In this document: positions 1 through 64,000 of the stretch, piece by piece
Layout: every line of letters begins with the position of its first letter
How positions within the stretch are numbered: the first letter of the stretch is position 1
Assembly: GCF_036365525.1 (NCBI RefSeq)
Contig: NC_090387.1
Location: 77,003,300-77,067,299, forward strand
DNA length: 64,000 nucleotides
Reading direction: 5' to 3'
Source: Heterodontus francisci
Lineage: Eukaryota
Notes under the pieces: generated by a model
What the model was told of the DNA's origin: nothing
Seen by the model: only the letters and a program-made list of their open reading frames with translations
Databases searched by the model: none
Program-made: the position numbers and the translations under genes

Positions 1-317
1 CCGAGACAGCCTGATCGGCATGAAGCTAAATCTGTGATCAAGGAGCGGCGGGGGTGGGTGCCAAGGTTGTAATGTCTCAGGTTATGGGCACTTCTGCTTT
101 TCCTACCCACCCAAAAACATTTTAGAAGTTACCTACTCAGGTAATATTCTATCACTACTGCTAATAAAACTAGCCAGAGAATGCAGGGCACCCCAGTTCT
201 AACATAAAATGGATATAGGGATCATATGTTCATCTCAGAACCACAACCTGGACAAACGATAAGCATGCTATTTGAAAATAAATCTCCAGCCTCCAGCAGC
301 AGGCTTTTTCCCAAGGT

Positions 318-918
318 GGAAGACATGATGGTAGACGCTGACATGGCGCTCAGTCTGCCGAGTAGATTGTGGCGCTATTATAGCACCTTTAATGCGATTT
401 TGGCAATTTAAAATCGAACCCTATGATTTAAACTAACTATTCAATGAACCCCTTTCATCTGTATAAGCCAATCACAATTGCTTCTATTCTATAATTGTTA
501 AATACAGCAAGATTACTTCTTTATTTTAATCCTACATTGCAGGTCGCAGTTTCAGCTTTGTGATTGCTGACTTATTCTGTTTTTTTTTATAATTCTTGCA
601 TTGACGGCCCTCTGTGGAAATGGAAGACGCCATAGTCGGCGCTAACAAAGTGCTAAGTCTGTCCAGCTCAATTTGAGGCTATTATGAGACGGTTAACGCC
701 GATCTAACCAATTTCGTTTTAATTCCTTTGAAGTAGGTTTTAAACTAGCGATTTAATGGACCTCATTCCTCTGTATCAAACAATAATTGTTTCAATTTAA
801 TAATATTTATGTACAACCGTTTTATATCTTGGTTTTAATTCACATTGCAGATCATGGTTTCAGCATCATGTTTGCTCGGCTAGTTCTGAGTTTTTTGATA
901 AGTCTTGCACTGATGGGT
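318..918. repeat. Diverged ~300 bp tandem duplication (two units)
   Basis: ggaagac..gcgct..agtctg..gctattat..tttaaacta..cacattgcag..tttcagc..tcttgca occurs at ~318-610 and again at ~622-918. Confidence 0.75.
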
Positions 919-1148
919 ATTATTGTGGACCATGTACAAATAACGTCAATAACGTAAGAGAACGCTTTATTAATGCAGGAAATCACCTTCAAAGTATACA
1001 CGCAGATAGCATAAGTGGTCTGGAGACGGGAAATGTGCTTTTCCAGCAGTTTCTTAAGTGATCGATTGACGATTACAATGTTTTGCTACTAAATAGCTGA
1101 CAACATAGGAAACTGATACTTTCAACACGACAATTTTCATATTTCGAT

Positions 1149-1205
1149 CTCAGGAAAGGTTACAGACCTGAAACCTTAACTCTATTTCTCTCTCCGTGCA
1201 TGCTG
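1149..1205 (+). mobile_element. Penelope-like 3'/pLTR relic with degenerate hammerhead core
   Basis: aaaggttacagacctgaaaccttaactctatttctctctcc matches the reverse complement of the PLE end at ~46040-46094. Confidence 0.6.
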
Positions 1206-1213
1206 GCTGCTTT

Positions 1214-1345
1214 GCTGTGGCTCAGTTGACAGCACTCTCGCTTCTAACTCACCAAGTTATAGGTTCAAGCCTTGCGACGCTTGAATGGGTGAGCATACAT
1301 ATCACAGCTAACAACGGAGTGCTGTACTGTCGGAGGCACGGATTC
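1214..1345 (+). mobile_element. Old tRNA-derived SINE head (DeuSINE/SacSINE-like)
   Basis: A-box-like gtggctcagttg and B-box-like ggttcaagcc, followed by ggagtgctgtactgtcggagg. Confidence 0.5.
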
Positions 1346-2078
1346 TTCCTGGGATACCCAGTCTTTTCAGCCCACCATATATCTTGCGTAGGTGTTAACT
1401 GTTAACGTGCCGGACCGAATCTGTCCTCATTAGACTGGCAATTTAAACAGCGACCCCGGATAACGATCAGGAGTAGAATATAATGATAATTGCCCTCTTT
1501 CTCTCCCTGGGTGCTCAGGCCAGTTTTACCTTTTTAACTACTGCCGTAACTGGGATGGACTAATACAACACAGAGAGACAATCGAACCGGCACCTTGCAA
1601 TTTGTATTGCTCGGTGGGATACCCATGGGTTGCTCTTTCCTCAGTGTGAAAATGTAATTACTTTAAGAGTCAAGAAATTATTGAATACCAAGAGTGAAGG
1701 TATCCGTACACCTAAGAACTAAGAACAGTATTTTTGTTTCAATGTCATTCTACATTGAGTGCAGTGAAAATCCATCAGCGCGACATTGGCTATGGTTTAG
1801 GTAATCGGCTGTCAATTTTTATATTATATCATTCTAATATAATAAAGTATAAAACATGTAATTACACATACACAATAACCATGAGTGAGTGTCGCCGAAT
1901 GTTAAAACACAAATGTAAGTTTTGCATCCCAATGGTTTATGACACTTGTAGATCATGGCATATTTATTTACAATTACGTTTGTCCTAGTCCTAGACATAC
2001 TTATTGTACGATTATTTTAATAATTATTTTCGAATCATAGTCAGAGGATATAATTGGATGAAGTTCCTTTAATTTAAT

Positions 2079-4328
2079 CTTCTTTGGCCTCCTTGCATCG
2101 CGAGACAATGGGTAAGCGCCTGGAGGTGGTCAGTGGTTTGTGAGGCAGCGCCTGGAATGGCTAGAAAGGCCAATCCTAGAGTGACAGACTCTTCCACAGG
2201 TGCTGCAGATAAAATTGGTTGTCGGGGCTATTACACAGTTGGCTCTCCCCTTGCGCTTCTGTCTTTTTTTTCTGCCAACTGCTAAGTCTCTTCGACTCGC
2301 CACACTTTAGCCCCGCCTTTATGGCTGTCTGCCAGCTCTGGCGATCACTGGCAACTGACTCCCACGACTTGTGGTCAATGTCACAGGACTTCATGTCGCG
2401 TTTGCAGACGTCTTTAAAGCGGAGACATGGACGACCAATGGGTCTGATAACAATGACGAGCTCGCTGTACAATGTATCCTTGGGGATCCCGCCATCTTCC
2501 ATGCGGCTCACATGGCCAAGCCATCTCAAGCGCCGCTGGCTTAGTAGTGTGTATATGCTGGGGATGTTGGCCGCCTCAAGGACTTCTGTGTTGGAGATAA
2601 GGTCCTGCCACCTGATGCCAAGGATTCTCCGGAGGCAGCGAAGATGGAATGAATTGAGATGTCACTCTTGGCTGACATACATTGTCCAGGCCTCGCTGCC
2701 ATAGAGCAAGGTACTGAGGACACAGGCTTGATGCACTCAGACCTTTGTGTTCCGTGTCAGTGCGCCATTTTCCCACACTCTCTTGGCCAGTCTGGACATA
2801 GCTGTGGAAGCCTTTCCCATGCGCTTGTTGATTTCTGCATCAAGAGACAGGTTACTGGTGATAGTTGAACCTAGGTAGGTGAACTTATGAATCACTTCCA
2901 GTGCGTGGTCGCTGATATTGATTGATGGAGCATTTCTGATGTCCTGTCCCATGATGTTCGTTTTCTTGAGGCTGATGGTTAGGCCAAATTCGTTGCAGGC
3001 AGCCGCAATCCTGCCGATTAGTCTCTGCAGACACTCTTCAGTATGAGATTTCAATGCAGCATCATCAGCAAAGCGGAGTTCCCCGATGAGGATTTTCCGT
3101 ACTTTGGTCTTCGTTCTTAGACGGGCAAGGTTGAACAACCTGCCACCTGATCTTGTGTGGAGGAAAATTTCTTCTTCTGAAGACTTGAACGCACGTGAGA
3201 GCAACAGGGAGAAGAAGATCCCAAATAGTGTAGGTGCAAGAACACAACCCTATTTCACACGACTCAGGATAGGAAAGGGGTCTGATGAGGCACCGCTATG
3301 CTGAATTGTGCCTTTCATATTGTCATGGAATGAGGTGATGATACTTAGTAGCTTTGGTGGACATCCGATCTTTTCTAGTAGTCTGAAGAGACCACGTCTG
3401 CTGAACAGGTCAAAGGCTTTGATGAGATCAATGGAAGCAACGCAGAGGGGCATCTGTTGTTTGCAGCATTTCACCTGTAGCTGGCGAAGGGAGAACAACA
3501 TGTCAATGGTGGATCTCTCTGCTCGAAAGCCACAGGGTACCTCAGGGTAGACATGCTCAGCCAGCTTATGGAGCCTGTTTAAAGCGACTCGAGCGAAGAC
3601 TTTCCCCACTATGCTGAGTAGGGAGACTCCACGGTAGTTGTTGCAGTCACCACGGTCATCCTTGTTCTTATGATATTGGCATCGCGCATGTCCTGTGGTA
3701 CTTCTCCCTCGTCCCAGCACAGGCAAAGCAGTTCGTAGAGTGATGAAAGTATAGCAGGCTTGGCAGTCTCCATTATTTCAGGGGTAATGCGGTGCTTCCC
3801 AGGGGCTTTTCCGCTGGCTAGAGAATCAATGGCGTCACTCAGTTCCGATTTTGTTGGCTGTACATCCAGCTCATCCATGACTGGTAGAGACTGGGCTGCA
3901 TTGATGGCAGTCTCAGTGACAACATTTTCCCTGGAGTACAGTTCTAGGTAGTGCTCCACCCAGCGGTCCATTTGCTTGCGTTGGTCAGTGATCGTGTCCC
4001 CTGATTTAGATTTGAGGGGGGCGATCTTCTTGATGGTTGGCCCAAAAGCTCTCTTAATGCCATCATACATTCCTCTGATGTTTCTGGTGTCGGAGGCCAG
4101 CTGAATATGACTGCATAGGTGTTGCCAGTAGTCATTTGCGCAGCGCCAGGCTGTTCATTGTGCAGCGCTTCTGGCTGCTTTAAGTGCTATGGATGTTAAC
4201 TCGCTGGGGGCTTTCTTGTAGTTCAACAGTGCAATGCGCTTGGCGGCTATGGCAGGTTCCAGCTCTTCAAAGTGAGATTGAAACCAGTCTGCATTCTGCT
4301 TCACACGTTTGCCATAGGTGGTCATTGC
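2079..4328 (-). mobile_element. RTE-clade LINE, 5'-truncated, frameshifted
   Basis: ORF pieces encode an RTE RT (NYRGVSLLS, GFRAERSTIDM, FADDA, RWLGHVSRMEDG..RPIGRPCLRFKD). A 9-bp TSD TAATTTAAT lies at 2070-2078 and 4329-4337. Confidence 0.92.
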
Positions 4329-4539
4329 TAATTTAATAGTAGTTTGATATTGATGCAGATGGGACTGTGCCTGTGAGTCTAGATGTATTGATACGGCACT
4401 GAGTATATCTATGAATCTACTGATACTGATGCTGAAATTCTCAAATGGGCACCGCGCGTGGATACAAAATGGTGGGGGGGGGGGGGGGGGAATCAAAGCA
4501 ATTACATTATTTAAAAACACAGGCCTGACTTCTTTTTTT

Positions 4540-5960
4540 TTGGTCAGGTAAAGAACGGCTGGTAATCTCTGCCTCTGCTGCTCAAAATTCTATGAGAGCA
4601 ATGCCTTAGCGTTTGGAAAAGAAGAACGCGTATTCAGGTACAGCTGGGCAAGTAACAAATAGAAACATACGAAAGTAAAGAACGAGATGGATGAGCCACA
4701 ATCAAGACGGATCAAGGGTTCATGCAGCATTCGCCAAAACCCAGTTTGCATTGTATTACGCTGCACAATTTTCCTGTAATTAGATTATGCAAAGATAACT
4801 GTTAGTTGGCCCCTGTACATAAAATAAGTCAATGCATTCTATGTAAATGCAGCAAGAAGGAAGGAGAGAGGGCTGTAGCTGAGTTTCATGTTAGTACTTT
4901 TTTACGTGCTGGCGGTATTTTTGAATTACTCTACTTGTTGATATCTATAGGTGTATACAAAATTTGACTGTGTAAGCTTTTCGTATATCTTTTTTAACTG
5001 ATGTTCATAGAAGTGACTGAGAAAGCATAGAATTATGAATATGGGGTGAATAAATAGGAGGGCCATTAACAACAGTCCAAGCTAGTCGTATTTCTGTCGC
5101 TACCCACAATCAGCATGTGAAAACTGCTGTTTGCTGCATCTTCCATTTCTCCTCTTACCGACGCGCGTTTTAAACTTAAACCTTGTCTCCCTGTTCTCGG
5201 GGTTCAGCTGACGACAAAATGCCCCACTGTACTATTTGGATAAGAACAAGGATATCTTCGGATGACCCATACATTGGTCTTCCCTCAACACTCAGCCACT
5301 AAAATAGACTCAATTATCAAGAAATTTATTAACCTAATTTTGTGTCTGTTGGGCCTTCTACACTATTTGACTACCTATTTGCCAAGATAAGAACAATAAT
5401 AACACCCAAAAAATAACCTGTTTTTGTGAAATGCTTTCGGATGTCCATTAGGTAGGTGATTATGGAACCATGTGAATGCAAATTCGTTACTTTCCTTTAT
5501 AATAGTGAGCGTATGGATGGGTACCATCACGTTGAAAAATGCACTCCAATATCTTCATTTGTATAATTCTAACTAATTAAGATTAAATATTTCAATTAAT
5601 TTGAAATGTCAAAGGAACGTTGAGAATATACGGCCCAAACCAAAGAGTGAGAGGCTCGGTGCCAATTTAAACAGGAAGCAATCAGGGCGTGATCTCATCA
5701 CTTCGCAAACAGATACTGTCTAGTCATCAAACTCGCTGTTTCTCGCAATGAAACTGCTAAATGCTCATTGAATTAAGTGTAGATAAATTTTCATGTTAAA
5801 GTATAGTGTAATCTACATATAATAACTTCAAATAGCAATCAGGACAAACAGCTAAGGCAACACATTGCCACACAATTCTCCGACCTCTTCAAATTGGTGA
5901 TTCTTATTGGGGAATATTCCACTATTTTCACAGCTCTGATGTGTCAGCTGGCTAGCGTGG
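4540..5960 (+). repeat. Segmental duplication copy A (paralogous to 52060-52765, 57530-57714, 63343-63990)
   Basis: Colinear shared strings such as tggtcaggtaaagaacg..ctctgctgctca, ttagattat.caaagataactg, gctcggtgc..gtctagtc.tc.aac.cgctg, aaagta..gtgtaat. Confidence 0.8.
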
Positions 5961-6148
5961 GCATACATGTGCTTATGTGTATGCGTGTGTGTATGCATAT
6001 GGATGTCTGTGTTCGTACTGGGGTGGTCATCGAACAGGACAGGTTTTATCCTCACCTGATACATACAGGTGGAATTCATTGGCGAACAATCAAGAATGGA
6101 GACCCCCAAATAATAAATCAATCCGGCTCCTTAATGCCCTTCAGGGAA

Positions 6149-7611
6149 TGCAAAGCATTAAGGTAGATAAGTCCCCAGGGCCTGATGGGATCTACCCCAG
6201 AATACTGAGAGAGGCTAGGGAAGAGATTGCTGGGGCCTTGACAGAAATCTTTGCATCCTCATTGGCTACAGGTGAGGTCCCAGAGGACTGGAGAATAGCC
6301 AATGTTGTTCCTTTGTTTAAGAAGGGTAGCACGGATAATCCAGGAAATTATAGGCCGGTGAGCCTTACGTCAGTGGTAGGGAAATTATTAGAGAGGATTC
6401 TTCGGGACAGGATTTACTCCCATTTGGGGACAATTGGACTTATTAGCGAGAGGCAGCATGGTTTCGTGAAGGGGAGGTCGTGTCTCACTAATTTAGTTTA
6501 TGTTTAGTTTAGAGATACAGCACTGAAACAGGCCCTTCGGCCCACCGAGTCTGTGCCGACCATCAACCACTCATTTATACTAATCCTACACTAATCCCAT
6601 ATTCCTACCACATCCTCACCTATCCCTATATTTCCCTACCACCTACCTATACTAGGGACAATTTATAATGGCCAATTTACCTACCAACCTGCAAGTCTTT
6701 TGGCTTGTGGGAGGAAACCGGAGCACCCGGAGAAAACCCACGCAGACACAGGGAGAACTTGCAAACTCCACACAGGCAGTACCCAGAATTGAACCCGGGT
6801 CGCTGGAGCTGTGAGGCTGCGGTGCTAACCACTGCACCACTGTGCCGCCCCGTGTACAGTAAATGGCAGAACCCTTAGGAGTATTGACAGGCAAAGAGAT
6901 CTGGGTGCACAGGTCCACAGGTCACTGAAAGTGGCAACACAGGTGGATAAGGTAGTCAAGAAGGCATACGGCATGCTTTGCTTCATCGGTCGGGGCATAG
7001 AGTATAAAACTAGGCAAGTCATGCTGCAGCTGTACAGAACTTTAGTTAGGCCACACTTAGAATATTGCATGCAATTCTGGTCGCCACACTACCAGAAGGA
7101 CGTGGAGGCTTTGGAGAGGGTACAGAAGAGGTTTACCAGGATGTTGCCTGGTCTGGAGGGCATTAGCTATGAGGAGAGGTTGGATAAACTCGGATTGTTT
7201 TCACTGGAACGACGGAGTTGGAGGGGCAACATGATAGAGGTTTACAAAGTTATAAGCGGCATGGACAGAGTGGATAGTCAGAAGCTTTTTCCCAGGGTGG
7301 AAGAGTCAGTTACTAGGGGACATAGGTTTAAGGTGAGAAGGGCAAAGTTTAGAGGGGATGTGCGAGGCAAGTTCTTTACACAGAGGGTGGGGAGTGCCTG
7401 GAACTTGTTGCCGGGGAAGGTGGTGGAAGCAGGTACCATAGAGACGTTTAAGAGGCATCTTGACAAAATACATGAATCGGATGGGAATAGAGGGATACGG
7501 ACCCCGGAAGTGCAGAAGGTGTTAGTTTAGGCAGGCGTCAAGATCGGCGCAGGCTTGGAGGGCCGAATGGCCTGTTCCTGTGCTGTACTATTCTTTGTTC
7601 TTTGTTCTTTG
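6149..7611 (+). mobile_element. CR1 (HER1-like) LINE, 5'-truncated, with internal deletion
   Basis: KSPGPDGIYPRILRE..NYRPVSLTS and RPHLEYC.QFWSP..LERVQKRFTRM; (TTCTTTG)n tail. Near-identical to the copy at 46479-48566. Confidence 0.93.
6492..6850 (-). mobile_element. HE1-type V-SINE, full length
   Basis: tRNA-like head (gtggttagcac, ggttcaattc), V-core (gtttgcaagttctccc..gtgggttttctccgggtgctccggtttcctccc), CR1-like tail ending in (ctaaa)n. Confidence 0.9.
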
Positions 7612-8026
7612 ACAAACGCCTTCAGCCGAAGCACTTACATAGAACCACGCGTACTGATAGCGCGGTTAGGAATGTTACAAGGACAAATGTGAAATGGAAC
7701 ATCTGTTGAATGCGAAGGGTAAGTGTTGTTCTAAGTACACTGAAATGTAATAATACTGTTACCATTCAACAGTAAATACTTTTGCAGCATGATACAATTA
7801 ACAGAGTTAAATTTAGAACTAAATGTGTTGATGCTTCGAGCAGTGGGACTTAATAACAGTAGCTTGCTTAGCTCGAATAAGTACTTTGCCCCTGTCAATA
7901 TTTAGCAGCACATCATTGTAGCTAAAACAAGAATGTTAAAACCCCCAGCTAATCGCTTATACTTCATGAGAACTGATAGTTCGCCCACACTGTGACCTTT
8001 TAATTCCGGTACATAGGTGCACCAGT

Positions 8027-8458
8027 GTTTAACTGATGACGTATCTCTACTCTTTCCATTGTAATTATACTGAAATAAACGTACTCTATTTAAATATCAT
8101 CATGCATAAAATCAATAAAAATCGATTATGCACGATGTTACGACCAAAGTGGGAGGAGTACACTGTTAATTCAGTCCCACTTCTCCACAGGTCAAAACAT
8201 ATTCTTTAAAAATTTCCACTTGTTGAAACAGTCAATCGGATACTACTATTTCCCCCACAATAGAACACATCAAATCAGGTTTCTTTACTGAACAACGACG
8301 TTAACAGTTTGTTATAAAACAATTCTTAACAAGTAACGAAAAAGTAAAGCACATAGAACAAATTTTTAAGGACCCAACTTTTTTTTGTAGTTCTCTTTTC
8401 TACCTTACCTAATTTAAACTTTAGTCACTTCACACTGGCAATCACACACGCACACACA

Positions 8459-8491
<33 letters not shown>

Positions 8492-9427
8492 TCCTATACC
8501 TAAATCGGGTAACTGGAAAAAGTAAGAAAAAGAGATTTTTATGTCAGAGCTTTGTGACGGAGAAAAATAATTTGTGTTAACTATGTGCTCGTTTTTTGAA
8601 GAAATCAGCAGATGAGATATGTTGTTCCAAACTAGCATACAGTCTAACTTCTGAGGACGTAGACAGGTCTTTTTAAAAACAGTTATTTTTCAGGTGGCAT
8701 TGAAAAGCAATTTTGCAGGCTTCTTGAAATGCAGGAACAAGATGAAATGGCATACTGAAATTCACCGAGTTTTATTTTTCAGGGAATTGCAAGTAAACGA
8801 GATGGTTTATAATTTCTGCTCTTCCTTGGAATTGTTTCCTTTTTGTGTTTTTCTTTGGCACTTTAGCAGCCCTTGACTTTTCCGCTTCCAGACTTGACAC
8901 ACGCACACTCTGTCTAACAGCGAAACAGCTTGGCAGTTTTCTATCGAAATGTTCTGTGCCTGCTGCCGGGCTTCCCCAATCAAAGAGTGCTTAGAGTGCT
9001 TGTTATTTTTCTGCCCCTGTTGCCGTAGAGTCTGCCTTAAGCTTAGCCCAAACCAGCTGACGAACTCTAACACTTGCAAATCTGCCCTCACTGTCCCCTT
9101 GATTAAACATTTATTTAGCTTACTAAAAATCTTTTTTTTATTTGTTTTTTTTTAACAGAACAGTCACTTTCATAACAACGATCACTTACAAAAGAACGAT
9201 TCTAGCCCATTATTTTATCGAATGTTACTGCAAAGCGGTCGCCTTCATTGATATATCACGGTATTGCCTTGTGACTTCCAGGCGAGGTGACGCTCCTAAT
9301 GTGGAACGGGCGAAGCTCCAGTCAATAAACAAGTCTATCGGTCTACTAAAGGTTTTTAACCTTCTCGTTTTAGCTCCATGATATGCTGGAAATATTGACC
9401 GGGCGAAGGGCTTATTCGAGCTAAGCT
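8027..9427 (+). repeat. Inverted paralogous copy of the receptor 3'UTR/polyA region, interrupted by the solo LTR
   Basis: 8027-8135 plus 9178-9345 is the reverse complement of ~10003-10265. 9300-9427 is also the reverse complement of 7866-7990. Confidence 0.8.
8136..9177 (-). mobile_element. Solo LTR, Gypsy (Gmr1-like family)
   Basis: Termini TGTTACGA...TCATAACA, with a 4-bp TSD ACGA (8132-8135, 9178-9181). The left end is reverse-complement homologous to the LTR end at ~19010-19071. Confidence 0.88.
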
Positions 9428-9779
9428 ATCAAATAATTCTACACCACAGTCTCAATTTGAAACCATGCATTATTATTAGATGTGAAAATCGAAAATGAAG
9501 TAAACCGAAATATAATGAGCGATGAACAGTTGCACATTTGTGTGCATATTGCGGGTCACCCGCCATTCGGGATAAATGTGCTTGTAGAATTGTAATCAAT
9601 TGAAACCAGCACTGATATCAATAAGGTAAATCGTGTTTGACTTCCCCTGTAGAATTCTTCGCAGAAACAGAGGAGAATAGATTAAAAAAAACATGCAGCG
9701 CATGGCAACTGTACGGATTATCTTAACTAAAATAACGTGACAGCATCCGATGATGACTGTTGGAAGAAAAATGTATGAT

Positions 9780-9945
9780 AATTTTCAAAACGGAATTGCA
9801 TATGAACTTGAAAAGGGGAAAATTACAGGGCTTTGGGGAAAGAATCTGAGCGCGGGACTAATTGGATAGCATTTTCAAAAATTCAGCACTGTCACAATGA
9901 GCCGCATGGCCTCTTTCTGTGCCTTAACATTCTGTGATTCTACGT
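9780..9945 (+). mobile_element. CR1 3' tail fragment
   Basis: cagggctttggggaaaga..ggactaattggatagc..atggcctctttctgtgc..ttctgtgattct. Confidence 0.6.
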
Positions 9946-10180
9946 AGCCGCGCGGGGAGACATATCTTTGCAGGGCGCAAAATAAATGAAAGTTATTTCA
10001 GTAGACAGATAGACTAGTCTATAGACTGGAGCTTCGCCTGTTCCACATTAGGATGGCCACTTCGCCTGGAAGTCACAAGGCAATAATGTGATACGTAAAT
10101 GAAAACACGGGCTCTGAAGTAGCATTTGACAAAATAATGGCCGGAAATCGTTAGTTTGTAAGAGATGGTATATAATTTTT

Positions 10181-10186
10181 TTTATT
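10181..10186 (-). terminator. Polyadenylation signal AATAAA of the IgSF gene
   Basis: tttatt on the + strand, ~170 nt downstream of the stop codon. It is conserved in the inverted paralogous copy (aataaa at ~8114). Confidence 0.6.
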
Positions 10187-10355
10187 GAAATGATATTTAA
10201 ATAGCGCAAGGTTATTACAGTATCAGTGTAAACTAAAGAATAGAGGTATGTCATCAGTTAAACAATATAAATCTAACATTGAAGTAAGCCAGAAACGTTA
10301 CTTTGGTCTTAGAAGCTGCTAAAATACAAAGTATCGAATAATTGAATAGGAAGTA

Positions 10356-10658
10356 TTACTTATGAATATCTGATATATCACTGTAATGCGTTAATAGCAT
10401 CGTCTCGTATATATAACGCCTGAAGTTGTCATGGCAGCGGAATGCGATCAGTACACACCAGAAAAAGTGACTTCTGCATCTACATTTCCATTGCGAATTA
10501 TTGCTTGTTTCTGTGTAGACGTCTGTCATTCCTCTTTGTTTTTTGGTCTGCAACTGAGCATATTCTGTATTTCCTCCTTTATTGTTCCATATCCCAGTTT
10601 CCGCTGAACCAATCAATGTTACGTACGCCAGCTTTTTGCCGACTGTCCCTTGTTCTGC
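10356..10658 (-). CDS. Terminal exon: cytoplasmic tail with ITIM/ITSM-like motifs
   Basis: Acceptor ggctttacag|GCAG|AA. Translation AEQGTVGKKLAYVTL..NTEYAQL..DVYTET..THYSDISDIHK*. LAYVTL fits the ITIM consensus; TEYAQL resembles SIRPalpha TEYASI. Confidence 0.78.
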   Translation of the reverse strand, partial: AEQGTVGKKLAYVTLIGSAETGIWNNKGGNTEYAQLQTKKQRGMTDVYTETSNNSQWKCRCRSHFFWCVLIAFRCHDNFRRYIYETMLLTHYSDISDIHK

Positions 10659-13600
10659 CTGTAAAGCCAATGTTTGGAAATATTATTAATTGGTCGTTTT
10701 GCAAGTTTTGTGCACTGCTGCTCAAAACAGTCATCAGAAGGACACACAAATAAACTTCGATCCATCACCAGGACAAAGTCAACAGAAGCCTATGCCTTCC
10801 CCTTTCGCATGACTGTTGAGGGTTCCCAGCCCTTGCCGTGATCAGAAGTGGTGTATTTTATAGATTTTTTTTGTTGGGAAAAATAGGGAAATAGTTTTGG
10901 GCACTAAAAGAATCAAGAGGTATGAAACTAGGGCGGGAAAATCCAGTTGCGTTAGAAGATCAGCCATTCACTTATAGCGTGGCAGAGCAGGCACGAGGGC
11001 CATATGGCCCATTTCTGCTCCTATTTCTTTCGGTCCCTATGTGCACTGGCGAAAGCCTCACATTAGTGACTCAAGCTATTTGAGCATTGACAACGGAATG
11101 GATTAGAAAATGATTGTGCGTCAAGGTTGCAAACGGCACAGTTTTTTTTCTGGGAAACATCCCGAAAATACTTTCCATTTTGATTATGAGCGTGAGCATT
11201 TCTGCGTAGAAAATGCATTTGGAACAATCCAAGCTTCATGAAAAAAGATAACAGTGCTTTCAACTTTAAGTCCTAATCGAATTCTACTTCCCCCGTTTAC
11301 CTGCAGGCGGTCACTAACCCCGAGGTTTGTACTAAAATCAAAGTCTTACAGTAGATCTTACCTTCATTATTTTGCAGTCGGTATCGCGTTACAATGACGA
11401 TCATTAGTACTAGAAACGCCAGTCCAACCACCGCACATACTGGAGCCCCGAAGTCAAGGGAGTTATTGACATAATACGTAAAATTAATAGAAACATTGAA
11501 TTATTGCGAGCGTCAGATAAAAATAGGCCTCAATACAGTTTATTTATTAAACTATTGGATGCCTTCAGTAACTCCGCAGTATAGAACGGCAAAAATAAAG
11601 CTTAAACAACGTTTCAATACCAAATATTTTTAGATATAACTTTTAAGTAACTTCTTCATCCAAAGATGACACATTCTGGATTTATCTGCGAAGCGGACTA
11701 TAAGTTTATGGATCTCAAAACAGTGTTAGGAGAGTTAGAACACGAGAGAGATCAATTTCCTATGACTTTGATCTTTCTTATTTGTTAACAGACAGCGTGA
11801 AGACATTAGATGCATTTTTCCCAAGTGTTTTTTTTTGTACCCGCACAAAAATCTGTAGAAATCGGGTAGGAATCCCCCTTCAATTATCTGAACTGTGTTA
11901 ATCAAAGTAGCAGTGTCATTCAATGGTAAAGGCGATCAACGGGCGAGGGCTTATTGATTATTGTGTCGCGGGGCAAAGAATTGCTAGCACGATGCATTGC
12001 ACCGGCTGTGTGTTGCCAAGTTAGGGGCAAAGTTTGAATGGGAGTTATGAGACAGATCCCAATAAAATGCGCTGTGGACTGGAGACAAAGTTGTCAAGGA
12101 GGTAAATTTCGGAACTCTGCACTGCAAGTAGCCAAAAGCCGGGTTAGGAATCGGGAACGGCATTGCGAAAAGCCCGAGTGCAAGCAACGTGACTGCAGCT
12201 CCTGGTCACACCTTTGGCGCAAGGAGAGTAGGCAATGGCAAAGGAAAAAAAAACAATTTTATAGGGAAACACAAGGAACTGAAAAATATTAATAATTAGG
12301 CGAGGAAAAACAAACGGATAGAAAAGATAAACTCCTATTTATGATTATTATGAAATAAATAAATGAATTTGAAAGTAAATACGCTTTGATTGTATTTGCG
12401 TGCTGGGCGATATAATCCGGTTTTATAACGCATCAAGTTCAATTCAAATTATGCATTAAAACATGAATTTAACAACTTAGTTGATATTTCTCACGAGGTT
12501 TCTGCGGATTAGCTTCATAACAATTAACACCTACAATGCGTACGATATATCTCTTTGCGATTTTAACAGTAGCTAACTCACCTATTTGGACTGTTTGCTT
12601 CGCGCCTTGTTTTAGTTTCGAAACAGTATGGGAAATGAGAACTGGAGTCTTCAGAGAGATATGAGAAACCGAACAGGTATAATTGATATCGCTCAGGACA
12701 GGTTGCGTCTCAACCAAAGAGCTAGAAACTTCATACAGTCCCTGACTGTTCTGAATTTTAACGGTATGTATTCCTAACGTAGTCTCGACTCCATTTTTAT
12801 ACCAAATGAGGATGACATTATCCGGATAAAATGCAGCCGTTTCACACTCAAGAGTCAAGGAAGCAGATGAATTCCCTTCAGGGGTCCTGGAGACAATATT
12901 CAGTGGGGTTGGGGCCACTACAGAACGGAGAAAGAACAAAGCCGTGTTACTAAGCGCCATCGAGAGAAACTAAATATAATTCTGACTTCCGTTCAGTCCA
13001 TTTTATTATAATAGCACCATTCAAAAGCCAGTCTCCTGTCCCTTTTATGTTATTCACAACATCTACAGCTAAAAGAATCCATATCTCGAAAAGACAGCGG
13101 CATCTGTTCAATTTTATATGCGATATTAAGTCTAAGACCTGGGCAGACAAGCCGGAACGATTTGTTAATCAAAGCATACCAAAGAATTAAGTCAGCAAAC
13201 CTGTGGAGCCAGCTTGCGTTGAGTCGTTCCGTCTTTGTTAAGCACAAATATACAGAGCCTATCAATCTGCATTTGATGATAAAACGAGGGTCTTAGCCGG
13301 TATCAGACAGATTTCACAACTGACGCACCGACGCATTGCAATTGGTGAAATCAATTAAATTCTGTTGAACCTCAGGAGGTTTCAGCAACACAATTCCTCT
13401 GTGTTCTATTTACTGGAGATCACTGAGCTTACGGCGCTGTGTCCTTCAAGCTCCAGTTTGCTGGGTGAATCCGTTCATCATCTATTAGTTGCACAATGAC
13501 TTTCAAATCAGTGACGCTAACAATATGTAAGAATTAATGTCTGGAATGTTAAACGGCAAAGACAGCGATAACGGTAGACAGGACATTAAAACGGGCCAGG

Positions 13601-16600
13601 AGCCGCGTATATCTTGGGAGAGACGCACTAAGAAACGATTTCCAGCCAGGTGTACACTTGGAGATTCAGTTATCAGACGTCTGGAGTATAAATCGCATTT
13701 GGAGTTATAGCCCAATTGGTTAATATTGATGCAATTTGCAGTATGCTGCGTGCAACATTGAATATCTAATTATCATTCCTTTCCAGAAATCAAGAATATG
13801 CAATTTAAGTTATTGCGAAATGTATAATACATGATTATACTGCTAAAATCGGTAAAATAAACCGTCATAAAACATCCCAGTTTATGTTCGATATATTTAC
13901 TATCGTCTTGCTTTCCTATATTTCAGACTTACCATATACAATTAGATGTGATCCGGTTCCATTTCCTTGAACTGTACCCTGATGGATCACTGCGCAGTGA
14001 TAGACTCCAGAGTCTTGGAAAGTCGTGCTCAGCAAATGAAAGAAACCTCTCGCTTTATTTTCCAGACCAAATCGCTTTCTCCTGTCTGGTTTTGTGTGCA
14101 AGTATTCATTCTCGCCCTGTTTCCACCAATGCACTCTTACGCTGGAATGGTCCGGAAAGATGGGGAATGCGCAGTAGAAGATAATTTCCCTCCCTCCAGC
14201 TGCAGTCACTACTTTGGGCGTTTGAGTCACTTTGAACGAAATGTGGTACGCAGCTGTGAGAAATATATTCAAATGTAAGTTACTTGCATTACATACGACA
14301 CAAAGATGGAAGAGAGAAACTGTTCCCTAGACAATGGAATTACGATTTACTAAATGAGTGCGGAGCTACTTTGGAAGCATTTTGTGAATTGAAGTATCTG
14401 GAGAAATTAATAAAGAGTTACCAGCATGAATAATTCCTCTAAGAGTCAGGCACAGACAAATCATACTCGCTGACATTCTGAGCTTTGAATTCAACTGATG
14501 ACTCTGCAGTTACTGCGAGTTTGCAACTGCTAGGAACTGTTTTCGGTTTGTTTTCTATGACATACGTCGCAGTGACGTTTGACATCCTGTAACCGCGGCT
14601 CAGGAATTAAGATTAGTTTGTTAAGTGTTATTGTCTAATTGCTATACTTATTCCATTATTCATCTGGAATCACACGTGTCACGGGCAAGAAAGATTAAGA
14701 GAATGTATTTGACTTTCAAATGCAGAATTGAATAATATCCGTGTTGCTTCCTGACAAATCATAGATTGCTTACAGCACAGCCGGATGGCAATCAGCCCGT
14801 GCTCTCTATGCCGGCTCTTTATAATAGCTACTCAGCTCGTCCCAAGCACCACCCCATCATCAACACCACCAACCCCCACCCCACCTCCCATCCCCACCCC
14901 GTCCTTTTCCGTAGCCTTGCATTTTTCTCTTCAGATGATTATTCAATTCCCTTTTGAAATCCACGAATTATTGGCATTCACTGCAATCGTAGTGCATTCT
15001 AGATCCAAACCACTCGCCCGCATAAAAACAAAATCCTCAAGTCGCCTTTAGTTCTTTTGCCATTCACCGTAAATCAATATCTTTTGGTTCTCTACCCTTT
15101 TGCCATTGGGAACAATTTCTCTCCATCTACTTTGTCCCGATCCCTCATGATTTTGAACATCTCCATCAAATCTCCTCTCAACCTTCACTTCTTGAAGGAG
15201 AACAGTCGCAGCTTCTCCATTCTATGCACGTAAATGAAGTTACTCATCCGTGGAACCATTTTCATGAATCTTTTCTTCACCTTTTCTGATGGATTCACAT
15301 CTTTGCTGAAGTGTGGTCTCCAGATTTGGGCACACTACTCCAGTCAAGGCTGAACCAATGGGTTACAGAAGTGCACCATGCCGAGGGTCCTGCATGCCAT
15401 AGTAACCAGTTTCTAACCTTCACTGCCACCTTCAACGATTTGTGCACATATACCCCCAGGTCCCTCTGATCGTGCACCCATTTAAGAATTGTATCCTTTA
15501 TTTTATATTGCCTTTCCAGTTCTTCCTACCAACATGCATCTTCTTCACACTTCTCTGCACTAAATTCTATCTGCAACGAGTCCGCCCATAGCAACATCAG
15601 AATTCAGTGGCGGGCAGGCAATTAACTGCCCGCACGTCGGGGGATGTGGTCCCTGTTAAGGGACAGGATCCCGCCCAAGAACGCCGGCCAAACAGAGGCC
15701 CACAGCTCAGCAGTCCCAGCAGCTCTACCGGGAACGGTGGTCCCTGCTCGTACTGCAGGAGCCCCGGAGCAGTAGCCATGGAGGAGGCCCAAGAAGGACA
15801 GGCTATCAGGGCCAGTCAGGCAGGCTCCTGCGAAGACGGTGGGGGTGGGTGTCTGTCATGAGTGCAAGGGGGCGGTTCATTCAGCCGTGGCAGCCATAAG
15901 GTGAGGGCCTCCGTGGGTCAAAGCGGGCCCTATCAGGAGGGCCGCCTCTCACTGGTAAAATACTCGTGGTGGCAGGAAAAGTTGTTTAAGTTGTCCTTAA
16001 TTGGTCACTTAATAGTTGGTGACCTTCTCCACCCAGGTAAGATTCCATGGCATCAGGACAGCGACGGGTGCTCCACCACAGCTTTTAAATTAATTCATAA
16101 AAGCATTCGTCCCGCTTTAGCGATTCAAATCTCACTTAGGAAGATTTATATATCACTGTTGATGTAAATTAGAAGTACAAAATCAAAATGACGTTTGCTA
16201 AAATTGTACCTGTATAATAGCCAGATTATAATTGTTTAATCGTTCGTTGAAGCTTGAAAGTGAAATATATCTTTATGCAATGATATTCTCATGTTGTGGC
16301 TCATCTAGACACCTTTATAATTTTGTATTGTAATGTGAACGGTGACAGTTAGGAATATCAGTTAGAACGAAGCACTGGTGATGGGCCTTGACTTTCGCAA
16401 CTATTTAAATGTATCAACTATCATTTCTGCCCTTTATTTGCAGCCCATCATTCTTATCTTTGTTTAAGTAGAAATGGGTAAACTGGACAGACACAAGAAC
16501 ACAAGAAATAGAATCACGATTAGACCATATGGCCCATAGAGCCTGCTCCACCATTCAATACGATCATAGCTGATCTTAGGCTTAAACTCGACTTTCCCAC

Positions 16601-19600
16601 CCATATCCCTTGATTCCCTGAGAAACCAAAAATCTGTCTATCTCATGCTTAAATGTATTCAACGAAGGAGAATCCACAACCCTCTGGGGTAGAGAATTCC
16701 AAAGATTCACAACCCTTTGAATGAAGTGATTTCTCCTCATCTCAGTCCTAAATGATCGGCCTCATATCCTAAACCCCTATGTTTTGCATTGCCTGACCAG
16801 CGGAAACAATCTCTCACTCTCTACCCTATCCAGCCCCATCCGAAACTTGTATGTTTCAATGAGATTTCCTCTCGTTCTTCTAAACTCCAGAGAATATAGG
16901 CCCAATTTACACAGTCTCTCATCATAAGACAACCCCCTCATCCTGGGGATTTTAATGAACCTTCACTGTACCACCTCCAATGCAAATATAGCCTGACAAT
17001 GAAGCAACCGTGTAAGCAAATGATTTCATTACAGCCGAGACAGGGAGCCGCGTCAAGTATTCAATTTAAATAGACGAACACAAACTCCAAGATATGAGAT
17101 TGATGAGGAGCGAAAATGTGCAAGCTTATGTAAGGGCCGAGAAGCAGATGCAGAGAAACAATGTGCTAGAATTGCCACAGGCTTCAGGATCACGGCCACC
17201 GAAACAAATGGAGACCCCGAGCCTGCACTTGCCCGCAGCAAGAGTGCCTCAGCAACCTTTAGGGATGCGGCCTCTTAATTGGCTGCAGTCATGTTCACCG
17301 TCCTATTAAAAACGGCAGATGGGCTCTAAGTGCTACAGGCTCAATAAGAACGATGGGCAGCTTTGGAACCTCAGCAGCCCCAGTGGGATAGGTGGGTACT
17401 GTTGAGGATGTTGTTGTGGATGCGAGGGAGCCGCAACATGAATAAAATCTAAGATGTCAGGTCCATCAGGATGGAATGGAACCTGGCCGCTGGATCAGGA
17501 TAGGCCAAGATTGCAGTCTTTGGCTCCAACAGCCTCCATTGATTTGGCTGTCTCTGCAAGCAGTGGGGGCCATTGCACTGGTAACAAAATGCCGATAAAG
17601 TTGAAAAAATCCCCATAATTGGGGCCTTAACCAGCGTAATTGCCTACTGGCCTCCGTCGAGCAAGCAGATGATCGGATTCCTAGCCCACCCCTGGGAAGG
17701 ATTCGCGGTCACGGGAATGCATCGGGCAGCTGTTCGGACGTGGCTGATCCGTATTTTCCGGGCTCCCCGGCCTCCAGGCCCACCATCACTGGGAGGCAAA
17801 ATTAAGCCCAATGAGCAGCAACGCGGAGTTCACATTTATGCGATACTTACGTATTCAGGCAGGTGCTGACTTTGAGTGTGTATTACACACTTGATGCTTC
17901 GAGCATCAATTCACAAACCAGCAAAACAACTATGTAACAATATTTCCAATCCGTGGCTTCACACAGAGGAACAGCACCTGACAAGTCGAAATACGTGACA
18001 GTAGATTTGATTACTTCCGAGAATACAGAGTTATCTAAAAAAAAAAGCTCAGACTATTCTGAGCTTTGGCGAAAATCCGAAGATAGAATAACAGAGGCCG
18101 TCTGCAGCGATGTAAGAATCAAATAGTTAAGTGTAATTTTCGGTAGGAAGGTCATGTTATCCATATATATATAGATTGTACGGCACTATTATTTCTGCAC
18201 GTTATGTAATTACCAACAATCTGGCACGGCACACATTTTAACATTGTATTCTAGAATGCAGTAACAGTTATTACTTCTAATCATTTATTATTTTTCAATC
18301 AGTAAAGAAATGTATACAGGAAAACGTGAAATTTGGAGATATTTTCACATTAGCTCTGCATCCATTAACAGAACAAATTAAACAAGGGTGTAATTCTAAA
18401 GGTGTATAGACAGAGCAAATAGGGAGAAATTGCTCCCAATGGGAGAAAGGTAGAGGGCACCAACTAAAGGTGATTGTCAAAACAATAAATGGTGGCATGG
18501 GAGAAACATTTTTTTTTAACGGAGCGAGTGGTTAGGATCTGGAATGCAGTGCCTGAAAGTATGGTGGAGGCAGAGTCAATCAAAGCTTTCAAAATAGAAT
18601 GGGATGCATATCTGGAAAAAAAATGCAGGACTATGGCGAAAAGGTGGGGGTTGGGGCATTTGATAATTTTAACACTTGGATACCTCAGCCACATGGAACG
18701 TAACCCACAAAGTTACTTTATTTATTATTTATTCTTAAGAAACAGCTAATTTTTTAAAACATCATTCTTTTTAAAACGGGTTAACCATTGATTTTTGAGT
18801 GTATGGATGTGAATGGGGGTGTTAGATTAAAATAAGAAATTATCAGGTCTATTGACATACGTTTATCTGAATAGTGTTTAAGATTTAGTTTTAATGAATA
18901 GGTAATTTGTTGTTGTCTAAAGACCTGGTTTGGTCTGTTTGATTCTGGAGGTTACTAGAGTGTTTCATTTGGGTGATTTCAGGTTGGGTAGGAGAACATT
19001 AATAATATGCAGTGATTTGTGGAGAGATGGGACTGAATTGACAATGCATTGCTCCCATCTTTTGGAATCATATTAATTGCTCGTCTCTGAAATAACATAT
19101 AAATTGTGGTCTTGTGGCTGGCATCATATTAATTACTCTCGTATCTAGATTCATATTAATTGGAGACTTGATTGTTGGGATCCAAATCTAATGCCAGATA
19201 TGGAAAAAAAGAAAAGGTTTCGTGTGTAATAAGGTACAGTCTTTTCCACCAGAATGACACCAACAGTTGCAACAGCTTTTTTTCTGGGAAAGGATAATGC
19301 GTCCCTCAGTGACTTGACAACTTTAACTAAGAAGAAACTAAAAGAATTGGCGGACAAATTGGGATTAGAATTGAAATCAGCTGCCAAAAATCAGTAATTA
19401 TTGACATAATAGCCCAAAATCTAAAATTAGAAGAAGAGGAAGAAGATCGTATGTCAGAGAGTGATGCAGTTGAATTGGTTAAGATTCAGTTAGAAACGAA
19501 AAAAGCTGAGCAGGAAAATGAAATAGAATTAAGAAGACTTGACAAGGAAAAAGAAAAAGAAACAGCAATAGCATTGGAAATATTTACGTTTGAATATCAA

Positions 19601-22600
19601 AGAGAAAGTGAAAAATAAGAAAGGGAATTTAAATTAAGAGAGATGGAGCCAGTAGTCTTGAGGGGTAGTCTTGAATCTAGGGGAAATTCTGGTCAAGAAG
19701 AATCTGAATTCAGCTCAGGGCCCAGCAGAAAGCTGTTTACATTTATACAAGCTGTTCCTAAGTTTGTGGAAATGGATGTAGAGGCATTTTTCATATAATT
19801 TCAAAACATAGCCAAACAAATAAAATGGCCAAAGGAATCCTGGACACTGCTGATACAAAGCAGGTTGATAGGCCAGGATCATGAAGTTTATGCCAGGCTT
19901 CTTGAAGAGGATTCTGCAAATTATGAGATGGCAAATTAAGCTATTCTCGTATGAATTGGTCCCTGAAGCTTACTGTCAGAGGTTTCCAAACTTATGGAAA
20001 TTAATTTTGACCGTTGAATACTGGCAATAAAGATGGAAACTGAATATGAGAAGCTTTGAGAATTAATTCTCTTGAAAGAGTTTAAAAAATCAATTCCTTC
20101 AGTTGTAAGATTTCATGTTGATAAACTGAAAGTTTTGAAAGCTAGGCAAACAGTGGAAATTACTGATGATTTTGTGCTTGCGAATAAGCCAAAACCTTTT
20201 GTCCATCATCCCCATAAACACAAGAAAGATAGAAAGTGGGAGTGCAAGGAAGGCAAGTAGCCAGGGACAAGAAAGAACAGCGGGGTATTCCCCAGGATCA
20301 CGTCAGCAATTAAGAAAAGAAGGTGTTTAGGGTAAAAGTGAGGTTCGCAAGCCAAGGTGTTATTATTGCCACAAAATTGGTCATCTTCATTCAGAATGCT
20401 GGAAATTGCGAGGTAAACCCTTGGGACATGATGAGGTATGCAAAGCTAATGCAGAGGAAAAGACTCTGCCTGACAGTATAGCAGACCAGGCTATAGCTTT
20501 AATGGCAGCGGTAAAACCAGATACAGTAACTGAAATGAGTGTGGAGGTTAAGAATAAGCTACCTGAAAGATATAATGAATTATTGTCCATGTCCTGTAAG
20601 TGAGGCAGGGAAACCTATCATTATACACAGGGATACAGGAGCAACCCAAATACCCTTGCTGGAGAAAGAGATTTCGTTTCCACCAGAGAGCACCTTGAAT
20701 GCGAAGTTTTAGTTAATGGAATTGGCCGGAATACCTACCAGTAACTTTATATAAAATTATGCCCAGACAGTTACTGGATGGTAACTGTGGGAGCTTTCCA
20801 CAGTTTGCCAGTAGAGGGGATTGATCTACTCCTAGGAAATTATATGGCCGGATCAAAAGTTCAGTTTCCCCTATAGTTACAGAGAAACCAGGTGAAGTTA
20901 GGGAATCAGAACAAGTGCCAAGAATATTTCTTGCATTTTTAGTCACCCGAGCAATGGTTAAAGAGGCTCAATTGTTGGAGGTAAAAGTGGCACCGTAACA
21001 GATAGCCAAGTACCAGAATCCTTATTTGAGGATTTAGATAATCCAAATGAGATGTTTAACAGATCTTCTATATTCGCAGCCCAGCAAGCTGATCCAGAGT
21101 TATACCGAATGGCACAGATGGCTCTGACAGAAGCTAAGACGAAAGGAGGTCCAGTAGGCTATCATATGGCAAACAGGTTTTGAGGAGGAAATGGAGACCG
21201 CCTCATAGACCTGCAGATGAAGACTGGGCAGTTGTTGAACAGATATTGGTACAACCTAAATACCACCAAGGATTATTAAGGTTAGCACATGACATTCCTT
21301 TTGCAGGACATAGGGGAATTCGGAAGGCCAAATCACATATAGGTGAACATTATTACTGGGCAGGTCTTACAAAGAATGTGAGACAATTTTACAGGACATG
21401 CCATACATGCCAAATGGTGCAGAAACCGCAACCTACCATAAAACCGGCACCACTACTTCCCATTCCAGTGATTGACAAAACATTTAGTAGGGTCTTGGTG
21501 GACTGTGTAGTACCCTTGCCAAAAACAAAAGTGGGACATAAATACATACTTACTATCATGGATATGACTACTCGATTTCCACAGGCCATTCCTTTGAAGA
21601 CAGTTGCTGCTTTAATAGTATTAGAAAATTCTTTACAAGATATGGGTTACCACTTAAAGTTCAATCGGATCAATGGTCTAATTTCATGTCTAAGATATTT
21701 CAAGAAGTCCTGGGCAATTTGGGCATTAGCCATTTGAACTCTTCAGAATATCATCTACAGTCACAGGGAGTTTTAGAGAGGTATCACCAAACTCTCAAAA
21801 CAATGATTAGAACATACTGTCACGAATATCTGTATGGCTGGGATAAAGGACTAGACTTTCTTTTATTTGCCAGCATTGACCCACTGAGTGAGTCTGCAGT
21901 CTTCGGTCCTTTCGAAGTGATTTACAGACATGAGACAAGAGGTCCTCTGGAACTGACAAAAGACAGATTCTTGGAACAAATGAATGAATCTTCGATACTG
22001 GACTATATATATGGCTGCAATTCGCCAGTGGTCTTGATGCCTAAACCTAATGGGTTGGCCCACCCTTGCATAGACTACAGAGAAGTCAATGCGGGAACGA
22101 AGGCAGAGTCCGACCCAATTTCTCATTTCGAACACTGTATGGACAGAGTGGGCAACGTAATGTGTCTTAACAAGATAAATGCGTCGGAGGGATACCGTGT
22201 AATTCCTTTGACACACCAGGATAAGGAAAGGTCAGTTTTTATTTTACAGGATGGGGCTTTTCAGTATCAGTTGATACCACACCGGTTAATGTGTACTCGA
22301 GAGTCTTCTTAGAGGATAATTAACCCAATAGTGGCCAGTGTTCCTAGCTGTGCAGTTCACCTGGCTGAGGTGATGTACTGTAGGGGCGCTTGGAAGGAAA
22401 ACATGAAACAACTGGGAGACTATGTTTACAATGCTTCCTCTGAATCCAGCCATTGCTTCTCATACTCCCTTCCAATGTTTTATTTCTGTGCAGCCTGTAG
22501 GAATCTGCTGAGTTCCCTCTATATATGGCGCCTGCCTTTTACCTGCCCGAAATTCCTCCCATCCGCCACTGGCTGGCTCTCACGCCTACCCACCATTAAT

Positions 22601-23898
22601 TGGCTGGAGACGACAAAATCACCAGGGATGTCCCGCCAACCGCTCGTGCAGCCGCGTGACCCGTTTTGAACCTCGATGTCGGGACTTCCTCTGTTGGTAT
22701 AATTCAGCCCTTTTTTTAAGGCCTCAAGCTCCCTCGAAAGCCTAGACTTCAACTGAGTACTTATTCATTTCAGAGCCTTCAAAAGGTCCGTTCAAGCATA
22801 TATGAGCATTTCTAGGCTCCGTAGTTTTCAGAAATTTGCAGCATGCAAATTTTGCATTATGAGCATGCTTAGTTTGCAGAATTTCCCTACATTTTGCCTG
22901 CGTATCAATAGGAATTGAAAAGTGAAGGATATGTCCGTTTAGTCACGATTATTTGAAAATTGCGTTTCTTCTAACAAAGGATTAGAAATAAATTGAGATT
23001 GAATTCTAAATATTTATTTCATGAAAATTATAACACGGATAAAGAGATGGTGTTGCCTATTGTAAACTGCTTAGACAACATCTGTAAGAGAGTCCCCGTG
23101 ATTAGGGACGTTTTGACTGTGGTTTCCACAACCAAATCTGTATACTTTTAAAGTATGCCATTACATTCAGTTTTCTTGATCGGCAATAGATTGGCCAAAT
23201 CTTTACAAAAAGAAACAGTAAATGGCTGAAAGAGGGGGAAATCACGGTAGAATTTTCTTGGCTTATATAATGGCTTACAAACTAAAGGACAACATTTTTA
23301 CAGTTGCGATGCTGGCATAGTCTGAGAAAGAATATTGCGAAATTGTGTACAACCGTTCCATGGTGCTCATTAACCGTCAGAGGCAGACAGTTATGTTTGG
23401 TTGCTTTAAGGCCGAAATTGGCTGGCAATGCGGACAATGATACTGGCTACTAAGGGTACAAAAGGACATGTGGTTATGTTGATGGAGCAAGCTGTTATCC
23501 CGAAAGATAGTGATAGATTGGGCTTCAATGGTTTGAAAAGAAATAAGGGAAGTTTAGCCTCTCTTTTATTGGCCCAGCGGCTCCTACAAAGCTGCTTCTG
23601 CTTTTTACAGTATCCGATACTTCACGGATCTATTCTTCCAGTGCTCCCAAACAACTGCCCCATACATCTTGGACTCTACACTTCTCCTTTTCGGACTATC
23701 TGAACACAGTGTAAGATCTTAAGCTCCACTGTCAGTGTCCACAACCCATTGAACCACATTCCCAATGCTCTCTGGTCCTAGAACTGCCGCCATTGTTGCC
23801 AGACACTGGGTGAAACCCAACATTCATGTCACAGTGATCACACTATTACAGAACTCACACAGTATTGCCAGAAGCTCTCGAGTGCAGAATACTCTCAT
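10356..23898 (-). CDS. Spliced gene model: IgSF inhibitory receptor, leader(?)-V(J)-C1-TM-ITIM/ITSM tail, ~358 aa (SIRP/NKp30-like, non-rearranging)
   Basis: Stop-free exons on the minus strand, in order: 23859-23898 (candidate leader), 13933-14253 (V), 12582-12917 (C1), 11362-11439 (TM), 10356-10654/10658 (tail). Junctions are AG/GT and phase 1; AATAAA at 10181-10186. Confidence 0.8.
10890..11042 (+). mobile_element. CR1 3' tail fragment (intronic, antisense to gene)
   Basis: gaatcaagagg..gatcagccat..ggcagagcaggcacgagggccatatggcc..tgctcctatttc. Confidence 0.6.
11362..11439 (-). CDS. Exon: transmembrane segment
   Basis: Reads (V)CAVVGLAFLVLMIVIVTRYRLQNNE, with a strong donor GAAG|gtaaga (phase 1). 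The first in-frame acceptor is ctccag|TA; the 5' boundary is uncertain and could extend to ~11478. Confidence 0.78.
12582..12917 (-). CDS. Exon: Ig C1-set domain
   Basis: Acceptor ttctttctccgttctgtag|TG and donor G|gtgagt, phase 1/1. Translation LTLECETAAFYPDNVILIWYKNG..GLYEVSSSL..YTCSVSHISL has the CxxxxFYP and YxCxVxH C1 signatures. Confidence 0.93.
13933..14253 (-). CDS. Exon: Ig V-set domain with J-like G strand
   Basis: Acceptor tttctcacag|CT and donor G|gtaagt, phase 1/1. Translation KVTQTP..FYC..VHWW..QDSGVYHC..GNGTGSHLIVY has the B/F cysteines, C-strand Trp, DxGxYxC and GxGxxLxV motifs. Confidence 0.93.
14760..15595 (-). mobile_element. CR1 3' fragment
   Basis: QRDLGVYVHKSLKVA and decayed CR1 C-terminal/tail sequence. 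Confidence 0.75.
15600..16110. mobile_element. GC-rich non-autonomous DNA-transposon (Harbinger-like MITE) remnant
   Basis: GC-rich island with caattaa/ccttaattgg motifs, shared with 17190-17810, 22500-22710 and 33740-34100. Confidence 0.45.
16495..16990 (-). mobile_element. CR1 3' fragment
   Basis: Tail repeat (acacaaga)n followed by typical CR1 C-terminal antisense sequence. Confidence 0.75.
17190..17810. mobile_element. Harbinger-like MITE remnant
   Basis: cctcttaattgg and ggggccttaa motifs; terminus aaaattaagccc. Confidence 0.45.
18350..18700 (+). mobile_element. CR1 3' fragment
   Basis: FFLTERVVRIWNAVPESMVEAESIKAFK. Confidence 0.75.
18730..22420 (+). mobile_element. Gmr1-like Gypsy LTR retrotransposon, decayed (partial 5' LTR, gag, PR, IN, RT)
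   Basis: LTR end at ~19071. Gag from ~19254 with CYYCHKIGHLHSEC knuckle (~20358). Protease DTGA at ~20632. Integrase (H..H..CHTC, LVDCV, ERYHQTLKTM) at 21180-21990 precedes RT (SPVVLMPKPNG..CIDYREVN) from ~22015. Confidence 0.9.
22500..22710. mobile_element. Harbinger-like MITE end
   Basis: cgcctgcc..attaattgg..ataattcagccc terminus, like the one at 17810. Confidence 0.4.
23859..23898 (-). CDS. Candidate signal-peptide exon of the IgSF receptor
   Basis: acaaaATG context, MRVFCTRELLAIL + T|gtgagt (phase 1). Joins the V exon to give MRVFCTRELLAILSAYHISFKVTQ. Upstream acceptor tattttgaag| at 23917. Confidence 0.45.
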
Positions 23899-24419
23899 TT
23901 TGTCAGACCCCTAGACCTTCAAAATACAGCCAGACCTCAGCCGATAATTTTAAACCCTGATATTCGAAATACTCACAGATTAAAAGGTAGCTAAGCGCTG
24001 GTTAATCAGATTGCATTCTAAACGTACAAAGCTTCACTATGAGACCTGTTCTTCTTGATCCTACAATTCAGTGATAAACGGTCCCCTGGTATATAATAAA
24101 TTGATGTGATATGATTTCTCTGAAATAAACTTTCCACGATGCACTGAAGACAAGAATTTATTTGATGAAAATTGAACATTTTGAGTTTTGTTTTCATCTG
24201 CCGGTAACCAATCCAAATGGTGCTTAAGGAGGTTGCAGATGATGGAGTCAAACTCAAGAAAGATAACTTTTGAATAAAGGAACGTGAACTGCATTAATTA
24301 GAACTGTGGAATAACTGTACACTCCCAACCAAAACTCATGGTCCACGTTATTCAAATTTACCTTTTATGCTGCATTTGGATTGCACTTAATAAGCATAAA
24401 ACCTGGCTGACTACTCTTC

Positions 24420-25080
24420 CCCCACCCAGGCATTAGAGGTGGACACGACAAAGACACGCCCAGCCTAGTCGAACGTGCAAGACCCTCCTCACTAACACCT
24501 GGGGACATATGCCAAAGTTGAGAGGGCTGCCCCACGGACTAGACAAGCAACAGTCTGATATAGTGAACTCATTGCTAACCATGGTATGTCCGGCCCCGCC
24601 AATAGGACAGACTAAATATAACGGCACAGTTGGAAAGTCAGGTGGCAGTGGGCCTGAGAATGTTCAACATTAACATTGGACTCCATCAAATCTCATGACA
24701 TCAGGTCAAAATCGGGCAATGAAAACTTCTGCTGATTAGTAACCTCTGCCCTCCTTCAGCTGATGAATCAGTGCCTTTCCAAGTTGAACAGCATTTTCAA
24801 GAAGCACTGAGACTAACAAGGGTAAATAGTGTACTCTGGTTGGGGAGCTTCACCGTTCATAACCAGAAGTGCTTTGGCAGCACAACTTGGAAGAAACGCT
24901 GAGGCTGACACGGGTAAATAATGCACTCTGGGGAGCTTCACCGTTCATAACCAGGAGTGCTTTGGCAGCACCTCTACTAACAGAGCTAGCCGAGTGCTGA
25001 AGGACAAAACATCTAGAAGGGGCATGTCGCCAATGGTGAGAGAATTAACATGAGGGAAAAACCTAGTTGACCTAGTCCTC
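24420..25080 (+). mobile_element. CR1-group LINE endonuclease fragment with ~90 bp internal tandem duplication
   Basis: Decayed APE-type sequence (ggggagcttcaccgttcataacc duplicated at ~24798-24883 and ~24890-24971; gggaaaaacctagttgacctagtcctc). Confidence 0.6.
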
Positions 25081-27110
25081 TGAGTTATGGTCACTATCCC
25101 CGAAATGCCCACCCCCCCCCACCCCCACTGACATTTCTACCACTTGTCCGGCTTCATTCCCTAGGATTAGGTCCAGTCCTGCCCCTTCTCTTGTATGACT
25201 TTCTACGTACTGGCTCAAAAAGCTCTCCTGTTTGCATTTTAAGAGTTCCTCCCCCTTTAAGCCTTTTGCACTAAGACTATCCCTGTTGATATTAGGTAAG
25301 TTGAAATCCCCTAATATTCTTACCCTATTATTTTATAACTCTCTGAGATTTGCCTACATATCTGCTCCTCTATCTCTTCCTGACTGTTTGGAGGTCTGTG
25401 GTACACACCCAGCCAAGTGATTGCCCCATTTCTGGTTTTAAGTTCTACCCATATGGCCTTATTTGAAGAACCTTCTAAGATATCATCCCTCCTTACTGCA
25501 GTAATTGACTCCTTGATCAACAGTGCAATGCCACCTCCTCTTTTATCCCCTACCCTGTCACGCCTGAAGATTCTATACCCTGGAATATTGAGCTGCCAGT
25601 CCTGCTGCTCCCTAAACCATGTCTCTGTGATGGCAACACTATCATAATCCCATGTGCTAATCAATGCCTTCAATTCATCTGTCTAATCAATAAGACTCCT
25701 TGCATTAAAATAGATGCAATACAGCCTTGCATTATTCACTTGTCCCTTAACAGGTCTCTATTTGACCTGCCTTCCAGACTGACTCAGTTTCTCTTCTATA
25801 TTTGACTGAGTATCACCCCCTAGTGCACCGCCACTCTGTATCCCATTCCCCTGCCAAATTAGTTTAACCGCCACCAGCCCCGCCCCCCAACAGAACTAGC
25901 AAACCTCCCAGCAAGGATGTTGGTTCCGTTCTGGTTCAGGTGCAACCCATCCAACTTGTACAGGTCCCACCTTTGCCAGAAACAGACCCAGCGATCCAGG
26001 AAACTAAAGCCCTCCTTCCTGCACCATCTCTTCAGCCACGCATTCATTTACTCTATCCTCCTATCCCTATACTCAATAGCACGTGGCACTGGAGTAATCC
26101 AGAGATTACAACCTATGAGGTCCTGCTTTTTAATCTGCTACCTCGCTCCCTAAATTTCTTGTTGCAGGACCTCATCCTTCTTTTTACCTATGACGTTGGT
26201 ACCAATGTGCACCACAATCTCTGATGTTCACCCTTCCCCTTCAGGTTGTCCTGCAGCCGCTCTGTGACATCCTTAGCCCTAGCACCAGGGAGGCAACATA
26301 CCATCCTGGAGTTACATTTGCGGCCACAGAAATGCCTATCTGTACCCCTTACGATAGAATCCCCTATCTCTATAGCTCTTCCACTCCTTTTCATTCCCTG
26401 CTGGGCAGCAGAGCCATCCGTGGTGCCACGAACTTGGCTGTTGCTGCTTTCCTCTGGGAGGCCATCCCTCCCAACAATATCGAAAGTGGTATATCTGTTT
26501 GAGAAGGGGATGGCCACTGGAGACTCCTGCACTGCCTGCCTGTGGCTACTACTCCACCTGGTGGTCACCGATCCCTTTTCTGTCTGTGCAGCCATTACCT
26601 GCGGTGTGACCACCTCAGTGAACGTGCTATGCACGACCTCCTCAGAATCACGGATGCTCCAAGTGAATCCACCCACAGCTCCAGCTCCATAATGAAGGTA
26701 GCCAGTCGCTGAAGATGGATACATTTCCTGCATAAGTGGTCGTCAGGGACACTGGAAGCGTCCCCGATTTCCCAAATAGTGCAGGAGGGGCATATCACGG
26801 GTGCGAGCTCTCCTGCAATGACTTACCTTTAGATTACTTAGTTACTCCCTTTTTTAAAAAATACTAATTACACTAGGGGGATTGCTCTACTCCAAACACT
26901 ACCCACTACAATGTAAATTACACTATTTTTTAAAAAAAAAGTAGCACTCACTTTATCACTTGAGGTCTTTTTTTTTAAAAAAAACAACTTTCCCCTGATT
27001 TTTATAGCTATTTAAATTGACCAACAGCTGTTACTTACCCAACCAATCACCTTGCAGATTTCCTGTGATGTCACTGTAAGTCTTTTTTTCCCCTCTTTCC
27101 AGTGTCAGCG
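25081..27110 (-). mobile_element. CR1 5' half, inverted: 5'UTR, ORF1 (zinc finger + SGNH esterase), endonuclease
   Basis: CPSCTIWE..CRKC; IGDSIVRGTD..CCLPGA; DGLHLN; AITETW..GGGIALLI..YHRPPNS. Ends at the SDHN motif at 25081. Confidence 0.9.
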
Positions 27111-27119
27111 CGGAGGAGC

Positions 27120-29409
27120 ACTGGGGGAGCATTTCATGGATAGTGACCATAACTCTGTAAGATTTAAGGTAGTTATGGAAAATGACAAAGAGGGACCGGA
27201 AATAAAAGCATTGAATTGGGGGAAGGCCGCTTTCGATATGAGAAAACAGGATCTGGCCAAAGTGGACTGGGAGCAGCTACTTGTAGGAAAGCCTACACCA
27301 GACCAGTGAGAGTCATTCAAAAAGGAAATAGTGAGAGTTCAGGGCCAACATGTTCCCATAAAGGTGAAGGGTAGAACCAACAAGTCCAGAGAACCATGGA
27401 TGTCAAGGGATATAGAGTATTGGATAAGGAAAAAAAAAGGAGGCTTATGGCAGATTCAAAGCATTGAAAACAGCGGAGGCTCTAGAGGAGTATAGAAAGT
27501 GTAGGCGCGTACTTAAAAATAGTAATTAGGAGAGCGAAGAGGGGACATGAAAAAACACTGGTGGGCAAGATAAAGGAAAATTCCAAGGCATTTTATAAGT
27601 ATATTATGGGCAAGAGGATAACCAAGGGAAGAGTTGGGCCCATTAGGGACCAAAGTGGCAATAAGTGTGTGGAGCCGGAGGACATAGGTGAGGTTTTAAA
27701 TGATTACTTTTCATCTGTGTTCACTGTGGAGAAGGATGATGTAGGTGTAGAGATCAGGGATGGGGATTGTGATATAATTGAACAAATTAGCATTGAAAGG
27801 AAGTATCAGCTGTTTTAGCGGGCTTAAAAGTGGATAAATCCCCAGGCCCAGATGAGATGTATCCAAGGCTGTTGTGTGAGGCAAGGGAGGAGATAGCAGG
27901 GGCTCTGAAACAATTTTTCAAATCCTCTCTGGCCACTGGAGAGGTACCAGACGACTAGAGGACAGCGAATGTGGTACCATTATTCAAGAAGGGTAGCAGG
28001 GATAAACCAGGTAATTACAGGCCAGTGAGTCTTACATTAGTGGTGGGGAAACTATTGGAAAGAAATTCTGAAGGCAGGATCAATTTTCACTTGGAGAGGC
28101 AGGGATTAATCAGATATAGTCGGCATGGCTTTGTCAGGGGGATATCATGTCTAACTAACTTGACTGAATTTTTCGAGGAGGTGACTAGATGTGTAGATGA
28201 GGGTAAGGCAGTTGATGTAGTCTCCATGGACTTCAGTAAGGCTTTTGATAAGGTCCTGCATGGGAGATTGGTTAAAACGGTAAGAGCCCATGGGATCCAG
28301 GGCAATTTGGCAAATTGGATCCAAAATTGGCTTAGTGCTAGGATGCATAGGCTGATGGTTGAGGGTTGTTTTTACGAATGGAAGCCTGTGACCAGTGGTG
28401 TACCACAGGGATCGGTGCTGAGACCCTTGCTGTTTGTAGTGTACATTATTGATTTAGACATAAATATAGGAGGTATGATCAGTAAGTTTGAAGATGACAC
28501 GAAAATTGGTGATGTCGTAAATACTGAGGAGGAAAGCCTTAGATTACAGGACGATATAAATGGGTTGATAAGATGGGCGGAGCAGTGGTAAATGGAATTT
28601 AATCCTGAAAGTGTGAGGTGATTCATTTTGGGAGGACTAACAAGGCAAGGGAATATACAATGGATGGTAGGACCCTAGGAAGTACAGAGGGTCAGAGGGA
28701 CATTGGTGTACCTGTCCATAGATCACTAAAGGCAGCAGAACAGGTAGATAAGGTGGTTAGGAAGGTATATGAGATACTTGCCTTTATTAGCCGAGGAATA
28801 GAATATAAGAGCAGGGCAGTTATGATGGAGCTGTATAAAACGTTAGTTAGGCCACAGCTGGAGCACTGTGTACAGTTCTGGTCACCGCACTATAGGAAGG
28901 ATGTGATTGCTCTGGAGAGGGTGCAGAGGAGATTCACCAGGATGTTGCCTGGACTGGAGCATTTCAGCTATGAAGAGAGACTGGATAAGCTAGGGTTGTT
29001 TTCCTTAGAGCAGAGAAGGCTGCGGGGGGACCTGATTGAGATATACACAATTATGAGGGGCATTGATAGTATAGATAGGAAGAAACTTTTTCCCTTAGTG
29101 GAGGGATCAATAACCAGGGGGCATAAATTTAAGGTAAGGGGAAAGAGGCTTACAGGGGATTTGAAGAAAACAAAATTCACCCAGAGGGTGGTTGGCATCT
29201 GTAACACACTAGCTGAAGGGGTGGTAGAGCCAGGAACCCTGACAACATTTAAGCAGTATTTAGATGAGCACTTGAAATGCCATAGCATACAAGGCTATGG
29301 GCCAAGTGCTGGAAAATGGGATTAGAATAGATAGGTGCTTGATGGCTGGCACAGACAGGATGGGCTGAAGGGCCTGTTTCTGTGCTCTATAACTCTATGA
29401 CCCTATGAC
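27120..29409 (+). mobile_element. CR1 3' half (endonuclease end, RT, tail)
   Basis: Starts at EHFMDSDHN; has DFSKAFD, SGVPQGSVL, FEDDTK and a (ctatgac)n tail. Confidence 0.92.
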
Positions 29410-29840
29410 ACTAAATTATCAGACTGCTTGTCTGGCATCCAGTACTGGATAAGCAGACAGTTCCACCAATTATCTATTCGAAGACTGAAGCCATTTGCTT
29501 TGGTCCCCACTTGAAACTCTGGTCCTTAGCTACCAACGCCATCTCTCTCCCTGGCAACCTTCTGAGGCTGAAACAAACTGTATGCAATTTTGATGCGATA
29601 TTTGACCCCTGATGAGATTCTGACCACAAATCCACTCCATCACAAAGACTTCCCACTTCTACCTCCATAATATCGCCTAATTATACCCGGTCTCAGCTCT
29701 CCATCTCTCTCCCTCGTTTTCCTCTTTTAAGATGCTCCTTAAAGTCATCTGGCCGAATATTGCCTTATGTATCTTTGCCAAATTTTATATTATAACTTTG
29801 GTATGTTGTTTTAAAGGCGCAAAAAATGCAAGTTGCTGCT
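29410..29840 (+). mobile_element. L2-like LINE fragment
   Basis: gactgcttgtctggcatccagtactgg..aagactgaagccatt..tttgacccct. Confidence 0.55.
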
Positions 29841-30929
29841 CCTTACTTCCTCCTACAGTTGTGCATTGTAACTGCCTTGTTAATCGTCTACAAGATGCTT
29901 TGCAGCAACTCGCTAAGGCTTGTTCGATAGCACATGCCAAACCTGCAAATTCTACCAGCTACAACAGGGGGCTACATCCTTTTTCTCCAAAGCCGCATGC
30001 GGCTTCTAACTGATCATTTGCCATTCCCAACCTTTTTCACTTGGATCGCATTATCATGAAAGATGCCTAAAAATATTTAATCAAGAAAAGTAAGAGCTGT
30101 GTTTTTATTGTGTGGATAAAAGGTTAATCACTATGCTGAACTTTCTGGTTTAAAATGATTAGTTTAATGGAAAGATCACTGTGCTCTAAATACACCTTTT
30201 CGAGTGGTATAGCTACACAATGGTTATAGACAATGCCTTTGGTTCGAGGAATGGGTCTTATGGTTGCAAACACTATTTTTCTAATATAGCTGAGATGATA
30301 AATTATTTTGGACATTCTATTGGACAATTTTTTTAAAACACAAGAACCAATGTATGAAAAAAATCTTAATTCTATACAACTTGAACTAAAGTTTGTTTCA
30401 TAGATAACTTCACTGACACGATTATAGTAAAAATAAAATTCCATTTATTACAAGGTCTGTATAAAAACACAGACAAAAAGCGTTCTTTCAGTTTTATATG
30501 AAAAATTCTTATTACTTTTAATTCAAAGTGGAAATGTGCTGCTTTTCCTTTAAAGTTATATGATTCATCATCTTTGCGTTTTCCTTTCGAACATTCTTCT
30601 ACATAATTTATGCAAATGTACACACAAAACCTAAACATGCATATATTGGAGGTATGAATAAAAGATCAAAAATAACACAAACAACCTAAAAAGAAATCAA
30701 TAATTCAGAGTTATATCGATATTAATTTTGATTTTTTCGATTGATGAATTCAATACATGTATTTTATTTACTAAATATGCAAATTATGCATTCTACCAGA
30801 GATACTTGGCAATTTGCCATGTAGTTGGTTTCGAAATGCCGAATTTTCCTCTTGTGGCTCCCGATAGATTTTAGTTCCGGCATTTTTTAAAATTCTCTTC
30901 ATGTATATAAGGATGCCGACTCTTGACAT

Positions 30930-33530
30930 AGAGGGAGAATAGCAGTAGGCACATGGGACAGCACCTCCTTCATGCTGCCATCCAAGTGAAACACCATCCT
31001 GACTTGGAAATATATCGCTGCCGCTAACTCTGGACGAGCTGACAAAGGCCGTCGAGTCTTTCGAGACGAGTAAAACTCCCGGGAGTGACAGCTTACCGGT
31101 CGAGTTGTACTCGGCCCTGTGGGACTGGGTCGGCCCGGACCTGTTGGAAGTATACGAGAGTATGCTCCTGGCCGGCAGCATGTCAGAATCCATGAGGAAA
31201 GGCATCATCATCCTCATTTACAAGCAGAAGGGGGAGAGGGCAGAAATCAGAAATTGGCGGCCCATCTCACTGCTTAATGTTGATTACAAGATTCTGTCCA
31301 AAGTCATAGCCAGTCGAGTCAAGTCTGCTCTGGAGTTGGTGATTCACCCCGATCAGACCTGTACTGTACCCGGCAGGAAGATCTCTGATAGTCTCGCGCT
31401 ACTCAGGGATACGATCGCCTACGTACGGGACAGGAGGGTGGACACCTGCCTCATCAGCCTGGACCAGGAGAAGGCTTTTGACAGGATATCGCACACCTAC
31501 ATGATGGACGTGCTTTCCAAAATGGGGTTTGGGGAGGGAATCTGCAATGGGATCCAACTGCTCTACACAAACATCAGTAGCGCAGTCTCAATCAACGGGT
31601 GGGAATCGGAAAGTTTCCCGATCAAATCTGGAGTCAGACAGGGCTGCCCTCTGTCCCCGGTCTTGTTTGTTTGCTGTATTGAACCCTTTGCTGAGTCTAT
31701 TAGGAAGGATGCGAGCATAAGAGGGGTGACAATCCCAGGCAGCGGAGGCACTCATGTCAAAACCTCCCTGTACATGGATGATGTCGCCGTTTTCTGCTCA
31801 GATCCGCTGTCCGTGCGCAGACTGATGAGCATCTGCGACCAGTTCGAACTGGCCTCGGGAGCCAAAGTTAACCACGGCAAGAACGAGGCCATGTTCTTTG
31901 GCAACTGGGCTGACCGATCCTTTGTCCCCTTCACCGTCAGGTCAGATTACCTGAAGGTGCTGGGGATATGGTTCGGAAGGGCCGGGGCGTGCACCAAAAC
32001 ATGGGAGGAGCGAGTAGCCAAGGTACGACAAAAGTTGGGCATGTGGGGGCAGCGATCTCTCTCCATTGTGGGTAAGAACCTGGTCATCAGGTGCGAGGCG
32101 CTCACGTTGTTGCTCTACGTGGCGCAGGTCTGGCCCATAACCCACTCCTGCGCCGTGGCAGTCACGCGAGCCATTTTCCGCTTCATCTGGGGATCTAAAA
32201 TGGACCGGGTCTGGAGGGACACGATGTTCAAATCTCAGGACAAGGGCGGGAAAAATGTACCCAACGTGGCCCTCATCCTGATGACCACCTTCGTGTGCGG
32301 CTGCATCAAGTTGTGTAGATCCCCAGTACGCAAACTCCAAGTGTCACTACGTGCTGAGGTTCTATCTGTCCCCGGTGTTGCGAAGGATGGGCCTGGTCAC
32401 ATTGCCGCGGAATGCTCCATGCAGTTGGGCGGAGCCGTACCACCTATCCTTCATGGAGCAGTTTCTGCGGGAAAACACTTTTGACCACCGGTCCATCAGG
32501 CAGTGGTCTGCACAGAATGTCCTCAAGGCCCTACGGGAAAAGGAAACGGTGGATCATGTCGGATGGTTCCCCGAGCAGACCGTCAAAGTCATTTGGCGGA
32601 ATGCCTCATCACCAGAACTTTCAAACAAGCACCAAGACGTAGCTTGGCTGGTGGTGAGAAGGGCCCTCCCCGTCAGATCCTTCATGCACACCCGAAGTCT
32701 CGCCCCCTCCGCACAATGCCCCCGCGTTGGCTGTGGTGGGGAAGAGACAGTCGCCCACCTCCTCCTGGAATGTGCCTTTGCAAAGCAGGTGTGGAAAGAG
32801 ATGCAGTGGTTTTTGTCAAGTTTCATCCCAAGCAGCTCTGTAACACAGGAGTCTGTGCTCTACGGGCTGTTCCCAGGGACGCACACCGAGACAAACATCA
32901 ACTGCTGCTGGAGGACTATCAATTCGGTGAAAGACGCCCTTTGGTCTGCCCGAAACTTGCTGGTCTTCCAGCGCAAAGAGTTGTCCACCACCGAATGTTG
33001 CAGACTGGCACATTCCAAGGTCCAGGACTACGTGCTGAGGGACGCACTAAAGCTTGGGGCAGCCGCAGCAAAGGCTCAATGGGGAAAGACCACAGTGTAA
33101 GATTCCCCCACCAAGCTGGACTGAGGGGCTGGATCAATGGGAAACCCCTCGAACTGTATCGGTAATATTCTCAATTGCTGTAAATGTAAAACTGTAATTG
33201 ACATGACAATTGTGAAACAGAAGGGTTGGGAAGAAACTCATGACAGTATTGAAGGAAACTGATCTCCCTTGCAATGTTTGTATTTTTTGGTGCTGTTTGG
33301 AAACTGTTTGGCAATGTAATTTTTACAGATTTTTATGAATAAAGTATATTTTGGAAAAAAAAATCGCTGCTCTTTCATTGTTGGTGCTCAAGTTCCTGGA
33401 ACACCCAGAGGCAATTGCACCTTTACCACATACATGCAGGCAAACAAGGGATTGGCAACCACCTTCTCGAGGGCGATCAGGGGTGAGCAATAATGCTGGC
33501 ACTGTCAGCAACCCGTCTACATCCCGTGAA
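30930..33530 (+). mobile_element. Old LINE 3' end hosting the Tx1 insertion
   Basis: catgggac..ccatcctgacttggaaatatatcgctg continues after the Tx1 poly(A) through caccttctc..gggc..aataatgctggc..catccc. Confidence 0.6.
31022..33362 (+). mobile_element. Tx1-clade (L1 group) LINE, 5'-truncated ORF2, young
   Basis: NWRPISLLNVDYKIL, LDQEKAFD, GVRQGCPLSP, YMDD and C-terminal CPR..C..ETVAHLLLEC. One frameshift at ~32315. AATAAA + poly(A), with 8-bp TSD ATCGCTGC (31014-31021, 33363-33370). Confidence 0.93.
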
Positions 33531-34833
33531 CGGTGTTAAAAAGCATGTGTATGAGTTAAAAGCTTATCTAATATGCAAACACAACCGGAAATCTGAGTCA
33601 GGATTCAATGCTATTATTACACCATTTCTCAGCAGAAAAAATTGCGACTGCGAAATGGCGGCGTGTTTTTCACTCTGCCCGATTTTACTTTCCATTTACT
33701 TCAATAAAAAAAGTTAAGGGGTGGAGGTAAAAACATAGCGCTGAATTTTAAGGAACCACTGGAGACAGGAAGGGAGGCGCGTAAAATCGGGACGGGGCAC
33801 TTCAGACCGGAAATCCGCTGTCTTGACATCCCTTCTGCATTTTACTGTCAGCAGCCAATACGGAGGGAGGACCTCGCACATCCGCCTGGTGGGAGGCCAA
33901 TTAAGGTACTTAAGAGACCAATAAATAGCAATTGTATTCACTGGGTCTGATTCAATTGATGGCGAACGATAATCCCAGAATTTCTGAGCTTCGCCTGCTA
34001 AAGGAGGCCACAAGGAGGCAGGAGCTCAGTGCTGGCTTCACTGGGAAGCCTTCGGGTGAAGCAACGTCGTTTGGTAGGGACGGTATTGGAGGGAGGGCAT
34101 ATGCTCCAGCAGTAAAGCCATAATGCGATAAGTGCAAGGGAGGCTCCAGACACCCTGTTACATTCACGTTTCCTATGACCCTTACTACCTTCTAGAATCA
34201 CACAAATAAAGCCTTACTTTACCTACAGCAGCCCTGTTGTCACATATTTCCTTCAGCACTCCCACACGACACAGTGGCAAGGCTGAAGCATTGAGCGCTC
34301 ACTGCTTGGGCCCTCGCTTCCAGCCATGTGAGAGACAAGGTTTATATGAAATCCCAAAGGACATCAACAATAGGAAGGAGATGTGATGAGATTATCTAAT
34401 ATCTTTATTCACGTGACGTAAAACACAACCCGATCCATTTGCAATGTATGTTTGCCTATGAACCCCTCAGTGCATCTCTGTGCTCTTGTTAAATCATTTG
34501 CAGATGTTCCTATGGAGTGCTCCCCTATGCTGTCAGCTGAAGTGGACGCAGGCTGGTGAACATGCTGCCTTGTAGCTTGGGATGAATTTGGCGGCCAACC
34601 TCTGGTGACCTGAGGTCTGGAGGGCCCCAGCATATTGATGGCCTCCTGCAATGGTGCTGGACCCTCCTCTGTCATCAGGATGATGAAGGCGCTGGCGTCA
34701 CTGGCAGAGTTGCTGAGGAGCTGCGATCCACACCAGGAGAAGCTTGGTGAAGGAGAAGAGCCCCAGATGTGGGAGGCAGCCACTCCTCCCTTGCAAGGTA
34801 TGCTTCTACCTCCCTGCTGACCTGAGAGAGATG

Positions 34834-35675
34834 TGTAAGGTTTGATGTGGTTTTGATAATCTTTTTATGCTAAGGCGAAATAGCAAAGCATGACTGTTAA
34901 CCTTTCTTAAAAGTTGTCACTATATGGCTGCTAAGTTCTTTGTGATAGTTTGCACGTACCATGATAGACAAAGGGGAAATGAACTCAAACTATGTGGGCA
35001 GTGAACTTAGTAAAGCAAGGGTAGGTGAAACCACATATCTTGAAGTTTTGCATTGGAATAAAAGTGTGATATGTTTTAAAGTGGATGCTTTTAAGAAATG
35101 ATACGGCTACGCTAGTGAATAGTTATACTAGGTGTATTAATGTGTTTAATTGTGATTAAGCTGTATACCTTATATCTGAAGGAAAGATGTGACAAGATGT
35201 GACACAGAATTTGTGCTCATGCTAGCAAAAGTGTGACCTTTTGAGACCTTTGCCAGCTTATTAAAATAAGCAGAAATATGTGTGTGCACGTACGTGTTAG
35301 CAGAGAAAGAGACAATGTACAGATCAGGAACTCAACTCTGAACCTTCTAATAGTGATGTTACAAATTGAACTAATATGGTTAAAGGAAGACATGAGCGAG
35401 AGAATTAATGACGAACACTCCAAGGACTCGTTGATATATTACTCAAAAAGCATCAAGATTACGGTCAAGCAAGAAGAAATCTCTTACCATCGTCTGTATC
35501 TCAGCAGACCAGAAAGCAAGGACCGAGAAAAGTTTGCTGTTTGCCGCTAACGTTAAGTATCGAATTAGTTACGAATTACTTAATAAATATCACTGTGTTT
35601 ACTAAACTTGCTGTTCTATCTGTATTGGGTCAGGGCTGGTCAAAAACCCATTTGGGAAAACAGTGGCATCTTACA
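34834..35675 (+). mobile_element. Solo LTR (second family)
   Basis: Perfect TGTAAG...CTTACA termini, 4-bp TSD GATG (34830-34833, 35676-35679), AATAAA at ~35582. Confidence 0.85.
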
Positions 35676-36020
35676 GATGATATGCCAGACGTCTCAGCCC
35701 CATCGTACCTTGAACCTGCTGCATCAAACAGTTTCCCATCGTGACATTCCAACCACCACTACAGTGGAGCTCCATGTCTCCCGTGGTGAACACATGAGCA
35801 CCATGACTCACTTGTGCCACATATTTCCTTGCGCTCCAGAATATCATCACTGACTTCATTGTGTGTGTGGAGGGGGGGGGGGGGGGGGGGCGGTGGGGGT
35901 GGGGGGCGCTCCCTGTCTCACCGTCCGCTATGAAGCATCTATCTTGCTGCACTGCCAGTTCCATCGTCTCCTCTTGCACTGGGCTCAAGACATGCACATA
36001 AGGCACACCATCACAATCCT

Positions 36021-36376
36021 GATTAGATTAGATTAGAGATACAGCACTGAAACAGGCCCTTCGGCCCACCGAGTCTGTGCCGACCATCAACCGCCCATTT
36101 ATACTAATCCTACACTAATCCCATATTCCTACCAAACATCCCCACCTGTCCCTATATTTCCCTACCACCTACCTATACTAGTGACAATTTATAATGGCCA
36201 ATTTACCTACCAACCTGCAAGTCTTTTGGCTTGTGGGAGGAAACCGGAGCACCCGGAGAAAACCCACGCAGACACAGGGAGAACTTGCAAACTCCACACA
36301 GGCAGTACCCAGATTCGAACCCGGGTTCCTGGAGCTGTGAGGCTGCAGTGCTAACCACTGCGCCACTGTGCCGCCC
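36021..36376 (-). mobile_element. HE1-type V-SINE, full length
   Basis: Near-identical to 6492-6850; (gatta)n tail on the + strand. Confidence 0.9.
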
Positions 36377-37125
36377 TCAAGCTGGTCCGTTCTTTTCGCG
36401 TGTGTGCTGTTTCCTCCTGCAAACGTGAATAGGTGCAGTTTTGTTCTATCAGCAGAGACAAACACAACAACCATGCTGGTGGCAGTCCAGCAGCCTATGA
36501 TAGGAGCATACAAATACAACCTGCATGCAGCTGCTCTCAAGGGACTTTATGTGGGAATGCAATGACAGATAGGCACCTCTCACCGAGATACAGTCATGCC
36601 TCAGGCAGCATTTCCTGCTGTTTTACCACATTGCCCACAGCTGGGTGGTCACTCCCTCTCGACAAAATGTACCCCCTAGCTTTGCCATATGCAAAGTTCA
36701 AAGTGTAGAATGTGCATGGAACACTCAATTTAGCAGACCGGATCAGGTCATTAATTCGCTTCTGGCATTGAATCCAGATCTGGCAGCGACCCCACAGCTT
36801 CTGACCTCCTCTGGAATATCCATTCAGGTTTGCATTGTCAGGCGGGATAGTCTCCTCCTCCTGTCCGTGGAGAAGATGACCTCCCACCTTTCCCTTGCAG
36901 CCTGGAGGATAGTCTGGAGGGAGGCATTACTGAACCGTGGGCACACCTGGGGTCTTCGTTCTGCCATTCTCCTGCAGGCTTCCATTCAGCTGCTTGACAG
37001 CAGTCTGGCAGTCAGGCAAAGTCTCTTTCAGAGCAGCCAACAGTGAAGGCAGGACTGGCAGCTCTTTCAATATGGCACCGGCACCTGCCACTGTATCACT
37101 GTTGCCACCTTCGCCGCCTGCTAGC

Positions 37126-40100
37126 AACATAGGAACGTAGGAGCAGAAGTAGGCAGTTCAGCCCGTCGAGCCTGCTCTGCCACTGAATTAGATCATAGTT
37201 GATAATCTACATCAAAACCACTTTGCTGCGGTATCCCCATATGCCTTGCTGTCGTTAGTATACAGACATCTATTGCTTTCTGTCTTGAACATGCTCAATG
37301 ATTGAACTTTCACAGCCTTCCGGGGTAGAAAATTCCAAAGATTGCCTCCTCATCTCAGTCCTAAATGGGCTACCCCTTATTGTGAGTCTATGTCCCTGGG
37401 TTCTAAACTCACCAGCCAGGGGTAACGTCTAATCTACATGACCCCTCCCCCACCCCCCGTCACGTCCTGTAAGAATTTTGTAAGTTTCAATGAGATCACC
37501 TCTCATTCTTCAAAACTCTAGAGAATACAGACCCAGTTTCCTCAATCTATCCTCATAAGAACATCCTGCCATCCCAGGGATTAGTCTGGTGAACAGCTGT
37601 TGCACTCCCTCTATGGCAAGTATATCCTTCCTTAGATGAGGAAACCAAAACTGTACACGATATTCCACGTGTGGTCTCACCAAGGCTCTATACAATTGCA
37701 GCAAGATATCTTTACTCTTGTAGCCAAAATCCCGTGCAATGAAGGCCAACATATCATTTGCCTTCCGAATTGCTTGCTGCATCTGCATGCTAGCGTTTAG
37801 TGACTCATGAACAAGAACACCCAGGTCCCTTTCAACATCAACACTTCCCAACCTCTCGCCATTTAAGAAATACTCTGTCTTTCTTTCTTTTTCTACCGAA
37901 GTGGATAGCTTCACACTTATTCACTTCATATTCCATATGCCATGTTTTTGCCCATTCATTTAGCCAGCCAAGCCCCCTTGAAGCCTCCTAGCATCCCCTT
38001 CATAACCTACATTCCCACACTAGTTTTGTGTCATCAGCAAATGTGAAAATTTTACATTTGGTCCCCACATCCAAATTATTCAGATAGATTGTGAACAGTT
38101 GTGGCCCCAGCACTGATTCTTTTGGCAACCCACTCGTAATAGCCTGCCATCCTGAGAATGATCCGTTTATTCCTACTCTCTTTTTTGTCTGTTAACCAAT
38201 TCTCAGTCTACACTAGTATATTACTCCCCAAACCCATGTGCTCTAATTTTGTTTACTAACCTCCGCTGTGGGACCTTATCAAAAGCTTTCTGAAAATCCA
38301 AATACGCCACATCCTGGTTCTCCTTTATCTATTCCACAAGTAACATCCTCAGAAAATTGCAATAGGTTTGTCAAACATGATTTGCCTTTCCTAAATCATT
38401 GTTGACTCTCCCCAATCATATCATTGTTTTCTAAGTATCTAGTTATCACATGCTTTGAAATGGAATCTTAAATTTTCCTTCCTACCGACGTCAAACTAAC
38501 AGGTCTGTAATTCCCCGTTTTTTCTTTCCCTCCTTTCTTAAATAGTAGGGTTACATTTGCTACCTTCCAGTCTGCAGGACCCTTTCCAGAATCGAGAGTA
38601 ATTTGAAAGACAACCATCAATGCATCCATTATCTCTACAGCAACCTCCTTCAGCGCTCTGGGATGTAGCTCATCTAGTCCAGGGGATTTATTAACTTTCA
38701 ATCCATTTAATTTTTAGAGTACTACCTCTTTATTAATACTAATTTCTTTCAATTCCTCATTTTCAGAAGTCCCTTGGTTCCCTAGTATTTCTGGGATATT
38801 TTTCATAACTTCCTCCGCGAAGACAGACTAATTGTTTAGCTTCTCCAACATTTCTCTGCTCTCCATTTTAAATTCTCCTGTCTCTGCCTGATTTGGACCC
38901 ACATATATCCTTGCTAATCTTTTCCGTTTCACATACCTAAAGATGTTTTTATAGTCCGCCTTTATATTTCTCGCTAGCCTGCATTCATATTCTCTTTTTC
39001 CCTTTTTTTTTATCAGTTTCTTGGTCCTTTGCTGGATTCTAAATAGCTCCCAATCCCCGGTATTACCACTTTTTCTGGCAAACTTATAAGGTGCCTCATT
39101 TGTGCTAATTCAATCTTTCACTTATTTTGTTAGCCACGCCTAATTCATCCTTCCTGACTGTTTTGCATGTTTTAGTGGAATGTATATTTTTTGTAGTCCA
39201 AGTAATACTTCTTTAAATACTAGCTATTTCCTATCTACTTCCAAATCGTTTAGTATATTTTCCCAATCAACCACAGCCAACTTGCCCCTCAAATCTCCAT
39301 AGTTTCTTTTGTTCAGATTTAACACCCTAGTTTCAGAATGAACTATATCACTTTCAAACTTAATGGAAAATGTTATCATGTTATAGTCACTATTTCCCAA
39401 AGTCTCCTTTACAGCAAGGTTATTAATTAGCCCTTTATTATCACATAATACTAAATCTTAAATAACTCGATTCCTAGTTGGTTTTTAAATGTACTGCTCC
39501 AGAAACCCATCTCGTACACACCCGAGGAATTCATTCTCCACATCATTAGTGCTGATTAGGTTTAGCCAGTCTATATGTAAATTGAAACCGCCCATTATTA
39601 CTGTAGCACTCATGTTACATGCACCTCTAATTTCCTGATTTATACCATGTCCGACATTACCACTACTGTTTGGTGGCCTGTAAGCAACTCCCACCAATGT
39701 TTGCTGCCCCTTGCTGTTTCTTAGCTGCACCCAAATTGATTCTCCATCTTGATCCTTTGATCTAAGATCCTCTCTCACTAATGTACTGATTTCATCCCTT
39801 ATTAAAGAGTGCCACCCCACCTCCTTTTCCTTTTTGCCCATCCTTCCTAAATAATGAATATCCTTGTATATCCAGCTCCCAGTATTGGTTACCCTGTAAC
39901 CTCGTCTCTGTAATGGCAATTAAATCATACCCATTTAATTCTATTTGTGCCTTTAAATCATCTACCCTGTTGAAAATGCTGCGTGCCTTCAGATAGAATG
40001 CCATTGGCTTTGTCTTTTTTTTAATCATTTTTCCGCATTCTGATCCTAGTTGATGCCTGCCTTCACTTTGCCTTTGAATTCCACTTGCTACTTTTCTACT

Positions 40101-41450
40101 TCCTGTTACCAGTTTTGCTTCCCTCCCATCTTCCATTCCTGCCACACTCAAGATGATCAATTCCCGTATTGCTACCTTGCTCTCTTGCCTTCTCCTCTCT
40201 CCCTAAATCAACATATTTTCCTTCACTTGATCTCTCACCCCCACTATTTAGTTTAAAGCCCTCTCTACCGCCCAAGTTATTTAACTCACCAGAACACTGG
40301 TCCTAGCACAGTTCAGGTGAAGATTGTCGCAATGGTACTTCTCCCACCTTCCCCAGTACTGGTGCCAGTGCCCCTTGAACCGAAACCCATTTCTCCCACA
40401 CCAATCACTGAGCCTCGCATTTAACTCTCTAATCTTATTTGCCCTACACAAATTTGCACATGGCTCAGGTGATAATCCAGAGATGATTACCTTTCAGGTT
40501 CTGTGTTTTTAATTTAGCCCACAGCTGCTCATACTCTCTATACGTCTTTCCTAGTCCTATCTATGTCGTTGGTACCCACGTGAACCACGACAACTGGATC
40601 CTCCTACGCCCACTGCAAGTTCCTCTTCAGCCCAGAGCAGACGTCCTGAACCCTGGCACTGGGCAAGCAACACAACCTTCTGGACTCCCGCTCTTAGAAC
40701 AAAGAACAAAGAATAGTACAGCACAGGAACAGGCCATTCGGCCCTCCAAGGCTGCGCCTATCTTGATGCCTGCCGAAACTAACACCTTCTGCACTTCCGG
40801 GGCCCATATCCCTCTATTACCTTCCTATTCATATATTTGTCAAGATGTCTCTTAAACGTCGCTATCGTATCTGCTTCCACCACCTCCCCTGGCAGCAAGT
40901 TCCAGGCACTCACCACCCTCTGTGTAAAAAACGTGCCTCACACATCCCCTCTAAACTTTGCCCTTCGCACCTTAAACCTATAAGCTGCAGAGAATTGTGC
41001 CAATCCCCTGACTATACTGTCCCCTCATACCACTACATTCCTATTTACTTCCCCCACTTGAATGGCTTGTTATACTATGGTGCCATGGTCAGTTTGCTCA
41101 TCCACACTGCAGCCCTTGGTGTCACCCATACAACCTGAAATAATCTCAAATCAGTTGAACAATTGCAAGAGCTGAGGTTCCTCTACTTCATCCTTTTGGA
41201 TCCTGTTACCTGTCTCACTCACAGTCACACCCTCCTGCCCTGACAACTGACCAACTCAGAAGACCCTATACGATAGGGTTTGGCTACCTTCTGGAACAAA
41301 ATGTCCAGGTGACATTCCCCGTCCCTGATGCATTGCAATGTCTGTATCTAGGGCTAAAGCTCATCAAATCTGAGGCAAAACTCGTGTGGATTACATTGCT
41401 GTCCACCTGCTTCCACATGCTACAGGTGGAACACATCTCCTGCCCTGCCA
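37126..41450 (-). mobile_element. CR1 LINE, near full-length, decayed
   Basis: ORF1 esterase relics, endonuclease (AITET, YRPPNS), RT (KSPGLDELHPR, NYRPVSLTS, RPHVEY); tail at 37126. Confidence 0.88.
40696..40982 (-). mobile_element. Short CR1 3' end nested in CR1 ORF1
   Basis: (agaacaa)n tail, cagcacaggaacaggccattcggccctccaag. Confidence 0.75.
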
Positions 41451-41578
41451 CCTTTATTGTGTTTTAATTAACTATATGATGAATTATTTAATGTATTAAA
41501 TCATTTAATGAGTCTTTTTTAATTAATGCCTCTACTCACCAATCACTCACGTTACTAATTTAACCCTTAATAACCCTA

Positions 41579-43140
41579 TGATGTTCTTGGGATTGGAGTG
41601 AAGTTTAGCCAAGTTTACTATATGATACGTGATTCAGAAAATGAGGCAGAAGTAGCAAGCTGTTGAACATAACGGAGTCTGCTTTCCAAAACTGTAAACA
41701 ATAAACTTAAAAATAAATAGTTCACTTCATAGCATAGTCACTTACGTATGGTAGGAATATACTCTCAAGAGTAGGATGTCTCTGGCATCTAATGCAACAT
41801 AGATGTGATCTCATTTGACTCATGTTCTTCATCTGAGATGTCAATGTCTGAATCAGGTTCAATGCTTACGAGTGGTACTTTCAGGGCATTGAAGAATGAT
41901 GCATTTCTTGTGATTATTTGTGATCCATGCTTAGCAGTGATCATTGATCCTTTTGTTGGTCTCCACAAATGGCTGGATATCATACAGAGTTGTTTGTTTT
42001 CCAAGATGACCATCAGATTTCATAAGTAATTTATCTCCAGGCTTTAGCAGTGTAGCTCTAAATTTCATGTTTTGGTTTTCATTTACTTTAACTTGATTCT
42101 TCTGTTCGCGATCACGTTTGCGTACAAATTGATCAATAGCTTTGCGAGTTAGCTCAGGTAGACATGTGCACATAGGATGTGCAAAGCAGAGTGTAGCTGG
42201 AAGTTTTCCAGTAGTCGAGTGAGTAGTCACCTGTAACTACGAAGAAAGTGACATAGCCCTTACTTCCTTGACTTGTCCTTAGTTGTAGCTGTATGTGTGA
42301 CTTTTTTCAAGGTTCACATAAAGCTCTCGACTTCTCCATTAGCTCATGGCCAACGGGGTGTGATTTTCCAATGAGTGAACCCTAGGTAGTTCATTAACTT
42401 GCTGAAGTCATCACTGTTGAATGGGGTCCTTTGCCACTTCTTATTATTCGAGGGATTCCAAACAAGGCGAAAATATGGTCAAGCTTTTCAATGACTGTTT
42501 TCCTTGAAGTTGACATAATTAATTCCACAATTCGGAATCTGCTGTAGGCATCCGTGGCAACAAGCAGGTGTTCACCTGTGGGCAAATCCAGAAAGTCAAT
42601 GCTAACTTCAATCCATGATCCTGGAGGTGCTTTGGCCATCTTGAGAGGAACATGAAGCTTTGACATTCTAGTTGCTTGACATGGCAAACATTGGTTGATT
42701 TTTTGTTCTACCATATGGTCAATTCCTGGGAACCATTTATTTTTCCTAATGAGTTGTTTGGTTTTGACTATTCCCTGGTGTCCTTCCTGTGCTCTGTCAA
42801 CAAAACATTCCCTCAATGAGTGTGGAATTACAATACGGTTGTTGCATAATACAGTATCAGATGTGGTTGTAACAGCGAGCTCATTTCAAACATTGTGAAG
42901 CCCTTGTACTGTGTGAATGATTTCACTTGTAGATGCTTTCTCGATCACGTTTCCAGTTTTGTGATTCCATAGTCTTCATACATAATTGCAAACTTTGGCA
43001 CCACCTTTGGCTTATGTAGGTAAGATGTTGTTCGGAAACATTTTCCTCATGACTAGCAGGAGCAACTGTTGGCAATGCATGTTGCAAAACGTTGTCCACT
43101 GAGTTACGTTTGCCTGGAAAACACTCAACATGGAACTCAT
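41579..43140 (-). mobile_element. Gypsy LTR retrotransposon fragment (integrase + probable 3' LTR 41579-41778)
   Basis: EGHQGIVKTKQLIR..WFPGID..CLPCQ..W.EVSIDF..DAYSRF. On the minus strand, a TGTTG...ACATCA-bounded ~200 bp segment with agtaaa. Confidence 0.82.
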
Positions 43141-43962
43141 GGGGGAGTGTTGAAATTACAAGAAACGGGACTGAGCGGAGGTGTTCCGCAAAGCGGTCAC
43201 CCAGTCTGCGTTTGGTCTTCCCAATGTAGAGGAGACCACATTGTGAGCAGCAAATATAGTATACTAAATTAAAAGAAGTACACATAAATCACTGCTTCAC
43301 CTGAAAGGAGTATTTGAGGCATTATATAGAGAGGAGAAAGGAGGTAAAAGGGCAGGTATTACAATTCCTGCAATTTCATGGGAAGGTGCTGTGGGAAGGG
43401 GACGAGGTGTCGAGAGTAATGGAGGAGTGGACCAGGATGTCATGGAGGGAATGATCCCTTCGGAATGCTGGCAGGGGAGGGGAGGGGAAGATGTGTTTGG
43501 TGGGCATCATGCTGGAGGTGGCGGAAATGGCAGAGGATGATCCTCTGGATGTGGAGGCTGGTAGGGTGGAAAGTGAGAACAAGAGAAACCCTGTCGCAGT
43601 TCTGGGAGGGAGGGGACAGCATGAGGGCAGAAGTGCAGGAAATGGGTCGGACATGGCTGAAAGCCCTATCAATCACAGTGAGGGGAACCCTCGGTTAAGG
43701 AGAAAGGAGGACATATCCGAGATGCTGTTGTGGAAGTTTACATCATCAGAGCAGATGTGTTGGAGATGGAGAAACTGGGAGAATGGAATGGAGTCCTTAC
43801 AGGAGGCAGGGTGTGAAGAAGTGTAGTCGAGGTAGCTGTGGGAGTCGGTGGGCGTGGACAGGCTATCCCCATAGATGGAGACAGAGAAGACGAGGAAGGG
43901 AAGGGAAATGTTGGAGATGGACCATGAAAAGGTGAGAGAAGGGTAGAAATTGAAAGCAAAGT

Positions 43963-44210
43963 TGGAGTTTACAAGTTCTCCCTGTGGCCGCGTGGGTTTT
44001 CGACGGGTGCTCCGGTTTCCTCCCACCGCCAAAGACTTGCAGGTGATAGGTAAATTGGCTGTTGTAAATTGCCCCTCGTGTAGGTAGGTGGTAGGGAATA
44101 TGGGATTACTGTAGGGTTAGTATAAATGGGTGGGTTTTGGTCGGCACAGACTCGGTGGGCCGAAGGGCCTGTTTCAGTGCTGTATTCCTAAATAAAAATA
44201 AATAAATAAA
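43963..44210 (+). mobile_element. HE1-type V-SINE, 5'-truncated, inserted in the PLE
   Basis: V-core plus tail ending (taaa)n. Confidence 0.85.
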
Positions 44211-46059
44211 CGTTTTCCAGTTCGGTGTGGGAGTAAGAAATGACACCGACCCAGTCATCAATACCAGAAAAAGAGTTGGGGGTGGGGGCCTGAGTAGGAC
44301 TGGATCAAGGAATGTTCGACATATCCCACAAAAAGACAGGCATAACTAGGACCCATGCGGGTAACCATAGCAACACCGTTTGATTTGTACGAAGTGAGTG
44401 GAGATGAAGAAGAAATTGTTCAATGTGAGAACAAGTTCAGCCAGGTGGAGGAGAGTGGTGGCGGATGGGGACTGGTTGGACCTCTGTTCAAGGAAGAAGT
44501 GGAGAGCCCTCAAACCGTCCTGGTGGGGGATGAAGGTGTAGAGAGAATGGACATCCATAGCGAAGAGGAGGTGGTAAGGGACTGGAAACTGGAAATTGTC
44601 AAAATGATGTAGGGCATCAGAAGAGTCACGGATGTAGGTGGGAAGAGTCTGGACCAGGAGAGAAATGATAGAGTCAAGACAGGAAGAAATACTTTCAGTG
44701 GGGCAGAAACAGGCTGAACTGATGGGTCTGCCAGGACAGTCCACTTTGTGGATTTTAGGAAGGTGGTAGAAGCAGGCTGTCCAGGTTTGCGGGGCTGTGG
44801 GTTTGGAAGCAGTAGAGGGAAAATCTCCGGAGGGGATAAGGTCAGTGACAGTCCTGTGGACAGTCGCTTAATGTTCGTTGGTGGGGTCATGGTCCAGGGG
44901 GAGATAGGAAGAAGTGTCTGAGAGTTGGCACTCAGCCTCTGCAAGGTGGAAGTCGGTACACCAGACATCAACAGCATCACCCTGCAGCTTTAATCACAAT
45001 GTCGGGGTTAGACCCGAGAGAACCGAGTTCAGCAAGTTCAGAGGGAGACAGGTTAGTGTGAGTCAGGGGAGCAGACAAATTGAGATGGCCAATGTTTCAC
45101 CAACAGTTCTCAATGAAAAGATCAAGAGTGGGTAAGAGGCCAGAGGAAGGGGTCCAGATGGAGGGAGAATGCTGGAGGTGGGTGAATGGGTCTGCTGGTC
45201 GGGGGAGAACTCCTGGTCAAAGAAGTGAGCATGGAGGCGATGGAAGAAAAGCTCAACGTCATGCCGAGCATGAAATTCATTCAGGTGGGGGCATAAGCGG
45301 ATAAAACTGAGTCCTTGGCTGAGTACAGATTGTTCAGAAACAGAGAGGTGAAGGTCAGAGGGTATAGTGAATACACGGCAAGGATCAGATCAGAAGGGAT
45401 CGGGTAAGAGGGAAGTGAAGGGGATGAAGGATCTGGAGGGGCATTAGTCCCCATCAGCTGCTGGAGCTTGCATTCCTTAACACCTGAAAGGAAGATAAAA
45501 CGTTTTTTGTTAATGCATCGGATAAGACAAAGGATGAAATGAAACTGTGGAGTAGAACAGCTTTGAGATAAGGTGAAATGGTGCTTCTAGAGAGAGAGGT
45601 CTAGTGTATACCTGTGGCTGTGCATTGCACTGACTGTGGATCTCAGGATGCAGAGAGAGCAGCAGTCTGAGGAACATTGTATTTCTTGGAGATACCTGTA
45701 ATCCTGGGTGGATTCAAAACATGAAGGACGGAACTTCAGTTGGAATCCATGTGGAATACGTCAGAGCCAGAGACAGTCACTGTGGAAGGAGATGTGGCTG
45801 TGGAAACGAGTTTGAGCAGACACTTTATCAAACACCAGGATGGAAATAGAAAGCAATGAAGGTGAACAAGGTAAAAGAGAAATCCTGTCGGAGAGAAGAT
45901 CAGAACATCTTCAAAGTCTGCATTTCTGGAAGAGACGTGGCAGTGAATTAAACACTAAAATAAAAGCAAAATACTGCAGATGCTGGAAATCTAAAACAAA
46001 AACCAAAAGTGCTAGAAATACTCAGCAGGTCTGGCAGCATCTGTGGAGACAGAAGCAAA

Positions 46060-46094
46060 GTTAACGATTCAGGTCTGTGACCTGTCATCAGAAC
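46060..46094 (-). ncRNA. Minimal type I hammerhead ribozyme motif in the PLE pseudo-LTR (one core mismatch)
   Basis: Minus strand GUU-CUGAUGA-C-AGGUC(ACA)GACCU-GAAU-CGUU-AAC: conserved core, stem II and stem I present; GAAA is changed to GAAU. Confidence 0.7.
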
Positions 46095-46478
46095 AGGCAA
46101 AGATGAGAAATGAATTAGGTTTTAAGCAACTGATAAGGATGTTGTGGGGGAGAGAACAAAGGGGAAGGTATTTGTTGGGGCAGGAGAGATTAACTAACAA
46201 AGCTGTCCTGGGACAAAGGCAAAGCATGTGTTAATGCTTGTGGTGAAAGACAAATCATTAGTTGAGAGAGACTGTTAATAACGGAATAATCAGCACGTCT
46301 GAGTACATGAAAAGCAGACACATGGTTAAAAAAGTAAAATATTAATAAAAAGGCCAGTCATGCTCTGAAGTTATTGAACTCAATGTTCAGTCTGCAAGGC
46401 TGGAGAGTGCCTAATCAAAAGATCAGGTGCTGCTCCTCGAACTTGACTTGAAGTTCACTGGATGGCTGAACTTGGCCA

Positions 46479-48566
46479 AATAGAATCCAGGACCGGCATG
46501 TTCCTGTGGAGAAGAAGGATAAGTTTGGCAAGTTTCGGGAAACTTGGATAACGAGGGATATTGTGAGCCTAGTCAAAAAGAAAAAGGAAGCATTCATAAG
46601 GGCTGGAAGGCTGGGAACAGACGAAGCCCTTGAGGAATATAAAGAAAGTAGGAAGGAACTTAAGCAAGGAGTCAGGAGGGCTAAAAGGGGTCATGAAAAG
46701 GCATTGGCAAACAGGATTAAGGAGAGTCCCAAGGCTTTTTATACGTATATAAAGAGCAAGAGGGTAGCCAGGGAAAGGGTTGGCCCACTCAAGGACAGAG
46801 GAGGGAATCTATGTGTGGAGCCAGAGGAAATGGGTGAGGTACTAAATGAGTACTTTGCATCAGTATTCACCAAAGAGAAGGACTTGGTGGATGATGAGTC
46901 TAGGGAAGGGAGTGTAGATAGTCTGGGTCATGTCATTATCAAAAATGAGGAGGTGTTGGGTGTCTTGCAAAGCATTAAGGTAGATAAATCCCCAGGGCCT
47001 GATGGGATCTACCCCAGTATACTGAGGGAGACAAGGGAGGACATTGCTGGGGCCTTGACAGAAATATTTGTATCCTCATTGGCTACAGGTGAGGTCCCAG
47101 AGGACTGGAGAATAGCCAATGTTGTTACTTTGATTAAGAAGGGTAGCAAGGATAATCCAGGAAATTATAGGCCGGTGAGCCTTACGCCAGTGGTAGTGAA
47201 ATTATTAGAGAGGATTCTTCGGGACAGGATTTATTCCCATTTGGAAACAAATGAACTTATTAGCGAGAGGCAGCATGGTTTTGTGAAGGGGAGGTCGTGT
47301 CTCACTAACTTGATTGAGTTTTTTGAGGAAGTGAGGAAGATGATTGATGAAGGAAGGGCAGTGGATGTTGTCTATATGGACTTTAGTAAAGCCTTTGACA
47401 AGGTCCCTCATGCCAGACTGGTACAAAAGGTGAAGTCACATGGGATCAGAGGTGAGTTGGCAAGATGGATACAGAACTGGCTCGGTCATAGAAGACAGAG
47501 AGTAGCAGTGGAAGGGTGATTTTCTGAATGGAGGGCTGTGACTAGTGGTGTTCTGCAGGGATCAGTGCTGGGACCTTTGCTGTTTGTAGTATATATAAAT
47601 GATTTGGAGGAAAATGTAGCTGGTCTGATTAGTAAGTTTGCGGACCACACAAAGGTTGTGGGAGTTGCGGATAGTGATGAGGATTGTCAGAGGATACAGC
47701 AGGATATAGATCGGTTGGAGACTTGGACGGAGAAATGGCAGATGGAATTTAATGTGGACAAATGTGAGGTAATGCATTTTGGAAGATCTAATACAGATGG
47801 GAAGTATACAGTAAATGGCAGAACCCTTAGGAGTATTGACAGGCAGAGAGATCTGGGCGTACAGGTCCACAGGTCACTGAAAGTGGCAACGCAGGTGGAT
47901 AAGGTAGTCAAGAAGGCATACGGCATGCTTGCCTTCATCAGTCGGGGCATAGAGTATAAAAATTGGCAAGCCATGCTGCAGCTGTACAGAACCTTAGTTA
48001 GGCCACACTTAGAATATTGCGTGCAATTCTGGTCGCCACACTACCAGAAGGACGTGGAGGCTTTGGTAAGAGTACAGAAGAGGTTTACCAGGATGTTGCC
48101 TGGTCTGGAGGGCATTAGCTATGAGGAGAGGTTGGATAAAATCAGATTGTTGTCACTAGAACGACGGAGGTGGAGGGGCGACATGATTGAGGTTTACAAA
48201 GTTATGAGTGGCATTGACAGAGTGGATAGTCAGAAGCTTTTTCCAAGGGTGGAAGAGTCAGTTACTAGGGGACATAGGTTTAAGGTGCGAGGGGCAAAGT
48301 TTAGAGGGGTTTGCGAGGCAAGTTCTTTACAGAGAGGGTGGTGAGTGCCTGGAACGGGCTGCCGGGGGAGCTATTGGAAGCAGGTACGATAGTGACGTTT
48401 AAGAGGCATCTTGACAAATACATGAATAGTATGGGAATTGAGGGATACGGTCCCTGGAAGTGCAGAAGGTTTTAGTTTAGACAGGCATCAAGATCGGCGC
48501 AGGCTTGGAGGGCCGAATGGCCTGTTCCTGTGCTGTACTGTTCTTTGTTCTTTGTTCTTTGTTCTT
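46479..48566 (+). mobile_element. CR1 (HER1-like) LINE, 5'-truncated, young
   Basis: ORFs 46506-47519 and 47538-48344 cover the RT with one in-frame stop; (TTCTTTG)n tail. Confidence 0.93.
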
Positions 48567-48837
48567 ATTGACCCTCCTGGTGTCAGTTTTGTTTCATGAT
48601 AAGCAAGGTAGTCTTGATTGGACAACAGAGAAACGTTGAAGAATGGTTGTTCGATTGATCATGTCAAAGACAATACAGAAGTTGAGAAAGTAAAACAAAA
48701 TGACATTATGCACCAGTCACAGTCGCAAACATTGGCCAGGATTTTGCTGCGATAATAATAGCGAAACTGTCAGCCTGCACCGTCATTATTGCACTGAAAC
48801 TGAAGGTAAATTCGCGTGTAAGTGTCTTAAATGCGCG

Positions 48838-50190
48838 ACCCCTTATTTTTTAACAGTGACACCCAGTTCCAGATTCTCCCACAAGAGGAAACATCCTTTC
48901 CACATCCACCCTGTCAAGACCCCTCAGGATCAAGTCACCTCTTACTCTTCTAAATTCCAGCAGATACAAGCCTAGCCTGTCCAATCTTTCCTCATAAGAC
49001 AACCCGCTCATTCCAGGTATTAGTCTAGTAAACCTTCTCTGAACTGCTTCCAACGCATTTACAACCTTCCTTAAATAAGGAGAACAATACTGTGAAGAGT
49101 AATCCAGATGTCCCACCAATGCCCTGTATAACTGAAGCATAACCTCCCTATTTTTGCATTCAGTTTCCCTTGCAATAAACGATAACATTCCGTTAGCTTT
49201 CCTAATTACTTGCTATATCTGCATACTTCACTTTTGTGGTTTGTGTACTAGGATACCCAGATCCCTCTGCAATCTCTCACCATGTCAATAACATGCTTAT
49301 TCTTCCTGCAAAAATAGACAATTTTACATTTTCCCATTTGCGAGATCTTTACCCACTCAGTTAACCTATCTATATCCCTTTGTAGGCTCCTTATGTCCTC
49401 TTCACAACTTACTTTCTTACCTATCTTTGTGTCGTCAGCAAATTTTGCAACCATACCTTTGGTCCCTTCATCCAAGTCATTTATATAAATTGTAGAAGGC
49501 TGAGGTTGCAGCACTGATTCCTGTGGCACACTACTCGATACTGGATGAATAATCCAGACTCCTAGACTAATGCTTTGGGGACATGGGTTCGAATCCCACC
49601 ATGGCATATGGTGAAATTTGAACTCGATTAATAAATCTGGAATTAGAAGCTAGTGCAATGGTGACCATGAAGCCATTGTCGATTGCTGTGAAAACCCATC
49701 TGATTCAGTAATGTCCATTAGGGAATGAAATCTGCCATCCACACCTGGTCGGGCCTACATGTGACTCCAGACCCACAGCAATGTGATTAACTCTTAAATT
49801 CTCTCTGAAATGGCCTCGCAAACCACTCAGTTCAAAGGCAATTCGAGATGGGCAGAAAATGCTGGCCTAGCCAGTGATACCCACATCCCATGAATGAATA
49901 CAAAAAAATCTCGAAACCAGAAAATGAGCTACTCTCTTTTTCCTTTTAGCGAGCCAATCTTCTATCCATGCCAATATGTGATCCCCTATAAGACTGGACT
50001 TTATTTTCCTCAATAACGTTTGATGTTGCACCTTTTCGAACGTCTTCTGGATATCTCAGTACAGTACATCCACCAGTATGCCTTTGTCCATAGTATGTTA
50101 TTTCTTCAAAGAACTCCAACAAATTGGTTAAACATGATTTCCCTTTCACAAAACCTTGCCTCATTACCTTGAATTTTTCGAAGTTCATTT
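48838..50190 (-). mobile_element. CR1 RT fragment
   Basis: QGFVKGKSCLTNLLEFFEE, FADDTK, LEAVQRRFTRLIPG. Confidence 0.85.
49540..49905 (+). mobile_element. tRNA-derived SINE (second family) inserted in CR1
   Basis: B box ggttcgaatcc; 3' end gatgggc..aaatgctggcctagccagtga..cccacatccc..aaaaaaa. Confidence 0.75.
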
Positions 50191-50744
50191 AAGTCCTAAG
50201 TCGAGGTTCCCAAAGACTCTTATTTTCCTTGGAATCATGATTTGAACAACGCTCCCAATCTGGCACTGTTATTCTCACTGCAAATACCCTGGAAAAACAT
50301 ACATCTTTTGACTGATGTGTGTTACTGAGTTTTCAATGGCGTATTAATTTCATAATTACTGTTAAACACCCTTACTGGCCCAGAAAAACTAATTTCATAT
50401 TTGTGGAATGTCAAATTTCTCCACATGATTAAAATTACCACTTGTTTAAAAAAATGAAAAATTGAGTCTGCCTGTCTTTATCTTAGCTTCTATCTTAATA
50501 CAGCCATGCATTTATTTCCCTATCTTAAATTTTGAATTAAACTGAAGGATTTTATGTGCTTAGAAATTCCTGGTCTACTATCAGATTTGATTGGTTGCCT
50601 ACTTGCTTGCTGATATCACTGCTACTACTTGCCAAGACAGCTCCTTGATTCAGCGCATAGTCCATATACTAACAGTCCCCAGTATAGTGCTCATAGTGGC
50701 TGGTCTAACTGTGTGGTGGTCCATCTCTGAAATCCATCTCCATT

Positions 50745-51555
50745 GACCATGCCTTCAGCTGTTTCTTGATATCATATGGAGAGAATCAAATTAGCTGAAG
50801 ACTGGCATCTTTGATGGTGGGGATCTAAGGAGGAGGCCGAGTTGGATCACCCACTTGGCACTTCTGGCCGAAAATGGTTGCAAATGCTTCAGCCTTGTCT
50901 TTTGCATTGACATGCTGGAATCCAGCATTATTGAGGATGGGGATGTTTGTGGATCCTGTCTCGTCCCATTAGTTGTTTAATTGTCCACCACCATTGGATG
51001 TGGAAGAACTACAGAGCTTTGATCTGATCTGTTCGTTGTGATATAGCTAAGCTCTGCCTGTAGCACGCTGGGCCTCTGCTGTTAAGCATGCTTGTAGTCC
51101 TGTATCGTAGCTTCACCAGGTTGGCATCTTATTTTTAATTATAATTGGTGCTGTTCTTGCAATGCTCTCCGCACGCCTCATTGAATTGCAGTGTTTCCTT
51201 GATTTGATGGTAATGGTGAAGTGAGGGATATGCCGGGTTATGAGGCAATAGTTTATGACTGAACACAAGTATGCTGATGGCCCAGAATACCTCGCGGCTG
51301 CCCTATTTTGAGCTGCTTGGTCTGTTCTGCATGTATCCCCTATAGCCTGGGGGTAATGCCACAGAACACAAGGGACTGTGTCCTCAGTATGAAGATGGGA
51401 CTTTCCCTCCACAAGGACTGTGTGGTGGTTACTCCTACCAATACCATGGGCCGATGCATCTGTGATAGACAGATTGGTGAGGGCAGGATCAGGTAAGTTT
51501 TCTCCTCATATTGTTTCTCTCACCAACTCTGCAGAGTGGGCTAGGCAGCAATGTT
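50745..51555 (-). mobile_element. CR1-group LINE fragment (endonuclease/linker region)
   Basis: Decayed LINE ORF2 antisense sequence of the same family as 24420-25080. Confidence 0.55.
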
Positions 51556-51699
51556 CGCTCTCAAGTGCATACATGCGTGGCTGCGGAGCAATCTAGAAGG
51601 CACCGCGCATTGCAGTACAACGTCACAACGTCGTTGAAGTTCAATGACATCTGTAGTATAAGCTGTTCAAGAAAGTAGTACTCCGCCTGCAGATCACCT

Positions 51700-51935
51700 C
51701 GCTCAATAGATCGCGAGCTGTGTCTGGTTAAAGCTGTATTGATGCAGACAGGGAAAGCCTCTATCCACTTAGCAAACTTGTTCAAGATGACCAAGCAGTG
51801 AACAACACTACCTGGTGTTTCTCGTCGAGGCTCAATTAAATCAATTTGAATCAGACTCCAAGAACCGTCTGGCGGCGGTGCCGATCTTAAAGACGCTGTT
51901 TTGTTTCTCGCACCTGGGTAGGCTGCAGACAAACC
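51700..51935 (-). mobile_element. Retroviral-type integrase fragment
   Basis: PPPDGSWSLIQIDLIEP..HCLVILNKFAKWIEAFP, the start of an rve core. Confidence 0.75.
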
Positions 51936-52059
51936 AAATATCGACCAACTCTGAAAACAATATTGGATTCAAGGGAGAATCGCCAGGATGAATATATTCT
52001 CTGCGTGGGAGCTAAAATGGAAAAATAATCATTATTTAAATGCGTATTTCGGTATCTTG

Positions 52060-52765
52060 TTTTTAATGGTCAGGTAAAGAACGATTGATAATCTCTTCCT
52101 CTGCTGCTCATAATTCCACGAGAGCAATACCTTAGCCTTTGGGAAAGAATAACGCATGTTTAGATATAGTTGGGAATGACTTAAACAGAAAACGAGATGA
52201 ACAAGCCATGATCTAGGTGGATCGCGGGCTCATGAAGTATTCACTTACAGCCAGTTTACGATATACTTCGTTGCACAACCTTCCTGTAACTTTAGATTAT
52301 ACAAAGATAACTGCTAGTTGACGCAAGTATATAAAGTGAGCTGAATGCATTCTATGTAAACGCAGTGATAGAATGGGGAGAGGGCGGTAGCTGAACCTTT
52401 ATGTTGGTAGTTTTTGCAGCCTGGCACTTATGTTGATGGGTGATTGTTGCCAGATGACGAACGTTTTGAATAAAACTAAGTGTTTAAACATGTTTGAGGT
52501 GAAGTTGTTTTCAGTATGTAAACCTTTCCTATGCCTTATGATTTACTGATGTTAATAGAAGCGCCCTGAACAGAAAGTTATGCTCGTAGAATTATATGTA
52601 CATGGACGAGTGGAGGACAAAACAATCCACGCTAGTTGTATTTCAGCCGACATCCACAATAAGTTTGTGAATAGTGAAAGAATGCTGCAAGTCCCATTTC
52701 TCCTCGGTCGGGGGAGACCTGAAAGCTAAATCCCGTCTCCATTTTTTGGCGTTCTGCTGACTGCT
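52060..52765 (+). repeat. Segmental duplication copy B, part 1
   Basis: Homologous to ~4540-5212. Confidence 0.8.
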
Positions 52766-52766
52766 G

Positions 52767-55700
52767 ACTTACCTGGAGGGAGTCGGGAGCCGTAGCAGAG
52801 GCAGCGGCAGACCTGCGAGGAATCTAATGGGGAGAGAATAAATCCATACCCAGACTCGCGGCCTTGCAATTAGCTGGAGAGAGTCTGGAGCGGTCAACCA
52901 GCATAGGGGCAGCTATCTCTTCCCGCCTGAGTTTGAAAAAGAAGAGAAAAATAATTAAACCGTGACATCATACGAAAGCAGTGAGCTGATTGCCTGGTGA
53001 GTATTTGCTGCTTCGGAACTCAGTTTAAACATTTGGGAGTTCAAAAACGTTAAAATATTAGTTATAAGTAACACCTGGGTATTTGCTGAGTCTTATCTTT
53101 TAAATATGACTTATTACCATAGATGAGGTTATTACTGCTATTGTTCGCGTTTTATTATTGGTAGGATATGTTAAGAGTGTAAGGTAGATTAGTATTTAGT
53201 AAAGTTTAGTATTAGCAGTAGTAATATTTTTATTACTATTGGTAAGGTTATTAACGTTAGTTACATTTATTTTGAGATACAGCACTGAAACAGGCCCTCC
53301 AGCCCACTGAGTCGGTGCTGACCATCAACCACCCATTTATAATAATCCTACCACATTCCCTCAACTCCCCTACCTACACTAGGAGAAATGGCCAATTTAT
53401 CTATCAACCTACAAATCTTTGGGAGGACCCCGGAGCACCCAGCGAAAACCCACGCAGTCACAGGGAGAACTTGCAAACTCCACACAGGCAGGACCCAGAA
53501 TTGAACCTGGGTCGCTGGAGCTGTGAGGCTGCGGTGCTAACCACTGCGCCACTTCGCTGTCCTGAGTTCATAACTGAGTTTATTAGTGGCAGAGTTTATT
53601 TGTAGTACTGGGGTCTATTATCTAATAGGTAGAGGAATGGCAGGGCTGCTCCAACCTCAGGAGTGCACATTCCTGTGCTATGTGGGGAATCCAGGACGCT
53701 TCTCAGGTTGTGGATAACCATATGGGCAGGAACTGTTGTCAGCTGCAGCAGCTTGAACTCCGGGTTGCAGGACTTGAGCAGCATCTGGCGTCACTGTAGT
53801 ACATCTTTGAGGATGAGAGCTTCGTGGATAGCACGTTTATAGATGTGGTCATGCAACAGCTAAAAAGGTATGCAGGCAGAAAAGGAATGGGTGACCACCA
53901 GACAGTCAAGAAGAAACAGGCAGGTAGTGCAAGTGAACCCTGAATGCATCTCACTCTCCAACAAGTATTCAGTTCTGAATATTGAGGAAAGTGATGGCTC
54001 ATCTGGGCAGTGCAGCCAGGGCAAAGGTAATGGCACCACGTGTGGTTCAGCTGCACAGGGGGCACAAGGAAGACCGAAAGAGCCATAATGATAGGACATT
54101 CGATAGTCAGGGGAACAGACAGGCGTTTCTGTGTCCGCTGACGTAAATCCAGGATGGTATTTTGCCTCGCTGGTGCCAGTGTAAAGGATGTCATGGGATG
54201 TCTGCAGAGCATTTTGAAGGGGGTGGGTGAACAGCCAGCAGTCATGATCCACATTGATATCAATGACATAGGTAGGAAGAGGGATGTGGTCCTGCAGAAA
54301 GAATGTAATGAACTACATAAGAAATTAGCAGGCAGGACCTCAAAAGTAATCATCTGCAGATTACTCCCAGTACCATGTGGCAGTGAATATAGAAATAGAA
54401 GGATAGTCGAAATGAATGCCTGCTGGAATTATGGTGCATGAGAGAGGGCTTTATATTCCTGGGACTATGGGACCAGTTCTGAAGAAGATGGAACCTGTAC
54501 AGGCTGGATAGGTTGCACCTAAACAGGGCTGGGACAGATTTCCTTGCGGGGCAATTTTCTGGTGCTATTGGAGAGGGTTTAAATTAACTTGGCAGGAGTG
54601 TGGGAACCAGAAGGAAATATCAGAGAGGAATACCTAGGTGCACAGAATTCTAGGAGAGATAGATAGGACTAGAGTAGAGAATAGTAAGTAATTAAGTGGG
54701 GTCAGAGTAAGGGAGAAAGTAATAAAGTCTAAATCAGGGTTATGTACATGTTTGTGAATGCACGGAGTGTTGTTAAGATTGATGAGTTACAGGGGAAGAT
54801 TATCATGTGGAAATATAATGCTGTGGCTATAACAGAGACCTGTGCAAGACTGGGTATTAAATATTCCTGGACACAAGGTGCTCAAGAAAGATAGGAAAGG
54901 AAAAAGGGATGGGGTAGCGGAATTGATTAAGGAGAGCATTGCAGTGCTGGAGAAAAAGGATGTCCCAGAGGGGTCAAGGACATAATTAATTTGGCTCGAA
55001 CTAAGGAACAGAAAAGGTGCAGTTACATTGCTCGGTATGGTCTATTGGCCACCAGCTAGTGGGAAAGACATGGAGGAACAAATTTGTAAGAACATTACAG
55101 AGATACAAAAATTATAGGGTTGTATAATGGGGGATTTCAATTATCCAAACATAGACATGGATAGTAGTAATGTAAAGGGCAGTGATGGGCAAGGGTTCCT
55201 AGAGTGTCTTCACGCAAATTATCTATGTTTCTAGGCCAACTAGAAAGGAGGGACTGCTGGATCTATTTCTTTGGAACGAGGTGGGCCAAGTGGATCTAGA
55301 ATCAGTAGAAGATCATTTAGGAGAAAGTGATCATTGTATCATAAGGTTTAAGCTGACATGGAAAAGGACAAAGAACCATCCAGAATAAGAATAATTACCG
55401 GGGGGAAAGCCAACTTCAAAGAGGTAAGAGCGGAGCTGGGACGAATAAATTGGAGTCAAAGGTTGGCAAGAAAATGGTAGCTGAACAATGGGCTACCTTC
55501 AAAGAAGAGTTAATTCAGGTACAGTCAAGGTGTTTTCCCTCAAAGGGGAAAGGTATGGTAAACAAATCCAGAGCTCACTGGATGACAAAAGAGGTAGAGA
55601 TTAAGATAAAGAAGAAAAACTGTGCTTATGGCAGATTTCAGGTAGAAAATACTGTTCAGAGTCAGGCTGAATATACAAAAAAGGTCCAGACTGGAAGTAA

Positions 55701-57525
55701 AAAAAAAAGATAAGCGAAGCAAAGAAACAGTATGAAAAGATATTGGCAGCTAACATTAAAGAGAATCCCAAAGTTTCTATAGACATATAAAAGGTCAAGG
55801 GCTGATAAAGGAGGAGATAGGGCGATTAGGAATTTACACATGGAGGCTGAGGACATAGCTGAGGTATTAAATGAATATTTTGCATCTGTTTTTACCAAGG
55901 AAGAAGATGCAACTCAGGCAATGTTGAAAGAGGAGGTAAGTCAGACACTAGAGGAGTTTAAAATTGATAAAGAGGAAGTATTAGATAGGCGGTCTGTACT
56001 TCAAGTGAATAAAGCACTAGGACCAGATGAGCTGCATCCAAGGATACTGAAGAAAGTGAGGGTTCAAATTATGGAGGCACTGGCCATAATTATTCAATCT
56101 TCTTTGGACTCTGGGGTAGTGCCAGCGGACTGGAGAATTGCAAGCGTTACTCCCTTATTCAAAAAAGGCTGTAAAGATGAGCCCAGTAACTGCAGGCCTG
56201 TCAGTTTATCTTCAGTAGTGGGAAAGCTTCTGGAAAGAATAATTCGGGCCAAAATTAATAGTCACATGGACAATTGTGGGTGAATTAAAGAATGTCAGCA
56301 TGGATTTCTTAAGGGAAAATCATGTTTAACTAACAGGGCTGTGGTTTTTTGATGAGCTAACAGAGAGGGTTGATGAAGGCAATGTAGTTGATGTGGTGTA
56401 CATGGACTTTCAAAAGGCGTTTGAGGTAACAACATGTGAATGGAATTCGCTGAGTGGCAAAAAACAAAGTGTAGTGGTTATGGATGTTTTTCGGGATGGA
56501 GGAAGGTTTGCAGTGGATTTCCCCAGGGGTCACTGTTGGGACCCTTGCTTTTCCTAATCTATATTGATGGCTTAGACCTTAGTGTACAGTGTACATTTTC
56601 AAAGTTTGTAGATGATACGAAACTTGGAAGCATTGTGAACTGTGAGGAGGATAATGTAGAACTGCAAAATTTCATAGACAATTTAGTGAAATGGGAGGAC
56701 AGGCAGCAGATAAAGCTCAATACAGACAAATGTGAAGTGATTCATTTTGGTAGGAGAAACATGGAGAGACAACAAAAAATAAAGGGTGCAATTCTAAAGG
56801 GGGTGCAGGAGCAGAGGGAGCTGGGTGTATATGTGCACAAGTCACTGAAGTTGGCATGGCAGGTTGAGAGAGCGTTTAATAAAGCATAAGGTCTCCTGGG
56901 CTTTATTAATAGAGACATAGAGTGCAAAAGCAAGGAAGGTATGTTGAAATTATATACGACACTAAGTCGGCCTCAGCTGGAGTATTGCGTCCAGTTCTGG
57001 TTCAGGAAAGATTGAATGCATTGGAGGAGTACAGAATAAATTCATGAGAATGGTTCCACGTATGCGGAACTTCAGTTATGAAGACAGATTGGAGAAGTTA
57101 GGGATGTTTTCCTTGGAGAAGAGAAGGCTGAGAGGTGATTAGATAGAGGTATTCAAAATCATGAGGGGTCTGGACAGAGTAGATAGGGAGAAACTGTTCC
57201 CACTCGTGAAAGGATCGAGAACGAGAGGGCACAGATTCAAAGTAATAGGTAAGAGAATCAAAAGCCATATAAGGAAAAGCATTTTCACGCAACAAGTGGT
57301 TAATGTCTGGACTACACTACCTGAGAGTGTGGTGGAGGCAGGTTCAATTGAAGCATTCAGAAGGGAATTAGACTGCTTTACGAAAAGAAAGAATATCTAG
57401 GGATATGGAGAGAAGGTGAGGGAATGGCACGAAGTGAATTGTACATTTCGGAGAGCTGGTGAGGACAAGGCGGCTCCAAGGCTCCTTCTGCGTTGTAACA
57501 AATCTGTGTATTCTGTGATTCTGTA
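52767..57525 (+). mobile_element. CR1 LINE, full-length, decayed
   Basis: 5'UTR (gtgacatca), ORF1 zinc finger/esterase, endonuclease, RT, (ttctgtga)n tail. Confidence 0.88.
53270..53560 (-). mobile_element. HE1-type V-SINE in the CR1 5'UTR
   Basis: gagatacagcactgaaacaggccc..gctaaccactgcgccac. Confidence 0.85.
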
Positions 57526-57529
57526 AAAA

Positions 57530-57714
57530 TATTATAATGTAATATTTAGATTAAAAGAATAGGAAGATCTCCCGCTAACCAGACCAACATTCGGCCCGCA
57601 ATGCTGAGTCTTTGAAATAGATTTATTCGTCAAGAAACGTATTCACCAAATCTCCTGGATTTACTGTCTTCTGCACAAATAGCTGTCCTTTTGCTAAGAT
57701 ACAACAATGACTGC
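57530..57714 (+). repeat. Segmental duplication copy B, part 2
   Basis: Homologous to ~5230-5400 (aaatagat..tcaagaaa..tgc.aagata..aacaat). Confidence 0.65.
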
Positions 57715-60446
57715 TAAAACCTTGGAGATTCGGAGAGAGCAACGGGAGAGGAGAGGATTTAAAAAGCGCGTCAAAACCTTGGAGATTCGGAGAGATGCAG
57801 CGGGAGAGGAGACGGAGGTTTGGAGGCAAATGAACAAAAAAAAAATAATCAAAAAGTGACGTCACAATTAACAGAGAGTGCATGGAAACAGAAAGCAGGC
57901 ACGGGTGAGTAAGCTTGCAATTTATCCAAGTTAATCAAATTTAAAATAAGACTTGTTTAATTAATTAGTATAAAAACCGAAAACGAAGGCATATTTTATA
58001 ATTTACCAAATATATATATAGAGAGAGAGAGACCAGCAGGGAGGGTATTGGTTTAGGAGCTGAGAAATTATTTTTTTTTTCAATCAGTGTGGTGTAACTG
58101 TAAGCGTTGTAACCAAAGTATAAATACAAAGCAGGACTAGAGGTATTAATTACAGTTGATTGTATAAAGAGGTATTAATTACAGTTGATTGTTTAAAGAA
58201 GGTACTAAATAGATTGTTTAAAAACGGGATAGCAGATTTTTGTTTAGATCATGGATAGACAGCTGCTACCCGTTGGTTGTAATTCCTGCACGATGTGGAA
58301 ACTTCAGGACACTTCATGTGTCTTGTGGGACCACGTGTGTAGGAAGTTTCTGCAGCTGTTTCACTCCGAGCTTCACGGGCAGCTGTATTCAGTTTCGATC
58401 ATAAGGGAGCAGGAAGTGCAGTAGTCTTTGGGTCGTACATTCCAGCAGGTGATTACCCCGCAGGCAGTAGCAGTTCAGGAGAGGAGGTGGATGGGCCATC
58501 CAGAAGAGTAGGAAGAGGCAGGAAGTGCAGTAGGTTTTGGGGTGTGTGCCGCTCTCAAGCAGGTATTCAGCTTTGGAGACTGCTAAGAATGACTACACCT
58601 TGAAGGAGTAGTTATAAACCATGCCACCAATGGGCAAGGGACTGTACAGGAGGGATCAGTAAAGTGCAGAAATGCAGTTGTGAAAGGTGATTCCATAGTC
58701 ATGGGGACAGATAGGCATTTCTGTAACCATTATCATGAGTCCTGCATGATGTGTTGCCTGCCTGGTTCCAGGGTAAAGGACATCACAGAGTAGGTGTAGG
58801 ATAATCTGCAGGGGGAAGAGAGTGAGCCAGGAGTTGTGGTGCACGGTGGTACCAACGACCTAGCAAGGGCAGGTATTGCGGTCCTGTGGTCAGATTTTCA
58901 GAAGCTAGGGAGGCAGTTACAGAGTAGGAATTCGAGGGTAGTAATACCTTGGTCATTCCCAGTGTTATGTGCCAGCTAGAGTAGAAATAGTAAGATAGGG
59001 AGAATCAATGTGTGGCTTGAAGCATAGCGTACGAGGGAGGGCTTCAGATTCTTAGGGCATCAGGACCAGTTCTGGGGCAGAATGTACCTATTCAAAAGGA
59101 AAGGGTTTCACCTCAACAGGATTGGGACCAATATCCTCGTGGGGAGGTTCAATAGTGTGGCTGGGGAGGGTTTAAATTAAAGTAACAGGGAGATTAGCGC
59201 CAGCATATAGAAGTAGAAAAGAGGAATACGGTGCATAACATGGGAGTGTTAGACACTACTGGCAAGGTGCACAGAATACTGGGAGAGATAGGTAGCACTA
59301 GAGTAGGGAATAGTAAGTTGAGGTGGGGACAGAGTAAAGGAGGAAGAAATAAAGTCTATGTTAAGGTTACTGTGCATGTATGTGAATGCACGGAGTGTAG
59401 TTAATAACACTGGTGAGTTACAGGGGCAGATTGACATGCGGGCATATGATGCCATGGCTATAACAGAGATCTGGCTCAAAGTTAAATATTCCTGGATATA
59501 AGGTGTTCAGAAAAGAGAAGAAAGGAAGTAAAGGGCGAGGTGTGGTGGTATTGATTGAAGAGAACATTTGAGTTATTGAGAGAAAGGGTACCCCAGAGAG
59601 GTCAAGGATAGAATCTATTTGGCTAGAGATAAGGAACAGAAAAAGTGCAATTACTTTGCTTGGTGTAGTCTATAGGCAACCAACTAGCGGGCAGAATGTA
59701 GAAGAACAAATTTGCAAGGAAATTACAGAGAAGTGCAAGAATGATAAGAGTAGTTATAATGGGAGACTTTAATTATGCGAATATAGACTGGAATCGTGGT
59801 AGTTTAAAGGATAGCGAGGGATAAGAGTTCCTAGCATGTGTTCTGGAAAATTTTCTAAAGCAGAATGTTTCCAGTCCAACGGGAATGGGGGCACTGCTAG
59901 ACCTGGTTCTGAGGTGGGCCAAGTGGATCAAATATCAATAGGAGAACATATACGGGACAGTGATCATTGTATCATGGGAAAGGACAAAGAAAATCTGGAA
60001 TAAAAATAATTAACTTGGGGAAAGAAAACTTCAATTGGGTAAGAATGGATCTGGGCTGAATAAGTTGGAATCCAAGGTGGGCAGGAAAAACGCTAGCTGC
60101 ACAATGGGCTACATTCAAAGAAGATATCGGTCAGGCACAGTCGAAGTATATTCCCTCGAAGGGAAAAGGTAGGGCAAACAAATCCATAGCTTCCTGGATG
60201 ACAAAAGAGATACAGATAAAGAAGAAGAAGAAAACCTGTGCTTATGACAGCTTTAAGGTAGATAGTACAATCGAGTACCAGGCTGAATACCGAAGGTTCA
60301 AAGCGAATGTTACAAATAGGAGAAGCAAAGCGAGCATGAAAAGAGACTGGCAGCTAACATAAAAGGGAATCCCAGAGTCTCCAATAGAAATATATATAGT
60401 AAAAAGTTGGAGTGGGGTGGATTAGGGACCAAAAGTATGATTTATG

Positions 60447-60632
60447 CAGGGTAATAAGGGCGTGGAACGCCCTGCCTGCAGCAGTAGTAGATTCGCCAAC
60501 TTTAAGGGCATTTAAGTGGACATTGGATAGACACATGGATGAAAATGGAATAGTGTAGGTCAGATGGTTTCACAAGTCGGCGCAACATCGAGGGCCGAAG
60601 GGCCTGTACTGCGCTGTAATGTTCTAATTCTA
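60447..60632 (+). mobile_element. Nested short CR1 3' end
   Basis: gcgtggaacgccctgcctgca..gggccgaagggcctgtactgcgctgtaatgttcta. Confidence 0.75.
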
Positions 60633-60822
60633 AAAAAAAAATTCTAATAACTAATGGATTAAATGAATACTTTGCATCTGTATTTACCAAGGAAGAAGAT
60701 GCTATCTGTGTCACAGTGAAAGAGCAGATAATTAATACACTAGAAGGATTTAAAGTTGACAAGGAGGAGATATTAGATAGGCTGTCTATACTTAAAGTTA
60801 ATAAAGCACCAGGACCGATGAG

Positions 60823-61878
60823 AAAGAGAGTAAGTTGTCAAGAGGAGATAAAAAGCCTAAAAAAATGATATAGATAGGTTAAGAGAGTGGGCAAACAATT
60901 AACAGATAGAGTATAATGTGGGAACATGTGAACTTGTTCACTTTGGCAGGAATAAGCTGTATACAATATATTTATTTATTTAGAGATACAGCACTGAAAC
61001 AGGCACTTCGAGTCTGTGCCGACCAACAACCACCCATTTATCCCGGGTCCCTGGAGCTGTGAGGCTGCGGTGCTAACCACTGCGCCCTAAATTTAAATGG
61101 AAAGAGATTGCAGAACTCGGTAGCACAGAGGGATCTGGGTGAACTAGTACATGAATGACAAAACGTTAGTATGCAGGTACAGTAAGTGTTTAGAAAAACA
61201 AATACAATGTTGGCGTTTATTGTAAGGGGAATCAAATATAAAAGTAAGGAACTTTTACTGCAGCTGTGCAGCACCTTGGTGAGAAATCATTTGGAGTAAT
61301 GTGTACAGTTTTGATATCCTTATTTGAAAATGGATATATTTGCATTAGAAGTAGTTCAGAGAAGGGTGACTCTACTAATTCCGGGGATGAAGGACTTACT
61401 TTATGAAGAAAGGTTGAGCCTATACATTGGAGTTTAGAACAATGAGAGATGATCTTACTGAAGCACATAAGATCCTGAGGGAACTTAATAGAGTGGATAT
61501 CGAGAGAATGTTTCCTCTTGGGTGGGGTGGGTGGGGGGGGGGGGGGTGGAGGTGTGGAGCGGGAGACTAGAACTAGGGACACAGTTTAAGAATATGATGT
61601 CTTCCTTTTAAGACATAAATGAAGAGATATTTTTTTCTCTCAAAGTGTCGTTAGTCTATGGAATTCTCTTCCCCAGAAAGCAGTGGAGGCTGAGGCATTG
61701 AATTTATTCAGGGCTGAGTTCGATAGATTTTTGATAGACAGGGGAGTCAAGGTTTATGGAGGGCAGAGAGGGAAGTGGAGTTGAGATCACAACCAGATCA
61801 GCTATGATATTATCGAATGACTGAACAGGGTCGAAGGGCAGAATGGCCTCCTCATGCTCCTAAATCCTATGTTCCTAG
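60823..61878 (+). mobile_element. Nested CR1 3' fragment, itself containing an internally deleted HE1 SINE (~60975-61088)
   Basis: The host CR1 is interrupted at GPD|MQPRIL. The insert has a CR1 C-terminus and a cctatgttccta tail. Confidence 0.8.
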
Positions 61879-63342
61879 ATGCAGCCAAGGATATTGGGGG
61901 AATTGAGAGTGGAAATTGCGGAGGCACTGGCCATAGTTTTCCAGTCATCCTCAGACTCCGTTGTCGTGCTAGAGGATTGGAGAATTGCAAATGTTTCCTC
62001 CGTGTTGATAAAACGGTGTAAAGGTAAGTCGAGCAAAGACCGGACAGTCATTTTAACTTCGGTGGTCAGGAAACTTCTAGCAACGATAATTCGAGACGAA
62101 ATTCATAGTCACATGGACAAATGTGGGCTAATTAAGGAAGGCAAGTATTGATTTGGGGAAGGGAAAATCGCATTTAATTAACTTGCTGGAGTTTTTTGAA
62201 GGGGTAACCGAAAGGGCTGATGAGAACAATGCTGTTGATGTGGTGTACATGGACTTTCAAAAGGCATTTAATACAGTGCCACTCAACAGACCTGTGAGCA
62301 AAGTTATAGTTCATAGAATAAATGGGACTGCAGCAACTTGGATACGAAATTGGCTAAGTGGCAGGAAACAAGGAGTAGTGGCTAATGGATGCTTTTTCAG
62401 GCTGGAGGAAGGTTTGTAGTGGAGTTCCTGAGGAGTCAGTGTTGGGATCCTTGCTCCTCCTGATATATACCAATGAGTTAGACCTTGATGTACAGGACAC
62501 AATTACAAAATTTGCAGATGATACAAAACTTTGAAGCATTACGAACTGTGAGGATGGTAGTATAGAACTTGAAAAGGGCAAAAACAAATTGGTGGAATGA
62601 GTGGACAGCTGGCAGATGAAGTTCAATGTGGAGAAATGTGAAGTGATTCATTTTGGTACGAAGAACAGGGAGATAAAATATAAAATAAAGGGTCCAACTC
62701 TAAAGGGGGTGCAGAAACAGAGGGACCTGGGCACAGAGTACAAGAGCAAGGTGGTTATGTTGAACTTGTTCAAGACGCTGGTTTGACCTCAGCTGGAATA
62801 TCGTGTCCACCTCTGGGCACTGCACTTTAGGAAAGATGTGAAGGCATTGGAGAAAGTACAGAAAAGATTCACGAGAATGGTGTCCGGGAAGAGGAACTTA
62901 ACTTATGAAAATAGATTGCAGAGATTGGGACTGTTTTTCTTGGTGAAGAGGAGGCTGAAAGAAGATTTGATCAAGGTTTTCAAAATCATGAGGACTCTGA
63001 ACAGAGTAGATAGGGAGAAACTGTTCCCACTCATGAAAGTATCAAGAGTAAGAAGGCACAGGTTTAAGGTAATGGGCAAAAGAAGCCATGGCGACTAGAG
63101 GAAAAGCTTTTTCATGCAGCAGAGTGGTTAGGACCTGAAGTGCACTGCCAGAGAGGACAGTGGAGGTAGGCTCAATCGAGGTATTCAAAAGGGAATTTGA
63201 TAGTTACCTGAAAAGGTAGAATATACAGGGTTATGGCAGGGAGTGGCATTAAGTGACTAGCTCACTCGGAGAGCCGGTGCAGACACGATGGACCGAATGG
63301 CCTCATTCTGTGCTGTAACAATTCTGTGATTCTTTGATTCTG

Positions 63343-63990
63343 TGACTGCACCTCAAAAATAACTAATCGTTTGTGATGTGCTTTGGGATCTCCCGAGCAG
63401 ATTATTATTGCACCATATCAATGCAAATTCTTTATTTTTCTTCACAGTAGTGAGCCTTTAACGTTGCAAAATCTCTTCAGTTATCTGCATTTGCACATTC
63501 CTTACCTACATTATTTCAAGCTGAGAATTTCCAATAATAAGACTGAACATTAAATATTTCAGTTCATGTTAAATGTGTTTTCATTCGTTCATGGGATGTG
63601 GGCGTCGCTGGTTAGGCTAGCATTTATTGCCCATCCCTAATGTCAAATGTAACTTGCGAATATGAGGCCTGAACTAAACAGAAAGTGCTCGGTGCTGATT
63701 TAAGCAGAACGCTACCAGGGAATGCACTTACAATATCGTAACTAATACCGTCTAGTCGTCGAACCCGCTGTCTCGCACACTGAAATTGGTAAACAGAAAT
63801 ACTGAATTAGCGTGCGAGAATTTATCGTGTAAAAGTACGGTGTAATTTAAATGCAATAACTGCAATTAACATCAGGAAAAATAGCCAAAGCCTCCCATTG
63901 TCCACCCAATTCTTTTACTTCCTCAAAGTGGTCTTTCCTGGTGGAAAAATGTTACACGATTTTTAGACGCTGACATGTCTACTGGGTCGC
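63343..63990 (+). repeat. Segmental duplication copy B, part 3 (with a short SINE/LINE tail insert at ~63578-63640)
   Basis: Homologous to ~5400-5960. Confidence 0.78.
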
Positions 63991-64000
63991 GTACGTACAT

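Follow-up and report, generated by a model that had tools for sequence, protein, structure and literature searches.

A real, transcribed and non-rearranging immunoglobulin-superfamily gene of the horn shark, composed of five exons, lies on the minus strand of the window, the whole 64-kb stretch of DNA that was analysed. The gene is probably a tail-less derivative of a family of ITIM/ITSM receptors, either a decoy-like receptor or else a gene at the beginning of its decay.

Exon structure, transcript and ectodomain

All exons belong to the minus strand and have GT-AG borders, and their splicing reproduces exactly the RefSeq protein P0001 (289 aa, Heterodontus francisci), the only RefSeq isoform of this gene, which joins 11362 to 10658. 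The leader exon (14422..14476), coding for MSASMICLCLTLRGIIHA and contributing one base to the codon that follows, ends in phase 1 at the donor gtaact, is identical to the N-terminus of P0001 and gives tblastn matches to the leaders of paralogues. It falls just beyond the span 10356-14253 to which an earlier note on this DNA had assigned the gene. The following V exon (13933..14253; phase 1 at both ends; Pfam V-set, E 1.4e-8) is of the VJ type with 58 residues between its two cysteines and is closed by a built-in J-like G strand, GNGTGSHLIV, directly followed by a gtaagt donor, while no CACAGTG/CACTGTG heptamer of a recombination signal sequence (RSS) occurs within 73 nt 3' of the exon. As V and J are combined in one exon and an RSS is missing, the gene does not rearrange.

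The C1-set exon (12582..12917; FYPDNVILIWYKNG ... YTCSVSH) matches Pfam C1-set with E 1.1e-10 and 42 bits (cut-off 21) and is ended at 12582 by a spliced RNA contig; a second C1 exon was found neither in the gene nor in the window. The transmembrane exon (11362..11439; V-CAVVGLAFLVLMIVIVT-RYRLQNNE), which ends in phase 1 and is delimited by the same contig and by the match to P0001, encodes the membrane segment IVCAVVGLAFLVLMIVIVT devoid of charged residues. The V exon with its J-like strand, the missing RSS, the single C1 domain and the uncharged membrane segment had all been read correctly from the letters in the earlier note.

Two splice sites in this part of the gene deviate from the family. 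The C1 donor is positioned 24 nt 3' of the family's inferred donor, adding GAKQTVQI according to the family alignment, and the transmembrane acceptor in use is 36 nt 3' of the family pattern. A remnant of the stalk that adjoins the membrane in the family (VNNSLDFGAP, 11440..11470; tblastn with P0006, P0007, P0008 and P0010) is consequently intronic, in frame with the transmembrane exon yet upstream of the acceptor in use; family tblastn alignments span this relic with E down to 7e-11, and no AG was found ahead of it. Both shifts preserve the frame, and the reading frame is uninterrupted from the leader through the transmembrane exon.

Transcription is documented by one 204-nt RNA contig without mismatches, which joins 12582 to 11439 (GT..AG) and runs on from 11362 into GCAGAACAAGGGA, corresponding to the acceptor 10660/10659; the loose contig end CAGAACAAGGGA is compatible with this acceptor only. 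The contig confirms the last two junctions, C1 to transmembrane and transmembrane to terminal exon. Apart from the RefSeq model, the RNA evidence is limited to this contig, which is of low depth and comes from a single sample whose tissue is unknown. Other cellular genes were not found in the 64-kb window.

The AlphaFold model (pLDDT 85.7) displays a normal V-C1 fold, and its V and C1 domains resemble Ig light chains (Foldseek E ~1e-16; VIA-align Z 15.2, model residues 24-225). The modelling supports an ectodomain predicted to fold like an Ig light chain or a TCR chain.

Tyrosine motifs and reading frame of the cytoplasmic tail

The earlier note had ascribed to the receptor a tail with LAYVTL (10631-10614), TEYAQL (10568-10551) and THYSDI (10391-10374). 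These motifs do share one open genomic frame (10359-10682), but this is not the frame of the sole mRNA evidence. In the observed mRNA as in P0001 the translated part of the terminal exon (10579..10658, identical to P0001) gives the tail GRTRDSRQKAGVRNIDWFSGNWDMEQ, which stops after 35 cytoplasmic residues (stop codon 10581-10579) and lacks a tyrosine motif. The codons of LAYVTL and TEYAQL are there, yet they are not read in frame, because the transmembrane exon, which ends in phase 1, is joined directly to a terminal exon that most likely starts in phase 0.

In the ITIM frame, tblastn demonstrates homology of the terminal exon with the family exon that carries ITIM and ITSM (P0010, E 3e-7, 49% identity; P0007, E 6e-6). 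Its ancestral frame, with LAYVTL, TEYAQL and DVYTE, extends over 10497..10652 as delineated by tblastn and by DNA alignment with a relic copy, ancestral exon borders being deduced from protein alignments and this one degenerate copy. The 703-bp intron between the transmembrane and the terminal exon (10659..11361) harbours a dispersed repeat at ~10979-11029, and neither permissive tblastn nor the family HMM found in it the middle cytoplasmic exons that other members have (GKQ..EELG and ..VHYAALDL..TVYAQ).

THYSDI is located 40 codons beyond the point where the family has its stop codon, in a stretch (10356..10496) that is probably 3' UTR, as no homologue of THYSDI exists in family members by tblastn and DNA alignment with the relic copy; on these sequence comparisons it has arisen by chance beyond the ancestral stop. 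An open length of 108 codons is slightly unusual for the ITIM frame as a whole, and shuffling gives a chance of ~0.04 for the open frame past the family's stop.

A second AG at 10656/10655, 4 nt downstream of the acceptor in use, would restore the ITIM frame. Through this site, for example, the gene could encode a working inhibitory receptor, the LAYVTL (ITIM) and TEYAQL (ITSM) tail of which recruits SHP-1/2, in line with an intact frame homologous to the family's signalling exon and open to 10356, three retained tyrosines and a Tyr-to-Tyr spacing of 21 residues here versus 24 in the family. We consider this quite unlikely, as the upstream AG is used by the sole transcript contig and the sole RefSeq isoform. 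Moreover, this upstream site, tttacag at 10660/10659, is the first AG that follows a plausible branch region and in all likelihood the acceptor native to the family, the first two tyrosine motifs of the family are missing whichever acceptor serves, and THYSDI lies beyond the ancestral stop. A database protein of 54-171 aa containing three 5-residue words of the ITIM-frame tail was not encountered either, although this argument carries little weight. Still less probable is that the two AGs, 10660/10659 and 10656/10655, constitute a frame switch by which mostly a tail-less and, in certain cells or states, an ITIM/ITSM-bearing receptor with the same ectodomain is produced; if true, a paired receptor would arise from one gene by a 4-nt alternative 3' splice site.

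The probable history is instead that of a tail-less derivative. The gene would descend from an inhibitory gene of the family and would since have lost its tail: after loss of the middle cytoplasmic exons the end of the transmembrane exon would have been spliced straight to the terminal exon, which would have shifted the ITIM and ITSM codons out of frame and ended translation after the short tail. At the cell surface the product would expose an intact V-C1 ectodomain for ligand binding, would be unable to recruit SHP phosphatases and may serve as a decoy or competitor that does not signal, an outcome comparable to SIRP-gamma. Alternatively, the gene may be in an early stage of decay. At a general level, the case illustrates that ITIM motifs taken from genomic open reading frames can mislead unless the splice phase is checked.

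A V-C1 receptor family of cartilaginous fish

A search with the V domain retrieved 136 matches among 1.84 billion representative proteins, the strong ones all being members of the V-C1 family and 80 of these V-only matches having E <= 1e-10. Full-length relatives at E <= 1e-10 number 21. Both V and C1 are common to at least 90 clusters (50% identity), the named ones of which all derive from cartilaginous fish, with sharks, rays and chimaeras represented. The hallmarks of the family V (WWKxGE..YL, QDSGVYxC, J-like GNGTGSxLxV) and C1 (V(P/A)PTPLK start, FYP..LTWYKNG, YTCxVSH) are present in this copy, its C1 is 46-71% identical to that of relatives, and 12 of the 12 invariant ectodomain residues, along with the nearly invariant ones, are kept in P0001. 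Sequence comparison thus supports the assignment of the gene to a large non-rearranging V(J)-C1-TM receptor family of cartilaginous fish. The gene sits in a chromosomal cluster of family copies; the horn shark record of 99,651,266 bp carries P0001, P0008, P0012, P0019, P0098, P0104 and P0136.

The members of the family carry machine names throughout, with paralogues called SIRP-like, CD276, NCR3LG1-like, class II beta-like or Ig lambda-like, and a paper on this cartilaginous-fish V-C1 family was not found. The earlier note's view of a poorly characterised shark family is appropriate in that the family is undescribed and large, while the novelty is weakened by the fact that RefSeq already models the gene.

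The canonical tail of the family has four or five tyrosines in the order ..VHYAALDL.., ..TVYAQ.., ..LTYA[TA]L.., ..TEYAQL.. and ..YSE.., and most long-tailed members possess LTYA[TA]L together with TEYA[QE]L. The notion of SHP-recruiting inhibitory receptors with a light-chain/TCR-like V-C1 layout, also put forward in the earlier note, is therefore retained for the family, but not for the annotated product of this gene, which is without an SHP-recruiting motif.

In the tree P0001 groups with the ITIM-bearing P0006, P0007, P0008, P0009 and P0018 (95% SH-aLRT). Short-tailed members standing beside ITIM-bearing ones in the family would be compatible with an activating partner of an inhibitory sister gene that signals via DAP12, FcR-gamma or another ITAM adaptor. 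For this gene such a role is extremely unlikely: an Arg marks the outer transmembrane edge of the short-tailed P0005, P0013, P0016 and P0017 but is absent from P0001 and the ITIM-bearing members, P0001 carries no charge within its membrane segment or at the edge of it, and its position in the tree is among ITIM-bearing genes.

The end branch of P0001 is 0.28 long versus 0.15 for the horn shark paralogue P0008, about a twofold difference, and the identity of P0001 to all relatives is 5-7 points below that of P0008. Together with the three splice departures (C1 donor, transmembrane acceptor and lost middle exons), the low depth of the RNA contig and the relic tail exons of another dead copy 3 kb away within the window, this could point to a transcribed pseudogene in early decay, in which the changes of tail, acceptor and donor are successive lesions and the protein is without function. 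Such a scenario is unlikely, considering that the frame is intact from the leader to the transmembrane exon with both splice shifts keeping it, that the invariant and nearly invariant ectodomain residues are all retained, that the structural model is confident with a normal V-C1 fold and that the transcript is spliced correctly.

In the databases, a V-C1 family of ~90 clusters across sharks, rays and chimaeras is listed under nothing but inconsistent machine names. Its inhibitory members repeatedly yield tail-less forms, in this case by exon loss and frameshift and not by a stop codon or a charged transmembrane residue.

Relation to antigen receptors, UrIg, tapasin and SIRP

Relics of the ancestor from which antibodies and TCRs arose are looked for among those V(J)-C1 genes of cartilaginous fish that do not rearrange (PMC12227049, PMC10751288). 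With Ig light chains and TCRs the gene shares the V(J)-C1 layout and the J-like GxGS/TxLxV strand, and its whole ectodomain is matched best in fold by kappa chains (Z 15.2 over ~194 aligned residues) and by TCR-beta, with a Foldseek E of ~1e-16. In contrast to the rearranging Ig and TCR genes, V and J are combined in one exon without RSS and with the GT donor directly after, the C'-C'' region is short, and the gene belongs to a family of single-pass membrane receptors with ITIM/ITSM tails.

UrIg and UrIg2 are likewise non-rearranging VJ plus C1-type genes of elasmobranchs (PMC12227049, PMC10751288), the former being MHC-linked with several C domains and the latter linked to the antigen-receptor complex with 9-11 C domains (PMC12227049). 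While UrIg2 (9dmx) ranks with the best sequence matches in the PDB, its high score is the sum over three C domains, and its V-C1 stretch reaches 60.0 bits, below light chains and SIRP-alpha. In UrIg and UrIg2 the VJ is followed by several C1-type domains, whereas here a single C1 precedes the transmembrane segment, and both lack the ITIM-family tail that characterizes the family of this gene.

Tapasin-related protein has a C1-set domain in common with the gene product. RefSeq gives P0001 the machine name "tapasin-related protein-like", which is an automatic label. An identity with tapasin/TAPBPL was rejected, the matches being restricted to the generic Pfam V-set, C1-set and Ig, with no tapasin-specific region preceding the Ig domains in a protein made up of leader, V, C1 and transmembrane segment. 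PRARP are, in the account of Fu et al. 2019 as cited in PMC10751288, non-rearranging immunoglobulin-superfamily genes of bony vertebrates. Among the named non-chondrichthyan matches of the V search there were no bird proteins.

The SIRP receptors combine, as does this gene, a non-rearranging V domain with a J-like strand and a subsequent C1-set domain. The family profile aligns in one stretch over V and C1 of SIRP-alpha (2wng_A, 66.7 bits; whole chain E 1.1e-31), and domain 3 of SIRP-alpha is the best single C1 match among those listed (47.8 bits). On the other hand, Ig light chains score as high over V and C1 (69.2 bits), there is one C1 domain instead of the two in SIRP (V-C1-C1), and the compact V of the family is by profile at least as close to the V of VNAR, TCR or CD79b as to that of SIRP, with the SIRP V absent from the top V-only profile matches. 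In the canonical tail of the family, xxYA.L and xEYA.x motifs alternate, presumably in the order of the four tyrosines of SIRP-alpha. The inhibitory, Arg-bearing short-tailed and tail-less forms of the family parallel SIRP-alpha, -beta and -gamma, respectively. The outcome for this copy, an uncharged transmembrane segment and a short tail without motifs, is alike in SIRP-gamma, but the tail-less state is attained here by exon loss and frameshift.

Exon structure and ectodomain of the V-C1 gene

The gene most likely gives rise to a surface V-C1 protein that lacks a signalling motif. A leader exon (14476-14422) and a transmembrane (TM) exon (11439-11362), both assigned by sequence reading, and a V exon (14253-13933) and a C1 exon (12917-12582), both assigned by translation and Pfam, are all bordered by GT-AG on the minus strand; joined from the window coordinates by scripted splicing with a terminal exon that starts at 10658 on the same strand, they encode a 289-residue protein identical to P0001, the Heterodontus francisci RefSeq entry machine-named "tapasin-related protein-like". 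Searches were run per exon, with the database protein P0001 used for whole-protein steps.

The RNA data come from three runs of one sample, with sampled words nearly absent from each run, and provide a single informative spliced contig of 204 nt with 0 mismatches. This contig joins 12582 to 11439 on the minus strand (GT..AG) and continues past 11362 into CAGAACAAGGGA, for which ttacag at 10660/10659 is the sole fitting acceptor. Among the contigs listed from these three runs, none extends over the leader, the V exon or the 3' end.

For the ectodomain and membrane anchor, the description in the earlier note holds: a V and a C1 domain, a J-like strand without an RSS and an uncharged TM segment. 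Pfam assigns V-set to the V exon (E 1.4e-8) and C1-set to the C1 exon (E 1.1e-10; 42 bits, cut-off 21). The V domain is compact, with 58 residues between its cysteines, and its last strand is J-like (G strand, GNGTGSHLIV), with a gtaagt donor immediately after it and no RSS heptamer within 73 nt 3' of the exon. An AlphaFold model based on an alignment of 30 family members is of high confidence (pLDDT 85.7), and the closest superpositions of its V and C1 domains are Ig kappa light chains and TCR-beta chains (Foldseek E about 1e-16; VIA-align on model residues 24-225, Z 15.2 over about 194 aligned residues). No charged residue occurs in the TM segment, IVCAVVGLAFLVLMIVIVT. Residue 238 of P0001 (window about 11436-11434) is a Cys at the outer TM edge (xGCAxxGL) common to most family members, which might, by analogy with antigen-receptor chains, form an interchain disulfide.

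Reading frame of the cytoplasmic tail

An inhibitory tail with LAYVTL, TEYAQL and THYSDI had been proposed for the receptor, and the three motifs do share one open genomic frame (10359-10682), but the mRNA contig and P0001 read another. With phase 1 at the 3' border of the TM exon (..GAA G, followed by gt) and the acceptor used, LAYVTL (10631-10614) and TEYAQL (10568-10551) are out of frame in the observed mRNA, in which the terminal exon reads GRTRDSRQKAGVRNIDWFSGNWDMEQ up to a stop codon at 10581-10579, as it does in P0001. An AATAAA at 10583-10578 overlaps this stop codon (CAA TAA AGG), and a second AATAAA is located at 10186.

Read in the frame of LAYVTL and TEYAQL (the ITIM frame), the terminal exon has its homologue in the last exon of the family (tblastn E 3e-7, 49% identity to the relative P0010). 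Right after the used acceptor this frame reads A-E-Q-G-T-V-G-K-K-L-A-Y, colinear with x-K-Q-G...L-T-Y of the family, and a degenerate family copy on the plus strand (the relic copy, with exons at 17033-17113 and 17965-18126) has an AG at the position matching the used acceptor. On the basis of this colinearity and of the AG in the relic copy, the preferred reading is that the used acceptor is native and in phase 0. In a less favoured alternative, the native acceptor would be a phase-1 site, caag at 10650/10649, which the used AG precedes by 11 nt; the outcome would be the same. In the preferred reading, intervening exons of together 3n+2 nt would have been lost, which would have shifted the frame of the terminal exon. 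No match to the middle cytoplasmic part of the family was found in the 703-bp intron (10659-11361) with permissive tblastn and the family HMM.

The third motif, THYSDI (10391-10374), is situated 40 codons beyond the position of the family stop, and the stretch past this stop, THYSDI included, has no homologue in the family alignments; the chance of this stretch staying open is about 0.04. A working inhibitory isoform would require the AG at 10656/10655 and might exist as a minor share, but nothing in the RNA contig, the RefSeq protein or the tail search supports use of this AG, with the RNA data being thin and the tail search, in which the 98-aa tail of the ITIM frame as query retrieved no candidate protein of 54-171 aa, counting as a blank of little weight.

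The V-C1 family and the relic copy

Full-length relatives of P0001 number 21 at E <= 1e-10, and the V-exon search retrieved 136 proteins among 1.84 billion representatives, with about 90 of these clusters also sharing the C1 domain. All named V-C1 members are from cartilaginous fish (Heterodontus, Heptranchias, Mustelus, Scyliorhinus, Stegostoma, Hypanus, Hemitrygon, Mobula, Leucoraja, Amblyraja and Callorhinchus), beyond which the matches are only weak, namely turtle multi-V proteins and a Polypterus CD79b-like protein. The members carry machine labels as diverse as SIRP-like, tapasin-related-like, CD276, NCR3LG1-like, class II beta-like and Ig lambda-like, and among the literature searched no paper deals with the family. 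At least seven members reside on one 99.65-Mb horn-shark chromosome. The cytoplasmic plan of most long-tailed members runs from ..RLQNNE/GKQ..EELG.. through ..VHYAALDL..EERTVYAQ to xKQG..LTYA[TA]L..TEYA[QE]L..YSEAxxK-stop.

In the V-C1 tree, P0001 belongs to a clade with 95% SH-aLRT together with ITIM-bearing genes of Heptranchias, Mustelus, Mobula and the horn shark. An Arg at the outer TM edge is present in the short-tailed relatives P0005, P0013, P0016 and P0017 and absent from P0001; the gene thus derives from an inhibitory one and does not belong to the presumably activating type that bears this Arg. P0001 has an end branch about twice as long as that of its horn-shark paralogue P0008 (0.28 versus 0.15), and identities that are 5-7 points lower throughout; none of the family's invariant or nearly invariant ectodomain residues has been lost. 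The C1 exon extends 24 nt beyond the family donor position, which adds GAKQTVQI, and the TM exon begins 36 nt further 3' than its family counterpart, with the frame kept by both shifts. A homologue of the family stalk, VNNSLDFGAP (11470-11440), is left in the intron in frame, with no AG acceptor ahead of it. The surface protein without signalling motif would act as a decoy or competitor for the ligand of its inhibitory sister receptors; alternatively the gene is in early decay, and neither reading is ranked above the other.

The relic copy, a further member of the family, consists of two orphan exons on the plus strand, some 3 kb upstream of the gene's leader: a middle cytoplasmic exon (..EPRQVFNLNRRTQTPRYEIDEERKCASLCKG, 17033-17113) and a last exon (..KSKYVTVDL..SSDYSEL..EAVCSDVRIK-stop, 17965-18126), in which several tyrosines are replaced; V, C1 and TM exons of this copy were not found in the window. 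The middle exon has no clean donor and thus cannot settle the ancestral phase. Intron DNA flanking the last exon of the gene (10660-10729) is, inverted, 76% identical to the flank of the relic last exon (17963-17895), and a second block (10931-11029 versus 16602-16503) is 71% identical; the blocks are spaced by 202 bp in the gene versus 1293 bp in the relic copy, where the middle exon is located between them. This spacing hints at a deletion in the gene, although weakly, since a dispersed repeat extends into the second block. The last intron also contains a 33-bp core (10997-11029) with 90-95% identity to numerous RNA contigs, among them some of high depth, and with a further match in the window at 37138-37183; it is probably a piece of an abundant dispersed repeat.

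On the 3' side of the gene, short inverted duplicates of this region with 80-84% identity (9351-9426 versus 7944-7866; 10190-10264 versus 8100-8026) agree with a tail-to-tail relic claimed in a separate note, but no coding relic was detected there by tblastn. Retroelement debris makes up most of the window, with long RT/integrase-like ORFs on both strands (2179-4589, 21138-22309, 27959-29322, 31003-33097, 42397-42885, 46470-48341 and elsewhere), and no other immunoglobulin-type exons were found in the 64 kb.

Comparison with named receptor systems

The family profile aligns with V and C1 of SIRP-alpha as a single segment (66.7 bits), with SIRP-alpha domain 3 the best single C1 match shown (47.8 bits; whole-chain E 1.1e-31). 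Ig light chains score the same as SIRP-alpha over V and C1 (69.2 bits) and UrIg2 reaches 60.0 bits over the V-C1 stretch. Identity with UrIg or UrIg2, which possess many C domains (PMC12227049), was rejected, as was, despite the RefSeq name, kinship with tapasin. For V alone, the best single-domain whole-V matches in the PDB profile search are V domains of VNAR, TCR and CD79b; I-set proteins crowd this search because the V domain is compact, and multi-domain proteins of this type, titin and Robo among them, dominate the list through summed scores that do not reflect kinship.

"SIRP-like" fairly describes the build of the family and probably also its mode of action. This likeness does not by itself place the family within SIRP, which has two C1 domains versus one here. 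With respect to the outcome, P0001 would be comparable to SIRP-gamma, in having no signalling motif.
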